This document shows positions 1 through 64,000 of a stretch of 64,000 bases of DNA, one piece after another. This DNA is from an uncultured Flavobacteriales bacterium (GTDB lineage Bacteria > Pseudomonadota > Alphaproteobacteria > UBA8366 > JADFVY01). A program made the position numbers and the translations under genes. The notes under the pieces are model-generated. The model saw only the letters and a program-made list of their open reading frames with translations, made no database searches and was not told where the DNA came from. Positions within the stretch are counted from its first letter, which is position 1; the number at the start of each line of letters is the position of its first letter. The stretch spans positions 547 to 64,546 of the forward strand of contig CAYFYY010000014.1 in assembly GCA_964347475.1 (NCBI GenBank), written 5' to 3'.

Positions 1-146
<146 letters not shown>

Positions 147-172
147 CCCGCGCGACCCGGCGATCGAAATCG

Positions 173-210
173 GGACGGAGGTGGTCTTAAGACCACCCCG
201 TCCTTATCTT
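173..210 (+). terminator. stem-loop after phaA, putative intrinsic terminator
   Basis: GGACGGAGGTGGTC-TTAA-GACCACC(C)CGTCC hairpin (173-203, one bulge) followed by TTATCTT. Confidence 0.45.
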
Positions 211-280
211 GTAACGAGGAACGCCGCGCACGAAGAGGCGCGGGCGGCATCTTGGTTATGGTGACAGGGAGAAAAACGAT

Positions 281-1006
281 ATGGCACGTACGGCATTGGT
301 TACCGGCGGTACCCGCGGCATCGGCGAGGCGATCTCGATCGCGCTCCGTGATGCCGGTTACCGGGTCGCCGCGAATTACGGCGGCAACGACGAGGCCGCA
401 AATGCGTTCAAGGAGAAGACCGGAATTCCCGTCTACAAGTTCGACGTCGGCGATTTCGACGCCTGCTGGAAGGGCGTCGCGCAGATCGAGGCTGATCTCG
501 GCCCGGTCGAGGTGCTGGTCAACAACGCCGGCATCACGCGCGACGGCATGCTGCACAAGATGGACCGCGAGAACTGGCAGGCGGTTATCCGCACCAATCT
601 CGACAGCGCCTTCAACCTGACCCGCAGCGTCATCGAAGGCATGCGTGCCCGCGGTTTCGGGCGCATCATCACGATCAGCTCGATCAACGGCCAGAAGGGC
701 CAGATGGGCCAGGCGAACTATTCGGCGGCCAAGGCCGGCGTCATCGGTTTCACCAAGGCGGTGGCGCAGGAGAATGCCTTCAAGGGGATCACCGCCAACG
801 TCGTCGCGCCCGGCTATATCGGCACCGAGATGGTGCGCGCGGTGCCGGAGGACGTGCTGAACACCAAGATCATCCCGCAGATCCCGGTCGGCCGCCTCGG
901 CGAGCCCGAGGAGGTGGCGCGCTGCGTCGTCTTCCTCGCCGCCGACGAGGCCGGCTTCATCACCGGCTCGACGCTGAGCGCGAACGGCGGACAGTACATG
1001 GCGTGA
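281..1006 (+). CDS. phaB: acetoacetyl-CoA reductase (SDR family)
   Basis: 241 aa. Has TGGTRGIG Rossmann motif, NNAGITRD, S...YSAAKAG catalytic motif and the typical C-terminal GSTLSANGGQYM. Sits next to a thiolase. Confidence 0.95.
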   Translation: MARTALVTGGTRGIGEAISIALRDAGYRVAANYGGNDEAANAFKEKTGIPVYKFDVGDFDACWKGVAQIEADLGPVEVLVNNAGITRDGMLHKMDRENWQAVIRTNLDSAFNLTRSVIEGMRARGFGRIITISSINGQKGQMGQANYSAAKAGVIGFTKAVAQENAFKGITANVVAPGYIGTEMVRAVPEDVLNTKIIPQIPVGRLGEPEEVARCVVFLAADEAGFITGSTLSANGGQYMA

Positions 1007-1046
1007 TCGTGGGCGGCGGGGGCATCGCGCCTCCCGCCGCGCCCGC

Positions 1047-1832
1047 TCACAACAGGAACCGGATTCCGATGCTCAGCGTGTGGCTCTGGATGCCTTCCTG
1101 GACGAACGGCGTGCCCGAGACGGTCCGCAGCTCTAGGTCGTCGGTCTCGAAGTAGCGATAACCGATATAGGTCTCCGAATTCGAGGCCGCGTTCGAGAAC
1201 GCGATGCCGGCCTGAACCTGCCAGGCCTCGGCGAAATCCCAGTCGTCGACGACCTCGTTCTCGGTCGAGAAGCAGATGATGATACAGACCGATTCATTGT
1301 ATTCGACCTCGAGCCGGCTGAAGCCGTAGCCGGCCCCGAGATAGGGCCGCGCCCTGCCCCAAGGCGGCAGGTCGACGAAGACGTTCGCCATCGGGCCGAC
1401 GGCCCAGATGCCGCCCGAGTAGTCGAGGGGCACGAACGGGGCGCCGGGCCCGAGGTCGAGGCTGCCGGCCCTGAAATATTGAGCGTGGAGTTCGGCTTCC
1501 AGCCGCACCATTCCCGCCAGCCGATAGCCGAATCCGAAACCGGTCCCCAGACTCCAGTCGAGATCGACGTCGAAGCCGCCATCCGTCGTCGGATTGGCCG
1601 AATCGCCGACGTCCCAATTCCAGAGGTAATAGAAACCATCAGACCAAGCCGGCAGCGGCTGGAACGGCGGCGGCGGTGGTGGCGGCTGCTCATGCTGCGG
1701 CGCAGGGTGCGGCGGCGGCGCGGGGTGCGGCGGTGGCGGTTCGTGATCGGCGGTGGCGGCGGTCGGCGCCAGCAGGATCGATGATGCCGCCAGGGCGGCT
1801 GTGATGACGCCGGTAATGCGGTGGTTCATCAT
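1047..1832 (-). CDS. outer-membrane beta-barrel protein with Pro/His-rich N-terminal spacer
   Basis: Trimmed from ORF 1047..1985 to MMNHRITGVITAALAASSILLAP (signal peptide), with AAGGAA SD upstream. Alternating aromatic/Gly strands and terminal ...IGIRFLL (aliphatic Leu terminus, not the canonical aromatic Phe/Tyr/Trp) fit an OMP_b-brl type barrel. Confidence 0.7.
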   Translation of the reverse strand: MMNHRITGVITAALAASSILLAPTAATADHEPPPPHPAPPPHPAPQHEQPPPPPPPFQPLPAWSDGFYYLWNWDVGDSANPTTDGGFDVDLDWSLGTGFGFGYRLAGMVRLEAELHAQYFRAGSLDLGPGAPFVPLDYSGGIWAVGPMANVFVDLPPWGRARPYLGAGYGFSRLEVEYNESVCIIICFSTENEVVDDWDFAEAWQVQAGIAFSNAASNSETYIGYRYFETDDLELRTVSGTPFVQEGIQSHTLSIGIRFLL

Positions 1833-1986
1833 GCGGAATTCCTTTTTTGAGCCGGGCGCCGCGACCGCTCGAGCGAGGGCACCCGCAATGCGTTGCCCGT
1901 TGCCTAGCAGGGTGACTCTGAACAAAAGATGAATGAGGCGGAGTCGCGGCGACCGACTTTGCCGCGTTCCAGCGCTTAAATGCAAG

Positions 1987-2007
1987 GGCGGCGCCTTGGG
2001 CGCCGCC
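1987..2007 (-). terminator. perfect 9-bp GC hairpin downstream of hsp20
   Basis: GGCGGCGCC-TTG-GGCGCCGCC, 37 nt after the hsp20 stop. On the minus strand it is followed by CUUGCAUUUAAG. Confidence 0.4.
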
Positions 2008-2043
2008 GAGTCGTGCGAAACGGGAAGGAGGTCGGCCCGCCGG

Positions 2044-2574
2044 TTATTTCGTGGCGGCGACCTTGATCTTTCTGCCCGCCTTCTTTGGTTCGGTCTTCTT
2101 CGGGACCGTCACGGTGAGCACGCCGTCCTCGAACGACGCTGCGATCTTGTCGGGCAGCGCCGCCTCGGGCAGCCGGAAGGTCCGTTCGAAGGAGCCGTAG
2201 CGACGCTCGGTCAGGTGGTAGTCCTCCTTGTCCTCCTTGCGCTCGGACCTCTTCTCGCCCTTGACAGTCAGCATGTCGTCGCGAAGCACCACCTCGACGT
2301 CGCTCTCCTTCATGCCCGGCAACTCCGCGGTCAACCTGACCTCCTTGTCGTCTTCCGCGACATCCACCGCCGGCAGCAGCTCGCCACGCCGGCGGCCCAG
2401 CAGCCAGCTGGGCTCGTAGTGGCGGAACAGGCTCGGCGCGCGGCGCTCGAAGCCGGTGAAGAACTCGTCGAACAGATGGTTCATCTCGTCCCTGAGACCG
2501 GTCAGCGAATCGAACACCGTCGGGGTCCGCTCGCCGTTGCCGCTCTCTCGTCTCGGGGTGATTTTCGTGGCCAT
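2044..2574 (-). CDS. small heat-shock protein, Hsp20/alpha-crystallin family
   Basis: 176 aa. Alpha-crystallin core PAVDVAEDDKEVRLTAELPGMKESDVEVVL...GVLTVTVPK. Confidence 0.93.
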   Translation of the reverse strand: MATKITPRRESGNGERTPTVFDSLTGLRDEMNHLFDEFFTGFERRAPSLFRHYEPSWLLGRRRGELLPAVDVAEDDKEVRLTAELPGMKESDVEVVLRDDMLTVKGEKRSERKEDKEDYHLTERRYGSFERTFRLPEAALPDKIAASFEDGVLTVTVPKKTEPKKAGRKIKVAATK

Positions 2575-2633
2575 CGAAATCCACCTCCTTTCGGCAGCAT
2601 ATACGTCCCATCTGGAGACATCGTTACTGGATC
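2575..2633 (-). promoter_or_regulatory. possible ROSE-like RNA-thermometer leader of hsp20
   Basis: Minus-strand leader ...GAUGUCUCCAGAUGGGACGUAUAUGCUGCCGAAAGGAGGUGGAUUUCGAUG. UCUCC can pair with the GGAGG SD. The 3' end resembles the GGAGGAUUUGGCUAUG end of Bradyrhizobium ROSE as I recall it. Confidence 0.3.
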
Positions 2634-2639
2634 ACACTC

Positions 2640-2670
2640 AGATAGGAATTGCGATGATTTGCGTCAATTG
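2640..2670 (-). promoter_or_regulatory. RpoH (sigma-32)-type promoter of hsp20
   Basis: Minus strand reads TTGAC-N16-CCTATCT, matching the alphaproteobacterial CTTG-N17-CYTATNT heat-shock promoter pattern. Lies about 65 nt upstream of the start codon. Confidence 0.4.
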
Positions 2671-2807
2671 CCGCGAAAATTCGCGCGAGACTTGCGGCCC
2701 ACCGCAGGACGGGGCACATTTCGTGCCACCGGACGGACTGTTTCACAACGCTTATACGGTTTCCGCGCTTGTCTGAAATCAACGAGGCGACTCCGCCGGG
2801 AGGTGGG

Positions 2808-3362
2808 ATGGACTGCCGCGATTACCAGCCTTTTGTGCCCGATCTGGAAAACCCCTATCCCGGCCGTCCCGGGGCGGGCATCACGGACTTCGTCTATCAT
2901 ACGCCGCTGCACCTCTGCCGCTGTATAGAGGCCGTACAACGCCGTGATGGCGCAGACGCTCACTACATCGTTGCGCGGCCCTACACGGTCCGGTACGGCT
3001 GTAACGAGGGCGGCCGCGAGATCACCGTGCCCGAGGGGATGGTCACAGATCTGGCTTCGGTACCTTGGATCGCGAGGATTTTCGTCGGGCGCGTCGGTCC
3101 GCATCTTGAGGCCGCCATCGTCCACGATTTCCTGTACATCGCCTGGCAAGACCTGCCCGATCACGGCGCTCGGCCGGAAGACAGAAAATTCGCTGATCGG
3201 TTGATGCGCGCCGCAATGACGGCGGCCGGAGTTGGCTATCTGAAACGATGGCTGATCTATGCGGCGGTCCGGATATTCGGCGCAGGCGCGTACGCCCGGC
3301 GTGACCCGGTCCGCTACGTCAGGGACGATACGGGCGCGCGGAGCGACAGGCCTGCCGGCTGA
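2808..3362 (+). CDS. DUF1353 domain protein
   Basis: VPEGMVTDLASVPW...AAIVHDFLY is the DUF1353 signature. ATG 2808 has a GGGAGG SD. The track's TTG 2769 start has no SD. Confidence 0.7.
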   Translation: MDCRDYQPFVPDLENPYPGRPGAGITDFVYHTPLHLCRCIEAVQRRDGADAHYIVARPYTVRYGCNEGGREITVPEGMVTDLASVPWIARIFVGRVGPHLEAAIVHDFLYIAWQDLPDHGARPEDRKFADRLMRAAMTAAGVGYLKRWLIYAAVRIFGAGAYARRDPVRYVRDDTGARSDRPAG

Positions 3363-3433
3363 TTATCGGCCCTCCGTGTCATCGCGCCCGCGACGGCGAC
3401 ACTTGCGGCCCGCCGCAGGGCGGGGCCGCGTGT

Positions 3434-4129
3434 TCACCGTTCGGAATTCGGCACGGTGGCCAGGGCCAACAGCTTCTGTGCTGCTTCCGGTTCGACGTCA
3501 TAACGCGAGACGTACTCGTCCAGCAGCGCAATGGCGTGCGACGCCTCGCCGAGCTGGGTGTAGGACAGGGCAAGGGCGAGTGGCTGCTGCACGTAGTTGA
3601 AGAAGCCGAACCGCCTCGCTGTTGCGGATTTCATGCGCTCGAGAAGTGCGACGAGGTCGGAGACGCCATTGACCTGACGGTACCAGTCGAAAGCCACCGG
3701 TATGGCCTTCTTCGCGATCCTGTCGGCTTGCTCCGATACGTCCCGTGCCGTTCCCAAAGAGCTGAACACCCAGGACTCCAGCTCAGGGCCCGGCGCGTCG
3801 ACAGAATCGATCGGATCCCGGACGACATCGATCCGCGCCGATTTTTCGGTGCGATGCCATACCAGGGTCCGGCCCCGTATGCCCGGGCAATAGTTCAACG
3901 AGAATCCCCATCGCGGACTGAAGCTGTTTCCCTTCAAAGCCACAATCTGGAAGACGTCGCGCATGTCCGCCAAACGCGAGCGAACCCAGCGTCGCCGATC
4001 GGTCTTGACGAAGCCGGCCGATTCCAGTGGCGCACCGAAATGCGCCTGGACGAGCCCATCGATCTCCGCGGCCGAAATTGGTGCTGTCTGGGGAATGTCG
4101 CCAGCCAGTTTTCGAAACCAGGCTTTCAA
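3434..4129 (-). CDS. hypothetical protein (DUF4304-like N-terminal part, helical C-terminus)
   Basis: ORF 3434..4255. I prefer the TTG at 4129 because AGGAGGAT lies 6 nt upstream, but GTG 4255 remains possible. No family recognised with certainty. Confidence 0.5.
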   Translation of the reverse strand: MKAWFRKLAGDIPQTAPISAAEIDGLVQAHFGAPLESAGFVKTDRRRWVRSRLADMRDVFQIVALKGNSFSPRWGFSLNYCPGIRGRTLVWHRTEKSARIDVVRDPIDSVDAPGPELESWVFSSLGTARDVSEQADRIAKKAIPVAFDWYRQVNGVSDLVALLERMKSATARRFGFFNYVQQPLALALSYTQLGEASHAIALLDEYVSRYDVEPEAAQKLLALATVPNSER

Positions 4130-4332
4130 CGCAGGATCCTCCTGATCGGGCGGCGCGAATTGTTTATCTATAGTCGAAAGGTGGCCAGCCGCAAGCTGAG
4201 CCGCAGGGCTGCAATCGGCATCAGCACCGTACGGGCAGAGCCGTTGGCGGATCACTGCCCTTGCCGACCAAGCCCGAACGGGGCAAGCTCTCTTGCGACA
4301 GGTCGAAATCGTCGAACGCCGGGAGGGCCGCC

Positions 4333-5962
<1,630 letters not shown>

Positions 5963-5966
5963 TCGG

Positions 5967-6434
5967 TTGGCCAGCTATTCCTATGATCTTTTCGCCGATT
6001 ATGTTCAGTTCTACCTGCAGGACGGGCAGGCCGAGGGTAATCTCGCGGATGCCTGGACTGAGGAGGCAGTCGCAAACCTACTAGCGGTTGCACCTCGCAC
6101 AATTGGCGTAGGGACCGTTCGCAATACGGATGTACCGGTCACGATTGAGGTCTGTGACGCGGAGCCGACGACGGATTTGACACCATGGGATCACGTCATG
6201 GAGTGCGATATCGACATTCCCTCGGGCCGGCTCGTTGTGGCGGGCTGTACCGAATACTTTCCCGATGCAGAACGCATCACCCTTGAGCCAGGACACTATC
6301 GGGCACGAATTCTCTATGGAGCTCTCGACAATCTGAGCGAAGACGGCCGTGATGGGGACGATCACTACAGCGTTTATTTTTGGAAAGCGGCCGCTGCAGG
6401 GGTCCGAGTAGTCAAGCGGCGGCAACATGACTGA
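5967..6434 (+). CDS. hypothetical protein, ComJ/Nin-like (nuclease-inhibitor/immunity-like fold suspected)
   Basis: TTG start 8 nt after GGAGGAG. 155 aa. Pattern [16 protein letters not shown]...WTEEAV...[12 protein letters not shown] parallels B. subtilis ComJ/Nin as I recall it. GC is about 57% by hand count versus over 70% in the flanks. Its stop overlaps the hutH start (ATGACTGA). Confidence 0.55.
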
Positions 6435-7959
6435 CACCCTAATCCTCACCCCTGGGCAGATGACGCTGGCGCAGCTGCGGCGGCTCGCGGCCGGCGGCGT
6501 CGCGGGGGCGCTGGACGAGTCGTGCCACGAGGCCGTCGCGGCGGCCTCCGCCCAGATCGATGCGATCGTCGCCGAGGACCGCACCGTCTACGGCGTCAGC
6601 ACCGGGTTCGGGCTGCTTGCCGACAAGCGCATTCCGCAGGACGAACTGGCGCTCCTGCAGCGCAACCTCGTGCTCTCGCACTGCACCGGCAGCGGCGCGG
6701 CGCTGGAGGACGACGTCATCCGGCTGGTGCTGGCGCTCAAGGCGGCGGCGCTGGCACGCGGCCATTCCGGGGTGCGGTGGGAATTGATCGACGCCCTGCT
6801 GCGCCTGCTCGACGCTGAAGTCTACCCCGTGATCCCGTCCAAGGGGTCGGTCGGCGCATCCGGCGACCTCGCGCCGCTGGCGCATCTGGCGGCGGCGCTG
6901 CTCGGCGTCGGCGAGGTGCGCTACCATGGCGAGACCCTGCCCGCGGTGTTCGGGTTGAAGCGGGCCGGCCTCGCCCCGCTCGTCCTCGGCCCCAAGGAGG
7001 GCCTCGCGCTGCTCAACGGCACGCAGGTGTCCACCGCGCTGGCGCTCAAGGGCCTGTTCGCGGCCGGCGACGGCTTCGCCGCGGCGGCGGTGGCCGGTGC
7101 GCTGTCCACCGACGCCGCCCAGGGCAGCGACGTGCCGTTCGACCCGCGCATCGCCGAGATCCGCGGCCAGGCCGGGCAGATCGCCATGGCCGAGGTCTAC
7201 CGGCGGATCATGAAGGGCAGTCGCATCCGCGAGTCCCACGTCGACTGCCCGCGCGTGCAGGACCCCTACTCGCTGCGCTGCCAGCCGCAGGTGATGGGCG
7301 CCTGCCTCGACCAGATCGCCCACGCCTCAGTGATCCTCGAGCGCGAGGCCAACGCGGTGACCGACAACCCGCTGCTGTTCCCAGACGCCGGCGACGTGCT
7401 GTCGGGCGGCAATTTCCACGCCGAGCCGGTGGCGATGGCGGCCGACAACCTCGCCCTTGCGATCGCCGAGACCGGAGCGCTGTCGGAGCGCCGCACCGCC
7501 CTCCTGATGGATCCTGGGTTCAGCGGCCTGCCCGCATTCCTCGCCGCCGAGGGCGGCATCAATTCCGGCTTCATGAACGCCCAGGTGGCGGCGGCGGCGC
7601 TGGTCTCGGAGAACAAGTCGCTCGCCCATCCGGCGAGCGTCGACAGCCTGCCGACCTCGGCCAACCAGGAGGACCACGTCTCGATGGCGACCTACGCCGC
7701 CCGGCGACTGGGCGACATGGCGGCGAATCTGTCCGAGATCGTGGCGCTCGAGCTCTTGTGCGCGGCCCAGGGCATCGAGTTCCACCGGCCGCTGAAGAGC
7801 TCTGCGGCGCTGGAGGAGGTGGTGGCGGAGATCCGCGCCCGGGTCGCGCCGTGGGACGCCGACCGCTATTTCGCGCCGGATCTGGCGGCGGTCCGGACCC
7901 TGGTGTCGGGCGGCGGCTACCGCCGCTTCGTGCCCGGCCTGCTGCCGGACGGGGACTGA
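6427..7959 (+). CDS. hutH: histidine ammonia-lyase
   Basis: 510 aa. GSVGASGDLAPLAHL (the ASG triad that forms the MIO cofactor). Confidence 0.95.
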   Translation: MTDTLILTPGQMTLAQLRRLAAGGVAGALDESCHEAVAAASAQIDAIVAEDRTVYGVSTGFGLLADKRIPQDELALLQRNLVLSHCTGSGAALEDDVIRLVLALKAAALARGHSGVRWELIDALLRLLDAEVYPVIPSKGSVGASGDLAPLAHLAAALLGVGEVRYHGETLPAVFGLKRAGLAPLVLGPKEGLALLNGTQVSTALALKGLFAAGDGFAAAAVAGALSTDAAQGSDVPFDPRIAEIRGQAGQIAMAEVYRRIMKGSRIRESHVDCPRVQDPYSLRCQPQVMGACLDQIAHASVILEREANAVTDNPLLFPDAGDVLSGGNFHAEPVAMAADNLALAIAETGALSERRTALLMDPGFSGLPAFLAAEGGINSGFMNAQVAAAALVSENKSLAHPASVDSLPTSANQEDHVSMATYAARRLGDMAANLSEIVALELLCAAQGIEFHRPLKSSAALEEVVAEIRARVAPWDADRYFAPDLAAVRTLVSGGGYRRFVPGLLPDGD

Positions 7960-7965
7960 AGCAGC

Positions 7966-8772
7966 GTGGCGGCCGAGCCCTTCCTGTTCCGCGGCGGACG
8001 GATCCCGCTGCTGGTCAGCATGCCGCATGTCGGCACGCATATTCCGGACGAGATTGCGGCGGACCTCACCGAAGAGGCGTGCACGGTCCCCGACACCGAC
8101 TGGCATGTCGACCGGCTGTACGACTTCCTCGACGATCTCGGCGCGTCGGTGATATCGGCGACCCATTCGCGCTATGTCGTCGACCTCAACCGTGCGCCCG
8201 ACGGCGCCGACCTCTATCCGGGCCGGGACACGACGGAGCTGTGCCCGACCTCGGGCTTCTTCCGCCAGCCGCTCTACCGCGAGGGGCGCCGGCCCGACGC
8301 CGCCGAAATCGCGCGACGCGTCGCGGTGCATTGGCAGCCCTACCACACCGCGCTCGCCGCCGAGCTGGAGAGGATCAAGGCCCTGCACGGCGCCGCGCTG
8401 CTGTGGGACGCCCATTCCATCGCCTCCGAGGTGCCGCGCTTCTTCGACGGACGGCTGCCGGACCTCAACCTCGGCACCAATGGCGGCGCCTCCTGCGACC
8501 CCGCGCTCGCCACGCGCGTCATGGCGGTGGCCGAGGCGGCGCAGGGCTACAGTGCCGTGCTCGACGGCCGCTTCAGGGGCGGCTACATCACCCGCCATTA
8601 CGGCCGGCCCGCGGACGGAGTCCACGCGATCCAACTCGAGCTGTCGCAGCGCACCTACATGGACGAGGGCGCCCCCTTCACCTTCCGCGACGAGCTGGCC
8701 AATCAGGTCCGGCCGGTCCTGCAGGCCATGCTCGAGGCAGCGCTCGCGTGGGTCGCGCAGCGCAAACCGTGA
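7966..8772 (+). CDS. hutG: N-formylglutamate amidohydrolase
   Basis: 268 aa, GTG start. FGase family pattern PHVGTHIP...VVDLNR...IQLELSQRTYMDE. Lies in hut context together with hutF. Confidence 0.9.
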   Translation: MAAEPFLFRGGRIPLLVSMPHVGTHIPDEIAADLTEEACTVPDTDWHVDRLYDFLDDLGASVISATHSRYVVDLNRAPDGADLYPGRDTTELCPTSGFFRQPLYREGRRPDAAEIARRVAVHWQPYHTALAAELERIKALHGAALLWDAHSIASEVPRFFDGRLPDLNLGTNGGASCDPALATRVMAVAEAAQGYSAVLDGRFRGGYITRHYGRPADGVHAIQLELSQRTYMDEGAPFTFRDELANQVRPVLQAMLEAALAWVAQRKP

Positions 8773-8871
8773 ACGCGCCGCCGCGCGGGAATATGCTGCT
8801 GCCATACCGTGTAAGCGGTGTCGGGGTTGCCCGCATTCTGACCCCGACAACCAGACAGTGGAGGCTGAATC

Positions 8872-9495
8872 ATGATTCGACTGGTCGTAACGTCCGTAAC
8901 GGCGCTCCTTGCGGGACTGTCCGCGGCGAATGCGCAGGCGCCTGCCATGAGTTTCTTCATCACCAGCGCGGGACCCGGCAACGGCGCCGATCTCGGCGGG
9001 CTCGACGGTGCCGATGCCCATTGTCAGGCGCTCGCCGAGGCGGTGGGTGCCGGCGGTCGGACCTGGCGCGCCTATCTGAGCAGCGAGGAGGGAAACGCGC
9101 GCGACCGCATCGGCGACGGTCCCTGGCACAACGCCAAGGGCACACTGATCGCCAGCGATCTCGCGGCGTTGCACAGCGACGCCAACGCCATCAACAAGCA
9201 GACCGGGTTGACCGAGTCCGGGACGATGGTGAACGGGCGCGGCGACAGCCCCAACCGCCACGACATCCTGACCGGGTCGACCCCGGACGGCACGCTGGCC
9301 GCGGGCAAGACCTGCAACGACTGGACCCACAGCGGCGACGGCAGCGCGATCGTCGGCCACCACGACCGCATCGGCCTGCGCGACGATGCGCCGTCGAAGT
9401 CGTGGAACTCGTCGCACGGCTCGCGCGGCTGCAGCCAGGACGCGCTGCGCGGGACGGGCGGCGACGGCCTGTTCTACTGCTTCGCGGCCGACTGA
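8872..9495 (+). CDS. secreted endostatin-like / C-type-lectin-fold protein
   Basis: Signal peptide [21 protein letters not shown] with GGAGG [31 protein letters not shown] parallels endostatin [28 protein letters not shown]. Four Cys are at equivalent positions. Confidence 0.75.
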   Translation: [207 protein letters not shown]

Positions 9496-9553
9496 CGTCG
9501 GCCCGGGCGCCCGCCGTTCACGGCCGAGATGGCGGGCGCCGCGCAGGGGCGCA

Positions 9554-9754
9554 ATGTACGTCTTTCTGAGCGGTGCCGGCCTGCTGGCGGCGCTGGCCGG
9601 CCTGTTCTGGCTCAAGGACCGGCTGCGCAGCCCTCTGCTCGCCCGGCTCGCCTATTCGGGGCTTGTCGCCCGCCTCGCCGTGATCGGCGCCGCCCTGTCC
9701 CTGGTCGGTCTTCTCCTGATGCTCGCCGACTGGGCCGGGCGTCTGCTGGCTTAG
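9554..9754 (+). CDS. small two-TM membrane protein (hypothetical)
   Basis: 66 aa from an internal ATG of ORF 9386..9754. Two hydrophobic helices and high GC3. Weak SD. Confidence 0.4.
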   Translation: MYVFLSGAGLLAALAGLFWLKDRLRSPLLARLAYSGLVARLAVIGAALSLVGLLLMLADWAGRLLA

Positions 9755-9909
9755 CTGCCGTGGGCCGGCCGTAATCCGCCCCTCATCGTATTGCGACGGG
9801 TCGCCGCCTTCCCGAATGTCGGTTCCGGTGTTTTAATCCCGGCACGGGGCGGCTAGGCTCATCGGGAGCGGCCGCCCGGCCGGTAATCATGTTGTTCCCG
9901 GGAGATGCC

Positions 9910-10536
9910 ATGAGCGAACCGTCGCCGCGCCTCGAAGCCGCCTTCGCCGCCTTCGACGAGGCCAACGCCGCCGATCCGAATACGGTCGAAGCCGACGGTC
10001 GGGAGTGGCCGAAGGAACTGGTCTACGCGCGACAGATGACGCGGTGGCTGGCGCGCTTCGCCCCGGACGCCTCGGAGGCCCTGCAGCTCGCCGCGCGCTG
10101 CCAGCACATACGGCGCTGGGAGATCCCGCGCGATGCCTATCCGCGCGACCGGGTCGGGTACCTGAAATGGCGCACCGAGCTGAAGCACATGCATGCCCGC
10201 ATCGCCGGAGAGATCCTGCAACGGGCCGGCTATGACGACGCGATAATCGCCCGCGTCCAGTCGCTGCTGAAGAAGGAGCGCCTGAAGAGCGATCCGGAGG
10301 CCCAGACGCTGGAGGACGTAGTCTGCCTCGTCTTCCTCGAAAACTGGTTCGCCGAGTTCTCGCAGCAGCACGCGCCGGACAAGGTGGTCGACATCGTCGC
10401 CAAGACCTGGAAGAAGATGTCGCCGGCCGGCCATCGAGCGGCACTCGACCTAACAGTCGTCCTGCCCGACGACGCGCGGGCACTGGTCGAGCGCGCCCTG
10501 GCCGCGGGCCAACCCGCCGCGCCGCAACCACGATGA
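9910..10536 (+). CDS. DUF4202 domain protein
   Basis: ARCQHIRRWEIPRDAYPRDRVGYLKWR...LEDVVCLVFLE is the DUF4202 core. ATG at 9910. Confidence 0.75.
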   Translation: MSEPSPRLEAAFAAFDEANAADPNTVEADGREWPKELVYARQMTRWLARFAPDASEALQLAARCQHIRRWEIPRDAYPRDRVGYLKWRTELKHMHARIAGEILQRAGYDDAIIARVQSLLKKERLKSDPEAQTLEDVVCLVFLENWFAEFSQQHAPDKVVDIVAKTWKKMSPAGHRAALDLTVVLPDDARALVERALAAGQPAAPQPR

Positions 10537-10543
10537 GGAGCCC

Positions 10544-11296
10544 ATGCACCAGTATGACTTCGCGGGCCGCACGGCGATCGTGACCGGCGGCGCACGCGGC
10601 ATCGGCCATGCGGTGGCCGAACGGCTGCTCGACTCCGGCGCCGCCGTATGTCTGTGGGACATTGACACCGCTGCCCTCGAAAAGACGGTCGGAACCCTGT
10701 CGGCGAGAGGCGACGTGCATGGCGCGGTGTGCGACGTCGGCGACTGGACGGCGCAGGAGCGGGCGATGGCGGAGACGCTGGCGCGCTTCCCCAAGATCGA
10801 CGTCGTGATCGCCAATGCGGGCATCGTCGGCATCATCAAGCCGGCCTGGGAATACACGCTGGAGGACTGGGACAGTCTGATCCGCGCCGACCTCACGGGC
10901 GTGTTCTATTCCTGCAAGGCCGTGGTCCCACACATGCTGGAGCGCGGCTACGGGCGCATCGTCGTCGTCTCGTCAATCGCAGGACTGGAGGGCGCGCCCA
11001 ACAACGCCGCCTACAGCGCCGCCAAGGCCGGCGCCATCGGCTACGTCAAGGCGATCGGCAAGGAACTCGCCAAGTCGAACGTGCTGGTCAACGCTGTCGC
11101 GCCGTCGGGGATTGACACGCCGTTCATCGACGACGTGCGCGGCCCCTATATGGATTTCGTGCTGTCGCGCATGCCGATCGGCCGCCTCGGCCGTGCCGAG
11201 GAGACGGCGTCGCTGATCTGCTGGCTCGCCTCCGAGGAGAACTCTTTCTCCACCGGTGCCGTGTTCGACAGCTCCGGCGGCCGCGCGGTCTATTGA
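10544..11296 (+). CDS. SDR family oxidoreductase
   Basis: TGGARGIG, NAGI, S...YSAAKAG motifs. 250 aa. Confidence 0.9.
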   Translation: MHQYDFAGRTAIVTGGARGIGHAVAERLLDSGAAVCLWDIDTAALEKTVGTLSARGDVHGAVCDVGDWTAQERAMAETLARFPKIDVVIANAGIVGIIKPAWEYTLEDWDSLIRADLTGVFYSCKAVVPHMLERGYGRIVVVSSIAGLEGAPNNAAYSAAKAGAIGYVKAIGKELAKSNVLVNAVAPSGIDTPFIDDVRGPYMDFVLSRMPIGRLGRAEETASLICWLASEENSFSTGAVFDSSGGRAVY

Positions 11297-11589
11297 ACGG
11301 ACCGAAGATTCCCGCGGACCTCGGTCCCTGCGCGATCTGCGGCCGGCCGATGTGGGACGGGCCGAACTGGGTTCCGCGCAAGCATGGCGGTGCCGCGTAT
11401 GCGATCCTGCACCTCGTCTGCCACCGCATGATCCACCGCGTGTTCAGCGAACGCGAGCTGGCGCAATCCTACAGGGATGCGGAGTCGCTGCGCGCACATC
11501 CCGACATGGTGCGGTTCATCGCCTGGGTGCGGCGGAAGCCACCCGGCTACGTGGACTGGCCGAAAGCGCCGCGCCGTCGCCGCCGCTAG
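11293..11589 (+). CDS. small HNH endonuclease family protein
   Basis: CAICGRP...HGGAAYAILHLVCHRMIH zinc-finger/HNH-like pattern with an Arg-rich tail. TTG start overlaps the SDR stop. Confidence 0.6.
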   Translation: MNGPKIPADLGPCAICGRPMWDGPNWVPRKHGGAAYAILHLVCHRMIHRVFSERELAQSYRDAESLRAHPDMVRFIAWVRRKPPGYVDWPKAPRRRRR

Positions 11590-11880
11590 CGCGCGGCATG
11601 CGTGTATCACGCGCCGTTGCCGCCGCAATGGTGGCAGCCGGCAAATTCGCTCGGTTTCCGGATTCTCCCATTTCCTGAGCCAGCCCGGCCGAAATCCCGC
11701 ATTAAGATAAATGCCAAATTAAATAGTCCCGAATTGTAATCGATAAAAACTGCCCAATGTCAAATGATTCGCTATCCTTACTGAAGTAAGAAAAGAGTTC
11801 ACAAACGAACCGGAACGGCGGGATACAAACTGAATTGGCGAGATCAATTCGATATTTGGGGTAATGAGGCTCGTAATTTC

Positions 11881-13281
11881 ATGCGGCCACTGGATATTAC
11901 ACAGAACAACGGATTGCGACGCACTGCAATACTGGTTATTGGAGCCCTCGTTGCTATGACAATGCCGGTCGCGACCGCGTCCGCTGCGGAGTCAGAGCTT
12001 GTGAACTTCGAGGAATTCCGGGGCCCACGGACTTTTACCGGCGTTCAGCCGCCGCTTTCCGTGGGCAACGCCACGTTCTCCGGCGGGCAGCTGCTGACCG
12101 GCGTGTTCCGACTGCGCCGGGTCAACCGCAGCACGGTATACGGTGTCTGGCATGGTTGCGCGGGGTGTTCGCGCACGATCACCATCGATTTTGCCGAACC
12201 GGTGTCCGACGTCAGCTTCATGCTGATGAACGGGCGCATGGGCAAGCTGTGGTTCGAGGTTTCGGACGATACCGGCCACACCTCGGAGTTCGTCCTCAAT
12301 CCGTACTTTCTGGGCGGCTCGGCCGCCGCGGTCACCCTGCCGTCGACCCGCATCCGGCGCATCGTCGTCGGCGAGGCGATTAAGGATTCGCCGTTCTGGC
12401 AATTCTACGTCGACAATCTGCGCTATACGATCAACGAGGGGCGGGAGTATCTCGTCAGTTTCAGCGCCTTCGTCCCCCACGACAACGTACCGGGCGGGCC
12501 CACCGCATCGTGCCTGACCGGCAAGACCGAACCGCCGGGTCTTGCCCGTCGCAGCCCGCCGCCGCGCAGCAACGCCCGGTGGCTGCGCGATTTCGCCCTC
12601 CCCGGTCAAGGCTTGGCGAGGGGGAATCCGGTGTTCCGGCCCGGAACGGGCGGCGCGGACGACGGCACGCCCCGCAAGCGTGCCCTGTATTTCGGCGGTG
12701 ACAACCGAACCTTCGATCCGGCCGCGCCGACATACCGCGTGCGCCAGCTGGTCACGGTGATCCCGGACGAGAACGAGGATACCGACGGTGTCAATGACGG
12801 TATCAAGGCCGGCAGCCTGCGCAATCTCGCCGAGGAGGTCCGCACCTATGCCGAGGATGCGATGGATGACGGTGTACTCGACGTTGCCGACGAAGACGGA
12901 CGGTCGAACGACTGTCGGCTGTTTCACAGGGCGTATCTCGCGGAGACCGACCTGATGACGGTCGAGGTGGCGCGGACCGGTCCAAAAGCCCTCGAGGTCA
13001 AGCTTCGCGGCACGTTGCACAATCCCCTCGTCGGGCCGGCCGAGGTGCTTGGCGCGATCGACTGGGATTTCACGCTGGCCCTCGATGCGTCGGTCGAGCC
13101 GCCACAATGGACGCTAAACGGCGCCCATGATGGATTCCCAGCCTATGAGATCTACATCAACGGACAGGCTGTATACCAGCATGATCCGGGACCGCCGCCC
13201 TACGAGTTCAGCCGGCACATGCGCAAGTTGCTGCCGCCGCTCGACGTTGCGGTCACCAACGAATCGGGAGGGTTGCAATGA
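11881..13281 (+). CDS. secreted hypothetical protein (N-terminal beta-sandwich-like part, DUF3238-like C-terminal part)
   Basis: Signal peptide ...AILVIGALVAMTMPVATASA. GGDNRTFDPAAPTYRVRQLVTV and GAHDGFPAYEIYINGQ resemble DUF3238 from memory. Preceded by a 180-bp block of about 38% GC. Confidence 0.7.
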   Translation: MRPLDITQNNGLRRTAILVIGALVAMTMPVATASAAESELVNFEEFRGPRTFTGVQPPLSVGNATFSGGQLLTGVFRLRRVNRSTVYGVWHGCAGCSRTITIDFAEPVSDVSFMLMNGRMGKLWFEVSDDTGHTSEFVLNPYFLGGSAAAVTLPSTRIRRIVVGEAIKDSPFWQFYVDNLRYTINEGREYLVSFSAFVPHDNVPGGPTASCLTGKTEPPGLARRSPPPRSNARWLRDFALPGQGLARGNPVFRPGTGGADDGTPRKRALYFGGDNRTFDPAAPTYRVRQLVTVIPDENEDTDGVNDGIKAGSLRNLAEEVRTYAEDAMDDGVLDVADEDGRSNDCRLFHRAYLAETDLMTVEVARTGPKALEVKLRGTLHNPLVGPAEVLGAIDWDFTLALDASVEPPQWTLNGAHDGFPAYEIYINGQAVYQHDPGPPPYEFSRHMRKLLPPLDVAVTNESGGLQ

Positions 13282-14240
13282 ATCCCGTCGTGATGGCTGG
13301 ACGGGGGGTGCTGCGCCAGGTGATCGCCGTATTGGTTCTCGGGATCACCCTGGCCGGCGCCGCCGCGGCGCAGTCGGGCAGCGGGCTGCAGGGTGGGCAG
13401 CAGCACCTGGACGTCCTGCTCGACAATATCAGCACGGTGCCGCACCGGAACTGGCCAAAGGCGGCGGAGGCGTTCGTCCTGGCCGCCTCCGATGCTGAAA
13501 TGACGGACATGATCGCCGTCGCGATCACCGCCCTCGACGATCCGCGGGTGGAGCAACGGTACTATGCTCTTGTCGGCCTGGGCGCCGCCGCGATAGCGTC
13601 GGTGGAGAACGGGGAGGCGCTCGCTGCCGAGGCCGCGGTATTGGTCAACTGCCTGTCGGATGATGATCCCTGGGTGCGCGAGGCGGCGGTTGCGGCCCTC
13701 GCCGCCATCCAGCCGGGTCCGCCGGAGTGGACCGTCGGCAACATCGCGGCACTGGTCGACGATCCCGTGCGACGCGTTGCCGTTGCTGCGATGCGGACGC
13801 TTGAGCGCGTTGCCGTCGGTCACGAGGATGCCGCTGGCATCTATGCCATGCTCGACGCCGGGGACGGCTCGGAACGCAGCCGGGCCATCAAGGTGCTCAG
13901 CAGGCACTATCGCGCGCAGGAGAACTATCGCGAAGCGGAACGGACACTGATCGATGGGCTGGATGATCCGGACCGTGGTGTCCGCTGGCAGGCGGCCACC
14001 GCATTGGGCGATCTTGACGATGCGAACTGGTCGTTCGCGCTTTGGCACCTCGACGCCGTGCGCCGCAACCCGAAGGAAGATGCGGCAGTGCGGCGCGCTG
14101 CGTCGACCGCGATGAACAATATTCTCGACAAGCGCCTCGTCCCTGCTGCCTTGGCGGGGCGGGCGTCGGTCAGGACGCAGGCGGGTCCAGGTCCCGTTCG
14201 GTTGCGATCACGATCCGGGCCGGTTCGAATCCGCGACTGA
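13278..14240 (+). CDS. secreted/anchored HEAT-repeat protein
   Basis: ATGA overlap with the upstream gene. N-terminal hydrophobic segment. Four DDPxVRxAAxxAL HEAT-type repeats. Confidence 0.75.
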   Translation: MNPVVMAGRGVLRQVIAVLVLGITLAGAAAAQSGSGLQGGQQHLDVLLDNISTVPHRNWPKAAEAFVLAASDAEMTDMIAVAITALDDPRVEQRYYALVGLGAAAIASVENGEALAAEAAVLVNCLSDDDPWVREAAVAALAAIQPGPPEWTVGNIAALVDDPVRRVAVAAMRTLERVAVGHEDAAGIYAMLDAGDGSERSRAIKVLSRHYRAQENYREAERTLIDGLDDPDRGVRWQAATALGDLDDANWSFALWHLDAVRRNPKEDAAVRRAASTAMNNILDKRLVPAALAGRASVRTQAGPGPVRLRSRSGPVRIRD

Positions 14241-14709
14241 GCCGGGCATCGCCCAGGGCGCGGCGGTCGGCCGTCCCGAACTTGACGATGCCGAAGATGT
14301 GATCCGCCGCCACGCCGTCCGACGAAATCGGCAACAGCAACCGCGAGACGCGCGGGTATTTCGGATCGGGCGTAAGGGCCGGCCCCACATAAAAGACCGG
14401 CAGGCGGTCCCGGACCGCGCGCTCGAACAAGCGCTGGCGACTGGTTGCGTGTTCCGGCGGCAGCATCTCGTCGAGAAACATGCCGGTCTCGTCGCGGCCG
14501 AACACCTGCACGATCCGGGTGCCGACGAGAATGCAGCGGAAGCGGCTGTCTTCGACCCTGTACATGAACAGGTTCGGCAGCCAGTCCGGCTGGAATTCGA
14601 GCGGATCGATGGAGCTTTTGAGGGGGATGCGTTTGCCGGCCCGCTTGCCGAGCCAGTACGCAAAGACATCCCTGATCCCGCGGTCCGGGATCTCGTCGAT
14701 AAACCCCAT
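14170..14709 (-). CDS. PAS domain protein (DUF1457/PAS_5-like)
   Basis: 179 aa. FAYWLGKRAGKRIPLKSSIDPLEF...FRCILVGTRIV pattern typical of this alphaproteobacterial family. Confidence 0.8.
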   Translation of the reverse strand: MGFIDEIPDRGIRDVFAYWLGKRAGKRIPLKSSIDPLEFQPDWLPNLFMYRVEDSRFRCILVGTRIVQVFGRDETGMFLDEMLPPEHATSRQRLFERAVRDRLPVFYVGPALTPDPKYPRVSRLLLPISSDGVAADHIFGIVKFGTADRRALGDARLSRGFEPARIVIATERDLDPPAS

Positions 14710-14792
14710 GGTCCTGCCCCGCTGGGATTCCGCAGTATCCCTGCGCCCTTATGCCCAACTTTTATTTCTTCTGGTACTATTAACAACGACTT

Positions 14793-16013
14793 TCAGGTGC
14801 GGGCTATTCCGTTCCTGACGATTTGCTCGGGGCGGAAACAGCCGATGCGATAGGCCAGTTCGGCGGGCTCCGCGATGTCCCAGACGCAGAAATCGGCGGC
14901 CATGCCCTTGGCGAGCATGCCGTGCGTCTCGCCGAGGCCGAGAGCCAGCGCAGCATTTCGGGTCACTCCGGCCAGCGCTTCCTCGGGCGTCAGACGGAAC
15001 AGCGTGCATGCCATGTTGAGCGTCAGCAGCAGCGACGTGACCGGCGACGAGCCGGGATTGCAGTCGGAGGCGACGGCGATCGGCACCCGGTGCTGGCGCA
15101 GCAGCGCCACCGGGGGCAACTGTGACTCCCGTAAGGTATAGAAGGCGCCCGGCAGCAGGACGGCAACGGTGCCCGCCGTCGCCATCGCCCGCACGCCGGC
15201 GGGATCGGTGTATTCGAGGTGATCCGCCGACAGCGCGCCGAATCGGGCGGCCAGGGCCGCGCCGCCGAGATCGGAGAGCTGGTCGGCGTGCAGCTTGACC
15301 GGCAGGCCCAGCATCCTGGCCGCTTCGAAAACCTGCGCGGTCTGCTGCGGTGAAAAGGCGATCGACTCGCAAAAGGCGTCGACGGCATCGGCCAGCCCGG
15401 CCTGTGCCGTTGCCGGCAGCGACTCCCTGCGCACGAAATCGATGTAGTCGTCGGGCCGCCCGGCGAATTCCGCAGGCACCGCGTGCGCGCCGAGGAACGT
15501 CGTGCGCACGGTCACATCATGCGTCTCGCCCAGCCTGCGGGCGACGCGAAGCTGTTTCATTTCCGTCTCGACGTCGAGGCCGTAGCCGGACTTGACCTCC
15601 ACCGTGGTCACGCCCTCCGCCGTCAGCGCCGCGAGCCGTGGCGCCGCCGCTGCGACAAGCTCGTCCTCGGTAGCTGCCCGGGTCGCGGTAACGGTCGCCA
15701 CGATTCCGCCGCCCTGCCGCGCGATCTCCTCATAGCTCGCGCCCTCGAGCCGCAGCTCGAACTCTCGCGCGCGGTTGCCGGCGTAAACGAGGTGAGAGTG
15801 GCAGTCGATGAGCCCCGGCGTGATCCATCGGCCCGACGCGTCGCGGACCCGCGCCGCAAGACGATCCGGCGGGCCGGGCAGCTCGGCCATCGGCCCCGTC
15901 CAGGCGATCAGTCCGCCCGCCGCGGCGATGGCGCCGTCACGGATCGCGCCGTAGGGCGGGCCGTCAGGCGCCATCGTGGCGATATCGCCGCCGATCCAGA
16001 TGTCGTCCCACAT
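14793..16013 (-). CDS. hutI: imidazolonepropionase
   Basis: 406 aa amidohydrolase. [13 protein letters not shown]...KLHADQLS...[10 protein letters not shown]. Confidence 0.95.
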
Positions 16014-16081
16014 TCCCCGTGCCCTTTCCCCGCAACCGTTCTATCGTTATGGACGACGCCCGCTGCACGCCGCAAGCGCGA

Positions 16082-17482
<1,401 letters not shown>

Positions 17483-17489
17483 CCGGGCC

Positions 17490-18461
17490 CTATTCGGCCG
17501 CGGCGCTCTTCTCCTGCTCGTGCTCGGTGAGGAAGCGCTCGGCCTCGAGCGCGGCCATGCAGCCCATGCCGGCCGCGGTGACGGCCTGGCGGTAGACCTG
17601 GTCCTTCACGTCGCCGGCGGCGAACACGCCGGGGATGTTGGTCGCCGTCGAGTCGGGCTTGGTGATGATGTAGCCGCCCTTGTCCATCTCGACTTGGCCC
17701 TTGAAGATGGCGCTGGCCGGTGAATGGCCGATGGCGATGAACACGCCGTCGACCGGAAGTCCCCGCGTGTCGCCGGTCTTGACGTTCTTAAGTCGCAGGC
17801 CGGTGACCGCCGGCGGCATCTCCTCGCCGGTGATCTCCTCGACGACGGTATCCCAGATCGGCTCGATCTTCGCATTGCGGAACAGCCTGTCCTGCAGGAT
17901 CTTCTCCGCGCGCAGCTCGTCGCGGCGGTGGACCAGCCAGACCTTGCTTGCGATGTTCGACAGGTACAGCGATTCCTCGACCGCCGTGTTGCCGCCGCCG
18001 ATCACCGCGACCTCCCGGTCGCGAAAGAAGAACCCGTCGCAGGTCGCGCAGGCCGACACACCCGCGCCCTGGAACTTCTGTTCCGATTCGAGGCCAAGCC
18101 AGCGCGCCTGTGCGCCGGTGGCGATGATCACCGTCTCGGCGGAAAAGGTCCGTCCGGCGTCGGATTTGGCGCGGAACGGTCGACGCGACAGGTCGATCTC
18201 GGTGATCAGGTCGTATTCGATGACCTTGGTCCCGACCTTCTCGGCCTGCGCCTGCATCTGCTCCATCAGCCACGGACCCTGGATCGTCTCGGCGAAACCG
18301 GGATAGTTCTCGACATCCGTGGTGATGGTCAGCTGGCCGCCCTTCTCGAGGCCCGACACCATGACGGGGTGCAGGTTGGCCCGCGCCGCATAGATCGCCG
18401 CCGTGTACCCCGCCGGCCCCGAGCCGATGATGAGAACCTTGGTATCGTAATGTTCGGTCAT
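17490..18461 (-). CDS. trxB: thioredoxin-disulfide reductase
   Basis: 324 aa from [22 protein letters not shown]. Redox-active CATCDG and GGGNTAVEE motifs. The track ORF's upstream extension was discarded. Confidence 0.95.
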
Positions 18462-18645
18462 CGCCGCGCGTCCTTCCGCAAAATCCGTCAGCGCCCTTCG
18501 ACGTAATCGGCGCCCTTCGACGTAATACGTCCGCGGCGACTGCGCAAGCCCATGGCGTCGGTGCCCGGGGCGGTGGCAAGAAAACAATGGGGTTTCGGCG
18601 CGCTTCCGTACTATCGTGCAGGAAAGAGACGGAGAGACGCGGGTC

Positions 18646-19853
<1,208 letters not shown>

Positions 19854-19857
<4 letters not shown>

Positions 19858-20552
19858 CCGTCCGTGGTGTCGAACCGCGAGAGCGCGACCGCCGAGCGCT
19901 CGAAGCCGTCCATGCGCGTGGCCAGGGCCAGTTCCGACATGCCCATGGCGGCGGCGATGCGGACCATCATCTCCTCCTGGACCGGCCCCGGGTCGTCCAT
20001 CGCCTCGAGCAGCAGGAAACAGGACCGCAGGATGAACTCCCGGGCTCCGGCGTCGAGCAAGACTTCCGCGGCGAGGACCTCGCTGGCGATGTCGCCGCTG
20101 ACGTGTTCGTGCAAAAGCTCCGGCAACGGCGCCGTTTCGAACCTCGCCGCGTCGATCTGCGCGAGGACATCGTGCAGCACCCGGGCCGAATCGTCGCTCG
20201 GCTCGCCCTCGGTGGCCGCCAGCGTCGCCACGATCCGCACGATGAGCTCGTCGCGCGTCCCGGGCCTGTGGCCGGGCACGGCGGCGATCGATGCCCTGGT
20301 GCGCACGTACTGGCCGCGCTCGCGGACCCCGATCAGCAGCAGGTACAGACCGGTCAGTCCGACGATGGCACCGGCGCCCAGGAACATCCAGAAGGCGGCC
20401 GGCGCGCCGTAACGGTACACCGTATCGGAGCCGTGAAAGCGTACTGCAAGCACGATCGCCGTTGCGGTGACGAGAAACGCACCGAGGGCCCAGACGATAT
20501 GGTTCGTGCCCGGTTTCACGGATTCGCTTCTCTTCCCGTAGCTTGCCGACAT
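19854..20552 (-). CDS. membrane protein with TerB-like C-terminal helical domain (hypothetical)
   Basis: Start at MSASYGKRSE (20552). Two TM helices followed by an acidic helical domain. Weak family call. Confidence 0.55.
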
Positions 20553-20711
20553 CGGCGCCGGATCGCCCGTCACGCCCTCCCGGTTTACCCGCAAAGCTTT
20601 AAGAAATGCGTAATCGCGGGCGCGCTCGTCGCGTCGACCCGCAGGTGGCCGCGGCAACGAAGCGTTAAGAGAAAGCGCGTAGGATCCGGCGCGGTCGAGC
20701 CTTGGAGACTC

Positions 20712-22013
20712 ATGCTGGTGGTCATCGCGACGCTCTTCAGCCGCCGTCGTTTCGCGCAGGAAATTGCGAAATGGATCGAAGGAAAGGTCGCCCTCGATCG
20801 CGACAACAAGGTCTTCGCAAATGTCGAGATAAGGTCAGCGGCCGACGCCGAAGCGCTCAACGCAGCGCTGCTGCATGTTGACGAGCACCTGTCCCAGCGG
20901 AACGCGCAAGACGAGTCGGTCGCCCGCGACCTGCACACCCTGATCGGCTTTCTGCAGAACGTTGTCTCGCGCAACGCCGTTGAACGCATTCGATCCGATG
21001 GCCTGCCGACATTGGACCGCATTCTCGCCGTCGTCGGCGATGACAACACGTGGGAAAACGAAAGTCTTTTCGCGTTCAAGCAGTTCGTCGCGTATGGGTA
21101 TGAGCCCGGCATCGAGCGCATCGCCGGTTATGCGCGCAACGGCACGTTCGCGGACAATTATCTCTGGTCGATCGTGTTCGCCGGCTTCAGGAACCACCCG
21201 GATCTCGGGGTGCGGTTCGTGACCGGTCTCGGCGGTTCCCTGCCATCTGGATTCTGCGGCATCGCGTATCTCGATTTCGTCAATGCGCTGTGCCGCGACG
21301 GCCATCTGAAGACACATCCCTTCGATACCGATGCCGGTGGCAGGCGGCTTACGGAATATCTCGAAGACCGGGCGCATTCGAGCTACGGCGTTTCGGCCTG
21401 TGCGGCCTTGCCCTTCGTGGACAAAGACAGGCGGGCGTCGCTGCTGGGGACGGCGCTCGCCCATACCGATCCAATGGTTCGCCTGGAAGCGGCATGGGCG
21501 ATTGCGGCGTCCGGCGACGAGGAGGGATTGAGAAGTCTCTCGCTCCTCGCGCGCAATCCGACTCTGGCCTTGCGCGCCATTCAGTATCTCGAAGAGCTCG
21601 ACGCAGTCAGCTGGATTCCGGAGGGTGCCAAGGAACCGGTGTTCCGTGCGCAGGCGGAGATGGCCGACTGGCTCACACATCCGTCCGAATTCGGCAGGCC
21701 GCCCGCCCGGGTATGGCTCGTTGATCGCCGGCGCCTGTTCTGGCCGCCCGCTGGAGAGGAGATCGACGCCTTTCTGATCCGCTATCGCTACGACGACGGG
21801 GACGCGCCGGACGTCGGGGTCGGCATGGTCGGCTCGGTCACCTTCGCGCTGTTCGGGGAAACCGATCTTGCCAATCTGCCGCCGGAGGACCTCTACGGCC
21901 TCCACTGCTGCTGGGAACTGCAATGTGCCGAAGACCCGGCTGCCCCAGAACACCGGACCGCCGAGACTGGGCGCCGCATTCTGGCCGCGGCCAACCCAGG
22001 CATGGGGTTCTGA
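20712..22013 (+). CDS. hypothetical protein with HEAT/ARM-like repeat region
   Basis: Only the last 433 aa of the 904-aa track ORF are non-overlapping and look like protein (ATG 20712). Contains HTDPMVRLEAAWAIAASGDEEGLRSL. Confidence 0.65.
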   Translation: MLVVIATLFSRRRFAQEIAKWIEGKVALDRDNKVFANVEIRSAADAEALNAALLHVDEHLSQRNAQDESVARDLHTLIGFLQNVVSRNAVERIRSDGLPTLDRILAVVGDDNTWENESLFAFKQFVAYGYEPGIERIAGYARNGTFADNYLWSIVFAGFRNHPDLGVRFVTGLGGSLPSGFCGIAYLDFVNALCRDGHLKTHPFDTDAGGRRLTEYLEDRAHSSYGVSACAALPFVDKDRRASLLGTALAHTDPMVRLEAAWAIAASGDEEGLRSLSLLARNPTLALRAIQYLEELDAVSWIPEGAKEPVFRAQAEMADWLTHPSEFGRPPARVWLVDRRRLFWPPAGEEIDAFLIRYRYDDGDAPDVGVGMVGSVTFALFGETDLANLPPEDLYGLHCCWELQCAEDPAAPEHRTAETGRRILAAANPGMGF

Positions 22014-22016
22014 CCG

Positions 22017-22910
22017 TCACGAACGGTTGGCTCCCGCCTCGGCCAGCAGCCAGTCGCGGAAGGCGGCGATCTTCGGGTGCTGGGCGGTCGCTTTGGGGCA
22101 GACGATGTAATAGGCGTATTCGGTCGGAATGGCGATGTCGAACGGCTTGACCAGCCGGCCCGCCGCGAGGTCGTCGGCGGCCAGCGCGCCGCGCGCCAGC
22201 GCCACCCCCTGCCCTTCGACGGCGGCCTGGAGGACCAGCGCCGAATCGGTGAAGAAGGGGCCCTGCGTCGGGGGGATGTCCTGGACCCCAGCCACCAGCA
22301 GCCACATCGCCCAGTCGACGTAGCCGTCGTCGTGCAGCAGCGTGTGGTGCCGCAGGTCGGCCGGCTGGCGCAGCGCCTTCGCGCCCGACAGCAGCTTCGG
22401 GCTGCACACCGGGAAAATGTCCTCGGTCATCAGCCGGACGCTGTGCAGCCCCTCGTACTTGCCCTTGCCGTAACGCACCCCGAGGTCGACATCGTCGCGC
22501 TGGAAGTCGGTCAGCTGGATCGACGGGCTGACCCGGACGTCGATTTCCGGATGGCGCTCGCGGAACCGGCCGAGCCGGGGCACCAGCCACTTCGCGGCGA
22601 AGGACGGCAGCACGCTGACCGTCAGCGGCCCGCCGGCGTCCGGCGCCGCCAGCTTCTCCATCGCGGTCGCCAGGTGGGACAGGGCCTTGCGCACCTCCGA
22701 GACGAACTGCTGGCCCTCCTCGGTCAGCCTGATGGCCCGGTTCAGGCGCCGGAACAGGCGCACGCCGAGCGCCTCCTCGAGCGTGCGGATCTGGTGGCTC
22801 ACCGCCGCCTGGGTGATGTGCAGCTCGGCGGCGGCGTGCGTGAAGCTGAGGTGCCGGGCCGCCGCCTCGAAGGCGCGCAGGGTGTTCATCGGCGGCAGGC
22901 GCACGGTCAT
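22017..22910 (-). CDS. LysR family transcriptional regulator (GcvA/AmpR-like)
   Basis: N-terminal wHTH LRAFEAAARHLSFTHAAAELHITQAAVSHQIRTLE. 297 aa. Confidence 0.92.
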   Translation of the reverse strand: MTVRLPPMNTLRAFEAAARHLSFTHAAAELHITQAAVSHQIRTLEEALGVRLFRRLNRAIRLTEEGQQFVSEVRKALSHLATAMEKLAAPDAGGPLTVSVLPSFAAKWLVPRLGRFRERHPEIDVRVSPSIQLTDFQRDDVDLGVRYGKGKYEGLHSVRLMTEDIFPVCSPKLLSGAKALRQPADLRHHTLLHDDGYVDWAMWLLVAGVQDIPPTQGPFFTDSALVLQAAVEGQGVALARGALAADDLAAGRLVKPFDIAIPTEYAYYIVCPKATAQHPKIAAFRDWLLAEAGANRS

Positions 22911-22924
22911 AAACGGCCTCCCTT

Positions 22925-22945
22925 CGGATAAAATTTATTTATCCG
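22925..22945. promoter_or_regulatory. LTTR-type operator palindrome (T-N11-A core)
   Basis: CGGATAAA-ATTTA-TTTATCCG, a perfect 8-bp inverted repeat in the divergent LysR / DUF1127-EamA intergenic region. Confidence 0.5.
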
Positions 22946-23064
22946 ATACATGAAAAACGATCGTTTGTCGAGGCAGTGCGAAATCCGTATTTTCACTGCG
23001 ACCGAAACCAATTCGAGATGTCATCGAGCCCTGCGGGCGCCGGTGACGAATAAGGAGAGCCGTT

Positions 23065-23295
23065 ATGAACGAGATCATCGAGAGCCGTCTTTCCCATGCG
23101 ATGGCCGGGACGACCGGCCTCCGTGCGGGCCTCGGCCACCTGCTTTTGCGGGCTGCCGCAGTGATGAACCTGTGGTATGAACGGCACCGGCAGCGCCAGT
23201 ACCTCGCCCGGCTGGACGACCGGCTGCTGCGCGACATCGGCATCGACAGGGCCACCGCCGAACTGGAGATATCGAAACCGTTCTGGCGGCCCTGA
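23065..23295 (+). CDS. DUF1127 domain small protein
   Basis: RQYLARLDDRLLRDIGIDRATAELEISKPFW is the DUF1127 signature. Confidence 0.8.
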   Translation: MNEIIESRLSHAMAGTTGLRAGLGHLLLRAAAVMNLWYERHRQRQYLARLDDRLLRDIGIDRATAELEISKPFWRP

Positions 23296-23312
23296 CAGCG
23301 ACGGGAGGCCCG

Positions 23313-24227
23313 TTGGGCAACCACCTTCTCTACGCCGCAACGGTCCTGATCTGGGGGTCGACCTGGTATGCCGTCAAAATGCAGCTCGGCACGGTCGACC
23401 CCAATGTCTCGGTGGCCTGGCGCTTCCTCCTCGCCTCGGCCCTCCTGATCGCGTTCTGCGTTGCGACGCGGCGCAGCCTGCGGTTCGGCGCCCGGCACCA
23501 TCTCTACATCGCGGCGCAGGGGCTGTTCCTGTTCTGCCTCAATTACCTGATCTTCTATTACGCGACCTTTCACCTGACGACCGGCGTGATCGCGGTGGTG
23601 TTCTCGCTGATCATGGTGATGAATATCCTCAACGGGGCGGTGCTGTTCGGCATCCGCGTCGAGGCCAGGGTGCTGGCCGCGGCCGGGCTCGGCGTCGCCG
23701 GCCTGGTGCTGGTGTTCTGGCGTGAACTCGCCGCCCTGAACCTGACCAGCGGGCCGGTGTTCGGCCTCATCCTCTCGATCGTCGCGACCTATTCGGCATC
23801 GCTCGGCAACATGGCCTCGCTGCGCAACTCGCGGGCCGGCCTGCCGGTGATCCAGGTGAACGCGCTGGGCATGGCCTACGGCGCCGCGCTGACGACGGTG
23901 CTCGCGCTGCTGCGCGGGGCGCCGTTCACCTTCGACTGGTCGCCCGGCTACGTCGGCTCGCTGCTGTGGCTGGTGTTCCTCGGATCGATCCTCGCCTTCG
24001 GCTGCTACCTGACGCTGCTGGCGCGCATCGGCGCCGACCGCGCGGCCTACACCGCGGCTCTGTTTCCGATCGTCGCGCTGATCATCTCGACCGTCCTCGA
24101 AGATTACGCCTGGACGGCGACGGCGCTGGTCGGCGTCATCCTGATCCTGGGCGGCAACGTGCTGGCCATCGCGCGCCCCAAACAGCGCGCCGCGCCGCGG
24201 CCTCAGCCCGCGGAACCCGCCGGATAG
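23313..24227 (+). CDS. DMT superfamily (EamA-like) transporter
   Basis: 304 aa, 10 predicted helices, TTG start with GGGAGG SD. Confidence 0.88.
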   Translation: MGNHLLYAATVLIWGSTWYAVKMQLGTVDPNVSVAWRFLLASALLIAFCVATRRSLRFGARHHLYIAAQGLFLFCLNYLIFYYATFHLTTGVIAVVFSLIMVMNILNGAVLFGIRVEARVLAAAGLGVAGLVLVFWRELAALNLTSGPVFGLILSIVATYSASLGNMASLRNSRAGLPVIQVNALGMAYGAALTTVLALLRGAPFTFDWSPGYVGSLLWLVFLGSILAFGCYLTLLARIGADRAAYTAALFPIVALIISTVLEDYAWTATALVGVILILGGNVLAIARPKQRAAPRPQPAEPAG

Positions 24228-25426
24228 CGCAGCAGCATCTGGTTGGTGCCGTTGAGCGTGCGATACAGCGCCGCGAACTGGCGCCGAAACTCCGCCGCAT
24301 CGGCGCCGACGACGGCGCGGATCTCGCGCAGGCTGCGGCCCCCGTCGACCGCGCGCAGGATGGCGGGGGCGAGCGGCGGCAGGCGCAGGTTCATCGTGAG
24401 TCCGGCGCCGCTGACCCTGACCCGGCCCTCGGCCCCGATCGCCCCCGCCAGGGCCGGCCCCTCGACCTCGCGGCACACCGGGATCGCCCGCCCGCTCGGC
24501 CGGGCCACCGTGTCCGCCGTCCGCGCCCGCGGCACGCAGTAGAAAGTGTGCTTGCGCAAATGGCCGCTCAGCAGCTCCGCGAAGGCGCAGCGCTGGATCC
24601 ACGACAGGCCGGCGAGTCGCTGCCGCAGCTCCGGGTCGCTGACGAACGTGTCGGGATCGTAGAGCGCCGGTTCGATGAAGGCGACCGGGCGCAGGCCGGC
24701 CCGCTCCAGCTCGTCCGCCAGTTCCGGCACGCGGTAGGCGCGGTCGCGGGCATGCAGCAGCATGTCGAACAGCGCCGCGTCCTCGCCCGTGTAGTCGCCG
24801 ATCGCGGTATTGCGCTTCAGCCAGTTGCTCGGCGGCAGCTCGGCGACCAGCTTGCGGGCCACGGCGACGCGCTCCTCGTTGGGTCCGTCGGCGGCGATCA
24901 TCCGCAGCATGTCCTGGGCGTGGTACACGCCGGTCCGGCCGATCTCGCCATAGACCATGGCGCCCATGCCGCCGTCCGCCTTCAGCGCGCCAGCCAGCGC
25001 CCTGAAGCCGGCGGACGGGTCCGGCAGGTGGTGCAGCACGCCGCAGCAGTCGATGTAGTCGAACGATCCGTGTTGCGCGGCGTCGAGCAGCGATCCGGTG
25101 TGGAAGGCGATGCTGTCGAGGCCGCGGATGCGCGCCCGCGCCTCGGCGATCTCCCGGCTCGCGGCCGACAGGTCGAGGTAGTGGATTTCGGCTGGACAGC
25201 CGCGGTCGGCCAGCTGCTGCGCCAGCATGATCAGGCCGTCGCCGGTGCCGCCGCCGGCGACAAGCACCCGGAACGGCGCCGACCAGTCGCGCGCGCCGGC
25301 GTAGATATAGTGGTCGATCTCCAGGATATGGCTCGGCGTGCCGGTGATCAGCCGCTTGCGCTCTTCCTCCGGGTCGCGCGGCGGATAGGGCAGGTCCTCG
25401 TACTGCGCGCGGACGGGATCGGTCAC
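24203..25426 (-). CDS. class I SAM-dependent methyltransferase
   Basis: VLVAGGGTGDG motif I and CCGVLHHLPDP. 407 aa. Confidence 0.85.
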   Translation of the reverse strand: MTDPVRAQYEDLPYPPRDPEEERKRLITGTPSHILEIDHYIYAGARDWSAPFRVLVAGGGTGDGLIMLAQQLADRGCPAEIHYLDLSAASREIAEARARIRGLDSIAFHTGSLLDAAQHGSFDYIDCCGVLHHLPDPSAGFRALAGALKADGGMGAMVYGEIGRTGVYHAQDMLRMIAADGPNEERVAVARKLVAELPPSNWLKRNTAIGDYTGEDAALFDMLLHARDRAYRVPELADELERAGLRPVAFIEPALYDPDTFVSDPELRQRLAGLSWIQRCAFAELLSGHLRKHTFYCVPRARTADTVARPSGRAIPVCREVEGPALAGAIGAEGRVRVSGAGLTMNLRLPPLAPAILRAVDGGRSLREIRAVVGADAAEFRRQFAALYRTLNGTNQMLLRYPAGSAG

Positions 25427-25429
25427 GCC

Positions 25430-26410
25430 TCACCCTCCCATGGTGATGACCGTCTTGCCGATCGCCCGGCGGTCCGACAGGCTCGCCAGGGCGGCCGGTG
25501 TCTGTTCCAGCGGGAAGGTGGCGCCGACCAGCGGCTTCAGCCGCCCCGCCTCGTACATGCCCTTCAGCTGCGTGAACGAATCGCGCAGCACCTGAATCCT
25601 GTGCGTCGCATAGGCGCCCCAGTAGTAGCCGATGGCCGAGATGTTCTTGACCAGCAGGATGTTGGCCGGGATGCGCTGGATCTTGCCGCCGGCGAAGCCG
25701 ACGATGATGATGCGGGCCTCGAACGCCGCGCAGCGCAGCGAGGCGTTGAAGGCATCGCCGCCGACCGGATCGTAGATCACGTTGGCGCCGGCGCCGCCGG
25801 TCAGCGCCCGCACCCGCTCGTGGATCGCCTCGGCCGCCGGGTCGAGCACGTGGTCGGCGCCGTACTCGGCGACGACGCGCCGCTTCTCCGGCGTCGAGGC
25901 GACGCCGATGACCGTGGCGCCCAGCGCCTTGCCGATTTCGACGGCCGAAAGTCCGGCGCCGCCGGCCGCCCCGTGCACGAGCAGGGTTTCGCCGGGCAGG
26001 AGTTTCGTGCGGTGGGTCAGGGCGACGTGGCTCGTCCCGTAGACGATGGGCGAGGCCGCCGCCGCCTCGTAGCTCATGCCCTGGGGCATCTGCATGAGCC
26101 GCGAATGGTGCGCCAGCACCTCCTCGGCGAACGCGCCGTGGTCGAGCACCGCGATGGCGCGGTCGCCCGGTTTGAACCACCTGATGTTGGCGCCGGCCTC
26201 GACGACGTCGCCGGCGACCTCCATGCCGGGCGTGAACGGCAGGGGCGGTGTCGCCTGGTAACGGCCGCGCACCATCAGCGTGTCGGCGAAGTTGACCCCG
26301 GCGGCGCGGACCCGGATGCGGACCTCGTCGGGTCCCGGCTGCGGCGACGGCACCTCGGCCAGGCGTGCCGCTTCCGGCCCGCCGAACGCTTCGACCCTGA
26401 TCGCACGCAT
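25430..26410 (-). CDS. NADPH:quinone oxidoreductase (MDR/zeta-crystallin family)
   Basis: 327 aa from MRAIRVEAFGGPE. Contains GVNFADTLMVRGRY and VHGAAGGAGL. The track ORF's upstream extension was discarded. Confidence 0.9.
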   Translation of the reverse strand: MRAIRVEAFGGPEAARLAEVPSPQPGPDEVRIRVRAAGVNFADTLMVRGRYQATPPLPFTPGMEVAGDVVEAGANIRWFKPGDRAIAVLDHGAFAEEVLAHHSRLMQMPQGMSYEAAAASPIVYGTSHVALTHRTKLLPGETLLVHGAAGGAGLSAVEIGKALGATVIGVASTPEKRRVVAEYGADHVLDPAAEAIHERVRALTGGAGANVIYDPVGGDAFNASLRCAAFEARIIIVGFAGGKIQRIPANILLVKNISAIGYYWGAYATHRIQVLRDSFTQLKGMYEAGRLKPLVGATFPLEQTPAALASLSDRRAIGKTVITMGG

Positions 26411-26558
26411 CGCGAACTGCCTCTCGTGAATTCGCAACCCTGCCGCCGAGAAGGCCATCCCGCGCCGGAAATTGCAAGGTCCCTGTGTCGCCCCGGTGCC
26501 GGGTTGACCGGGCGTCCGCTTGTGCCACACTGGCTCGAGCCACCGCGGGAGGGCCGCC

Positions 26559-28235
26559 ATGACCGCAACGCCGGGACACGAGACCCACGAGGTCTTCAAC
26601 CAGTCGCCGCCCCTGGCCGACCACAACGTCTTCGAGACCGACCGCTGCCTCGCCGCGGCGGTCGAGCGCGAAGGGGCCGCCTGGGCGCGCGACGACCTCG
26701 TGCGGCTGGGCGCCGTGGCCGGGGCTGCCGAGACCCAGCACCAGGCCCGGCTCGCACATGCGGTCCCGCCGGTGCTGCATACGCACGATGCCGCCGGCAA
26801 CCGCATCGATGCGGTCGAATTCCACCCGGCCTGGCATGCGCTGATGGCGGCCGGCATGGCGGCCGGCGTGCATTCGCTGGCATGGACCGACGCGCGGCCC
26901 GGCGCCCACGTCGCCCGCGCCGCCCTCGCCTTCGTGATGAACCAGGCCGAGAACGGCGTGTGCTGCCCGCTCGCGATGACCTTCGCCGCGGTGCCGGCGC
27001 TGCGCCGCCAGACGGACGTGGCCGAGACCTGGGTGCCGCGCGTCACCGGCCGCGACTACGACGGGCGGCCCATCCCGGCGGAGGACAAGACGGCGTGCAC
27101 CATGGGCATGGCGATGACCGAGAAGCAGGGCGGCTCGGACGTCCGCGCCAACACGACGACGGCGGCACCGGCCGGCAAGGCGGGCGGCCCCGGCGCCGCG
27201 TATCTCCTGACCGGCCACAAGTGGTTCTGCTCGGCGCCGATGTCGGATGCGTTCCTGACGCTGGCGCAGGCGCCCGACGGGCTGAGCTGCTTCCTGGTGC
27301 CGCGCTTCCGCCCGGACGGCACCCGCAATGCGTTCCTCATCCAGCGCCTGAAGGACAAGCTGGGCAACCGTTCCAATGCGTCGGCCGAGATCGAGTATCG
27401 CGGCACCTGGGGCCGCATGGTCGGCGAGGAGGGCCGTGGCGTCGCGACGATCCTCGAGATGGTGCAGCACACGCGGCTCGACGCCGCGGTCTCGGCGGCG
27501 GCGATCATGCGCCAGGCGGTCGGCCTTGCGATCCACCATTGCGACCACCGCTCGGCGTTCCAGCGCCGCCTGATCGACCAGCCGCTGATGCGCGCCGTGC
27601 TCGCCGACCTGGTGCTCGACTCGACGGCGGCGACGCTGCTGGTCATGCGCCTGGCCGGCGCCTTCGACCGCGGCCATGGCGGTGATGCGGGCGAGGCCGC
27701 GCTGGCGCGTCTCGGCGCCGCGGTGGTCAAGTACTGGGTGTGCAAGCGCACCCCGCCGGCCGTCTTCGAGGCGCTCGAATGCCACGGCGGCAACGGCTAC
27801 GTCGAGGAGTCGGTGGTCGCCCGGCTGTACCGCGAGGCCCCGGTCAACAGCGTTTGGGAGGGGTCCGGCAACGTGATCTGCCTCGATGCACTGCGCGCCA
27901 TCGAGCGCGAGCCCGACTCGCTCGAGTCGCTTCGTGCCGACATCGCCAAGGCGAAGGGCGCAGACCCCCGATTCGATGCCTTCGTCGCCGGACTCGAGTT
28001 GCTGCTGGCCGACCGCACGGGGCTCGAGCCGCGGGCCCGGGACCTGACCGGCCGGCTCGCGCTGGCCCAGGCCGCTTCGCTGCTGCTGCGGCACGCCCCG
28101 GCCGCCCTTGCCGGCGCGTTCTGCGCCAGCCGCCTGGGCGACGACGCAACCTTCAGCGCCCAGGCTTACGGCGCGCTGCCGCCGGATGCGGCGGTGCAGG
28201 ACATCATCGCCTACGGGCGGATCGCGTCCGACTGA
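26559..28235 (+). CDS. acyl-CoA dehydrogenase family protein, AidB-like
   Basis: 558 aa. N-terminal HEVFNQSPPL..., then MTEKQGGSDV and ECHGGNGYVEES. Confidence 0.88.
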   Translation: MTATPGHETHEVFNQSPPLADHNVFETDRCLAAAVEREGAAWARDDLVRLGAVAGAAETQHQARLAHAVPPVLHTHDAAGNRIDAVEFHPAWHALMAAGMAAGVHSLAWTDARPGAHVARAALAFVMNQAENGVCCPLAMTFAAVPALRRQTDVAETWVPRVTGRDYDGRPIPAEDKTACTMGMAMTEKQGGSDVRANTTTAAPAGKAGGPGAAYLLTGHKWFCSAPMSDAFLTLAQAPDGLSCFLVPRFRPDGTRNAFLIQRLKDKLGNRSNASAEIEYRGTWGRMVGEEGRGVATILEMVQHTRLDAAVSAAAIMRQAVGLAIHHCDHRSAFQRRLIDQPLMRAVLADLVLDSTAATLLVMRLAGAFDRGHGGDAGEAALARLGAAVVKYWVCKRTPPAVFEALECHGGNGYVEESVVARLYREAPVNSVWEGSGNVICLDALRAIEREPDSLESLRADIAKAKGADPRFDAFVAGLELLLADRTGLEPRARDLTGRLALAQAASLLLRHAPAALAGAFCASRLGDDATFSAQAYGALPPDAAVQDIIAYGRIASD

Positions 28236-28398
28236 CCGGACCGTGGGTCGTCTGCCGTTGCAACCCAAAGGCGAGAGTCGGCCCTTGGCGCCGCACGCGT
28301 CGCCCATCAAATATTAATGAGTACTAATATAATAAGGGGCCGGATACTTGGCGTCTACATGGCCGTCCATGAATAGGGCAAGGGAAGCGATCCCGGAA

Positions 28399-28412
28399 TT
28401 TGACATAGATCA
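28399..28412. promoter_or_regulatory. near-consensus FNR/FixK box
   Basis: TTGAC-ATAG-ATCAA (9/10 to TTGAT-N4-ATCAA). A TGGTTAATT -10-like element starts 22-25 nt downstream. Confidence 0.5.
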
Positions 28413-28828
28413 ATTTTCCCCAGCCTCAAACGCTGGTTAATTATTCGGTAAGAATTATAAGCGTACGCATGAACAGCCCCGGTTATCGGGGGCGCACGAC
28501 CAGATTCCGCCACTGCCTCGGCCCCGACATGCAGGTAGACGTGACCGCAACGAATTGTTGTAACCGGCGATTGCCGGTGAGCGCGAGCGCGCCCGCGGGG
28601 CCGTCCGGACGACGGCCCGCGCGCCGCTGGTGCCGGTCCGGCATGCGGAAAGGGTCGGCGCCCGTCGTGGCATATTGCCACGGGGCGAATCGCTCAAGCC
28701 GCCGCGACGTCGAACCAATTCACCGAATTTTCCATGACTTTGTTGGCGTTGCATTCGGGAAATTGGTTCGGGTTGCAGAAGTGCGGAAGAAATGTCGATC
28801 AATTGTCGCGATCGGCAGACAGCAAAAA

Positions 28829-28842
28829 TTGATCTACCTCAT
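28829..28842. promoter_or_regulatory. weaker FNR/FixK-like half-conserved box
   Basis: TTGAT-CTAC-CTCAT (TTGA-N6-TCAt). Confidence 0.2.
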
Positions 28843-28973
28843 ATTTCGTGTGGTTTTTGTCGGCTACAGACGAAGTCATATTCTTTATTCCGTTTTCGAC
28901 CTGGTATTGCACGTAAAGGTTTGCGCCATGCCGACTGGGCCTGCGGAATTTCTTCGGTCTGGCAGCAGTGCCG

Positions 28974-28994
28974 GATCCGGTCCCGGACCGGATC
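28974..28994. promoter_or_regulatory. 21-bp palindrome about 120 nt upstream of the decahaem gene
   Basis: GATCCGGTC-CCG-GACCGGATC, perfect 9-bp arms. Confidence 0.3.
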
Positions 28995-29112
28995 GGGGCG
29001 CCCCCGCGCAACACAGCGATCGGAAACATCCCGATTTCATCAAAGATGAGACGAACCAGTGGCCGGCGCCCCCGGCTGCCCGTGTTAGCAACCCCAACTT
29101 GGAGACGTTCAC

Positions 29113-30069
29113 ATGACCGGTCCAGCAAGGTTCTTGACTGCAGCGGTTGCGGCAATGCTGCCGCTTGCCGCGCTGCTGTCTGCAGGAAGCGTCCAGGCGC
29201 AGGAGGGCACCGCGGCCCAACCGGTGCAACTGGCCCAGGCCGCGACCGTGGGCTCCGAGGTCTGCCTCGAATGCCATGACGAGGCGCCGACCAACCTCAT
29301 TCTGCGCACGCCGCACGCCCAGACGGCGGACAGCCGCACCCCGTTCGCGCGCGGCGGCTGCGAGACCTGCCACGGCCCGGGCGGCAACCACGCCGACAAC
29401 CCGAGCGTGCCGATCGGCGTCAAGTTCGGGGCCGGGTCCGAGACCACGGCGTCGGCGCAGAACGAGGTCTGCCTGACCTGCCACCAGGGCGGCAAGCGCA
29501 TCAACTGGCAGATGAGCCAGCACGCCTCGGCCGACCGGACCTGCGCGTCGTGCCACAACGTGCACTCGAAGAAGGACAGGATGCTCGTCAAGGCGAAGCA
29601 GGCCGACGTCTGCTTCGGCTGCCACAGGGAGCAGAGGGCGCAGTCGCTGAAGCGCTCCCACCATCCGATCCAGGAAGGCAAGGTGGTGTGCTCCGACTGC
29701 CACAACCCGCACGGCTCCTTCGGGCCGAGCCAGCTGAAGAAGAACAGCGTCAACGAGACCTGCTTCCAGTGCCATGCGGAAAAACGCGGCCCGTTCCTGT
29801 GGGAGCATGCGCCGGTCGTCGACAACTGCGCGAACTGCCACGTGCCGCACGGCTCGTCGCAGCCGCGGATGCTGAAGGTGCGTACGCCCATGCTGTGTCA
29901 GCAGTGCCACACCGAAGGATTCCATCCGAGCACGGCGTACGGCGCGCAACATCTGCCGCCGAACGCGCTTTCGAACAGCTCGTCGCGGATCCTGGCCAAG
30001 GGATGCTTGAACTGCCACCCGGCGATCCACGGCACAAACCATCCATCCGGCCCGCGGCTGACCCGCTAG
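29113..30069 (+). CDS. periplasmic decahaem c-type cytochrome, MtrA/DmsE/PioA/MtoA family
   Basis: 318 aa with a signal peptide. Exactly ten CXXCH motifs: CLECH, CETCH, CLTCH, CASCH, CFGCH, CSDCH, CFQCH, CANCH, CQQCH, CLNCH. Confidence 0.93.
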   Translation: MTGPARFLTAAVAAMLPLAALLSAGSVQAQEGTAAQPVQLAQAATVGSEVCLECHDEAPTNLILRTPHAQTADSRTPFARGGCETCHGPGGNHADNPSVPIGVKFGAGSETTASAQNEVCLTCHQGGKRINWQMSQHASADRTCASCHNVHSKKDRMLVKAKQADVCFGCHREQRAQSLKRSHHPIQEGKVVCSDCHNPHGSFGPSQLKKNSVNETCFQCHAEKRGPFLWEHAPVVDNCANCHVPHGSSQPRMLKVRTPMLCQQCHTEGFHPSTAYGAQHLPPNALSNSSSRILAKGCLNCHPAIHGTNHPSGPRLTR

Positions 30070-30121
30070 CGCCACTCGATTCACGGTTTTCCATTCGCGC
30101 TTCGCGATAGGAGGTAAGGTT

Positions 30122-32359
30122 ATGAAGAGCAGCAAATCGAAGTTCCTGCTGGTGTCGCTCGCGCTCAGCACATGGCCGATGAGCGCCATGGCGCAGCAGG
30201 CGTCACCGGTCACCGCCAGCGGCGAGGTCGAGGTGGGAATCGGCTGGGTCACCGAAGACTCGTTTGAATTCGGGAAATTCACGGGCCTCGAGGAGAGCGG
30301 AGCATACTTCGTCGGCAATATTGAGTACCTGAGGCGTTCGCCATACGATGGCGACAGCACGACCTATTTCGAGCTTCAGGGAAACAATCTCGGGCTCGAT
30401 TCGCGATCCGTATACGTGGAGGGTGGCAGACAGGGCCGCTTCAGCGTCTACGGCGAATACGACGCGATCCCCCATCTGCGCTTCGACGACGGGCAAACGC
30501 CGTATTCGGGCGCCGGCAGCACCAATCTGAGCCTCCCGCCCGGATGGGTGCCGGGCGGCGATACTTCGGGACTGACAAATCTAACGGCCAGTCTTCGGGG
30601 TCTCGAAATCGAGACCGAACGGGAGCGCATCGGCGCCGGATTTTCGTTCATTGTCAATCCGAGCTGGACGCTTTCGACCGCGTTCCGGAGCGAGGAGAAG
30701 ACGGGCATCGACACGATCGCCGGTATCTTCGGGTCGACCGGCGGCAACATGCGCTCTGCAGTCCTGCCAAGGCCGGTCGATTACACCACCCACCAGGCCG
30801 AGATGGCTGTCGGCTACAGCACCGACCGGCTGCAGGCGGATATCCGCTACAACCTGTCGCTGTTCGACAACAACAAGAACTCGCTGACCTGGGACAATCC
30901 CTACACCGCGAACGCGGCATGGGACCCGAGTCAGGACTTCAACAACGGCGGCCAGGGACGCATGGCGCTCGAGCCCAACAACAGTGCCCACAATCTCAGT
31001 GTCTCGCTCGGCTACATGTTGGGCGAGCAGACCCGGCTTGCGGGCACCCTTTCGCTTGGCCGCATGATTCAGGATGACGATTTCCTGCCGTACACGGTCA
31101 ACCCGAACCTGACGGACTCGACCGGACTCAATCCGCCGTTGCCCCTGCCCCGGAGCAGTCTCGACGGCGAAGTCAACACCATCCATGCGACCCTCGGCGT
31201 GACCACCAGGCTGACGCAGAACGCAGACCTGAAGGCGGCCTACACGTATGACAATCGGGACAACCAGACGCCGGTCGACACGTTTCTGACGATCCCGAAC
31301 GACTCGATCGATCAGGGTACGACCGCGGACGCCAGGGCACGGCGCAACAGGCCGTACAGCGTCCAGACCCACAAGGTGGAGCTGGAAGCGGGGTATCGTC
31401 TGACGGAGGATACCAAGCTGACCGCGGAGTACGAATTCGAGGCGGTCAACCGCGACCTGCAGGAGGTGGATGACACCACCGAGCACACCTTGGGCGCCAA
31501 GGTCCGCTCGTCGCTCACGCAGACATTGAGCGGCTCGTTTTCCTATGCCTTCTCGACGCGGAGCGGCTCGACCTATGATACCACGCTGCCGTACCTCGTG
31601 AGCCACGACCCTGACTATCTCACCAACACGGCCACATTGCCGGACGACGCCTACGAGCAGAACCCCTATCTGCGGAAATACTATATGGCCGACCGGCAGC
31701 AGCATTTCATCAAAGGCGGCCTGACCTACTTCCCGAGCGACCGGCTGGTGCTGGGCCTGAACGGCTCCTACAGGCTGGCCAACTATGACGACAGCGTCCT
31801 GGGCCTCACGGATTCGAGCTACGGAAGCGCGACGATCGACGCGAGCTACACTGCGTCGAGAAGTGTCGCCCTGTCCGGTTTCCTCACCTATGACATGATG
31901 GAAAGCGTACAGGTGGGATGGCAGCGCCCGGGATTCGTCACGATTCTGCCCACCACCCCGGTGGACACTGCCTCCCTGTGGGAGGAGACGATCACCGACC
32001 AGGGCATTACGGCCGGGTTCGAGGTCGCGTGGTCCGCGATCGAGGACTCGCTCGATATCGTGCTCGACTACGCTTACTCCAATATCGAAACCGAGTTCAA
32101 GTTCGCGACGAGTCTCGCCGGTGTCCTGCCGCCGCCGGACCTTACGTCGGAGCTGCATTCGGTCGGTATTCGCGGCGACTACCAACTGAGGGAGGGGTTG
32201 ACCGTCCGCCTCGGCTACCGGTACGAGACGCTCGAGGTCGAGGACTTCGCCCTCGATAACGTCGACGAGGTGATCGCGCCGGCCGTGTTCGCGCTCGGCA
32301 ATGCGAGCCCGGAGTACGACGCGCACGTCGTCGCCGGCTCGCTGATAGTCAACTTCTGA
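30122..32359 (+). CDS. MtrB/PioB family decahaem-associated outer-membrane beta-barrel
   Basis: 745 aa. Signal peptide ...MSAMAQQ. N-terminal GEVEVGIGWVTEDSFEFGKFTGLEESG... and C-terminal ...AGSLIVNF, typical of this porin family. Directly downstream of the decahaem gene. Confidence 0.88.
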   Translation: MKSSKSKFLLVSLALSTWPMSAMAQQASPVTASGEVEVGIGWVTEDSFEFGKFTGLEESGAYFVGNIEYLRRSPYDGDSTTYFELQGNNLGLDSRSVYVEGGRQGRFSVYGEYDAIPHLRFDDGQTPYSGAGSTNLSLPPGWVPGGDTSGLTNLTASLRGLEIETERERIGAGFSFIVNPSWTLSTAFRSEEKTGIDTIAGIFGSTGGNMRSAVLPRPVDYTTHQAEMAVGYSTDRLQADIRYNLSLFDNNKNSLTWDNPYTANAAWDPSQDFNNGGQGRMALEPNNSAHNLSVSLGYMLGEQTRLAGTLSLGRMIQDDDFLPYTVNPNLTDSTGLNPPLPLPRSSLDGEVNTIHATLGVTTRLTQNADLKAAYTYDNRDNQTPVDTFLTIPNDSIDQGTTADARARRNRPYSVQTHKVELEAGYRLTEDTKLTAEYEFEAVNRDLQEVDDTTEHTLGAKVRSSLTQTLSGSFSYAFSTRSGSTYDTTLPYLVSHDPDYLTNTATLPDDAYEQNPYLRKYYMADRQQHFIKGGLTYFPSDRLVLGLNGSYRLANYDDSVLGLTDSSYGSATIDASYTASRSVALSGFLTYDMMESVQVGWQRPGFVTILPTTPVDTASLWEETITDQGITAGFEVAWSAIEDSLDIVLDYAYSNIETEFKFATSLAGVLPPPDLTSELHSVGIRGDYQLREGLTVRLGYRYETLEVEDFALDNVDEVIAPAVFALGNASPEYDAHVVAGSLIVNF

Positions 32360-32427
32360 CCGCCAGGTCCGGTCCACAACACGGCCCCGCCGGGGGGTAC
32401 AGCCCGGAACACAAGAGCCTCCTCACT

Positions 32428-32456
32428 GGCGCCGCCCCCGATCAAGGGGCGGCGCC
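32428..32456 (+). terminator. 11-bp GC hairpin between the porin gene and cydA
   Basis: GGCGCCGCCCC-CGATCAA-GGGGCGGCGCC. No clear U tract. Confidence 0.5.
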
Positions 32457-32521
32457 GCTCCATTGCGCCCGACCGGCCCGAAGCGCCGCCGCAGGGCCGC
32501 CCGCTCCGGCGATGCCGGGGG

Positions 32522-32549
32522 TTGAACGGGCCGCGCGTCGGGCTATGGT
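32522..32549 (+). promoter_or_regulatory. candidate sigma-70 promoter of cydAB
   Basis: TTGAAC-N16-TATGGT, about 37 nt upstream of the cydA ATG. Confidence 0.3.
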
Positions 32550-32585
32550 AGAGCGGGATACCTGGCGACACTTGGAGGGCCGGCG

Positions 32586-34025
32586 ATGGACGGGTTCGCG
32601 GCGATCGGCGCCGAATTGCCGGCGCGCCTGCAGTTCGCCTTCACCGTCTCGTTCCATATCGTCTTCCCCGCCTTCAGCATCGGGCTGGCGAGCTACCTTG
32701 CGGTGCTCGAGGGGCTGTGGCTGCTCACCCGCCAGCAGGTCTTTCACGACACCTATCGATACTGGCTGAAGATCTTCGCCGTCACCTTCGGCATGGGCGT
32801 CGTCTCCGGCCTCGTCATGAGCTACCAGTTCGGCACCAACTGGAGCGTCTTTTCCGACCGGACGGGGCCGGTCCTCGGGCCGCTGATGGGCTACGAGGTG
32901 ATGTCGGCCTTCTTCCTCGAGGCCGGCTTCCTCGGCATCATGCTGTTCGGCGAGAAGCGTGTCGGCCGCGCCCTGCACTTCGCCGCGACGGTCATCGTCG
33001 CCGCCGGAACGCTGGCCTCGGCGTTCTGGATCCTCAGCGTCAACAGCTGGATGCACACGCCGGCGGGCTACGCGGTGAACGCGGCCGGCCAGTTCGTGCC
33101 GGACGACTGGTGGGCGATCGTCTTCAACCCGTCGTTTCCGTATCGGCTCGTCCACATGGTGCTGGCCTGCTACCTGACCACCGCCTTCGTCGTCGGCGCG
33201 GTCGGCGCCTGGCACCTGATGCGCGACGCCGGCAACCAGCCGGCCCGCCTGATGTTCTCGATGGCGATGTGGATGGCGCTGCTGGTGGCGCCGCTGCAGA
33301 TCGTCGCCGGCGACCTGCACGGCCTCAACACGCTGCGCCATCAGCCGGCCAAGATCGCGGCTATGGAGGGCCATTTCGAAACGCAGGAGGGCGCGCCGCT
33401 GATCCTGTTCGGCCTGCCCGACATGGAAGAGGAGCGCACCCGCTATGCCGTCTCGGTGCCGAAGCTCGGCTCGCTGATCCTCACCCACGACTGGGACGGC
33501 GAGGTGCGCGGCCTCAAATCCTGGCCGCCGGAGGACCGGCCGAATGCCCCGATCCTGTTCTGGAGCTTCCGCATCATGGTCGGACTCGGCGTCCTGATGG
33601 CGCTGCTCGGGGCGTGGTCGCTGCTGCGCCGGCTGCAGGGACGGCTCTACTACGACCGGCGGCTGAAATGTTTCGCCGTCGCGATGGCGCCGTCCGGCTT
33701 CGTCGCCCTGCTCGCCGGCTGGATCACCACCGAGGTCGGGCGCCAGCCCTATACGGTGTACGGGCTGCTGCGCACCGCCGACTCGCTCTCCCCGGTCGGC
33801 GGCATCGCGGTGTCGGCCTCGCTGCTCGGCTTCGTCGTCGTCTATCTGATCGTGTTCGGCGCCGGCGTGTTCTACCTCTTGCGGCTGATGGCGCGCCGGC
33901 CGGAGCCGGGCGTCGAGGATCACGCCGAGCTGGGCCCGGTGCGGGCCGCCGGGATCCTGCCCGGCCTCCTGATGGGCGGCGGCGCCGGCGATGCGCGGAC
34001 GGAGGGCCCCGGCCATGGAACTTGA
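32586..34025 (+). CDS. cydA: cytochrome bd-type ubiquinol oxidase subunit I (short Q-loop, CioA-like)
   Basis: 479 aa. FHIVFPAFSIGL..., GYEVMSAFFLEAGFLGIMLFG, PAKIAAMEGHFETQ. Confidence 0.93.
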   Translation: MDGFAAIGAELPARLQFAFTVSFHIVFPAFSIGLASYLAVLEGLWLLTRQQVFHDTYRYWLKIFAVTFGMGVVSGLVMSYQFGTNWSVFSDRTGPVLGPLMGYEVMSAFFLEAGFLGIMLFGEKRVGRALHFAATVIVAAGTLASAFWILSVNSWMHTPAGYAVNAAGQFVPDDWWAIVFNPSFPYRLVHMVLACYLTTAFVVGAVGAWHLMRDAGNQPARLMFSMAMWMALLVAPLQIVAGDLHGLNTLRHQPAKIAAMEGHFETQEGAPLILFGLPDMEEERTRYAVSVPKLGSLILTHDWDGEVRGLKSWPPEDRPNAPILFWSFRIMVGLGVLMALLGAWSLLRRLQGRLYYDRRLKCFAVAMAPSGFVALLAGWITTEVGRQPYTVYGLLRTADSLSPVGGIAVSASLLGFVVVYLIVFGAGVFYLLRLMARRPEPGVEDHAELGPVRAAGILPGLLMGGGAGDARTEGPGHGT

Positions 34026-35019
34026 CCTTGCCCTCGTCTGGGCGCTGATCCTCGCCTTCGCGGTGTTCGCCTATGTGGTGATGGACGGCTTCGACCTCGG
34101 CATCGGCATCCTGTACCCGCTGCTCCGCGGGCAGCGCGACCGCGACACCGCGATGAACTCGGTCGCGCCGGTGTGGGACGGCAACGAGACCTGGCTCGTG
34201 CTCGGCGGCGGCGGGCTGATGGCCGCGTTCCCGCTGGCCTACGCGATCCTGATGCCGGCCCTGTACGCGCCGATCATCGTCATGCTGGTCGCCCTCATCT
34301 TCCGCGGCGTCGCCTTCGAGTTCCGCTGGCGCACGGTGCGCGCCAAGCACCTGTGGAGCCTTTCGTTCTTCGGCGGCTCCGTTATCGCGGCGCTGTGCCA
34401 GGGCATCGCGCTCGGCGCCATCGTCCAGGGCATCGCGGTTTCGGGCCGCGCCTACGCCGGCGGCTGGTGGGACTGGCTGACCCCGTTCAGCGTGATGACC
34501 GGCGTCGCCCTCGTCGTCGGCTACGCGCTGCTCGGGGCGACCTGGCTGATCATGAAGGCGACGGGCGAGCTCAAGGCGACGGCGACGCGCCTCGCCTGGA
34601 TCTCCGGCGCCGGCACGGTGGCGCTGATCGGCGTCGTCAGCCTGTGGACGCCGCTGCTCAACCCTTCGTTCTGGGAGCGTTGGTTCAACTGGCCGGCGAC
34701 CGCCTATACCGTCTTCGTGCCGCTGCTGGTCGCCGCCTGCATCGCCCTGCTCGTCCGCGGCCTGCGGCGCGGCGACGACGCATCGCCGTTCCTCGCCAGC
34801 CTCGGGCTGTTCCTGTTGTCCTATATCGGGCTTGCGATCAGCCTGTATCCCGACATCGTGCCGCCGGACGTGTCGATCTGGCGCGCCGCCGCGCCGGACG
34901 ACAGCCTCGCCTTCCTCTTGGTCGGCGCCGTCGTCCTCATCCCGCTGATCCTTGCCTACACGGCCTATTCCTATTGGGTGTTCCGCGGCAAGACCGACCC
35001 GCATGCGGGCTATCACTGA
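34015..35019 (+). CDS. cydB: cytochrome bd-type ubiquinol oxidase subunit II
   Basis: 334 aa from MELDLALVWALILAFAVFAYVVMDGFDLGIGIL. Overlaps the cydA end by 11 nt. Confidence 0.92.
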   Translation: MELDLALVWALILAFAVFAYVVMDGFDLGIGILYPLLRGQRDRDTAMNSVAPVWDGNETWLVLGGGGLMAAFPLAYAILMPALYAPIIVMLVALIFRGVAFEFRWRTVRAKHLWSLSFFGGSVIAALCQGIALGAIVQGIAVSGRAYAGGWWDWLTPFSVMTGVALVVGYALLGATWLIMKATGELKATATRLAWISGAGTVALIGVVSLWTPLLNPSFWERWFNWPATAYTVFVPLLVAACIALLVRGLRRGDDASPFLASLGLFLLSYIGLAISLYPDIVPPDVSIWRAAAPDDSLAFLLVGAVVLIPLILAYTAYSYWVFRGKTDPHAGYH

Positions 35020-35071
35020 CGGCAACCAGTACATCATCCCCTTACGTGGAATCGGCACCGGCCCGCTCCGC

Positions 35072-35115
35072 CACCCGGCCACCCAACGGTATCGTACACT
35101 GTGGGTGGCCGGGTG
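35072..35115. terminator. perfect 14-bp stem-loop between convergent cydB and the channel gene
   Basis: CACCCGGCCACCCA-(16 nt)-TGGGTGGCCGGGTG. Confidence 0.4.
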
Positions 35116-35242
35116 TGGGAGCGGGCTGGAGCGAACATAACGGACAACGCGCTAGGCGGGCCCCATCGCCCCGCCGGAAACCCGCGGAAAACCCTAACGC
35201 ATGGGCTCGTTCCACGGCTCCCGCCGGCAGCCGGCGCCGCGC

Positions 35243-36022
35243 TCAGCCGGCCCCCTCGGTCTCGATCTTGAGGATCTGGCCGCAGTGCTTGCAGTGGACG
35301 GCGTCCGGCTCGTGCCGACTGAGGCCGCAATTCGGGCAGCTGTGGCTGACCTTCTGCGGCCGGAAGATGGTCTGGGCGAGGCGCAGGAACAGGGCCACGC
35401 CGACGATCATGATGAACACCGCCAGCAGGCGGCCGCCGGTGCCGGTCAGCAGCACGTCGCCGAAGCCCGTCGTGGTCAGCGTCGCCACCGTGAAATAGAG
35501 CGCATCGACATAGCTTGCGATGTCCGGGTTGTCGCCGAACTGGAAGACGAAGACCAGCGCCGTGACCAGGAAGATGAACACGCCGAGGTTGACGGCGCTG
35601 AAGATCACGTCCTCGTTGCGGCGGAAAAACGGCGCCTCGCGCCGCAGGTCGCGCAGCACGTGGTAGGAGTGCAGCAGCCGCAGCGCCCGCAGCACGCGCA
35701 GGAAGGCGAGGTTCTGGGCGATCAGCGGGGCCAGCAGCAGCGAGGCGATGACGATGACGTCGGCGACCGTGTAGACCTGCCGCAGCATGCGCGGCTTGTT
35801 GGGCGCGATCCACAGCCGGGCCAGGAAGTCGGCGAGGATGATCGTGCCGAGCGCGACGTCGGCGGCGAAAATCGCCGGCGTCGGCTCGAGCGGCGCCGTG
35901 ACGATGAAGAAGGCGATGGTGCCGAGGTCGAAGCCGATCAGCCCGTAGCGGAACAGCGCGGCATTGCGGCTGCGGCCGGTGTAGAGGAGCTCGATCGCTT
36001 TCCTGAAGCGCGGCTCGGCCAT
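35243..36022 (-). CDS. voltage-sensor-containing K+ channel with C-terminal zinc ribbon
   Basis: S4-like LRVLRALRLLH, pore TLTTTGFGD, C-terminal CPNCG...CKHCG. Confidence 0.88.
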   Translation of the reverse strand: MAEPRFRKAIELLYTGRSRNAALFRYGLIGFDLGTIAFFIVTAPLEPTPAIFAADVALGTIILADFLARLWIAPNKPRMLRQVYTVADVIVIASLLLAPLIAQNLAFLRVLRALRLLHSYHVLRDLRREAPFFRRNEDVIFSAVNLGVFIFLVTALVFVFQFGDNPDIASYVDALYFTVATLTTTGFGDVLLTGTGGRLLAVFIMIVGVALFLRLAQTIFRPQKVSHSCPNCGLSRHEPDAVHCKHCGQILKIETEGAG

Positions 36023-36074
36023 CTCGTGCCCCGGGCGCGCCTGCGCCGTCGGGCGCCGCCCGGACCGGCGCCGC

Positions 36075-36635
36075 CTACTCGTCGGGCCCGATGACGCCGA
36101 TCAGCCCGGTTGGGCAACAGAACTTTTTGCCCTGACCGAAGTCCTGGAAAATATGGACGTTCACGTAGCTCCAGCGCTTGTCCATGTGCTCCGTAAGGAA
36201 GCTCATCGGCTGGCGTCGCCCCGGACCGGACAGGTCCTTCGCGGTAAGGGTGCCCTGTGCCACGGTCCCGTTGCCCGGGACTCCCTTCGGGACGAAATTC
36301 ATCAGGAAGGCGACGGTATGGCCGTGATCGTCCGGCGACGGCGGCAGATGGTAGTGCTCGCCGTGCGGTGTGACGGCGTCGGCGCCAAGATGGATGTGAA
36401 TCTGCGTGATGGCGTCGAGGCCGAACACGTCGACCTTGTAGTGCAGGGTCTTGCCGTCGCTGCTCAGCGTGAATTTCGCCGTGCCGCGCGCCTTGACCTG
36501 GCCGGGAAGGACGGCCTGGTTGGGCTCCAGCTTCGCCGTGTACGTTCGTTCCGCGGCCGTGGCCGGCGCCGCCGCGAACGCGGCCAGGACCAGGATACCG
36601 AGGACGGTAAACCCGCCCGACATGCGCTTCAACAT
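36075..36635 (-). CDS. CHRD domain protein, secreted
   Basis: 187 aa from MLKRMSGGFTVLGILVLAAFAAAPATA (GGAGA SD). Contains GTAKFTLSSDGKTLHYKVDVFGL...IHIHLG...YVNVH. Confidence 0.8.
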   Translation of the reverse strand: MLKRMSGGFTVLGILVLAAFAAAPATAAERTYTAKLEPNQAVLPGQVKARGTAKFTLSSDGKTLHYKVDVFGLDAITQIHIHLGADAVTPHGEHYHLPPSPDDHGHTVAFLMNFVPKGVPGNGTVAQGTLTAKDLSGPGRRQPMSFLTEHMDKRWSYVNVHIFQDFGQGKKFCCPTGLIGVIGPDE

Positions 36636-36730
36636 TGTTCCATCTCCCAGATCGCCCTTGTGTTGACCCCGATGATAACAGGGCTTCTGCCCGCCCGTAA
36701 ACCGGCGCTCAACGCTTCGCGCGGGATCGG

Positions 36731-37213
36731 CTAGCGCGGTGTGCCGGGCTTTGCCTCGAGGTTTCCCTTCAGGCGCGACAGCAGGGTGCGCAGGGTCGCC
36801 ACCTCGCCGGGCGTCAGCGACGCGGTCGCTGCCATGTTGACCTCCCAGGCGCGCGGCAGCAGGGCGCGTTTCAGGGCGCGGCCTGCATCGGTCAGGCAGA
36901 CCAGGCGGCGGCGCCGGTCGGCGGGGTCGACGCGGCGCGTCACGAAACCGCGCTTTTCCATGGTGTCGATGGCCGAGACCGTGGTCGGCTCCGTCATGCC
37001 GATGCGGCGGCTCAGCTCGCGCTGGGGCAGCGCGTCCTCCTCCCACAGGGCGCGCAGGAAGAACCACATGCCGACGGTCACGCCGGTGTCGGCAATGGCG
37101 GCGCCCAGCGCCCGCGAGAACGCGCGGTGGGTGTCGCGCACCAGGAAGCCGATGCTGTCCTCGGGCCGCAAGTCGAACTCTCCGCCCGGCTTGTTCTGCT
37201 TGTTCAGCGGCAC
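36731..37213 (-). CDS. MarR family transcriptional regulator
   Basis: 160 aa. wHTH LSRRIGMTEPTTVSAIDTMEKRGFVTRRVDPADRRR. Confidence 0.9.
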   Translation of the reverse strand: MPLNKQNKPGGEFDLRPEDSIGFLVRDTHRAFSRALGAAIADTGVTVGMWFFLRALWEEDALPQRELSRRIGMTEPTTVSAIDTMEKRGFVTRRVDPADRRRRLVCLTDAGRALKRALLPRAWEVNMAATASLTPGEVATLRTLLSRLKGNLEAKPGTPR

Positions 37214-37247
37214 GGTGGTGCCTCCTCCCGGCGAGCGGGCACGGGGT

Positions 37248-37628
37248 TCAGTGGTGATGGTGGCCGTGGTCGTGGCCGTGGTCGTGGTCGGTGCCGCCCT
37301 GGGCCTCGCGGTAGCCGACCAGGAGCGCGTCCATCGCCGCGTGCAGTCCGTCCGCGGCGGGCGGCAACTGGCCGGTCAGGATGCCGGCAAGCCGCGCCAG
37401 CACGACCCCCTGGGCCTGCAGCTGTTCCAGCGCTGCGCCGTCGCCGGCAGCGCCGACGTCGTCGACGCATTTGCGTAGCACCGCTGAAAACAGGTGGTCC
37501 ATATAGGCATGGTCCGGGTCCGCCGCGGCGTCGCGCCCGCCGTCGGCCAGATAGCGGTCCGCGGCGGCGCGGAACCGCTCAATGATCTGCTGTTCCAGCG
37601 GGGTTTCGCTCTCGATATCGCCGCACAT
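37248..37628 (-). CDS. hypothetical acidic helical protein with His-rich tail
   Basis: 126 aa from MCGDIESE (GGAGG SD). Ends GGTDHDHGHDHGHHHH. Confidence 0.55.
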   Translation of the reverse strand: MCGDIESETPLEQQIIERFRAAADRYLADGGRDAAADPDHAYMDHLFSAVLRKCVDDVGAAGDGAALEQLQAQGVVLARLAGILTGQLPPAADGLHAAMDALLVGYREAQGGTDHDHGHDHGHHHH

Positions 37629-37926
37629 GTCCGGGCGCCTCCAGTTCGTCTCTTCCTGTCCTCGATTATGCGGGTTTCCGCGGCGCGCACAAACCCGGAA
37701 ATCCGCGCGACGCGTGACGTCCCCAATTCGAACCGCTAGCCGGGGCATAGAAAGACGGTCTTGCCGGCCAGCTTGACACTCTCCGGCGCGCCCGCGACAG
37801 TGACCGGGCAGCGGCGCGCGAAGACGCCGACGGGAGAACGGTACGGGAGGACTCCGTGGCGGGACGGATCAGCCGCACGGCCGGAGTTGCCGGGGCGCGT
37901 GCCCGGCGCCGCCGGGGGGCGGGCTG

Positions 37927-39960
37927 ATGGACGGCGGCATGCTGGGGATGGCGGGCGAGGCCCTCCTAATCATGCTGGACCCGACGCGGCTGGCGATCCT
38001 CACCGCGGCGGTGCTGATCGGCCTTGCGATAGGCGTGATCCCGGGCCTCGGCGGTATCGTCGGCATGGCGCTGCTGATCCCGTTCACCTACACGATGGAC
38101 CCGTACGCCGCGTTCGCCTTTCTCCTCGGCATGGCGGCGGTGACAACGACGTCCGACACGATCCCGGCGGTGCTGTTCGGCGTTCCGGGCACCACCGGGT
38201 CCGCGGCGACCGTGCTGGACGGCCACCCGTTGGCCAAGAAGGGCCAGGCCGGGCGCGCGTTCGGCGCCGGCTACGCCGCCTCGCTGCTGGGCGGCGTGTT
38301 CGGCGCCCTGCTGCTCGCCGTCAGCATCCCGGTGCTGCGGCCGATCATGCTTTATGTCGGCTCGCCGGAACTGCTGGCGCTGACCGTGTTCGGCCTGTCG
38401 ATGGTCGCGGTGCTCAGCGGCAACACGCCGCTGCGCGGCATCGGCGCCGCGGCGATCGGGCTGATGGTGGCGATGATCGGCAGCGATCCGCAGGCCGGCG
38501 AGCTGCGCTGGACGTTCGACTCGCTCTATCTGTGGGACGGGCTGCCGCTGGTGCCGATCACGCTCGGCCTGTTCGCCGTGCCGGAGCTCATCGACATGGC
38601 GATCAAGCGCCGCAGCATCGCCGAGGACGCGCCGCGCGACCGGGTCGTCGGCGGCCAGTGGCAGGGCATCCGCGACGTCTTCACCCACTGGTGGCTGATG
38701 TTGCGCTGCAGCCTGCTCGGGGCTGGGCTCGGCGCCATCCCCGGGATTGGCTCGGCGGTCATCGACTGGGTCGCCTACGGTCATGCCGCGCGCAGCGAGA
38801 AGAACACCGAGGGCTTCGGCGAGGGCGACATCCGCGGCGTCATCGCCTCGGAAAGCTCGAACAACGCAAAGTCGGGCGGCGCCTTGGTGCCGACCATCGC
38901 CTTCGGCGTGCCGGGGAGCGCCTCGATGGCGCTGCTGCTCGGCGCGTTTCTGATGCACGGGCTGGTGCCGGGGCCGGAAATGCTGACCCGAAATCTCGAC
39001 GTTACGTATGTGATCATCTGGAGCCTCGCGCTGGCCAACATCCTCGGCGCCGGGATCTGCCTGTTCGGCAGCAACCTGCTGGCGCGCATCGCGCTGGTCC
39101 GCTTCGGCGTGCTGCTGCCGATGGTGCTGGCCGTCGTGTTCATCGGCGCCTTCCAGGGCACGCGCAGCTGGGGCGACCTGTTCACACTGCTGATCTTCGG
39201 CACCTTCGGCTGGTTCATGAAGCGCTTCCGCTGGCCGCGCCCGCCGCTCATCCTCGGCTTCGTACTGGGCGGAATCTTCGAGCGCTATCTGTTCATCTCG
39301 GTCGAGCGCTACGGCGCCGACTGGCTGCTCCGCCCGGCGGTGATCGCCATCTTCGTCCTCGCGCTGTGGGGCATGTACCGACCGATGCGGCGGGCGCTCG
39401 CCAATTCCGGGTCCAGCCTCGCCGGCCTGCGGCTCGACAATTTACGGTTCGACTGGTCGATCCTGTTCACCACGCTGATTCTGGCCACTGTGGTCTTCGC
39501 CCTGATCCTTTCGACGGGCTGGCAGGAGATTTCGGCGCGGGTGCCGCGCATCGCCGGCGCCGTGGCCCTGCTCGCGGTGGCCGGCAGCCTGATCGGCCAG
39601 CTTCTGTCGCAGCAGACAGAGGCTGCGGAGTCCGCGCCGTCCACCGCGGTCGACCTGGCCTCCGATACGGACGGATTGCCGCGGCCGCTGTTCATCCGGC
39701 GCGCGGTGTCGTTCTTTTCGTGGCTGGCGCTGTTCATGGCGCTGATCTGGATGACCGGGTTCCTGCCGGCGATCCTCCTGTTCGTCGGCGGCTACATGGT
39801 GCTGGAGGGCAAGGAGCGCTGGCGGCTCGCGCTACCGCTGTCGGTCGCCACCACCGGATTTTGCTGGTTCGTCTTCGACCGGCTGCTGGCGCTGCCGTGG
39901 CCGCGCTCGCTGCTCGGCGACCTGATCCCGCCGCTGCGCGCCGCCACGGGCCTGTTGTAG
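37927..39960 (+). CDS. tctA: TTT permease: TctA fused to a C-terminal TctB-like module
   Basis: 677 aa. The first ~500 aa align with the stand-alone TctA at 54495-55997. The last ~170 aa align with the stand-alone TctB (FFSWLALFMALIWMTGFLPAILLF... versus LFCWLVAFMIAILLLGFLYAMPVAL...). Confidence 0.88.
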   Translation: MDGGMLGMAGEALLIMLDPTRLAILTAAVLIGLAIGVIPGLGGIVGMALLIPFTYTMDPYAAFAFLLGMAAVTTTSDTIPAVLFGVPGTTGSAATVLDGHPLAKKGQAGRAFGAGYAASLLGGVFGALLLAVSIPVLRPIMLYVGSPELLALTVFGLSMVAVLSGNTPLRGIGAAAIGLMVAMIGSDPQAGELRWTFDSLYLWDGLPLVPITLGLFAVPELIDMAIKRRSIAEDAPRDRVVGGQWQGIRDVFTHWWLMLRCSLLGAGLGAIPGIGSAVIDWVAYGHAARSEKNTEGFGEGDIRGVIASESSNNAKSGGALVPTIAFGVPGSASMALLLGAFLMHGLVPGPEMLTRNLDVTYVIIWSLALANILGAGICLFGSNLLARIALVRFGVLLPMVLAVVFIGAFQGTRSWGDLFTLLIFGTFGWFMKRFRWPRPPLILGFVLGGIFERYLFISVERYGADWLLRPAVIAIFVLALWGMYRPMRRALANSGSSLAGLRLDNLRFDWSILFTTLILATVVFALILSTGWQEISARVPRIAGAVALLAVAGSLIGQLLSQQTEAAESAPSTAVDLASDTDGLPRPLFIRRAVSFFSWLALFMALIWMTGFLPAILLFVGGYMVLEGKERWRLALPLSVATTGFCWFVFDRLLALPWPRSLLGDLIPPLRAATGLL

Positions 39961-39962
39961 GG

Positions 39963-41477
39963 CTATGCGCCGGCGGCGAACAGCAGTGACTTGATGACCA
40001 CGGGGACGACGCCGGACGGCTCCAGCCGTCGCCCGAGGTCGACATAGTCGAAATCCGTCAGCGTCAGCCCGTCGATCGAGATCACGGCGCCACCCGGCGC
40101 GACCTCGTCGTGCAGGATGCGGCCGAGCGTCTGGCCGACGTCGCCCTCGCTGAGCAGGACCAGGCAGCCGTCCGGCCCGCACGATTGCGGCAGCGCATCG
40201 GCGATCCCCCTGGCCAGCGCGTGCAGCCGGGGATGGCTCGGGTCGCCGTGCCAACGGAAGGCCAGCGCCAGCATGCGGGCGCCGTCGGCGAGGTCGTGTC
40301 GGGAGAGGCCGGCCCGCACGACCGCGGCCACGGCAGGCGAATCGACCGTTTCCGCCAGCGGGAAATCGCAGAAGACCACCGGCAGGTTGGCGGCGGGCAG
40401 GACGTCCGGATCGGTCACCAGAATCGTGTTCCCGCTGACCTGCACCGTGAATTGCGACGCACCGACCACGGTGGCGCGGATGCCCTGGCCCGGGTCCCAG
40501 ATCTCGGCCGGCGCCTGTCCATCGGCCAGCGCGTGGCCGAGTGCGTGGGCGAACGCCGGGCCGAGGTCGCCGAAGTCGCCGCTCTCGCGCCCGAACAGGA
40601 ACTCCGCAACGCCGCCGGAAAAGGTGACGGCGTCGGGCCGTGGCGTCGCCGGCAGGTGGTCGGTGAGCATCAGCGCGGCAGTGAAGCCCTGCGGCGACTC
40701 CTGGCGTGCAAGTTGCAGGACGATATCGGTCATCGCGCGCACCAGGGCGCGTACGCCATCGGCGTCCAGCGCACCGCCGACCTCCAACTCCAGGTCGCGA
40801 TCGCGGGCCAACCGCCGCGCCGGCTCTTCCAGGCGGGTGATCCGCCCCTTGCGGTCACGGACGACGAGTCGGCCGCCGACCGCCACCGCCGCGGTTGCCA
40901 GGATTTCGCCCTCGCGGACCAGCGCAAACTTCGTCGTGCCGCCGCCGATGTCCACATTGAGGATGACGTTGCGGTGCTGGCGCGACAGTGCGACCGTGCC
41001 GGAGCCCTGCGCCGCCAGCGCGGATTCCATGTGATGGCCGGCCGAGGCGCAGACGAACTTGCCGGACTCGGCGGCGAACAGGTCGGCGATGACGCGGGCG
41101 TTGCGGCGCTTGAGCGCCTCGCCGGTCAGGATCACCGCGCCGCTGTCGATCGACCCGGGCGTCACGCCTGCCTCGCGGTATCCGGTCCGGATGAAGACGT
41201 CCAGCGCCGCCGCGTCGATGGTGAAGTCCGCATTGTAGGGCGTGAGCATCACCGGCGAGCGCCACAGCTCGTCCCGGCCGACCACGATGAAGCGGCTCGA
41301 CAGGCCAGTCGCGACGCGCTGCAGATGCACGCGCGAGATCATGAAATGACTGGTCGAGGAGCCGATGTCGATGCCGACGGTCGTCATCTCGACGTTATCG
41401 GCCCGCCAGATCGTCTCGCTCAGGCGCCCCGCCTGCGCCGGCGTGACATGGATGTGCGAGAACTCGACGTCGTGCAT
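39963..41477 (-). CDS. EutA-family (ethanolamine ammonia-lyase reactivase-like) ASKHA ATPase
   Basis: 504 aa. VGIDIGSSTSH, IDSGAVILTGEALKRRNAR, ASAGHHMESALAAQGSG, LNVDIGGGTTK and C-terminal VVPVVIKSLLF all parallel E. coli EutA blocks. Confidence 0.88.
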   Translation of the reverse strand: MHDVEFSHIHVTPAQAGRLSETIWRADNVEMTTVGIDIGSSTSHFMISRVHLQRVATGLSSRFIVVGRDELWRSPVMLTPYNADFTIDAAALDVFIRTGYREAGVTPGSIDSGAVILTGEALKRRNARVIADLFAAESGKFVCASAGHHMESALAAQGSGTVALSRQHRNVILNVDIGGGTTKFALVREGEILATAAVAVGGRLVVRDRKGRITRLEEPARRLARDRDLELEVGGALDADGVRALVRAMTDIVLQLARQESPQGFTAALMLTDHLPATPRPDAVTFSGGVAEFLFGRESGDFGDLGPAFAHALGHALADGQAPAEIWDPGQGIRATVVGASQFTVQVSGNTILVTDPDVLPAANLPVVFCDFPLAETVDSPAVAAVVRAGLSRHDLADGARMLALAFRWHGDPSHPRLHALARGIADALPQSCGPDGCLVLLSEGDVGQTLGRILHDEVAPGGAVISIDGLTLTDFDYVDLGRRLEPSGVVPVVIKSLLFAAGA

Positions 41478-41498
41478 GCCGCCGCTCGCCGCGCGCCG

Positions 41499-42638
41499 TC
41501 AGCCCGTCGCCTTGCGGACCCGGGTCTCGTCGATGTAGGCGCCCATGCGCGATTCGACGCCGTTGCGGTCCAGCTCCTCCAGATAGATCCGGTGGATGCG
41601 CGGGTCCTGGTCGGCATACTCGATCTGGCGGCCGCCGTCGCGCACGTTGACGTCGACGCCAGCGAACAGGTTGCGCTTTTCCGCGGTAAAGGGGTAGCGC
41701 AGGCTGCCCAGCGCGACTGCCAGATAACGCGACGGGTGCGGCGCCGTATTGTAGTGCTGGTGATACATCATGTCAGGCGGCGCGAAGACCCAGCCGTGTT
41801 TCCAGTCGATGCGGACGAAATCCTCGTCGCCCTCGTACCACAGCAGCGAATAGCCGTGGCCGGTCACCGCGTAGACGTGGAAGTCGGCGCCGTGCCGGTG
41901 CGCCTTCTTGTAGGTGCCGACCGGCATCTCCGACGAGTGTGCGTGCATGGTCCCGTCGGCGAGGATGAACTTCATGTTCGAGCTGCCGGCGCCGCGTTGT
42001 TCCCAGGTCTGCAGCTCGAAGGCGGCCAGGTCGGGGATGAAGTTGGTCTCCCACATGTGGCGGCCCGGTCGCACCGGAATGAAATCGCCCTCTCCCGCGA
42101 AATAGCGCGCCTCGCCTTCGCGTTCGGTGAACCGGAACGGGTTGTCGAAGATGAACCGGTCATTATGGAACAGGTTGATCATGATCGGCGCGTTGGTCGT
42201 CGAGGCCAGCCGCGCCGGTTCATGTCCGCTGCCGTTGAAATGCTGGTAGCGGCAGTTGAGCGGCAGGGCAAACAGGCTCTTCGGGCCCCATTCGAAGCTG
42301 TGCCGCCGGCCGTCCATGGTCTCGATCACCGTGTTGCCGCGCCCGGACAGGACGTAGACCACCTCTTCGAACATGTGCTGCTGCGGCGTGCCCTGCGCCC
42401 CCGGCGCCAGTTCGAGCACGAAGATCGAGACGAAATCGCCGCGCCCTTTCAGGTGCACGATCGCGCCGCTGCAGCCGAACCGGGACCACGGCGCGGTGTC
42501 GACGCCAAGCAGGTCGACGCCGAAATCCTCGACCACCGGCACGCCTTCGCCGGCGGCCCAGTCACCGTAGGGGTCGAGCAGCAGCTTCAGATCCGCATCC
42601 GTTGCCATCAATTTTTCCGCCATCGCAAGTCCGTCCAT
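41499..42638 (-). CDS. bicupin protein (gentisate-dioxygenase-like architecture)
   Basis: 379 aa. The N-terminal cupin has only QQHMFEE. The C-terminal cupin has AHRHGADFH...YHQH metal-ligand pattern. Confidence 0.85.
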   Translation of the reverse strand: MDGLAMAEKLMATDADLKLLLDPYGDWAAGEGVPVVEDFGVDLLGVDTAPWSRFGCSGAIVHLKGRGDFVSIFVLELAPGAQGTPQQHMFEEVVYVLSGRGNTVIETMDGRRHSFEWGPKSLFALPLNCRYQHFNGSGHEPARLASTTNAPIMINLFHNDRFIFDNPFRFTEREGEARYFAGEGDFIPVRPGRHMWETNFIPDLAAFELQTWEQRGAGSSNMKFILADGTMHAHSSEMPVGTYKKAHRHGADFHVYAVTGHGYSLLWYEGDEDFVRIDWKHGWVFAPPDMMYHQHYNTAPHPSRYLAVALGSLRYPFTAEKRNLFAGVDVNVRDGGRQIEYADQDPRIHRIYLEELDRNGVESRMGAYIDETRVRKATG

Positions 42639-42698
42639 GCAGAGCCGCGCGCCCAGGGTCGTGCCGGCTCGCGCACCGAATCCCCGATCACTGCGCCG

Positions 42699-43442
42699 TC
42701 AGGCGGCGTTGGACAGCTTCTCGTTCAACTCGTCGCCGGCGTCGCCGATGCCGTTCAGATACAGCTCCCAGATCTCCAGGTTGCGCCGGCAGGCGAGCAC
42801 CACCTGGTCCTCCATGCTCAGCTCCTCGGCGTATTTGGCGACGGTGTTCCAGCCGAGGTCGGAATGGGCGACATCCGCCTCCTCGTGCAGCTCGAAGAAG
42901 CCGAGCTTGTCATTGGGAACGCCCAGCACCTCGTTCCACCGCTTGCGCTCCAGCCCGAACCAGCCGTGCGGCCGCGTCGGCCCGCTGCCGTAGCCCGGCA
43001 CGTTGGCGCGTTCGGCGCAGGTGTTGCCGACCAGGCCCTCCAGCCAGTGCCGGTTGCCCATGATCGCCTCCCAGGCGAGCCAGGCGATGCGGGTCGTCTG
43101 CAGGGGTTCGGCCGCGCGGATATCCTCGCGCGTCATGCCGATCTGCGTGCCGAGCTCCTCGAGAATGGCGAAATGCGGCAGGCCGCCGCCATGTTCGTCG
43201 TCGGCGATGATCTCGTCGATGCAGGCGTCGACGATGCCGATGCGCACATCCCAATCCGGCGTGTTCGTCGCGACCTTCAGCTTGAGGACCGAGTTGCGGT
43301 ACATCGAGTTCTGCCGGTGCTGGTAGACGAACATCTTGGCCCGGCCGAGGTTGAACGGCTCGTGGAAGAACCTGCAGCGATCGCAGAACTCGTGGACTTC
43401 CCTGTCAAGTCGCTCGACGATCGAGCTACTGCTGTCAGCCAT
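42699..43442 (-). CDS. haem-oxygenase-like (CADD/PqqC/TenA superfamily) putative di-metal redox protein
   Basis: 248 aa from MADSSSSIVE. IDEIIADDEHGGGLPHFAILEELG...EP and FFELHEEADVAHSDLG parallel the CADD motifs MDEENGYPNHIDLW and FTEHEEADVRHA. Confidence 0.8.
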   Translation of the reverse strand: MADSSSSIVERLDREVHEFCDRCRFFHEPFNLGRAKMFVYQHRQNSMYRNSVLKLKVATNTPDWDVRIGIVDACIDEIIADDEHGGGLPHFAILEELGTQIGMTREDIRAAEPLQTTRIAWLAWEAIMGNRHWLEGLVGNTCAERANVPGYGSGPTRPHGWFGLERKRWNEVLGVPNDKLGFFELHEEADVAHSDLGWNTVAKYAEELSMEDQVVLACRRNLEIWELYLNGIGDAGDELNEKLSNAA

Positions 43443-43592
43443 GATCCTCTCCCGTGTGTCGCGACGCGGGCCACGGGCTGGCCCGGGTCTCCCCGCCAAG
43501 GTTGGATCAAGGCTAGCGGATAAGGGACGCGGCGAGGCACAACAAAAATGCGATGGTGTCCAAACCGGTCGGCTATGACCCTGTCGGACGGG

Positions 43593-44534
43593 TCAGGCGC
43601 TGGCCCGCAGCTCCTGCATCACACCGCGCCAGCCGGCGATCCCGCCATCGATCATCTCGACCGTGATGTCGCGCACCAGGTCGGCGACCGACAGGAAGGC
43701 CTTCGACGGCGGGCGGTCGTGCGAATAGGCAAGATAGAGCGTGCGTTCGATCTCGGGCCCGACGATGCGGTTGGCACGCAGCGTGCCGTTGCCGACGGCG
43801 GCGCGGACGGCGCCCAGCGGCAGGATCGTGTTGCCGAAGCCGCGCTTGACGAACTCGCGGATCATCGGCACGGAATCCACTTCGCACGCGACCTGCACCT
43901 CTGTGCCGATACTCCTGGCTGCCTCGTCGACCTGCAGCCGCAGCAGGTGCGGCCGGCTGGGCAGCACCAGCGGATCGGACAGCGCCCTGGCCAGTCTGAC
44001 CGGCTCGGTGCCGCCGTCGCCCGACGGCCGAATGAAGTACAGCCCCTCAAGGGCCAGCCGCTCGACCTCGACATCGCCGGTGGCGTTCGGGTTGTAGGTC
44101 AGCGCAAGGTCGATCTTGCCCTTGTCGACCCACTCCATGAGCTGTTCGCTCAGACCCTCGGAGATGCTGAGCGCGACCTCCGGGTACATGTCGCGGACGC
44201 GGTCCGCCAGCGTCGTGCCCAGGAGCTGGCTGGTGGTCGGCGACAGGCCGATGGTCACGCGCCCACGCGGCGATTGCGAATGGTCCTGAAGGTCCTGGCG
44301 TGCGCGCTCGACCTGCCGCAGGATCACCTCGGCATGCTCGGCCAGCAGGAGGCCGGCCTCGGTCGGGGTGACGCCGCGCGAATGGCGCTGGAATAACTGA
44401 ACGCCCAGCTCGGTCTCCAGCTTGCGGATCTGCAAGCCGAGGGCCGGCTGCGCGATGTAGAGATGCTCCGACGCCTTGGTGATGCTTTTATAGCGGAGCA
44501 CTCCGAGAAAGAAGCGTAACCCTTTGATATCCAT
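43593..44534 (-). CDS. LysR family transcriptional regulator
   Basis: 313 aa. LRYKSITKASEHLYIAQPALGLQIRKLE. Divergent from the UbiD gene. Confidence 0.92.
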   Translation of the reverse strand: MDIKGLRFFLGVLRYKSITKASEHLYIAQPALGLQIRKLETELGVQLFQRHSRGVTPTEAGLLLAEHAEVILRQVERARQDLQDHSQSPRGRVTIGLSPTTSQLLGTTLADRVRDMYPEVALSISEGLSEQLMEWVDKGKIDLALTYNPNATGDVEVERLALEGLYFIRPSGDGGTEPVRLARALSDPLVLPSRPHLLRLQVDEAARSIGTEVQVACEVDSVPMIREFVKRGFGNTILPLGAVRAAVGNGTLRANRIVGPEIERTLYLAYSHDRPPSKAFLSVADLVRDITVEMIDGGIAGWRGVMQELRASA

Positions 44535-44659
44535 TTTTATTTTCTCCTACCTGCCGCCAGTGATAATCGGCTTGGCGGCCGCCTCCGTCAAGCAGTTTGT
44601 ATATGATTGTATCCAAAGCCGGCCGACCGCGGGGCCGGCGAGCCGGCGGCGCCAGATAG

Positions 44660-44708
44660 GGGCGGCTTGTAGACGAACCAGAAAAAGTTCTGGCGAAACA
44701 AGCCGCCC
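44660..44708. promoter_or_regulatory. 49-nt composite palindrome in the LysR/UbiD intergenic region
   Basis: GGGCGGCTTGT-agacgaa-CCAGAA-aaag-TTCTGG-cgaa-ACAAGCCGCCC, with outer 11-bp and inner 6-bp perfect arms. Confidence 0.4.
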
Positions 44709-44792
44709 GCCCATAAAGCTTGGCACCGGACCGCGCCGGGCGAACGCGCGCGGACCCGGTGCGTTGGCGGGGAAGAACAGGGGAACGGTCAG

Positions 44793-46271
44793 ATGAGCAC
44801 GAGCGAGGTTCAGATCCCAAATCCGATCCGGATCGGTGAGCACGCCGAGCCGCATGTCGACCTGCGCGACTGGCTCGAGCGGGTCGAGGCGATCGGCCAG
44901 CTGCAGCGGGTTTCCGGCGTGCACTGGAACCTCGAGATGGGCGCGGTTGCGGAAATGATCTACCACGCGCGTCCGGAGAACCCGCCGGCCATCCTGTTCG
45001 AGGACATTCCCGATTATCCCAGCGGGTTCAGGGTGCTTTCGGGCATGACAAACTCGCCGCAGCGGCTGGCGCTGACGCTGGGCCTGCCGAAGCCGGCGAA
45101 CCCGATGGACGTGGTCCGCGCCTATCGCGACCGGATGAAGCGGTTCGAGCTGATCGGTGCCCGCCAAGTCAACGGCGGGCCGGTGCAGGATCATGTCGAC
45201 CGCGATGACGACGTCGATCTCTACAAGTTCCCGACACCGTTCCTGCACGAGCTCGATGGGGGCCGCTACATCGGCACCGGGGATCTCGTCATCATGCGCG
45301 ATCCGGACGACGACTGGGTCAATATCGGCACCTATCGTGTCATGATCCACGACAAGAGCACGCTTGGCCTGTGGATGTCGCCGGGCAAGCATGGCAGGCT
45401 GATCCGCGAGAAGTACTTTGCGCGTGGCGAGCCGTGCCCGGTCGCGATCAGCGTCGGCCACGACCCGCTGCTGTTCCTGTCGTCCGGCAACGAGGTCGAT
45501 TACGGCACATCGGAGTTCGCCCACGCCGGCGGGCACCGGGGCGTGCCCTTCGACGTGGTGGCGAGCGAGCTGCACGACCTGCCAATCCCGGCCCACGCGG
45601 AGATCGTCATCGAGGGTGAGATCGTGCCCGACGACCTGCGCCCGGAGGGCCCGTTCGGCGAATGGACAGGCTATTACGCGAGCTCGGTGCGCGAGGACCC
45701 GGTTGTTCGCGTGCGCCGGGTCTATTACCGGAGCGATCCGATCATCACGATGGCGCGTCCGGGCCGGCCGCCGTCGGACTATTCGCTCAGCAAATGCGTC
45801 ATCAAGTCGGCGATGATCTGGGACGAGGTCGAGAAGGCCGGCTTGCCGGGCGTGCAGGGTGTCTGGTGCCACGAGGCGGGCGGCGGACGCCTGTTCAACA
45901 TCATCTCGATCAAGCAGGCCTATCCGGGGCACGCGAAGCAGGCGGCAATGCTGGCCGCCAACTGCCACGCCGGCAACTATCTGGGGCGGTTCGTCGTCGT
46001 GGTCGACGAGGACATCGACCCGACCAACACCTTCGACATCATGTGGGCGATGGCCAGCCGGTGCGACCCCGTCGAGGATATCGACTTCATCCGGCGTGCC
46101 TGGAGCGGCGCGCTCGACCCGCGCAAACGGGTCGGCGACAATCACAATTCGCGCGCCATCGTCGATGCGACGCGCCCCTTCGAATGGCGCGACGAGTTCC
46201 CGCCGGTTGCCGAGTCGAGCCCGGAACTCGCAGCAAGAACCATGGAGAAGTGGGGACATCTGCTCGACTGA
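44793..46271 (+). CDS. UbiD family (prFMN-dependent) decarboxylase
   Basis: 492 aa. DLRDWLERVEAIGQLQRV..., GRYIGTG, GPFGEWTGYY. Confidence 0.92.
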   Translation: MSTSEVQIPNPIRIGEHAEPHVDLRDWLERVEAIGQLQRVSGVHWNLEMGAVAEMIYHARPENPPAILFEDIPDYPSGFRVLSGMTNSPQRLALTLGLPKPANPMDVVRAYRDRMKRFELIGARQVNGGPVQDHVDRDDDVDLYKFPTPFLHELDGGRYIGTGDLVIMRDPDDDWVNIGTYRVMIHDKSTLGLWMSPGKHGRLIREKYFARGEPCPVAISVGHDPLLFLSSGNEVDYGTSEFAHAGGHRGVPFDVVASELHDLPIPAHAEIVIEGEIVPDDLRPEGPFGEWTGYYASSVREDPVVRVRRVYYRSDPIITMARPGRPPSDYSLSKCVIKSAMIWDEVEKAGLPGVQGVWCHEAGGGRLFNIISIKQAYPGHAKQAAMLAANCHAGNYLGRFVVVVDEDIDPTNTFDIMWAMASRCDPVEDIDFIRRAWSGALDPRKRVGDNHNSRAIVDATRPFEWRDEFPPVAESSPELAARTMEKWGHLLD

Positions 46272-46334
46272 CCCCAACACGGAGATGCCGGCGACGCGCG
46301 GTCGCCACACCGCTCAGGCGGGCGTGACGCCGCC

Positions 46335-46925
46335 GTGAGACGCACTGCTCGCTTCATCGTCGAGCGCCTCCCCGACGCCTTCGGCCCGGTCTTCTTTCTG
46401 TTCGCCGCGGTCGCCACAGCCAGCGGCATCGCCTGCTATCTCCTGCTCGGACCCGAGGCCTTCGAACGCGCCCTCGGGCGCAACGCAGACCTTCTGCTAT
46501 CGCTGTTGCCGCGAATTCTGGCAGCCGTCGCGGTCGCCGGCCTGGTGCGGGCGATCATCCCCCGCGAGACGCTGGGTGCGCTGCTCGGCCGAAAGTCCGG
46601 GTTGCGTGGCCTGGTGGTCGCCGCGCTCGCCGGCATGGTGACGCCGGGCGGGCCTTTCGCCTCCTTCACGTTCATGGTCATGCTGCGCGATTCGGGAATC
46701 GATCGCGGATCGCTGGTTGCCTATGCGACGGGCTGGGCGCTGCTCGGCATCCAGCGGATTCTGGTCTGGGACATTCCGATGATGGGCCCGGACTTCACCC
46801 TGCTGCGGTTTGCGGTCTCTGCACCGCTGCCGATCCTCGCCGGACTACTGGCACGCGCGATCCCGATCGATCCGTTCCTGGTGCGGCAGGAGCGCGCCGG
46901 CCAACCGCCGGAACCCGGACGATGA
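46335..46925 (+). CDS. half-size permease (DUF318/ArsP-like), subunit 1
   Basis: 196 aa, multi-TM, GTG start. Paired with a 4-nt-overlapping homologous half. Confidence 0.7.
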   Translation: MRRTARFIVERLPDAFGPVFFLFAAVATASGIACYLLLGPEAFERALGRNADLLLSLLPRILAAVAVAGLVRAIIPRETLGALLGRKSGLRGLVVAALAGMVTPGGPFASFTFMVMLRDSGIDRGSLVAYATGWALLGIQRILVWDIPMMGPDFTLLRFAVSAPLPILAGLLARAIPIDPFLVRQERAGQPPEPGR

Positions 46926-47419
46926 GCGGCTCCCTGGTCTTCATCTGGATGCTTGCCGCAGTCCTCGCCGGGACCGCGATGTCGCGCCGTGACGGCAGCC
47001 TGGCGGATGGCGCCCTGTATGGCGCGGACCAACTGGTTCGCCTGCTACCCCGCCTGGTCGTGGCGCTGACGGCGGCGGGGTTCATCGCGCCGCTGATTCC
47101 CGGAGATGAAGTCGGGCGCTGGCTCGGCACTGACAGCGGTGCGCTCGGCATCGCGATTGCGGCCTTTGCCGGACTGCTGATCCCGTCGGGGCCGGTGGTG
47201 ACGTTCTCGCTCGCCGCCGTCCTGTTCCACGCCGGAGCGGGAACGCCGCAAATGGTCGCTTTCGTCACCTCCTGGTCGGTCTTCGCTCTGCACAGGATCA
47301 CGATTTACGAGATCCCGATGCTGGGCTGGCGCTTTCTCTCCGTCCGGTTGCTGTCGGTCCTGCCGCTGCCGCTCATCGCCGGCTTTGCCGCCGGTGCCGT
47401 GCATCACGCCGTGGCATAA
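46922..47419 (+). CDS. half-size permease, subunit 2
   Basis: 165 aa, multi-TM. ATGA overlap with the upstream gene. Confidence 0.7.
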   Translation: MSGSLVFIWMLAAVLAGTAMSRRDGSLADGALYGADQLVRLLPRLVVALTAAGFIAPLIPGDEVGRWLGTDSGALGIAIAAFAGLLIPSGPVVTFSLAAVLFHAGAGTPQMVAFVTSWSVFALHRITIYEIPMLGWRFLSVRLLSVLPLPLIAGFAAGAVHHAVA

Positions 47420-47629
47420 GCGGTGAATTTGGAGCCCATGTCGCTATTGTCTTGGTGAGCAAGTCCCTGTTGTAGTTTGATAACTGGCGAACAATGCAGC
47501 ATTGGCGCCGACGTGCCGGAGGCAGAAGGGCAGCGCCGCGTGCGTTTTCCTCGATCCGGTCCGCTGGACGCCACGCAAGCGTCCGCCCGCACGAACGGGC
47601 GGGGCGAACGGGAAACGGGAGGAACGGAC

Positions 47630-48661
47630 ATGCCCAGATACGATCTGGCGTTCATTGCCGCTTTCGTGGCCGTGGCAATCCTGCCATGGGGCCCCGCGAA
47701 GGCGGAGTCGGTAGAGGAATTCTATTCCGGAAGAACGGTCGAGCTCTATATCGGCTACAGCCCGGGCGGCGGTTACGATACCTATGCGCGGACGATCGCG
47801 CGGCATCTTGCCAAGCACATCCCCGGCAATCCGACGATCGTGCCCAAGAACATGAAGGGCGCCGGCAGCCTGAAGCTGACCAATTACATGTACAACGTCG
47901 CCGCCAAGGACGGCAGCGTCATCGCCACCGTCGGCCGCGGCATGGCGATGGAACCGCTGCTCGGCGGCAAGGGCATCCAGTTCGACCCGCAGAAGTTCAA
48001 CTGGATCGGCAGCGCCAATAACGAGGTGAGCATCTGCGGTGCGTGGCACGAGACCGGGATCAAGACCTGGGAGGACGTGCTGTCCAAGGAGCTGATCGTC
48101 GGCGGCACCGGGTCGGGTGCCGACACCGATACCTTTCCGCTCCTGCTCAAGAACATGTTCGGCGCCAAGCTGAAACTTATCTCCGGCTATCCGGGCGGCA
48201 ACGACATCCTGCTGGCCATGGAACGCGGCGAGGTCGGCGGTCGCTGCGGCTGGTCGTGGTCGAGCGTGAAGGCCAAGAAGCGCGACTGGGTCCGGGACGG
48301 CAAGGTCAACGTCCTCCTGCAGATGTCGGTGGCAAAGCACCCGGACCTGCCCGGCGTACCGCTGGTCATGGACCTCGCGAAGACCAACGAGGACAAGCAG
48401 GTCCTGAAGCTGATCTTCGCGCGCCAGGTCATGGGACGGCCGTATCTTGCGCCGCCCGAGGTTCCGGCGGAGCGGGTCAAAGCGCTGCGCCGGGCGTTCG
48501 AGGCCACCCTTCAGGATCCTGAGTTCCTGGCCGAAGCGGAAAAGGCCAAGCTGGAAATCAACCTGGTGACCGGGGCAGAGATCGAGGAACTTCTGACGGA
48601 AATCTACGCTGCGCCGAAGGAGATCGCCGAAAAGGCGACCCAGGCGGCGCAGGCCCGCTAG
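47630..48661 (+). CDS. periplasmic TctC-like (TTT family) substrate-binding protein
   Basis: 343 aa from MPRYDLAFIAAFVAVAILPWGPAKA (GGGAGG SD). GYSPGGGYDTYARTIARHL matches the other two TctC-like genes in the window. Confidence 0.8.
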   Translation: MPRYDLAFIAAFVAVAILPWGPAKAESVEEFYSGRTVELYIGYSPGGGYDTYARTIARHLAKHIPGNPTIVPKNMKGAGSLKLTNYMYNVAAKDGSVIATVGRGMAMEPLLGGKGIQFDPQKFNWIGSANNEVSICGAWHETGIKTWEDVLSKELIVGGTGSGADTDTFPLLLKNMFGAKLKLISGYPGGNDILLAMERGEVGGRCGWSWSSVKAKKRDWVRDGKVNVLLQMSVAKHPDLPGVPLVMDLAKTNEDKQVLKLIFARQVMGRPYLAPPEVPAERVKALRRAFEATLQDPEFLAEAEKAKLEINLVTGAEIEELLTEIYAAPKEIAEKATQAAQAR

Positions 48662-48817
48662 CCGCGGGACATAACAACACGGGTGCGGCGGCGCTGCTGC
48701 GTCGAACCGTGGCCCGCCGGACGATGGGAGGACGTCCGGGCACTGTCAGCCCGGTATTCCGGTTTCATGCGAAGTCGGGATCCGGGCGGTTTATTTGCGC
48801 GGGAGGAACGGGGCGAT

Positions 48818-49678
48818 ATGAAGGTTTCGGTTATCGGGGCCGGCGCAATGGGGGCCGCCATGGCCGGGCATCTGGTCCGTGCGGGGCACGACGTCATTGG
48901 ATTCGATGTGGATCCACAGCGTAAGGAGGCGGTGACACAGGCCGGCGCAGCGTTCGCCCGCCACCTCGAGGAGGCTGCGGCGGCCGAACTGTTCATCGTC
49001 ATGGTGGTATCCGATGCGCAGTCGGCGCAGGTCGTGCACGCGCTGTCCGGCCTCGCTAGCCCGGCCGCATTGATCGCCATCGCCGCGACCAATCATCCCG
49101 ATACCATGACCGGGCTCGCCAGCACCGCGGCAGAACATGGCCTCCGACTGATCGATGCCCCGGTCTGCTTCGGACTGCAGGGAGCCCTCGACGGCGAACT
49201 GGTGAGTCTGTGCGGGGGTGGCGAAGCGGACGTCGATTTCGCCCGCCCGGTCCTTATGGCCTACAGTCGCGAGGTCTATCACGTCGGGCCCCTGGGCGCC
49301 GGGCAACTCGCCAAGGCCTGCAACAACATGCTGCACTGGGCCGCCTGCGTCGCCAATTTCGAGGTGCTGCTCCTGGCCAAACGGTTCGGGGTCGATGCCC
49401 AGCGCATGCGCGAGATTCTGCTCGACTGCCCGGGCCAGAACGGCACGCTCGCGCGCTGGGATTCGACCCGCTTCACCTGGCCGGAGAAGGACATGGATAT
49501 CGTTCTCGACTTGGCCCAGACAGGCGGGCTGAAGCTGCCGCTGTTCGGCCAGATCGATCAGCTCGTCAAGCTGCTCGGCCCGCAGCAGGTCAAGGATTTG
49601 CTGTACGGGGATGAGACGACCTATCTCGGCGAGACCGTCGGTCCGCTGTCGCGGGATGCCGGCGGACTCGGGTCCTGA
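48818..49678 (+). CDS. NAD(P)-dependent oxidoreductase, 3-hydroxyisobutyrate dehydrogenase family
   Basis: MKVSVIGAGAMGAAMAGHL Rossmann motif. GQLAKACNNML. Confidence 0.88.
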   Translation: MKVSVIGAGAMGAAMAGHLVRAGHDVIGFDVDPQRKEAVTQAGAAFARHLEEAAAAELFIVMVVSDAQSAQVVHALSGLASPAALIAIAATNHPDTMTGLASTAAEHGLRLIDAPVCFGLQGALDGELVSLCGGGEADVDFARPVLMAYSREVYHVGPLGAGQLAKACNNMLHWAACVANFEVLLLAKRFGVDAQRMREILLDCPGQNGTLARWDSTRFTWPEKDMDIVLDLAQTGGLKLPLFGQIDQLVKLLGPQQVKDLLYGDETTYLGETVGPLSRDAGGLGS

Positions 49679-49685
49679 TCGCGCC

Positions 49686-50531
49686 ATGGCCCAGGACCTT
49701 TCGCCGGAGGTTGCCCGTACGGCGGGGGTGATCGGCCTCGGCGCCATGGGAGCACCAATGGCGCGGCACCTGGTGCGGGCCGGATTCCGGGTCAGCGGCT
49801 ACGACCCGGACCGTGCGGCACGGCGCCGCGTGGCGGACATGGTGACGTGCCTGGCGAGCCCGGCGGCAGTTGCCGAGAGCGCCGCCCTCACCCTCGTCAT
49901 CGTGCCGACCGATACCGACGTGCTGGCCGCGTGCAGGGGCAATGACGGCCTGTTCGCCGCCGACGGCACCGGCCGGATCGTGGCGATCTGCAGCTCGGTG
50001 CGACCCGACACCGTCCGTGCTTTGGAGCAACCGGCCGGTCGCGCCGGGTTCGATCTGCTCGACCTGCCGCTGACCAAGGGGGTGCGGGCCGCCGAGGCCG
50101 GCACGATAACGCTGCTCGCGGGCGGGGATGCGGAAATCCTGCGGCGGGCGATCCCGTTCCTCACGTGCTTTTCGGCGGGGATCCACCATGTCGGCGGGCT
50201 CGGCGCCGGCCAGGTCGCCAAGACCGTGAACAATCTGCTGTTGTGGTCGGGCATGGTCGCCGTGGCGGAGGCGTTGCGCCTGGGGGCACGGCTCGGCACG
50301 GACCCTGCCGTGTTGCGTGAGGCGATGCAGGACTGCAGTGCCGACAGCTGGGTGCTGCGCGAGTTCGACCGAATCGTGCCGACCTGGCCGGCCAAGGACA
50401 TGGAGAACGCCCTCGCCACGGCCGCGGCGGCGGGCATCGACCTGCCGCTCATGGCCGTGGTGGCAGCGCAGGTCGGGGCGTACGACAGAAACGTGCTGAA
50501 CCGCATCCTGGCGGGAGAACACGCTGACTAG
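49686..50531 (+). CDS. second NAD(P)-dependent oxidoreductase, 3-hydroxyisobutyrate dehydrogenase family
   Basis: GVIGLGAMGAPMARHL. GQVAKTVNNLL. Tandem paralogue of the preceding gene. Confidence 0.85.
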   Translation: MAQDLSPEVARTAGVIGLGAMGAPMARHLVRAGFRVSGYDPDRAARRRVADMVTCLASPAAVAESAALTLVIVPTDTDVLAACRGNDGLFAADGTGRIVAICSSVRPDTVRALEQPAGRAGFDLLDLPLTKGVRAAEAGTITLLAGGDAEILRRAIPFLTCFSAGIHHVGGLGAGQVAKTVNNLLLWSGMVAVAEALRLGARLGTDPAVLREAMQDCSADSWVLREFDRIVPTWPAKDMENALATAAAAGIDLPLMAVVAAQVGAYDRNVLNRILAGEHAD

Positions 50532-50546
50532 CAGAGGGACGAGGCA

Positions 50547-52286
50547 ATGGCAGACAGAGGCTGGCAATCCGACATCATCGTCGACATGATCAAGCGATAC
50601 GGGTTCGAGTACATCACGCTCAACCCGGGCGCCAGCTTCCGCGGGCTGCACGATTCGCTCGTCAACTACGGCAACAACGAGCCGCCCCTCCTGTTGTGCC
50701 AGCACGAGGAGACCGCGGTGCAGATGGCGCACGGCTATGCCAAGGCAACCGGGCGGCCGATGATCGCGATCGTCCACAACCTGGTCGGGCTTTTGCACTC
50801 CAACCTTGCCATCTACTATGCCTATGCCGACCGCGCCCCGGTCTTCATCATCGGTGCCACCGGCCCAATGGACGAAGCCAAGCGCCGGCCGCACATCGAC
50901 TGGAGCCACAGCGCGCTGGTCCAGGGCGAGGCCGTGCGCCACTATGTGAAATGGGACTACCAGCCGCATGCCATCGACGGCGTTCCCGAATCCTTTGCGC
51001 GCGCCTACTCGATCATGACGACCCGGCCGCAGGGTCCGATCTACATGTGCTACGATGCGATGCTGCAGGAAGCGCCGCTGACACGCGACGTGCCGCTGCC
51101 CCCGCCCGGCGCGGCGGCGACGCCGGCTCCGATGGCGCCCGACCCGGCCGCGCTGCAGGCCATCGCCGACAAGCTGCTGGCCGCCGACAACCCGGTCCTG
51201 CTGGCCCAGTATGTCGGCCGCCAGGAGGGCGGCTTCGAAAACATGGTGGCGCTTGCCGAAGCGGTTGGCGCGCCGGTCTGGGACATCAACAGCGCGCTCA
51301 ACTTTCCAAGCCGCCATCCGCTCAATTTGAGCATGGATGACGACGTGCTGCGCAAGGCGGACCTGATCGTCGGGCTCGACGTGGTCGACTGGGAGAAACC
51401 GACCCATTCGCTAGACAGCACCAACCGCGTGGTCACGCCTTTGGTGCCGGAAACCTGCGATTGGGTCGAGATCGGCTATGCCGAGATCGGCATGAGCAAG
51501 TGGTCGTTCGACTATGGCCGCATGCAGCCCTGTTCGGTGCGGGCCCTCGGCGATCCGCTGCTGGCGATTCCCGAGCTTGCGCGCCTCTGCCGCGAGCGGA
51601 TCGCCGGCGACGCGTCGCTCGCCGCCCGCGTTCTCGAGCGCGCGGAGGCCGTCACCCGGCGACACGGTGAGTTGCGGGCCCGGTGGCAGGAACAGGCCCG
51701 CGCGGACTGGGACGCCTCGCCGATCACCCTGCCGCGCCTCGCCGCCGAGGTGTGGGAAGTCATAAAGGACGAGGATTGGGTGCTGAGCGCCGGCACGCTG
51801 CGCCAATGGGCGCGCAAGTTGTGGGATTTTGACAGGCCGTACCGCCATCCCGGCAAGTCGCTCGGCACGGCAACGCAGATCGGCATCTCGCTCGGTGTCG
51901 CCCTGGCCAACAGGGGCACCGGACGGCTCGTCGTCGACCTCCAGCCGGACGGCGACCTGATGTTCGACGCCGGTGCGTTGTGGGTGGCAGCCAAGCACGA
52001 AATCCCGATGCTGGTGGTGATGTTCAACAATCGCGCCTATTACAACGACTGGGAGCACCAGATCCGCATGGCGCGGCAACGCAGGACCGACGTCGAAAAG
52101 GCCCATATCGGCATGGACCTCTACGGCCCGGATCCCGATTTCGCCGGCCTCGCGCGGGCCATGGGCTGCCACGGCGAGGGCCCGATCGAGGATCCCGCGC
52201 TGATCGGTCCGGCGCTGCGCCGTGCTCTGGCCGAGGTCAAGAAAGGCCGCCTCGCGCTCGTCGACACGATCACCTGCCACCGGTGA
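50547..52286 (+). CDS. thiamine-diphosphate-dependent enzyme (acetolactate-synthase/benzoylformate-decarboxylase superfamily)
   Basis: 579 aa. N-terminal LNPGASFRGL...CQHEETAVQMAHGYA. C-terminal GDG...NN ThDP motif (LQPDGDLMF...MFNNRAYYN). Confidence 0.9.
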   Translation: MADRGWQSDIIVDMIKRYGFEYITLNPGASFRGLHDSLVNYGNNEPPLLLCQHEETAVQMAHGYAKATGRPMIAIVHNLVGLLHSNLAIYYAYADRAPVFIIGATGPMDEAKRRPHIDWSHSALVQGEAVRHYVKWDYQPHAIDGVPESFARAYSIMTTRPQGPIYMCYDAMLQEAPLTRDVPLPPPGAAATPAPMAPDPAALQAIADKLLAADNPVLLAQYVGRQEGGFENMVALAEAVGAPVWDINSALNFPSRHPLNLSMDDDVLRKADLIVGLDVVDWEKPTHSLDSTNRVVTPLVPETCDWVEIGYAEIGMSKWSFDYGRMQPCSVRALGDPLLAIPELARLCRERIAGDASLAARVLERAEAVTRRHGELRARWQEQARADWDASPITLPRLAAEVWEVIKDEDWVLSAGTLRQWARKLWDFDRPYRHPGKSLGTATQIGISLGVALANRGTGRLVVDLQPDGDLMFDAGALWVAAKHEIPMLVVMFNNRAYYNDWEHQIRMARQRRTDVEKAHIGMDLYGPDPDFAGLARAMGCHGEGPIEDPALIGPALRRALAEVKKGRLALVDTITCHR

Positions 52287-52329
52287 CGCGGTGAACGACC
52301 GCTGCCGGTAACGGATGGGCGACAAGGAA

Positions 52330-52359
52330 ATGCCGGAACCGTATTCACGGTTCCGGCAT
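52330..52359. terminator. bidirectional terminator hairpin between convergent genes
   Basis: ATGCCGGAACCG-TATTCA-CGGTTCCGGCAT, a perfect 12-bp stem with T-rich flanks on both strands. Confidence 0.6.
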
Positions 52360-52509
52360 CGAGTTCTATGTGTTGCCGAGCGGCGCGGCCGCCCCACCCC
52401 CGATGGCGAAAGATCGGCGTGGCGGCACATGCCGAATGCGGCCATGCGGTTCACGCGAACCGCTCCGTCCTGGCCCCCGTGAGGGGATCGCTGCCCGCGA
52501 AACTGCGGA

Positions 52510-53728
52510 TCAGCCTTCGCAAGCCATGTTTTTCGGCTCGTTGTCCTCGTGGGTCGGGTCGTATGCGATGTCGCAGACCATGCCCGCCTTCAGCTGGTCG
52601 CGGGTTGCCTCGCCGCCGCCGATGGTGATCTGGGTCCGTGAACCTGACACCTTCGCGTTTATCCTGGTGCCATCGGCGTCGAATGAGATCTTCTTGCCGT
52701 CCGGCGAGACGTCGGCGAGGCTGGTCCTGATCTTGCGCAATACGACCTCGGCGTCCAGCGCGGCGGCGATGATTTCCACCGTGCCCGGGCCCTGGTTCAG
52801 CGCGTCCCGGACGACGGCCGCAACATCTTCGCCCCAGGCGGGCTCGATCGGGATGCCCAGCCGCTCAGCCTCGGCCAGCAGGCCCGGATCGGACAGCGCC
52901 TTCTCATACGCCGCGCGCAGGTCCCCGACCCGCTGTGCAGGCGTTCCGGGAGGCGCCGCCGTCAGCCGGCCGAGCACCGACATCGCCTGGACAAGGCTGA
53001 CGATCGCCTTGGCCTTCGGGGTCGTGGCGATGTGCTCGGCCTGGAGGATCGTCGGCGTATATCCGCCGACCGCCAGGGCGAAGGTACCATGACCGTTATT
53101 GACGAAGGTCTGCAGGGAACTCAGCGAGCCCAGCTGCCCCGCGATCTCGCCGCGCAGCATGGCCTCCTCGCCTTCCTCGCCGTTGAACCCGGGTACGACC
53201 TCGATGTTGAGATCCAGGGCCTCGCGCAACAGCTGTGTTTCGGTATAGGATGCCGATCCGACGCCAGACGTCGCGAATTTCGCCGGCTGGCCGGCCCGCA
53301 CCAGATCATCGACGTTGCGGGAGCCGCTCTTCGTACTCAGCACCAGCGCGCGCGGATCGGCCGACGCCTTGCCGATCCACTCGAACTCGAGCAGATCGAA
53401 ATTCACGCCTTCGCGCTGCAGCAGCTGCGCATAAATCAGGCCGGTGTTGAACGTCCCGATCGTCAGCCCGTCGCGCGGCGAGGCGGCCAAAAGGTTTGGT
53501 GCCTTTGATGTGGCCGCCGCCCGGCACGTTTTGGACCCGGACGGTGGCGCCGAGATGTTTTCCAAGATACTTGGCGATCAGCCGGGCATAGGTGTCGTAT
53601 CCGCCCCCCGGGCTCGTCGCAACGATGTAGGTGATCGTCTTGCCCTTGTAGAACTCGCTGGCGTTTGCGGTGCCTGCCGCCGCGATCATCGCGCCCAGCA
53701 TCAGCATGACTCTTGGCAGATGTCTCAT
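52510..53728 (-). pseudogene. TctC-like substrate-binding protein with C-terminal extra domain, carrying a +1 frameshift
   Basis: The N-terminal 75 aa (MRHLPRVMLMLG...NVPGGGHIKGT) and the remainder (NLLAASPRDGLTIGTFNTG...MACEG) are in different frames. Removing one T from TTT 53495-53497 restores a protein colinear with the paralogue at 56041-57264. Confidence 0.8.
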
Positions 53729-54046
53729 AACAGTCCTTTCTTACCGCTCCAGCGGATACCGCGGCCCGATTTTCGTATCCTGTTATTGTTCGACCCCGGC
53801 TAACCGTTTGTTTTTCCTGGAAAGATTATCTTGTGCCGCAACCCGTATCAGACTTCGGCGGACCGGCCCTTTCCTGATCTTCCGATTTCATGATCCCGCC
53901 ACATGTTATTCGCCTCGTTGGTCCGAGGTGCCGGCTTTCGGCAGTCCGCGCACCCAACACACCGCGGCCGAACGGACCGGCCCGCGGCAGTCTGACGGAC
54001 AACCTGCTAATTATGGGTTAAGGAGAAAGAGGTAGGGGGTGTGGCG

Positions 54047-54529
54047 TTAACCGAACAGCCAGTCGATCACGAATCCCCCGTGCAGGGGCAGCCGCAGCAT
54101 CACATCGAAGATGAACCACATGCCGACGAGCCCGCCAGCCGACAGTGCCAGGCTCAATATCAGCGGCTCGCGCTGCTGCAGGCGCAGGAAGGTGAACAGG
54201 GCGACAGGCATCGCATACAGAAAGCCGAGCAGCAGGATTGCGATCATGAACGCAACCAGCCAGCAGAACAGGATGCCTGCGGTCCTCAGCTTGCGGCGCT
54301 CGTCGTCGGAAAGGCCGCGGCCCGAATCGCGGCGTGCGGCGTCAACCTCGATCGCCAGCTGGATCGCGCACAGCACGGTCCCCGGGATGCCGATCACGAA
54401 TGGCAGGAACCGGCCCTCGGCGGGATAGCCGACCGCCATCGCGACCATGCCGGCGAAGATCGCCAGCATGACAGCGCTCACCAGTATCCGTCCGCTATAC
54501 GCCAATTTCGAGACTCCTGCGTCGACCAC
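54047..54529 (-). CDS. tctB: TTT small membrane subunit TctB
   Basis: 160 aa, 4 TM. Overlaps the tctA 3' end. An alternative start at 54469 is possible. Confidence 0.75.
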   Translation of the reverse strand: MVDAGVSKLAYSGRILVSAVMLAIFAGMVAMAVGYPAEGRFLPFVIGIPGTVLCAIQLAIEVDAARRDSGRGLSDDERRKLRTAGILFCWLVAFMIAILLLGFLYAMPVALFTFLRLQQREPLILSLALSAGGLVGMWFIFDVMLRLPLHGGFVIDWLFG

Positions 54530-55997
54530 GCCGCCACAGGTAGAATGCGATGCTGCCGCCGATCAACGCGAGGAAGACGAGCGACAGCGGCCGCATCAGA
54601 AAGGCGGGTCCCCAGATCGCCATGGCCTGGTGCAGCGAGACTTCGGCAATCGGGCCGAGCACGAGGCCGATCACGAAGGGCGGCCGTGGCCAGCCGGTCT
54701 CCTTGAGCCCGTAGCCCAGCAGCCCGAACAGCAGGATCAGCAGCATGTTCTCCCAGGCGCCGTGGCTCAGATAGCTGCCCAGGAAGACCAGCACGAACAC
54801 GTAGGGAATCAGCAGGCCGCCGCGCATGAACGCGAGCAGACCGACCCAGCGTGCGACGCCGAGGAATATGACGACCGCGAGAACGTTGGCAAGCACGAGC
54901 GCCCAGATCAGGGTCCACACGAGGTCCAGGTTCTCGACGATCATGCGCGGACCCGGCTGGATGCCCAGCATGATCAACGCCCCCAGCAGGATCGCCATGC
55001 CCGAACTGCCGGGAACACCGAAGAACAGGGTCGGCAGCAGCGAGCCGCCCTCCTTGGAGTTGTTGGCGGTTTCCGGCGCGATCACGCCTTCCACCGCGCC
55101 CTTTCCGAATCGCTCCGGCGTCTTCGACGACTGCACCGCATGGCCGTAGCAGATCCATGACGCGGCATCGCCACCGAGGCCCGGGATCATGCCGATCACC
55201 GCGCCGATGATTGAGGTCCGCAACGACAGCCACCAGTGCCGGAAGACGTCGCCAATGCCGGCGACGATGTCGCGGATGCTGTAATTGGCGGCGTCCCGGG
55301 TCACCGCGGAGACCGAACCCCCCTTGACGCCAAGGGCGATCATCTCCGGCACCGCGAACATCGCCAGGATCGCCGTGATCAGATCGACACCGTCCCACAG
55401 GAACAGCTGGCCGAAGGTGAAGCGCGCGACCCCGGTCTGCGGGTCCATGCCGACGAACGCGATCATCAGGCCGAACGCGCCGACGATCATTCCCTTGATC
55501 AGGCTGTTTCCGCTGAGCGAGGCGATGAAGGTGATGCCGAGGATCGCGAGCAGGAAGAACTCCGCCGGGCTGAAGGCAAGCACGACCGGGGCCAGCACCG
55601 GGATCAGCACCGCCAGCACGGCGGCTCCGATCACGCCACCCAACCCGGATGCGCCGAGGCTGGCGCCGAGCGCCCGCCCGGCCTCCCCCTTCTGTGCCAT
55701 CGGGAAGCCGTCCATGATGGTGGCGGCGTCCGGCCCGGTGCCGGGCACCCCGAACAGGATGCTCGGCACCGACCCGCCGGTGTGCACCACCGCATGCATG
55801 GCCAGCAGGAACACGGCGCCCGCCGTCATGTCCATGCCGAAGACGAAGGGAATCAGAAGGACAATCCCCAGCTTGCCCCCGAGTCCCGGCACGGCGCCGA
55901 AGAACATGCCGATCGGGATGGCGATGAGGATCAGCCCGATCAGCGTCGGCGACGTCATCAGCCCGATCAGGCTGGAGAGGACCAGGTCGACCCCCAT
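54495..55997 (-). CDS. tctA: TTT large permease TctA
   Basis: 500 aa. GAVPGLGG..., LFGVPGTGPDAATIMDGFPMAQKGEAGRALG. Confidence 0.93.
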   Translation of the reverse strand: MGVDLVLSSLIGLMTSPTLIGLILIAIPIGMFFGAVPGLGGKLGIVLLIPFVFGMDMTAGAVFLLAMHAVVHTGGSVPSILFGVPGTGPDAATIMDGFPMAQKGEAGRALGASLGASGLGGVIGAAVLAVLIPVLAPVVLAFSPAEFFLLAILGITFIASLSGNSLIKGMIVGAFGLMIAFVGMDPQTGVARFTFGQLFLWDGVDLITAILAMFAVPEMIALGVKGGSVSAVTRDAANYSIRDIVAGIGDVFRHWWLSLRTSIIGAVIGMIPGLGGDAASWICYGHAVQSSKTPERFGKGAVEGVIAPETANNSKEGGSLLPTLFFGVPGSSGMAILLGALIMLGIQPGPRMIVENLDLVWTLIWALVLANVLAVVIFLGVARWVGLLAFMRGGLLIPYVFVLVFLGSYLSHGAWENMLLILLFGLLGYGLKETGWPRPPFVIGLVLGPIAEVSLHQAMAIWGPAFLMRPLSLVFLALIGGSIAFYLWRRGRRRSLEIGV

Positions 55998-56040
55998 GTC
56001 GGACTGTTCCTCGGCCGTAGGTTGTAGTTTCCGCCGTCCG

Positions 56041-57264
56041 CTAGCCCTCGCAGTCCATCGTCGTTGGCTCGTTCTCGCCGCCCGGCTTGTAGGTGATGGC
56101 GCAAACCATGCCGACCTTCAGGGCCTTGCGATCCCCTTCGGCGCCGCCGATGCGGATCTTGGTGCGTGAGCCGCTGACCTTCGATTCCACCGTCTCGTCC
56201 CCGGACAGGAAGCTGATCACCTTGCCCTTGTCCTCGACGCTCAAGAGGTCCGTCTTTACGGAGAGCACCTTGACCTCGACGTTCATGATCGAGGCCACGA
56301 GCGCAACGGTATCCGGCGACTGGTTCAGCGCCGCGTTGATGGCTTCGGCGACGTCGTCGCCGTACAGCGGCACGATCGGAATGCCGAGCTTTTTGGCCTC
56401 CGCCAGCAGGTCGCCATCCCGGGTCGCGCTGCGGTACGCGGTGCGCAGCGTCCCCAGGATATCCTCGGGGACCCCCGGCGGCGCCGCGGTCAGGCGGGCG
56501 AGCTCGGTCTGCGACTGCACCAGTGCGATCAGCGAACGGCCCCTTTCGGTGGTCACGAGGTCGCGGGCCTGCGGCAGATCGGAATCGGCGCCGCCACCGA
56601 CCTCGAAGGCGAACCGCCCGTAGCCGTTGTCGACGAAGGGTTGGAACGAGCTGCGCGAGCCGAAGGCACCGGCAACGTCGCCGCGCATGATCGCCATCTC
56701 GTCCTCCTTGCCGCTGTAGCCGGGAATGATCTTGAGCTTAAGGTCAAGCGCCTCCATCAGCATGCGGGTATCGTTGTAGGAGGCGGAGCCCACGCCCGAC
56801 ACGCCGACGCGAATCGGCTCTGCCGCAGTCTGCAGGTCCCGGACCGTCGCGACGCCGGCATCCTTGCCCAACAGGAAGGCGCGCGGATCGGATGCCGCCT
56901 TGCCGATCCAGCTCATCTTGCGCAGGTCGAACTTGACGCCTTCCCGGTCGAGGATCTGCGCGTAGACCAGGCCGGTATTGAACGTTCCGATGGTCAGCCC
57001 GTCGGGCTTGGCGGCGTAGAGCTGGTTGGCGCCGATGATGTGGCCCGCGCCCGGCACGTTCTTGACGATGAACTCCGAGCCCGGCAGGTGTTTCTCCATG
57101 TATTTGGCGATCAGCCTGCCATAGGTGTCGTAGCCGCCGCCCGCCTTGGTGGCGACGATGTAGGTCACGGTCTTGCCGTCGTAATACGCCGCGCCGGCCA
57201 GCGCAGGGCCCGATGCCAGAAGCATCGACAGGCCGATCGCGGACGCAATGGTCCTGTGGATCAT
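56041..57264 (-). CDS. TctC-like substrate-binding protein with ~80-aa C-terminal extra domain
   Basis: 408 aa from MIHRTIASAIGLSMLLASGPALA (GGAGG SD). ATKAGGGYDTYGRLIAKYM. Tail ...KVGMVCAITYKPGGENEPTTMDCEG. Confidence 0.85.
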   Translation of the reverse strand: MIHRTIASAIGLSMLLASGPALAGAAYYDGKTVTYIVATKAGGGYDTYGRLIAKYMEKHLPGSEFIVKNVPGAGHIIGANQLYAAKPDGLTIGTFNTGLVYAQILDREGVKFDLRKMSWIGKAASDPRAFLLGKDAGVATVRDLQTAAEPIRVGVSGVGSASYNDTRMLMEALDLKLKIIPGYSGKEDEMAIMRGDVAGAFGSRSSFQPFVDNGYGRFAFEVGGGADSDLPQARDLVTTERGRSLIALVQSQTELARLTAAPPGVPEDILGTLRTAYRSATRDGDLLAEAKKLGIPIVPLYGDDVAEAINAALNQSPDTVALVASIMNVEVKVLSVKTDLLSVEDKGKVISFLSGDETVESKVSGSRTKIRIGGAEGDRKALKVGMVCAITYKPGGENEPTTMDCEG

Positions 57265-57383
57265 AGTGAAGTCCTCCCGTTCCGCCGGCGGAGCGGGCTG
57301 GTTCCGGCGCCCGCCGCCGCCACTGTTACGTCCCCATTTTCGGCGTCGTTGCGCCGGTGCCGCGGCTGTTTCGCCGCGGCTCT

Positions 57384-57971
57384 TCAGAAGCCCTCGGCGT
57401 TCTCCAGCTGCTCGAACCAGTCGAAGCCGATGGCCTTGATGATCCGGCTGTTGACCACGATCACGCGGGCCTCGTTGTCCGGATCGGCATTGACTCTCTT
57501 GTGCGCGCAGTAGGGCGGGATATAGACGAAATCGCCGGTGCTCCATTCGAAACGCTTCGGCTCGTCATCCCACTCCCACGTGAATTCGTCCTGGCAGTCG
57601 AAGCGCACGTCCCAGTGCAGGTCGTAGCCGCGTCCTTCCACGACGTAGGCGATCTCCTCGCTCATGTGGCGGCTCTTGCCGGTGGCGCCGCCGGGCGGGA
57701 TCAGCTGCATGTAGACGTCGATGCAGCACTCCATCGTGTCCATCATCTCGTTCACGATGTGGCGGATCAGGCCGTCCGGCGATCTCTCGAAGGGCATGTC
57801 CCGCCACTTCACCACGTTGATGCGGTTCTTGTAGTCCTCGCGAAACCGCGCCGATTTTTCGAGCGCGTCGGCATAGTAGTTGACGAAGGTCTCGCCGCTG
57901 TGCGCACGCTCGCGCTCCTGCGGATCGATGATCCGCGCAAGCCCGGCCTGGGTCCTGGTCTCTTCGCTCAT
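57384..57971 (-). CDS. monocupin protein (homologous to the N-terminal half of the bicupin at 41499-42638)
   Basis: SRHMSEEIAYVVEGRG and KRFEWSTGDFVYIPP match QQHMFEEVVYVLSGRG and RHSFEWGPKSLFALP. Confidence 0.8.
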   Translation of the reverse strand: MSEETRTQAGLARIIDPQERERAHSGETFVNYYADALEKSARFREDYKNRINVVKWRDMPFERSPDGLIRHIVNEMMDTMECCIDVYMQLIPPGGATGKSRHMSEEIAYVVEGRGYDLHWDVRFDCQDEFTWEWDDEPKRFEWSTGDFVYIPPYCAHKRVNADPDNEARVIVVNSRIIKAIGFDWFEQLENAEGF

Positions 57972-57985
57972 GGCCGTTTCTATCC

Positions 57986-58600
57986 TCAGAGTTCCGGCGG
58001 CGGCATGTAATCTTCCTGTCCGGGCGCCGGCTCCTTTGGCGGGTACTCGACCACCTTCTGGAACAGCATGTGCATGAACAGGAACAGCGGCTTGGCCTTC
58101 ATCACCAGGACGATGGTCTCGTCCTCCTTATCGTCGTTGAGATGCTGGTGCACGCAGCCGTTCTCGACGATCAGCGCATCCCCCGCCTCCCAGGGAAGCT
58201 TGCGCCCGTCATGGATGTCGTGACCCTTGCCCTTGAGCACATAAAAGACGGCACTGTTCATGTGGCCGTGTTTCTGCCCGTATCCACCGGGCGCGAAGAC
58301 GTCGATGTGGCATTCGATCGACTGCGCCACCTTGACCGACTGCGGGTTGATGATCTTCTTGCCGAAATTCTGCGGGCCGCCCTTCCACTTCCAGTCCCGC
58401 GAGCGGTAGACGCGAGGTTGGTTGAACAGCTCCTTTACCAGCTCACCGTAGGTCCCCTCAAGCGCGCGCACGAACGTCCGCTTGCGGGTCCAGCGTTCCC
58501 AGACGACGTCCTTGCCCGGCACCTCGTCGAGCCCGCTGTTGTGGCCCGCCTCCGGGGCGTCGGCGCCGGTTTTGTCGCCGCGGGCGCGCTGCTCGCTCAT
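57986..58600 (-). CDS. monocupin protein with HxH...H metal motif (homologous to the C-terminal half of the bicupin)
   Basis: QKHGHMNSAVFYVLKGKG...VHQHLN matches KAHRHGADFHVYAVTGHG...YHQHYN. Confidence 0.8.
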   Translation of the reverse strand: MSEQRARGDKTGADAPEAGHNSGLDEVPGKDVVWERWTRKRTFVRALEGTYGELVKELFNQPRVYRSRDWKWKGGPQNFGKKIINPQSVKVAQSIECHIDVFAPGGYGQKHGHMNSAVFYVLKGKGHDIHDGRKLPWEAGDALIVENGCVHQHLNDDKEDETIVLVMKAKPLFLFMHMLFQKVVEYPPKEPAPGQEDYMPPPEL

Positions 58601-58841
58601 CGATTCGTCCTCTCTCCGTGCGGGTCGCCGCCAGTTGATATTGAATCTTAATGTGAATCCGGTGCCGGAACAACAAATGCCGCAGTCTGGCGGTCAGACA
58701 ATCTTTGTTTCCGGGTAGTAGCGAGTTGGCATTGTCTTGCCTGCGGGCCAGCGTCTACAAGCAAGATCAAGGCGCACGCCGCGCGGCCCGAAGGGCCGTT
58801 GCGACGGGGCCGCAACATCCCAAGCCGGAGAGGGCAGGGAC

Positions 58842-60059
58842 ATGACGGTGGAGGGCGCCGCACCCGGCGCAGCGCGGGCGATCGATCATGCAACCGAAGC
58901 GTCCTGCTATGCCTCCGGGTTTTTCAGCCTCGGGCTGGTACCGACGATGTGGCTGGTGGTGCCGCTCTGGGCACTGGCGCTCGGCGCCACCCCGTTCGAG
59001 ATCGGCCTCGTCGTCGGCGCTCGCTCGCTCTTGCCGGTGCTGTTCGCGATTCATGGCGGCGTGGTCATGGACCGGCTCGGCGTGCGCCGCGTCATGCTGT
59101 GGCTGGCCGCGGCGTGCCTTGCGATGGTTCCCGCCTATCCGCTGCTCCCTTGGGTGCCGGCGCTGTTCGCCCTGCAGCTGCTGTTCGGCCTCGCACAGGG
59201 ACTGTCCTGGGTCGGTGCCCAGACGCAGATCGGGCGGCTGACGGCTGGCAGCCCGGCGCACGCCGGCCGCTTCAGCTTCGCCAGCACCGCGGGTACCTTC
59301 GTCGGGCCGCTGCTCGCCGGCATCGCGTGGGATCAATTCGGGTCCTCCGGCGCCTTCGCCCTGGTCGCCGCGTGGTGCGCGGCGCTGTGGCTGTCGATCC
59401 GGTTCCTGCCGGCTGCGGACAAGGACGCAGCGCGGCCCGCAACCCCGTTCGATCCCGGCCTGCTGATCCCCCAAGCCAAGGACTATGCCGACGCCGTCCT
59501 GCTGCTTGCCGTGCCCGCGGTCGCGCTCGTGGTCATCGCCACCTTCGCCCGCATCGCCGCGGTCAGCGTGCAGGGCTCTTTTTACCCGGTATATCTCGAG
59601 TCAATCGGTTACGGGGGGACGATCATCGGCGGGCTGATCGCCGTCTCGTCCATCGTCGGCAGCCTCAGCACCCTTCTGAACGGCGCACTCTCGAGGGTCG
59701 TCCGACAGTCGACGATCCTGATCGGGGCGATCGGGCTTTCGGTAGCAGCGATCGCGGCGACGCCGTTCGTCACGTCATTCATGGCACTGGCGCAGTTGGC
59801 ACTCGCATTCGGCGTTGGCATCGGCCTCACCCTGCCGCCGGTGCTGTCGATCCTCTCGAAGGCGGCCGGCCCGTCCCGTCAGGGGATGAGCGTCGGCCTG
59901 CGCACCACAGCGAACCGGCTGGCGTCGCTGGTCGTCCCGGTGGGCATGGGCATCTCAGCCGATTCGTTCGGCATGCGCGGCGCGTTCCTCGCCGTCGGCG
60001 CCGCCCTTGCCCTCGTGCTGGCGGCCATGGCGACCCTCGCCGTCCGCCATCGGCTGTGA
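58842..60059 (+). CDS. MFS transporter
   Basis: 405 aa from ATG 58842, 12 TM-like segments. Confidence 0.85.
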   Translation: MTVEGAAPGAARAIDHATEASCYASGFFSLGLVPTMWLVVPLWALALGATPFEIGLVVGARSLLPVLFAIHGGVVMDRLGVRRVMLWLAAACLAMVPAYPLLPWVPALFALQLLFGLAQGLSWVGAQTQIGRLTAGSPAHAGRFSFASTAGTFVGPLLAGIAWDQFGSSGAFALVAAWCAALWLSIRFLPAADKDAARPATPFDPGLLIPQAKDYADAVLLLAVPAVALVVIATFARIAAVSVQGSFYPVYLESIGYGGTIIGGLIAVSSIVGSLSTLLNGALSRVVRQSTILIGAIGLSVAAIAATPFVTSFMALAQLALAFGVGIGLTLPPVLSILSKAAGPSRQGMSVGLRTTANRLASLVVPVGMGISADSFGMRGAFLAVGAALALVLAAMATLAVRHRL

Positions 60060-60093
60060 CCCGCCCCGCGCCGCAGCAAGGAGGAGCAGACCC

Positions 60094-61080
60094 GTGTCCA
60101 GATTGCCTCTGACCATCGCCATCAGCGACTACGACCATGTCCGCGATTTCGCATCCGGCCGCGTCACCGCTGAGGGCATCGACGCCACCTTCCTGACCCT
60201 CAGCATCGAGGAGATCTTCTTCCGCTTCACCCGGTTCAGGGAATGGGAGGTCTCGGAGATGTCGATGGCGAAATACTGCGCCCTGAAATCCCAGGGCGAC
60301 GACTCCGTCTCGGCGATCCCGGTGTTCCCGTCGCGCGTGTTCCGCCATTCCTCGATCTTCGTGCGCAGCGACTCGCGGCTCTCCGGGCCGGCCGATCTCG
60401 CCGGCCGCAAGGTCGGCCTGCCGGAATGGGCGCAGACGGCGGCGGTCTATACGCGCGGCCTGCTGACCCATGAATATGGTATCGCGCTGTCCGACGTCGA
60501 CTGGTACCAGGCCGGCGTCGCCGAGAAGGGGCGCCGCGAGAAGGTGGCGCTGAAGTTGCCGAAGGGGATACGCTGCACGCCGGTGCCGGACGACAGCCTC
60601 AATGACATGCTGTTGGCCGGAGAACTCGACGCGATCATGACAGCGCATCCGCCACCCGCCTTCGAGGACGGCAGCGGCCGCATCGTCCGGCTGCTGCGCG
60701 ACTACCATACGGCGGAAGAGGCGTACTGGAAGAAGACGGGCGTGCTGCCGATCATGCACGTGGTGGCGATCCGCGGCGACGTGCTTCGCGCGCATCCGTG
60801 GATCGCCGCGAACCTCCTTACGGCCTTCAACGCAGCGAAGGAACGCAGCGTCGCGCGTGCCTTGGAGGCCACCGCCTCACGCTTCCCGATCCCCTGGATC
60901 GCCCATCATGCGGAGCAGGCGGCGGCGGCCTTCGGCGAGCTGTTTCCCTACGGCATCGAGGCCAACCGCACGACGCTGGAGACCTTCCTGCGCTTCGCCC
61001 ACGAGCAGGGTGTGTGCCACCGGCTGCTGGAACCGGAGGACCTGTTCCCGGAATCTGTACGCAGCGCCTTCAAGGTCTGA
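60094..61080 (+). CDS. cytoplasmic PBP2/NMT1-fold protein of the 4,5-dihydroxyphthalate-decarboxylase-like family
   Basis: GTG start after AAGGAGGAG. No signal peptide. LTIAISDYDHVRDFASGRVTAEGID...EIFFRFTRFREWEVSEMSMAKY resembles PhtD-type proteins from memory. Confidence 0.6.
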   Translation: MSRLPLTIAISDYDHVRDFASGRVTAEGIDATFLTLSIEEIFFRFTRFREWEVSEMSMAKYCALKSQGDDSVSAIPVFPSRVFRHSSIFVRSDSRLSGPADLAGRKVGLPEWAQTAAVYTRGLLTHEYGIALSDVDWYQAGVAEKGRREKVALKLPKGIRCTPVPDDSLNDMLLAGELDAIMTAHPPPAFEDGSGRIVRLLRDYHTAEEAYWKKTGVLPIMHVVAIRGDVLRAHPWIAANLLTAFNAAKERSVARALEATASRFPIPWIAHHAEQAAAAFGELFPYGIEANRTTLETFLRFAHEQGVCHRLLEPEDLFPESVRSAFKV

Positions 61081-61098
61081 ACGGACGGGAGCTCACGG

Positions 61099-61755
61099 AT
61101 GGTGCGGGTCAAGATCTGCTGCATCGCCTCGGTCGAAGAGGCGGAGCTGGCGGTCCGCCACGGCGCCGCGGCGCTGGGCCTGGTCGGCCGCATGCCGAGC
61201 GGTCCCGGCCCCATCCCGGACAACCTGATCGCCGAGATCGCCGCCTGGGCGCCGCCGGCGGTGGCGACCTTCCTGCTGACCAGCGAGACCGAGCCCGAGG
61301 CGATTATCGACCACGTCCGGCGTTGCGGCACCAGCACCGTGCAGCTGGTCGACGCGGTGGCGCCGCAGGCTTATGCGGCGCTGCGCCGGGCCGCGCCGCA
61401 GCTGAAGATCGTGCAGGTGATCCACGTGACCGGCCCCGAATCGGTCGAAGAGGCGAAGGCCTCGGCGCCGCATGTCGATGCCCTGCTGCTCGATTCCGGA
61501 CGGCCCGGGGCCGCCATCAAGGAACTCGGGGGCACCGGGCGCGTGCACGACTGGGCCTTAAGCCGCCGCATCGTGGCCGAGGTCGCCCGCCCGGTGTTCC
61601 TCGCCGGCGGCCTCAACCCCGAGAATGTCGCCGAGGCATGCAACAGGGTGCGGCCGTTCGGCGTCGACCTGTGCACCGGCGTGCGCACCGACGGACGGCT
61701 GGATGAAGCGCGGCTGACCGCGTTCTTCGGCGCGCTCCCCACAGCCGCGGGCTGA
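61099..61755 (+). CDS. phosphoribosylanthranilate isomerase-like (TrpF family) protein, outside a trp context
   Basis: 218 aa. VKICCI..., LDSG...GGTG..DW, FLAGGLNPENV TrpF-type blocks. No trpB/trpA adjacent. Confidence 0.8.
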   Translation: MVRVKICCIASVEEAELAVRHGAAALGLVGRMPSGPGPIPDNLIAEIAAWAPPAVATFLLTSETEPEAIIDHVRRCGTSTVQLVDAVAPQAYAALRRAAPQLKIVQVIHVTGPESVEEAKASAPHVDALLLDSGRPGAAIKELGGTGRVHDWALSRRIVAEVARPVFLAGGLNPENVAEACNRVRPFGVDLCTGVRTDGRLDEARLTAFFGALPTAAG

Positions 61756-61784
61756 CACGCCGACCCGGCGCCGTCGCGACCCCG

Positions 61785-63302
61785 CTATTTCGCCCTGATC
61801 CGGCCCTCCACCTTCGGGGTGACCGGGGCGGTGGCGGCGATGTGGTCCATCACCGTGGTCGCCATCAGCGTTGCGCCGGACGCGTCGATCAGCGCCTTGC
61901 CCTTCTTCAGCACGGCATAGCCGTCGCCGCCGCCCGCCATGTAGTCGTTGGTCGCGACCCGGTAGATCTTGGCTGGATCGAGCGCCTTGCCGCCGATCTT
62001 GACCTCGACGACGCGACTGCCCGGCGCGGCGGCCGGGTCGTAGACGAAGGACAGGCCCGAGACCTGCGGGAAACGCCCGGCCGTGTTCTCGACCTGCGAG
62101 ACGCCGTTCTCGAGCGCGGCGCGGACGTCGGCGCCCGACAACTCCAGCAGCACCGTGACGTTGCCGAACGGCAGCTCGGTCAGCACGTCCTTGCGGGTCA
62201 GCACGCTGCCCGCATCGTATGTGCGGTCGCCGCGGATGCCGCCGCCGTTGGTGATCGCGATGTCGGCACGCACCGCCTTGCGCATGGCGTCGGCGATCAG
62301 GTTGCCGAAATTGGTCTCGCCGCTGCGTACCGAGGACCGCTGCGAATCCAGTACCACGCCGGTCTTGCCGACTGGCACGTCGAGGTCGGCGTCAAGTTTT
62401 GCGTTGTGCCTGTCGACGATGGCCTGGATGCCCGGGTCCGGGGCGACGCCGGCGGTCGAGGTCAGGCGCCAGGCCGGCACCACCTGAAGCGTCTTCTTGC
62501 CCCGGCTCTCCACCCACTCGACCGAAAGGTCGAGCGCACCGAGATGATGCGCATCGTAGCCGGCCTTCAGGATCGGCACGGTGCCGGCCCGCCAGACGAT
62601 CGGATCGTGGTCGTGGCCACCGAGAATCGCGTGGATACCCTCGACTTCGCGCGCCAGCGCGATGTCGGTGGCCATGTCGAGATGGGTCAGCGCGACGATG
62701 ACCTCCGCCCCCCTGTCCTGCAGTTTCTTGACGGCCGCGGTCGCGGTCTCGATCGCCGAGGTAAAGCGGATGTCCGGGCCCGGCGACGACAGCGTCTCGG
62801 TCTGCGGGTCGAGCAGCCCGAAGAAGCCGACCGTGAACTCTCCGACCTTGACCGTGTGGACATCTGTCATACCCACGGCGGGCTTGCCGTCCTTGCCCAG
62901 CACATTGGTGCCGAGCCAGGGGAACTTCGCCTCGCCGATGCGCTGCCGCGCGACGTCCGGCCCGAAGTCGAACTCGTGGTTGCCGGGCGCCGCGACGTCC
63001 ATGCCAATGGCGTTCATCAGCTCGATCATTTGCGTGCCTTTGGTCAGCCCCGACATGACGGACGGCGAGATCAGGTCGCCGCCGAAGGTGGTGACGCTGT
63101 GCTCAGCCGCCGCGCGCTCGGCCTTGAGCAGCGTCATCAACTCGGCGAACCCACCCTGCCCGCGCTTCGGCGAGATCTCATAGACGTCGTTGACATGCAG
63201 GAAGGTGATTTTCGTCGGCTCCGCCGCCGCGGCCAGCGGCAGCGCGAGCAAGAGGACGGCAACCACCGTCCACGCCCCGAATTTCCTGAGGATGTGATGC
63301 AT
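61785..63302 (-). CDS. secreted bifunctional metallophosphatase/5'-nucleotidase (UshA-like)
   Basis: 505 aa with a signal peptide. FLHVNDVYE, GNHEFDFG, GGHDHD motifs. Confidence 0.9.
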   Translation of the reverse strand: MHHILRKFGAWTVVAVLLLALPLAAAAEPTKITFLHVNDVYEISPKRGQGGFAELMTLLKAERAAAEHSVTTFGGDLISPSVMSGLTKGTQMIELMNAIGMDVAAPGNHEFDFGPDVARQRIGEAKFPWLGTNVLGKDGKPAVGMTDVHTVKVGEFTVGFFGLLDPQTETLSSPGPDIRFTSAIETATAAVKKLQDRGAEVIVALTHLDMATDIALAREVEGIHAILGGHDHDPIVWRAGTVPILKAGYDAHHLGALDLSVEWVESRGKKTLQVVPAWRLTSTAGVAPDPGIQAIVDRHNAKLDADLDVPVGKTGVVLDSQRSSVRSGETNFGNLIADAMRKAVRADIAITNGGGIRGDRTYDAGSVLTRKDVLTELPFGNVTVLLELSGADVRAALENGVSQVENTAGRFPQVSGLSFVYDPAAAPGSRVVEVKIGGKALDPAKIYRVATNDYMAGGGDGYAVLKKGKALIDASGATLMATTVMDHIAATAPVTPKVEGRIRAK

Positions 63303-63490
63303 TGTGCCTCTCCTGTGGAGTCTGTCGGCGCGGGCTCGGGTGCCCCTGCGAGCCTGCGCTTTGGGTCATGCTAGCAGAATTCGCGGGCGCTGGCTGCGGC
63401 CCGCGAAGCGGCGGTTGACTCGCGTATTGCCACGGGCCTACGCTGAAAAATCTCAGGGAGTGAAAAAAATCTCATATCGGGCTGGAGCCT

Positions 63491-64000
63491 GTGACACAGG
63501 GCACCGCAAAAGCTGACGACGGCGACCTCAACCTGGCGACGCGGGCGGCGTGGCTGTCGTATATCGGCGGCTACACGCAGAGCCATATCGCAAAACGGCT
63601 CGGCGTGTCGCGCGCCAAGGCGCACCGGCTGATCGCACTGGCTCAGGACCAGGGGCTGGTCAAGGTGTTCATCGAGGGCGCGCCGGCCGAATGCATCCGC
63701 TATGAGGAGGCCCTGGTCCGGCAATTCGGGCTGCGGAACTGCCTCGTGGCGCCGGCGCTGGGCGAGGAGGGAGCGGGCGAGGGCGAGTTCGCGTCGGTCG
63801 GGGCGGCGGCGGCCCGCTTCCTGCACCGCCTGCTGTCGCGGAGGGCGCAAGGCGCCCTGATTGGCGTCGGCAAGGGCCGCTCGCTCGCGGCGGCGATTGT
63901 CCGGATGCCCGCGCTGAGGCGGCCTGACCTGCGTTTCGTCTCGGTCTCCGGCAGCCTCACGCGCAAGCTCTCCGCCAACCCGTTCGACGTCGTCCAGCGC
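63491..64000 (+). CDS. SorC/DeoR-type sugar-binding transcriptional regulator, N-terminal part; 3' end lies outside the window
   Basis: Open frame to the window edge and not in the ORF track. AAWLSYIGGYTQSHIAKRLGVSRAKAHRLIALAQDQGLVKVFI HTH. Start is uncertain (GTG 63491 or CTG 63482). Confidence 0.75.
   Translation, partial: MTQGTAKADDGDLNLATRAAWLSYIGGYTQSHIAKRLGVSRAKAHRLIALAQDQGLVKVFIEGAPAECIRYEEALVRQFGLRNCLVAPALGEEGAGEGEFASVGAAAARFLHRLLSRRAQGALIGVGKGRSLAAAIVRMPALRRPDLRFVSVSGSLTRKLSANPFDVVQR

Follow-up and report, generated by a model that had tools for sequence, protein, structure and literature searches.

A two-gene MtrAB-type electron conduit with a predicted FNR/FixK-type promoter in an uncultured marine-sediment alphaproteobacterium

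[quoted passage not shown] In Shewanella the MtrCAB system has mtrC/omcA, and its MtrB carries an N-terminal CXXC motif, which is reportedly a signature of metal-reducing Gammaproteobacteria. PioAB(C) of Rhodopseudomonas palustris TIE-1, with which the bacterium takes up electrons and oxidizes Fe(II) phototrophically, is MtrC-less, has a long N-terminal extension on PioA and includes a HiPIP encoded by pioC; control of pioABC by FixK has been shown experimentally, and the promoter has two TTGA-N6-TCAA FixK-type boxes in a class II arrangement, the canonical one at about -220 (PMC3050613). MtoAB of Sideroxydans lithotrophicus ES-1 and Gallionella, which serves chemolithotrophic Fe(II) oxidation, is likewise without MtrC and is proposed to act at low oxygen, and the Mto cluster contains mtoD, for a monohaem cytochrome, and cymA/mtoC, for a tetrahaem cytochrome (PMC8805035, PMC10654088). 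According to Baker et al., trees show no function-specific clades and MtrCAB can run in reverse (PMC8805035). The locus described here belongs to an uncultured Rhodospirillales-like alphaproteobacterium from marine sediment and is an ordinary member of this well-known conduit family. It lies in a 64-kb stretch of DNA that was analysed as a whole (the window) and was compared with 80 related loci, making 81 barrels with that of the window. It resembles MtoAB, by description and not by sequence comparison, in its MtrA-sized decahaem cytochrome, MtrB-type barrel, A-then-B order, want of MtrC and proposed action at low oxygen, whereas it has neither mtoD nor cymA/mtoC, and its host is a heterotroph-like alphaproteobacterium and not a betaproteobacterial lithoautotroph. 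With PioAB it has in common an alphaproteobacterial host, the MtrC-less state and two candidate FixK-type boxes upstream (PMC3050613), the second with one mismatch in the window, but neither the PioA extension nor the HiPIP gene, and no photosynthesis genes were seen in the window. Shewanella MtrCAB (6R2Q) is its best match in both structure and sequence, with the ten haem motifs and distal histidines kept, 26 strands and a TM score of 0.88, although the window lacks mtrC and omcA and its barrel lacks the CXXC.

The first gene of the pair, at 29113..30069 on the forward strand, encodes an MtrA/MtoA-type periplasmic decahaem c-type cytochrome of 318 aa, preceded by a GGAGA ribosome-binding site (29101-29105) and beginning with a Sec signal peptide that by eye covers residues 1-29. 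Its ten CXXCH motifs stand at residues 51, 83, 120, 144, 167, 193, 217, 239, 262 and 298, no CX3-4CH variant was found in the 318 residues, which include 20 Cys and 23 His. As six-frame translation of the 64 kb yielded CXXCH elsewhere only twice, in frames that carry no gene (antisense within mtrB and opposite an SDR gene), a cluster of ten cannot reasonably be put down to chance. The profile TIGR03508, which represents DmsE/MtrA-family decahaem cytochromes, scored 304.3 bits (cut-off 192.2), and all its positions (1-258 of 258) aligned to residues 47-312. The remainder, including the 46 residues ahead of the match, is taken up by the signal peptide and a short linker, so that an N-terminal extension like that of PioA is absent and the protein is of MtrA/MtoA size as first described. 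The alignment with MtrA of the solved complex (6R2Q_A, 276 bits) ran end to end, with all haem motifs and distal (non-motif) histidines aligned, and showed that none of the ten bis-His haem sites of that MtrA is missing from the predicted protein.

The second gene (30122..32359, forward strand) starts 52 nt later on the same strand, the gap containing an AGGAGG ribosome-binding site, and encodes an MtrB/MtoB/PioB-type outer-membrane barrel of 745 aa without any Cys, with a signal peptide (residues 1-24) and a C-terminal Phe recognized by eye. TIGR03509 matched it with 500 bits (cut-off 240.05; profile 1-661 of 662), PF11854 with 533 bits and 6R2Q_B with 205 bits in an end-to-end alignment. An AF2 model (pLDDT 76.6, pTM 0.70) contained 26 strands of at least 8 residues, and a Foldseek search with it returned 6R2Q_B as the best match (E 5.6e-47, TM 0.88), the runners-up being 22-strand TonB-dependent receptors with TM of about 0.4; the modelled fold thus showed this to be a 26-strand MtrB-type barrel. 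The preliminary description had given 318 aa, ten CXXCH motifs, 52 nt and 745 aa, all of which proved exact on ORF and motif counts; the two profiles it had named as a check scored well over their curated cut-offs (304 vs 192 and 500 vs 240 bits), and its assignment to the MtrAB/PioAB type is borne out by these scores together with the match to 6R2Q in sequence and fold. The A-then-B order is that of nearly all the 80 related loci, with one clear exception (L017). Against L003, dN/dS was 0.079 for mtrA and 0.141 for mtrB, within the range of the flanking genes, which showed both genes to be intact and, as judged from substitution rates, under purifying selection. Taken together, the pair is very probably a functional two-gene conduit operon of the MtrAB/MtoAB/PioAB family, belonging to the subtype in which no outer MtrC takes part. 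By analogy with 6R2Q, the cytochrome would be threaded through the barrel as an insulated wire of haems that spans the outer membrane.

Upstream of mtrA lies a gene-less spacer of 877 nt, which carries a distal FNR/FixK-type box, TTGACATAGATCAA (28400..28413, forward strand), 713 nt from the mtrA ATG. This box is the sole TTGA-N6-TCAA in the 64 kb, a count that is not significant alone, as 20% of shuffles yield one. It is identical in L003, and its core TGACATAGATCAA or a one-mismatch variant is kept in L011, L004, L019 and L008. Boxes of this type were 34-fold enriched upstream of mtr-type clusters among 63 related loci, with 22 of 49 boxes sitting in the 2.3% of sequence immediately upstream of the clusters (Poisson p 4e-26), while eight composition-matched control palindromes gave 0-1 there. 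Conservation across lineages and this enrichment make credible the FixK-boxed leader of the preliminary description, and suggest that FNR/FixK-type boxes are a promoter feature of the whole family, not one peculiar to pioABC. About 23 nt downstream of the box is a conserved block, TTAATTATTCGGTAAG (28437..28452, forward strand), which forms an island of identity in the otherwise about 57% identical spacer of L011 and is shared by L004 and, as a variant, by L019; box and -10-like block recur across six alphaproteobacterial lineages. We take TTAATTATTCGGTAAG as a candidate -10 region and predicted transcription start of a class II promoter, since at this distance the box would be centred near -41.5, like that at the pioABC promoter (PMC3050613). 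The box-to-start distance is unusual: -713 in the window vs -18 to -354 in the other loci and about 220 nt from the ATG for the canonical box at pioABC. A second, one-mismatch FNR/FixK-like box, TTGATCTACCTCAT (28829..28842, forward strand; -284 from the mtrA start), lies within 24 nt (28825-28848) that repeat the surroundings of the distal box in inverted orientation, and L004 has a box of this proximal type, TTGATCCAGATCAT, at -348. An invertible promoter segment, for which the 24-nt inverted repeat flanks 407 nt, was considered and rejected, there being no recombinase gene nearby and a second binding site being simpler. A long non-coding 5' leader would follow (28453..29100, forward strand; about 660 nt given a start near 28448), with a fold z-score of -2.8 and conserved DNA islands at 28524-28536 and 28903-28913; no Rfam element was found in the leader or gaps at E up to 1. 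An ORF of 215 aa called there on the public contig (28469-29116) was dismissed as spurious, having no Pfam match, failing the GC3 filter and not being conserved as protein. From the comparison, a conserved class II promoter of FNR/FixK type would drive mtrAB, giving a transcript with an unusually long leader, and would induce the genes when oxygen is scarce. Induction at low oxygen is equally compatible with outward electron disposal and with Fe(II) uptake.

As the preliminary description claimed, no partner genes accompany the pair within the window. A six-frame CXXCH search revealed no other c-type cytochrome ORF in the 64 kb, hence neither an MtrC/OmcA-type outer decahaem lipoprotein nor a monohaem MtoD or tetrahaem CymA/MtoC, and no frame matched the PROSITE HiPIP pattern; by Pfam, the remaining genes are ordinary metabolism and transport. 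Its implication that a partner-less pair is unusual did not hold, since 10 of the 80 related loci, counted with at least 3 kb on either side, are likewise bare. MtoD/CymA-type linked genes occur in several related loci and not in the window. In a neighbour-joining tree of the 81 barrels, drawn without support values and omitting the experimentally studied MtoB, PioB and Shewanella MtrB, the window, L003 and L004 adjoin L005. Among barrels whose loci include partner genes, the closest on the tree are those of L005, L082, L015 and L023, from uncultured Alpha- and Gammaproteobacteria, in which a NapC/NirT-family tetrahaem gene (PF03264) and a monohaem EB_dh gene of about 330 aa (PF09459) stand directly upstream of mtrA, the order in the sister locus L005 being tetrahaem-EB_dh-A-B; the window has the gene-less 877-nt spacer in their place. 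The bare state appears to be derived, through loss or relocation of the NapC/CymA-type tetrahaem and EB_dh monohaem genes that L005 has kept. One might go further and regard the pair as a stranded remnant, a cassette that is no longer useful without its CymA-like and EB_dh partners, considering that L005 and several relatives have both genes where the window has only a long spacer. This we hold to be very improbable: both ORFs are intact with all haem ligands conserved, their dN/dS of 0.08 and 0.14 equals that of flanking genes, the promoter elements are conserved, and the bare state persists in L003 and L004, whose barrels are 96% and 63% identical to that of the window. Nor does the spacer hold a trace of a decayed partner gene, a candidate rejected by tblastn with 236 cytochrome ORFs of related loci, in which no match was better than an E of about 0.02; comparison with L011, L019 and L004 by tblastx revealed DNA-level islands only and no conservation of the spacer as protein.

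For a functional two-gene conduit the direction of electron flow has then to be considered. The N-terminal CXXC of MtrB was reportedly described as a signature of metal reducers by Wee et al. 2014 (cited in PMC12175506). Among the 81 barrels this motif was present in 18 of 23 MtrC-bearing loci vs 11 of the 58 others (Fisher p 1e-6), which suggests that it predicts an MtrC partner well outside Gammaproteobacteria too. The barrel of the window lacks it, and the super-clade of the window on the barrel tree includes one MtrC-bearing locus (L041), all remaining MtrC-bearing clusters lying elsewhere. Because the barrel is without the motif that tracks with MtrC and its clade is almost entirely without MtrC, we weakly prefer inward flow, giving it an even chance or slightly better: Fe(II), in solution or at surfaces, or some other reductant outside the cell would pass electrons to periplasmic carriers encoded elsewhere, by analogy with PioAB and MtoAB. 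The bare MtrAB wire might instead carry electrons outward from an oxygen-limited heterotroph to Fe(III) in soluble or chelated form, Mn(III/IV), humics or shuttles outside the cell, a reading that we consider possible but would not favour. FNR/FixK-type induction is the classic switch to alternative electron acceptors, and boxes of this kind stand before MtrC-bearing clusters, which are presumably reductive, as well as before MtrC-less ones; the surroundings are heterotrophic (hut genes, TctABC transporters and an acyl-CoA dehydrogenase), with no carbon-fixation or lithotrophy genes seen within 64 kb, and the source, traced by accession to a marine sediment-core metagenome and not to a drinking-water sand filter, is a sediment rich in metal oxides (PMC8319310). 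The literature, moreover, holds that direction cannot be inferred (PMC8805035). Against outward flow stand a CXXC-less barrel of the type that goes with MtrC-less clusters in the 81-locus set, a window without an MtrC/OmcA-type surface cytochrome, and no CymA-type quinol dehydrogenase nearby that would feed the wire. With boxes before both types of cluster and trees without function-specific clades (PMC8805035), the 'microoxic electron-uptake module' of the preliminary description is not derivable, even though inward flow remains our weak preference.

Downstream of mtrB is a GC-rich stem-loop (32428..32456, forward strand) with an 11-bp stem and -29.6 kcal/mol, terminator-like but without a T tract, and for lack of a T run the consensus terminator scan misses it. 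L003 and L011 share the hairpin, and compensatory changes (GGCGCCGCTTCCC/GGGAGGCGGCGCC) preserve it in L012, suggesting by comparison that the mtrAB transcript would end here. The cydAB genes follow mtrB on its strand at a distance of 226 nt, and this adjacency recurs in L003, L011 and L012; in the gap upstream of cydA there was neither an FNR-like box (up to 2 mismatches) nor, by consensus scan, a sigma-70-type promoter. These observations, and the bd oxidase being a plausible low-oxygen sink, would fit a single microoxic uptake unit of mtrAB and cydAB, in which electrons from external Fe(II) reach the quinone pool and then the high-affinity bd oxidase. We judge such a unit unlikely, as cydAB belongs to a conserved backbone (LysR-EamA-MTase-ADH...CydAB) from which the conduit can be parted: L004 has cydAB on the backbone with its mtrAB not adjoining but about 7 kb upstream, and L019 has mtrAB in the same slot with no cydAB within 10 kb downstream. 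Sliding identity against L011 revealed a sharp cassette boundary ahead of cydA, and bd oxidases draw on quinol while the window offers no quinone-reducing CymA/MtoC-type cytochrome as a bridge. Thus, with cydAB in a conserved backbone and a conserved hairpin between, coupling of the conduit to cydAB is not supported, and we infer that cydAB is a separate neighbouring unit.

In the slot that aidB and cydAB enclose, close relatives whose flanks are 88-96% identical in nucleotides have barrels only 36-38% identical in protein, and mtrA is mosaic. It is conceivable, though we think it improbable, that this slot is a swappable conduit cassette, here holding a bare FixK-driven pair with no dedicated periplasmic partner, which at low oxygen would pass Fe(II) electrons via general carriers ultimately to the neighbouring bd oxidase; if so, it would point to recombinational replacement of, or diversifying selection on, a surface-exposed electron conduit. 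Such possible exchange of conduit cassettes inside conserved flanks, the family-wide boxes and the CXXC as predictor of MtrC are by-products more useful than the locus itself, and none of the three answers what sets the direction of flow, a question of long standing. Carriage on a plasmid was also considered and rejected, the single match being weak (21.7% identity) and to a 2.1-Mb Photobacterium replicon. None of the best 120 MtrA relatives, all with at least 50% identity, comes from a cultured organism, and the locus adds an uncultured marine alphaproteobacterial lineage to the MtrAB-type conduits.

Inspection of the open reading frames and a six-frame scan bore out the gene pair as the preliminary description had given it. 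An mtrA-type decahaem cytochrome gene (29113-30069, + strand) encodes 318 aa with exactly ten CXXCH motifs and no variant haem motifs, and is followed, after a 52-nt gap carrying an AGGAGG ribosome-binding site, by an mtrB-type barrel gene (30122-32359, + strand) encoding 745 aa with zero cysteine. Just two further CXXCH motifs occur in the 64 kb, both in non-gene frames, so ten within 318 residues are not due to chance. When scored with NCBIfam profiles, the cytochrome reached 304 bits for TIGR03508 (DmsE/MtrA decahaem, cut-off 192) and the barrel 500 bits for TIGR03509 (MtrB/PioB, cut-off 240), each covering the full profile, which upheld the claimed MtrAB/PioAB family; Pfam MtrB_PioB gave 533 bits on the barrel. 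The sole significant matches among solved structures were chains A (276 bits) and B (205 bits) of the Shewanella baltica Mtr complex 6R2Q, to which all MtrA haem motifs and all distal histidines aligned. Modelled with AlphaFold2 on 25 homologues (pLDDT 76.6, pTM 0.70), the barrel showed 26 long strands, and Foldseek placed 6R2Q_B on top (E 5.6e-47, TM 0.88), the runners-up being 22-strand TonB-dependent receptors at TM ~0.4. Read from sequence, each N-terminus carries a plausible Sec signal peptide, and the last residue of the barrel is Phe. The profile scores and the predicted fold together confirmed the family assignment of both proteins; by homology to 6R2Q, the barrel would sheathe the cytochrome, whose ten haems would span from the periplasm to the cell surface. 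Compared with a 96%-identical relative (L003), dN/dS was 0.079 for mtrA and 0.141 for mtrB, against 0.12-0.15 for the flanking aidB, cydA and cydB, and on these ratios the pair is evidently kept by selection. Both proteins already bear their names in related MAGs annotated by standard pipelines, and the locus is an addition to an already known family, with some useful comparative by-products.

The pair had also been described as partner-less. This is true inside the window, where the six-frame CXXCH scan found no other haem-c ORF, no HiPIP signature was present in any frame, and no redox carrier besides cydAB is encoded; it is, however, unexceptional in the family, since 10 of 80 related loci drawn from GTDB species genomes are likewise bare, with 3 kb or more of sequence available on either side of the A-B pair. 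In a neighbour-joining tree of the 81 barrels annotated by cluster architecture, the window clustered with L003 and L004, both bare, and the sister of this group was L005. Directly 5' of mtrA, L005 has two further genes, one for a NapC/NirT-family tetrahaem and one for a ~330-aa monohaem protein with an EB_dh domain. On this placement the bare state seems to be derived, these two upstream genes having been lost or relocated; no recognisable remnant of them was found in the spacer 5' of the window mtrA. Many MtrC-less clusters encode, directly 5' of mtrA, an EB_dh (PF09459) protein of ~320-350 aa with one CXXCH, and a NapC/NirT tetrahaem gene often precedes it; examples are L005 1370-2407, L082 8012-8965, L009 7983-8969 and L063 7925-8926, with similar ORFs in L015, L016, L023, L046, L065, L068-L071 and L074. 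No description of this monohaem partner was found in the literature searched.

Only one MtrC-bearing locus (L041) fell in the wider super-clade around the window, the remaining MtrC-bearing clusters lying outside it, mostly in one large separate clade. For metal-reducing Gammaproteobacteria, Wee et al. 2014 (cited in PMC12175506) reportedly put forward an N-terminal MtrB CXXC as a signature. The 81 homologues (window and L003-L082) were compared over N-terminal residues ~35-55, where 18 of 23 MtrC-bearing loci, against 11 of the 58 others, had C-K-[YF]-C near residue 40 (Fisher p 1e-6); most of these 11 either had contigs broken just 5' of mtrA or were clade-mates of MtrC-bearing loci. This co-occurrence widens the signature to MAGs labelled as other phyla, among them Methylomirabilis, Nitrospiraceae and Bacteroidota. 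The cysteine-free window barrel supports the view that MtrC would not dock on it.

Alignment with the related locus L011 (window ~28230-32520 vs L011 1207-5578; compared also with L012, L019 and L004) showed that the window carries a divergent conduit cassette with sharp bounds, conserved flanks and a mosaic mtrA. Nucleotide identity was 77-96% in aidB (88-96% over most of it), ~57% in the spacer, 85-94% in a 300-nt patch of mtrA (29161-29460), 69-79% in the rest of mtrA, 47-68% in mtrB (mostly 50-60%) and 91-95% in cydA; the proteins were 73% (MtrA), 38% (MtrB), 93% (CydA) and 89% (AidB) identical. The barrels of L011, L012 and L019 belong to a clade different from that of the window, and different barrel clades fill one syntenic slot. 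G+C at 28-32 kb is 0.62-0.64, below the 0.69-0.72 of the flanks. This divergence fits the mobility and insertion "scars" reported for mtrCAB by Baker et al. (PMC8805035).

The short-form bd oxidase genes cydAB (32586-35019; CydA 479 aa, CydB 342 aa, overlapping by 35 nt) start 226 nt after mtrB, an adjacency that recurs only in L003, L011 and L012. Synteny revealed a conserved backbone, LysR-EamA-methyltransferase-ADH-(AidB)...CydAB, on which the placement of mtrAB varies by genome: in L004 the backbone has cydAB but no adjoining mtrAB, the latter lying ~2 kb 5' of LysR, and in L019 the slot after ADH is taken by mtrAB, with cydAB absent within 10 kb downstream. A conserved GC stem-loop follows mtrB (32428-32456; 11-bp stem, -29.6 kcal/mol), with compensatory changes in L012. 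From backbone synteny and the stem-loop we concluded that mtrAB is probably a bicistronic unit and cydAB a backbone neighbour; functional coupling of the two is possible, and neither line of evidence supports it. A GC-rich palindrome, GGCCCCGCCGGGGGG, also lies 3' of mtrB (32383-32397).

The FNR/FixK-type box TTGA-N6-TCAA that had been noted in the leader (28400-28413) is the only one in the 64 kb and lies 713 nt 5' of the mtrA start codon. Taken alone this distal box is weak evidence, as 20% of shuffles contained at least one, and comparison strengthens the case for a regulatory site considerably. One pattern recurs 5' of mtrA in L003, L011, L004, L019 and L008: the core TGACATAGATCAA, exact or with one mismatch, and ~22 nt after it ATTAATTATTYGGTAA (L019 has a variant of this block), although the surrounding spacer is only ~57% identical in L011. 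In the 63 loci that could be analysed, 49 boxes were counted, of which 22 fell in the 400 nt 5' of the first cytochrome gene, a zone making up 2.3% of the sequence (34-fold enrichment, Poisson p 4e-26), whereas eight controls, namely seven palindromes of matched composition and the CRP-type TGTGA-N6-TCACA, gave 0 or 1 each in the same zone and were not enriched. Boxes so placed were seen in L005, L015, L021-L024, L033, L034, L037, L038, L041, L043, L046, L047, L054, L061 and L081, preceding MtrC-bearing and MtrC-less clusters alike across many taxa. The box was correctly recognised, but within its family it is not exceptional. R. palustris TIE-1 offers a direct precedent in pioABC, which has two FixK boxes in class II arrangement, FixK-dependent expression and a transcription start 177 nt 5' of the ATG (PMC3050613).

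The odd feature of the window locus is the box-to-mtrA distance: the conserved box stands at -208 in L019 and -281 in L008, and this interval is ~500 nt longer in the window's group, so that the leader reaches ~660 nt. Its predicted structure is only moderate, and neither a coding signal nor an Rfam match was found in it. A second, one-mismatch FNR/FixK-like box lies at -284 (28829-28842). Each box lies in one arm of a 24-nt inverted repeat (28394-28417 / 28825-28848; 83% complementary) flanking 407 nt of leader, most simply read as two putative binding sites. The geometry also resembles an invertible segment, and no recombinase gene was found near the repeat. The leader further contains a GC-rich palindrome, CCGGATCCGGTCC/GGACCGGATCGGG (28971-28997), with no second copy in the window at up to 3 mismatches.

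Low oxygen favours the stability of Fe(II) and also the need for alternative acceptors. Since it fits both directions, boxes precede both cluster types, published trees do not separate clades by function and MtrCAB can also be operated in reverse (PMC8805035), the direction of electron flow cannot be read from the sequence, and the proposed "microoxic electron-uptake module" is not established. Because the barrel is of an MtrC-less, CXXC-less subtype and the FixK precedent is PioAB, we lean slightly towards inward flow, which we rate at around even or a shade better; outward flow to soluble acceptors is a strong rival, somewhat short of an even chance.

The same genes were found on contig JABAOH010079180.1 of GCA_012974985.1, a pooled metagenome from one-metre marine sediment cores of the Gulf of Cambay and Arabian Sea (PMC8319310). 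From mtrB to 50.5 kb the coordinate offset to this contig (L001, L083) shifts by 109 nt, an indel, and the window extends ~4.4 kb past its end; the window therefore derives from a different, though closely related, sister assembly. Every one of the nearest species-level genomes is a MAG with the label Alphaproteobacteria, Rhodospirillaceae or Rhodospirillales, and no cultured organism was among the best 120 MtrA relatives, each with at least 50% identity. The remaining window encodes ordinary heterotroph metabolism, including a histidine-utilisation cluster, short-chain dehydrogenases, TctABC transporters, UbiD and a thiamine-diphosphate enzyme, with LysR and MarR regulators. Within it, the urocanase ORF (4261-6084) is 607 aa long, its Urocanase_C match ends at profile position 56 of 196, and a second high-GC3 ORF (5495-5962) overlaps it; hutU may contain a frameshift or an assembly error.

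Follow-up and report, generated by a model that had tools for sequence, protein, structure and literature searches.

DdrAB and GdrAB are Hsp70-like (ASKHA) ATPases that free damaged cofactor from diol and glycerol dehydratases, and HypA (with its MHE motif), HypB, UreE, SlyD and CooJ are histidine-rich nickel or cobalt metallochaperones. These metallochaperones and the activators of nitrile hydratase are GTPases (SIMIBI/COG0523), PPIases or small proteins. Catechol 2,3-dioxygenase, a non-haem iron ring-cleavage enzyme, is restored after oxidative inactivation by the ferredoxin XylT. EutA, whose established role is cofactor exchange, uses ATP to drive the release of damaged cobalamin from ethanolamine ammonia-lyase and the uptake of fresh cofactor (PMC9426561).

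The stretch of DNA analysed here (64 000 nucleotides, hereafter the window) carries on its minus strand a gene for a 504-residue ASKHA ATPase of the EutA family (PF06277; 39963..41477), which belongs to a cupin-linked clade described below. Upstream on the same strand lie a bicupin gene (41499..42638; 379 aa; Cupin_2/Cupin_1), whose product is the presumed client enzyme, a haem-oxygenase-like (HO-like) putative di-metal protein (42699..43442; PF14518, CADD/PqqC-like) as an optional member, and a LysR-family regulator (43593..44534). The gaps are 21 nt between the EutA-like and bicupin genes and 60 nt between the bicupin and HO-like genes, no terminator-like site was found between the three genes, and a promoter-like site lies on the LysR gene side (44591-44563). 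Public gene calls start the bicupin at Met6 (374 aa), and this methionine, at 42623, is the probable true start. A prior sequence-only reading had described these three open reading frames, their spacing and the LysR gene as we find them; its HO-like gene and family also stand, but the protein measures 247 rather than 248 residues. The order LysR-(HO-like)-bicupin-EutA-like is repeated in five loci of other genomes (L003-L005, L034, L103).

The EutA-like protein is colinear with EutA, as that reading had held: residues 30-500 cover positions 2-474 of the 475-position PF06277 profile (E=1.8e-110; 370.5 bits, cut-off 27), and residues 5-465 of E. coli EutA align with it throughout at 33% identity, including the common C-terminal domain. 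The phosphate-1 motif (DxGxT; D37/G39/T42), the phosphate-2 motif (DxGGGT; D176/G178-G180/T181) and the adenosine motif (GG; S287/G288/G289) are kept in 144 clade members and in four canonical EutAs; an alignment of the kind the earlier reading had proposed thus reveals no loss of the motif set that marks the ASKHA ATPase superfamily. Client remodelling for cofactor exchange, driven by ATP, is probably of the same kind in the two proteins. Unlike EutA, however, the window protein reaches none of the NCBIfam EutA equivalogs (NF007991-NF007994), its top score being 300 bits where 598 are required and the rest 208-262 where 769-952 are. Its placement against true EutA, also proposed earlier, is in a large clade of its own: canonical EutAs form a group apart in a neighbour-joining tree and score 209-219 bits, versus at least 298 for the best 150 cupin-linked representatives. 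Clustered at 50% identity, this clade yields at least 150 groups, and at 90% identity thousands of sequences; it is found in soil and marine Proteobacteria, Gemmatimonadota, Chloroflexota, Eremiobacterota and Actinomycetota, and adds to the EutA plan a clade-specific lysine (K183) and a His-rich N-terminal tail. The AF2 model (pLDDT 83.7) has a generic ASKHA fold, with Foldseek matches to PilM, Ppx/GppA, HgdC and MreB. No sequence or Foldseek similarity to DdrAB/GdrAB was detected beyond that fold and, in contrast to those systems, the locus has neither a gene for a small beta subunit nor a B12 client.

The name EutA, given to this protein by Pfam and by some NCBI and JGI annotations, invites the reading that an ordinary eutA has been displaced from its eutBC operon, which would lie elsewhere in the genome, or else that the bicupin depends on a corrinoid and has gone unrecognised as such an enzyme. 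The DNA comes from a metagenome contig, and our search of the source genome for eutBC covers the window only. Within it, tblastn with E. coli EutB, EutC, EutT and EutH found no match, no cobalamin riboswitch was detected, and Pfam scans of the ~50 major GC3-supported open reading frames of the 64 kb returned no B12-related gene, all in agreement with the earlier claim that the window lacks eutBC and B12 genes. The same four queries had no match in 84 EutA-like loci, nor had EutB or EutC in 79 further related loci. B12 genes and riboswitches do not accompany the EutA-like gene; the lone cobalamin riboswitch among the loci (in L076) goes with an RNR-like gene 6.5 kb away. Across ~160 loci the gene is almost always beside a bicupin and never beside eutBC, which adjoins canonical EutA genes. 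In a plasmid collection, eutB occurs in 161 records but canonical eutA in only 22, and where the operon is short, ethanolamine ammonia-lyase functions with no EutA (PMC9426561). The displaced-gene or corrinoid reading is thus largely refuted, and we consider it very improbable indeed.

What is conserved is a dyad of EutA-like gene and bicupin gene, not a triad. For 65 of 83 EutA-like copies (in at least six phyla) a bicupin on the same strand lies under 400 bp away, and for 11 more one lies within 0.7-2 kb; it is missing in just two EutA-like loci with full 8 kb flanks. The pairing recurs in well over 100 other bacterial genome loci, holds even for copies 35-41% identical to the query, and spans Alpha-, Beta- and Gammaproteobacteria, Gemmatimonas, Chloroflexota, Ca. 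Lustribacter and Nocardioidaceae, with Sinorhizobium mexicanum, S. terangae, S. chiapasense and Phyllobacterium zundukense as cultured hosts. In a set of 72,556 plasmids, the cupin-linked type of EutA and the bicupin occur in exactly the same four records (with two copies of each gene), and the 22 records carrying canonical EutA have no bicupin. These patterns argue strongly for a functional link between the two proteins, and the earlier suggestion of a chaperone or reactivase for a client other than a B12 enzyme is the best reading of a clade that sits with bicupins and, in the loci examined, never with eutBC.

The HO-like protein had been placed at the centre of the system by the sequence-only reading. 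Its family assignment is sound: it matches PF14518 (E=1.5e-11; 44.9 bits, cut-off 28.9), its highest-ranking PDB entries are 4lqx and 9pj4, a 4-aminobenzoate synthase of the CADD type, and the DDEH...H and HEEADVAH blocks already recognised as CADD/PqqC-type align with the latter. Across 120 homologues, conservation is 97% or higher at E77, D81, H90, E144, H186, D190 and H193, a set that aligns with 9pj4 and that, by comparison with CADD, we take to be the di-metal ligands; both the profile and the carboxylate/histidine set of HO-like di-metal oxidases are present, with scores under the subfamily cut-offs (CADD TIGR04305, 21.9 bits versus 200; BesC, 18.8 versus 500). The gene stands upstream of bicupins in about eight lineages, so the triad is not unique to the window, but it is not obligate either. 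Most EutA-like/bicupin loci lack an HO-like gene, and homologues 62-71% identical sit in unrelated contexts without the pair. A central role for the oxidase accordingly finds no support, leaving the bicupin alone as conserved partner, and the parallels drawn earlier with self-sacrificing CADD and with SznF would be analogies at most.

The bicupin, whose homologues are annotated as hypothetical or uncharacterised, is modelled by AF2 as two beta-barrels (pTM 0.80), and Foldseek retrieves generic bicupins only (E down to 5e-15). Pfam places the Cupin_2/Cupin_1 matches in the N-terminal barrel. The sole universally conserved HxH...H site (H247, H249, H293) is, as had been noticed from the single sequence, confined to the C-terminal barrel, where H234, H247, H249, H293, H295, K244, K245, N297 and R304 are 100% conserved in 72 bicupins; the N-terminal site varies (Q86; 9 of 72 have Q in place of H88). 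The C-terminal residues make up a conserved 3-His(+2) site, and this invariant histidine cluster with its basic residues leads us to read the client as a metalloenzyme, in place of the TIM-barrel B12 enzyme served by EutA. Gentisate 1,2-dioxygenase (GDO) is similar in being a bicupin of ~370 aa, in a C-terminal-barrel AHRH...H that aligns, in giving the lowest Foldseek rmsd (3bu7; 5.9 A, TM ~0.5) and in the aromatic-acid catabolism context of window-type bicupins. The two differ in that identity is only 17-18%, no GDO family model is matched (the MabB model gives a weak 33 bits against a cut-off of 650, and 3bu7 E=0.01), and the catalytic 3-His site of GDOs sits in the N-terminal barrel. The bicupin thus has the GDO architecture but neither the family's sequence nor its N-terminal site. 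We know of no accessory ATPase for GDOs.

The EutA-like protein begins with the tail MHDVEFSHIH (encoded by 41448-41477), predicted by AF2 to be disordered over residues 1-10. The pattern is MHDxEFxHxH, with H2, H8 and H10 invariant in 40 homologues, and the tail grows elsewhere in the clade to as many as 17 histidines, e.g. HEHEHEHGHEHGHGHGHEHGHDHDD; some members have an additional C-terminal His tail. At least three histidines precede the first ATP motif in 73 of 141 clade representatives versus 0 of 4 canonical EutAs. About 40% of representatives have none or one in the annotated N-terminus, so the tail is perhaps not essential, and some of these low-His N-termini may be mis-called starts. 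The tail suggests that the ATPase may load or repair the metal centre of the bicupin. Flexible His-rich or N-terminal Met-His-acidic tails, NTP-driven delivery and an accessory gene beside the client gene are all shared with the nickel and cobalt metallochaperones and the nitrile hydratase activators; to our knowledge, none of those adopts an ASKHA fold or acts on a cupin. The His-rich segment and the NTPase encoded beside its client, which characterize NTP-dependent metallochaperones, are likewise present here, judged by sequence features only. With rather less than even confidence, we propose that the cupin-linked clade would be the first ASKHA-fold metallochaperone, or 'metal reactivase', using ATP and its His tail to insert or replace the metal of the bicupin; we know of no ASKHA-type metallochaperone. 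His-rich tails are typical of factors for Ni, Co and Zn, not for Fe or Mn, and Fe(II) is the metal of the nearest cupin enzymes, which counts against a firm metal assignment. Neither a metal-sensing riboswitch nor a dedicated metal regulator was found near the pair.

Genes around the pair point to the catabolism of carboxylated aromatics. Divergent from the cluster is a UbiD-family (prFMN) decarboxylase gene (44793..46271, plus strand; UbiD_N/UbiD/UbiD_C; 288 bits to TIGR00148, over the cut-off), of which copies 74-98% identical stand beside the pair in nine other loci. It travels with two ArsP_1-like half-permease genes (46335-46925 and 46922-47419, plus strand), an arrangement repeated in L003-L005, L034 and L103. 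Next comes a TctC/Bug-type solute-binding protein (47477..48661, plus strand), without an NCBIfam match in the window copy, whose homologues flank the pair in five loci. On the other side, convergent with the EutA-like gene, lies a TctA-TctB fusion permease of the tripartite tricarboxylate transporter (TTT) type (37927..39960, plus strand), copies of which (55-97% identical) flank the pair in nine loci, and beyond it a MarR-family regulator (36731..37213, minus strand) of the type seen beside the pair in other genomes, with tblastn matches in 19 EutA-like loci and a position divergent from the bicupin in many Xanthobacteraceae. A HIBADH-type reductase (49533-50531, plus strand) and a ThDP-dependent enzyme (50532-52286, plus strand) possibly belong to the bicupin pathway; in Phyllobacterium zundukense and L110, the gene for an enzyme 62% identical to the latter lies upstream of the bicupin, two genes away. 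Two tandem small cupins (57438-57875 and 57986-58693, minus strand) are related to cupins that accompany the pair elsewhere, either between the EutA-like and bicupin genes (10 loci) or beside UbiD (three loci). Other catabolic neighbours of the pair include, besides UbiD, a 4,5-dihydroxyphthalate decarboxylase homologue (E=3.9e-82 to 9jp7), class II aldolase/PhtC-like and CMD family proteins, a BoxD-type ALDH, Rieske LigXa-like genes and a gentisate-type module. Metal-transporter neighbours (ABC-3, FbpABC-like, TerC-like) occur sporadically and might carry substrate or reflect inherited synteny.

The recurrence of UbiD near the pair, and of HO-like genes upstream of it, bears on whether the ATPase deals with metal at all. 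It might instead be a strict reactivase of the EutA/Rubisco-activase type, freeing the bicupin or a neighbour, for instance UbiD at its prFMN or the HO-like protein at its di-metal site, of a tightly bound inhibitor, dead-end product or damaged organic cofactor, and cofactor exchange is after all what EutA does. Yet UbiD and HO-like genes occur in only a minority of EutA-like loci whereas nearly all of these loci have the bicupin, neither Pfam profiles nor Foldseek revealed an organic-cofactor motif in it, and the His-rich tail points to metal ions. We regard such a reactivase as unlikely.

Bicupin genes exceed ATPase genes in number. They form arrays of two to five paralogues followed by one ATPase gene, several MAGs have extra bicupin-only loci, and an ATPase gene is near the bicupin in only 40 of 79 bicupin loci, so that bicupins may not strictly need the ATPase. 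These counts also weigh against an obligate 1:1 complex, and hence against a model in which the EutA-like protein is a catalytic partner: a kinase- or ligase-like ASKHA subunit that would use ATP to activate the substrate for the bicupin (e.g. by phosphorylating a phenolic or enolic oxygen), much as in phenylphosphate synthase/carboxylase and the acetone and acetophenone carboxylases. Most ASKHA proteins are indeed small-molecule kinases or ATPases, the ATP motifs here are intact, the window UbiD resembles phenylphosphate carboxylase subunits (301 bits, under the cut-off), and enzyme subunits are typically encoded by tight gene pairs like these, which appear to be translationally coupled. However, colinearity with a known reactivase extends through the EutA-specific C-terminal domain, and the model gives the His-rich tail no role; we therefore judge it improbable.

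The explanation we favour, at a probability just short of even, is that the EutA-like protein is an ATP-driven maturation or repair factor, with metal insertion or exchange the probable activity, for 3-His bicupins of aromatic-acid catabolism. The two genes would form a module in which the bicupin is a metal-dependent enzyme acting through its C-terminal 3-His site, most likely a ring-cleaving or related oxygenase for carboxylated aromatic or heteroaromatic acids. Such acids would enter through flanking TTT, MFS or ABC transporters and be trimmed by the neighbouring decarboxylases of the UbiD and dihydroxyphthalate-decarboxylase types. By analogy with EutA, the ATPase may open the cupin transiently, so that a wrong, oxidised or missing metal ion is exchanged, the flexible N-terminal tail capturing metal and handing it over; one ATPase could serve several bicupin paralogues. 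We infer this mechanism, with its physical interaction, metal handling, metal identity and substrate, wholly from sequence and gene context. XylT is likewise a dedicated accessory gene product of a catabolic operon but it works by reducing Fe(III) as a small [2Fe-2S] ferredoxin, is no ATPase and has no homology to the EutA-like protein. Cultured hosts of the pair are available, making the hypothesis directly testable.

EutA-family proteins are automatically annotated as ethanolamine ammonia-lyase reactivases, and the cupin-linked clade has no B12 connection in the contexts examined. If our reading is true, the label 'ethanolamine ammonia-lyase reactivating factor' is wrong for much of the family's diversity, and cofactor-exchange chaperoning by this family began with, or reaches well past, B12 enzymes. 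The analysis also flags an abundant uncharacterised bicupin family with a probable role in the degradation of carboxylated aromatics, heterologous expression of which may fail without the partner ATPase. Cupins bind metals according to the Irving-Williams series. An ATPase that matures or repairs a cupin metal centre would constitute a new class of metallochaperone and, if this holds, would offer an answer to the old problem of how cupins get or keep the correct metal in the cytoplasm.

Four successive minus-strand ORFs, each with the high GC3 seen in real genes and set in a window of ~67% G+C, encode a LysR regulator (43593-44534), a haem-oxygenase-like (HO-like) protein of 247 aa (42699-43442; PF14518, 'iron-containing redox enzyme'), a bicupin of 379 aa (41499-42638; Cupin_2/Cupin_1; 374 aa from the Met6 start, as in public gene calls) and an EutA-family protein of 504 aa (39963-41477; Pfam EutA, E = 1.8e-110). 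The arrangement is as the sequence-only reading had described it, with gaps of 60 and 21 nt separating the last three genes, and no terminator-like site was found between them. The absence of B12 genes from the window was likewise confirmed: no homologues of eutB, eutC, eutT or eutH were found within the 64 kb, Rfam searches of the window gave no riboswitches, the cobalamin type included, and no B12-related domains were seen among the major GC3-supported ORFs scanned over the 64 kb.

The EutA-like protein shares 33% identity with E. coli EutA and is indeed colinear with it, as had been claimed, from residue 30 to the end. It belongs to Pfam EutA but not to the EutA equivalogs, whether judged by score (at most 300 bits against the NCBIfam equivalogs, whose cut-offs are 598-952), by linkage to eutBC or by its clade. 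Among 1.84 billion representative proteins searched, 797 EutA-like clusters reached E <= 1e-30; the best 150 of these scored 298-579 bits with the query, and four canonical EutAs, the family of ethanolamine ammonia-lyase reactivases, scored 209-219 bits. These four form their own group in a neighbour-joining tree, and the phylogenetic placement suggested in the earlier reading thereby sets the window protein apart from them. Because the ASKHA phosphate-1, phosphate-2 and adenosine motifs are kept in both the cupin-linked and the canonical clades, the ATPase machinery is predicted from sequence to be intact; loss of the nucleotide-binding motifs, raised earlier as grounds for abandoning the proposal, is not seen on alignment.

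The feature specific to the cupin-linked clade is an N-terminal extension, which reads MHDxEFxHxH in the window protein and its alphaproteobacterial relatives, with H2, H8 and H10 invariant, and which in beta-/gammaproteobacterial, Chloroflexota and other members is made up of long runs of His and Asp, the His numbering up to 17; one member has a C-terminal His tail as well. At least three His lie ahead of the first ATP motif in 73 of 141 EutA-like representatives; in the four canonical EutAs this stretch is 8-11 residues long and free of His. Chaperones for Ni, Co and Zn, such as HypA, HypB, UreE, SlyD and CooJ, are typified by an N-terminal Met-His-acidic motif and by His-rich tails. In the AF2 model (pLDDT 83.7) residues 1-10 are disordered and are followed by a clade-specific helix. 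Foldseek matched this model to generic ASKHA folds only, from which no specific function is transferable, and a sequence search of the PDB returned no EutA structure and only weak matches to MreB and Ppx. A second metal site formed by H44, C143 and H148 was considered and dropped, these residues being only 60-74% conserved in the clade.

The loci examined comprise 80 fetched genome loci, all from MAGs, and four metagenome loci, with hosts among the Xanthobacteraceae and other Hyphomicrobiales, Burkholderiales, Gammaproteobacteria, Gemmatimonas, Chloroflexota, Ca. Lustribacter and Nocardioidaceae. A bicupin gene lies <400 bp from the EutA-like gene in 65 of 83 copies, without exception on that gene's strand and with a median hit-to-hit gap of 45 bp, and 0.7-2 kb away in 11 more, where a small cupin, ABC ATPase or insertion sequence intervenes, raw counts whose independence is inflated by the Xanthobacteraceae kinship among many loci, although the cross-phylum spread and the plasmid contingency are unaffected by it. 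The remaining copies are mostly truncated by contig ends, and only two loci with full 8 kb flanks (L047 and L056) are without a bicupin. Distant EutA-like representatives at 35%, 38% and 41% identity to the query are each adjoined by a cupin of 350-370 aa, and the operon of a fourth, at 46% identity, includes a cupin of 377 aa ~2.3 kb upstream. In a curated plasmid collection, the EutA-like clade occurs in four records (Phyllobacterium zundukense, Sinorhizobium mexicanum, S. terangae and S. chiapasense), which are the same four that carry the bicupin, each gene in two copies; the 22 records whose EutA is canonical (<=35% identity) all lack the bicupin. From sequence, predicted folds and this gene context, the bicupin and the EutA-like ATPase are very probably functional partners.

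The genes for canonical EutA in E. coli, Listeria, C. difficile and one haloarchaeon are adjoined by eutBC, and EutB and EutC are absent from all EutA-like loci examined. Judged on the window, which comes from a metagenome contig, and on these loci, we regard it as highly improbable that the gene is a displaced eutA or that it has some link to corrinoids. A cobalamin riboswitch at the Ca. Lustribacter locus L076 (16039-16228, minus strand, 115 bits) was rejected as a B12 link; it precedes an RNR-like gene of 775 aa at a distance of 6.5 kb from the EutA-like gene, and has no relation to the pair. Two further lines were set aside: the mirror-tree correlation of EutA-like protein with bicupin (r = 0.91), which as interaction evidence is confounded by shared phylogeny, and a predicted 606-aa metagenome protein (P0246) in which EutA-like sequence runs into part of the C-terminal barrel of the bicupin, which is probably a chimeric or frameshifted call and not a natural fusion.

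Homologues of the bicupin fall into 4428 clusters, with 70-80% identity across orders, and go by the names 'hypothetical' or 'uncharacterized RmlC-like cupin' in the sources. Across 72 family members, a set that takes in paralogues and members at only 34-45% identity, the C-terminal barrel has H234, H247, H249, H293, H295, K244, K245, N297 and R304 without exception and the would-be ligands in the N-terminal barrel vary, which upholds the earlier assignment of a metal site to the C-terminal barrel only. In Foldseek, the AF2 model (pTM 0.80) resembles generic bicupins only (oxalate decarboxylase, MncA, quercetinase, vicilins), with no specific function transferable; even the lowest-rmsd match, gentisate 1,2-dioxygenase 3bu7, has a TM of ~0.5 and 17-18% identity. 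The bicupin thus represents a distinct family, in which the predicted metal site is of the 3-His type and basic residues would suit a substrate that bears carboxylate.

When the bicupin is used as the query, the ATPase is found within 7 kb in only 40 of 79 loci. A single ATPase gene follows tandem arrays of two to five bicupin paralogues (L016, L028, L036, L112, L151, L152), and several MAGs have extra bicupin-only loci beside the ATPase-linked one. Single genomes rich in tandem bicupin paralogues and with one detected EutA-like gene are represented by L036/L120/L168, L151/L160 and L152/L158, the first of these, Gemmatimonas MAG129, having at least eight paralogues.

The EutA family offers a precedent in the ATP-driven exchange of a cofactor in a client enzyme (PMC9426561). 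As the most economical explanation we propose a maturation or repair factor, such that the EutA-like ATPase would insert or exchange the metal of the bicupin, because this would account for an intact EutA-type ATPase, a near-obligatory metallo-cupin neighbour, a gained His-rich flexible tail and one ATPase per several paralogues. On sequence, predicted folds and gene context, we hold the handling of the bicupin's metal by the ATPase tentatively, at a little under an even chance. The protein might instead be a catalytic, ATP-dependent subunit, which is disfavoured by the stoichiometry of one ATPase to several bicupins, gives no explanation for the His-rich tail, and seems to us unlikely.

The HO-like protein has as its nearest solved relatives 4lqx and the CADD-type 4-aminobenzoate synthase 9pj4; the CADD-type blocks picked out earlier do align with both, the length being 247 aa and not the 248 claimed. 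Across 120 homologues, conservation of its putative ligand residues is 97% or higher. The three genes, put forward as one system, recur together in about eight lineages, with the HO-like gene directly upstream of the bicupin(s) (L102, L103, L104, L129/L016, L036, L149, L151, L152), but most loci lack the HO-like gene, which is an optional member. Homologues at 62-71% identity occur in nitroreductase/ferredoxin, glyoxalase and PQQ-dehydrogenase neighbourhoods unrelated to the pair. In two metagenome loci (L094, 8001-8729, and L095, 8001-8726), homologues at 62-64% identity, named PqqC by JGI, adjoin PQQ-dependent dehydrogenases (PQQ beta-propeller, GSDH); context and name hint that quinone or PQQ-like compounds may be what this subfamily acts on.

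Recurrent neighbours of the pair include a 4,5-dihydroxyphthalate decarboxylase homologue (E = 3.9e-82 to 9jp7), a class II aldolase family protein nearest to 3,4-dihydroxyphthalate decarboxylase, a BoxD/PaaZ-type aldehyde dehydrogenase, CMD-family, MmgE/PrpD and Rieske LigXa-like proteins, small cupins, UbiD decarboxylases, and TTT, MFS, TRAP or ABC transporters; at one locus there is also a hydroxylase, a cupin and a fumarylpyruvate hydrolase, a combination usual for a gentisate pathway. Many of these types also occur in the window, at 36.7-58.7 kb. The window has a MarR regulator (the same type lies beside the pair in 19 loci), TctA/B (37927-39960, plus strand), TctC, UbiD (44793-46271, plus strand) and two ArsP-like half-permeases, a ThDP enzyme 62% identical to the pair's neighbour in Phyllobacterium, and two tandem small cupins (57438-58693, minus strand). 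From this gene context we infer a pathway for the catabolism of carboxylated aromatic or heteroaromatic acids. Another reading, to which we give a low probability, is that the EutA-like protein acts as a reactivase by clearing an inhibitor or a damaged organic cofactor, with UbiD or the HO-like protein perhaps also among its clients. Formamidase, ABC-3 permease, TRAP transporter, GS-like and PCuAC-like genes recur beside the pair in Xanthobacteraceae and were judged to be inherited synteny and not parts of the system.

Homologues of the two small cupins lie between the EutA-like gene and the bicupin in beta-/gammaproteobacterial loci (L062, L067, L077-L084) and adjoin UbiD at loci of marine Rhodospirillaceae (L113, L117, L118); such cupins could be additional clients or enzymes of the pathway. 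In L099 (1714-9249), L076 (4575-11787) and the P0272 locus, the pair is embedded in an FbpABC-like ABC importer (SBP_bac_1/6/11 binding protein, fused double permease, TOBE_2 ATPase) that could supply iron or substrate; L099, which has two bicupin/EutA-like pairs, and the P0272 locus are unclassified metagenome contigs. A small ORF between the MarR and TctA genes (37248-37628, minus strand), ending in GGTDHDHGHDHGHHHH, has no Pfam match, recurs only in L005 and L006, the two closest relatives, and could be another metal-binding accessory protein or spurious.

Elsewhere in the window, the hut cluster includes histidine ammonia-lyase (6412-7959), N-formylglutamate amidohydrolase (7960-8772) and a urocanase gene, hutU (4174-6084, plus strand), that is frameshift-split, with an overlapping ORF at 5486-5962 (plus strand); Urocanase_C profile positions 1-56 fall in the long ORF and 61-195 in another frame, reflecting either an assembly error or a pseudogene. 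The plus-strand genes at 29089-35019 encode an MtrA/PioA-like multihaem cytochrome (29089-30069), an MtrB/PioB-type outer-membrane porin (30062-32359) and then cytochrome bd oxidase subunits I and II (32526-35019), and look by sequence like an extracellular electron-transfer or iron-oxidation module.

To our knowledge, metallochaperones of the ASKHA fold and accessory ATPases for cupin enzymes are both without precedent, and a full-text literature search found neither of these nor a cupin-associated EutA; the 'EutA' of Ruegeria in the literature is an unrelated ectoine protein. As proposed here, the cupin-linked ATPase would be like EutA/DdrAB in its principle of working and like the HypA/HypB/UreE class in its purpose. 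On sequence, predicted folds and gene context, we rate the cupin-linked clade as a putative EutA-family exchange factor with a new class of client and, if metal insertion is shown, it would constitute a new type of metallochaperone.
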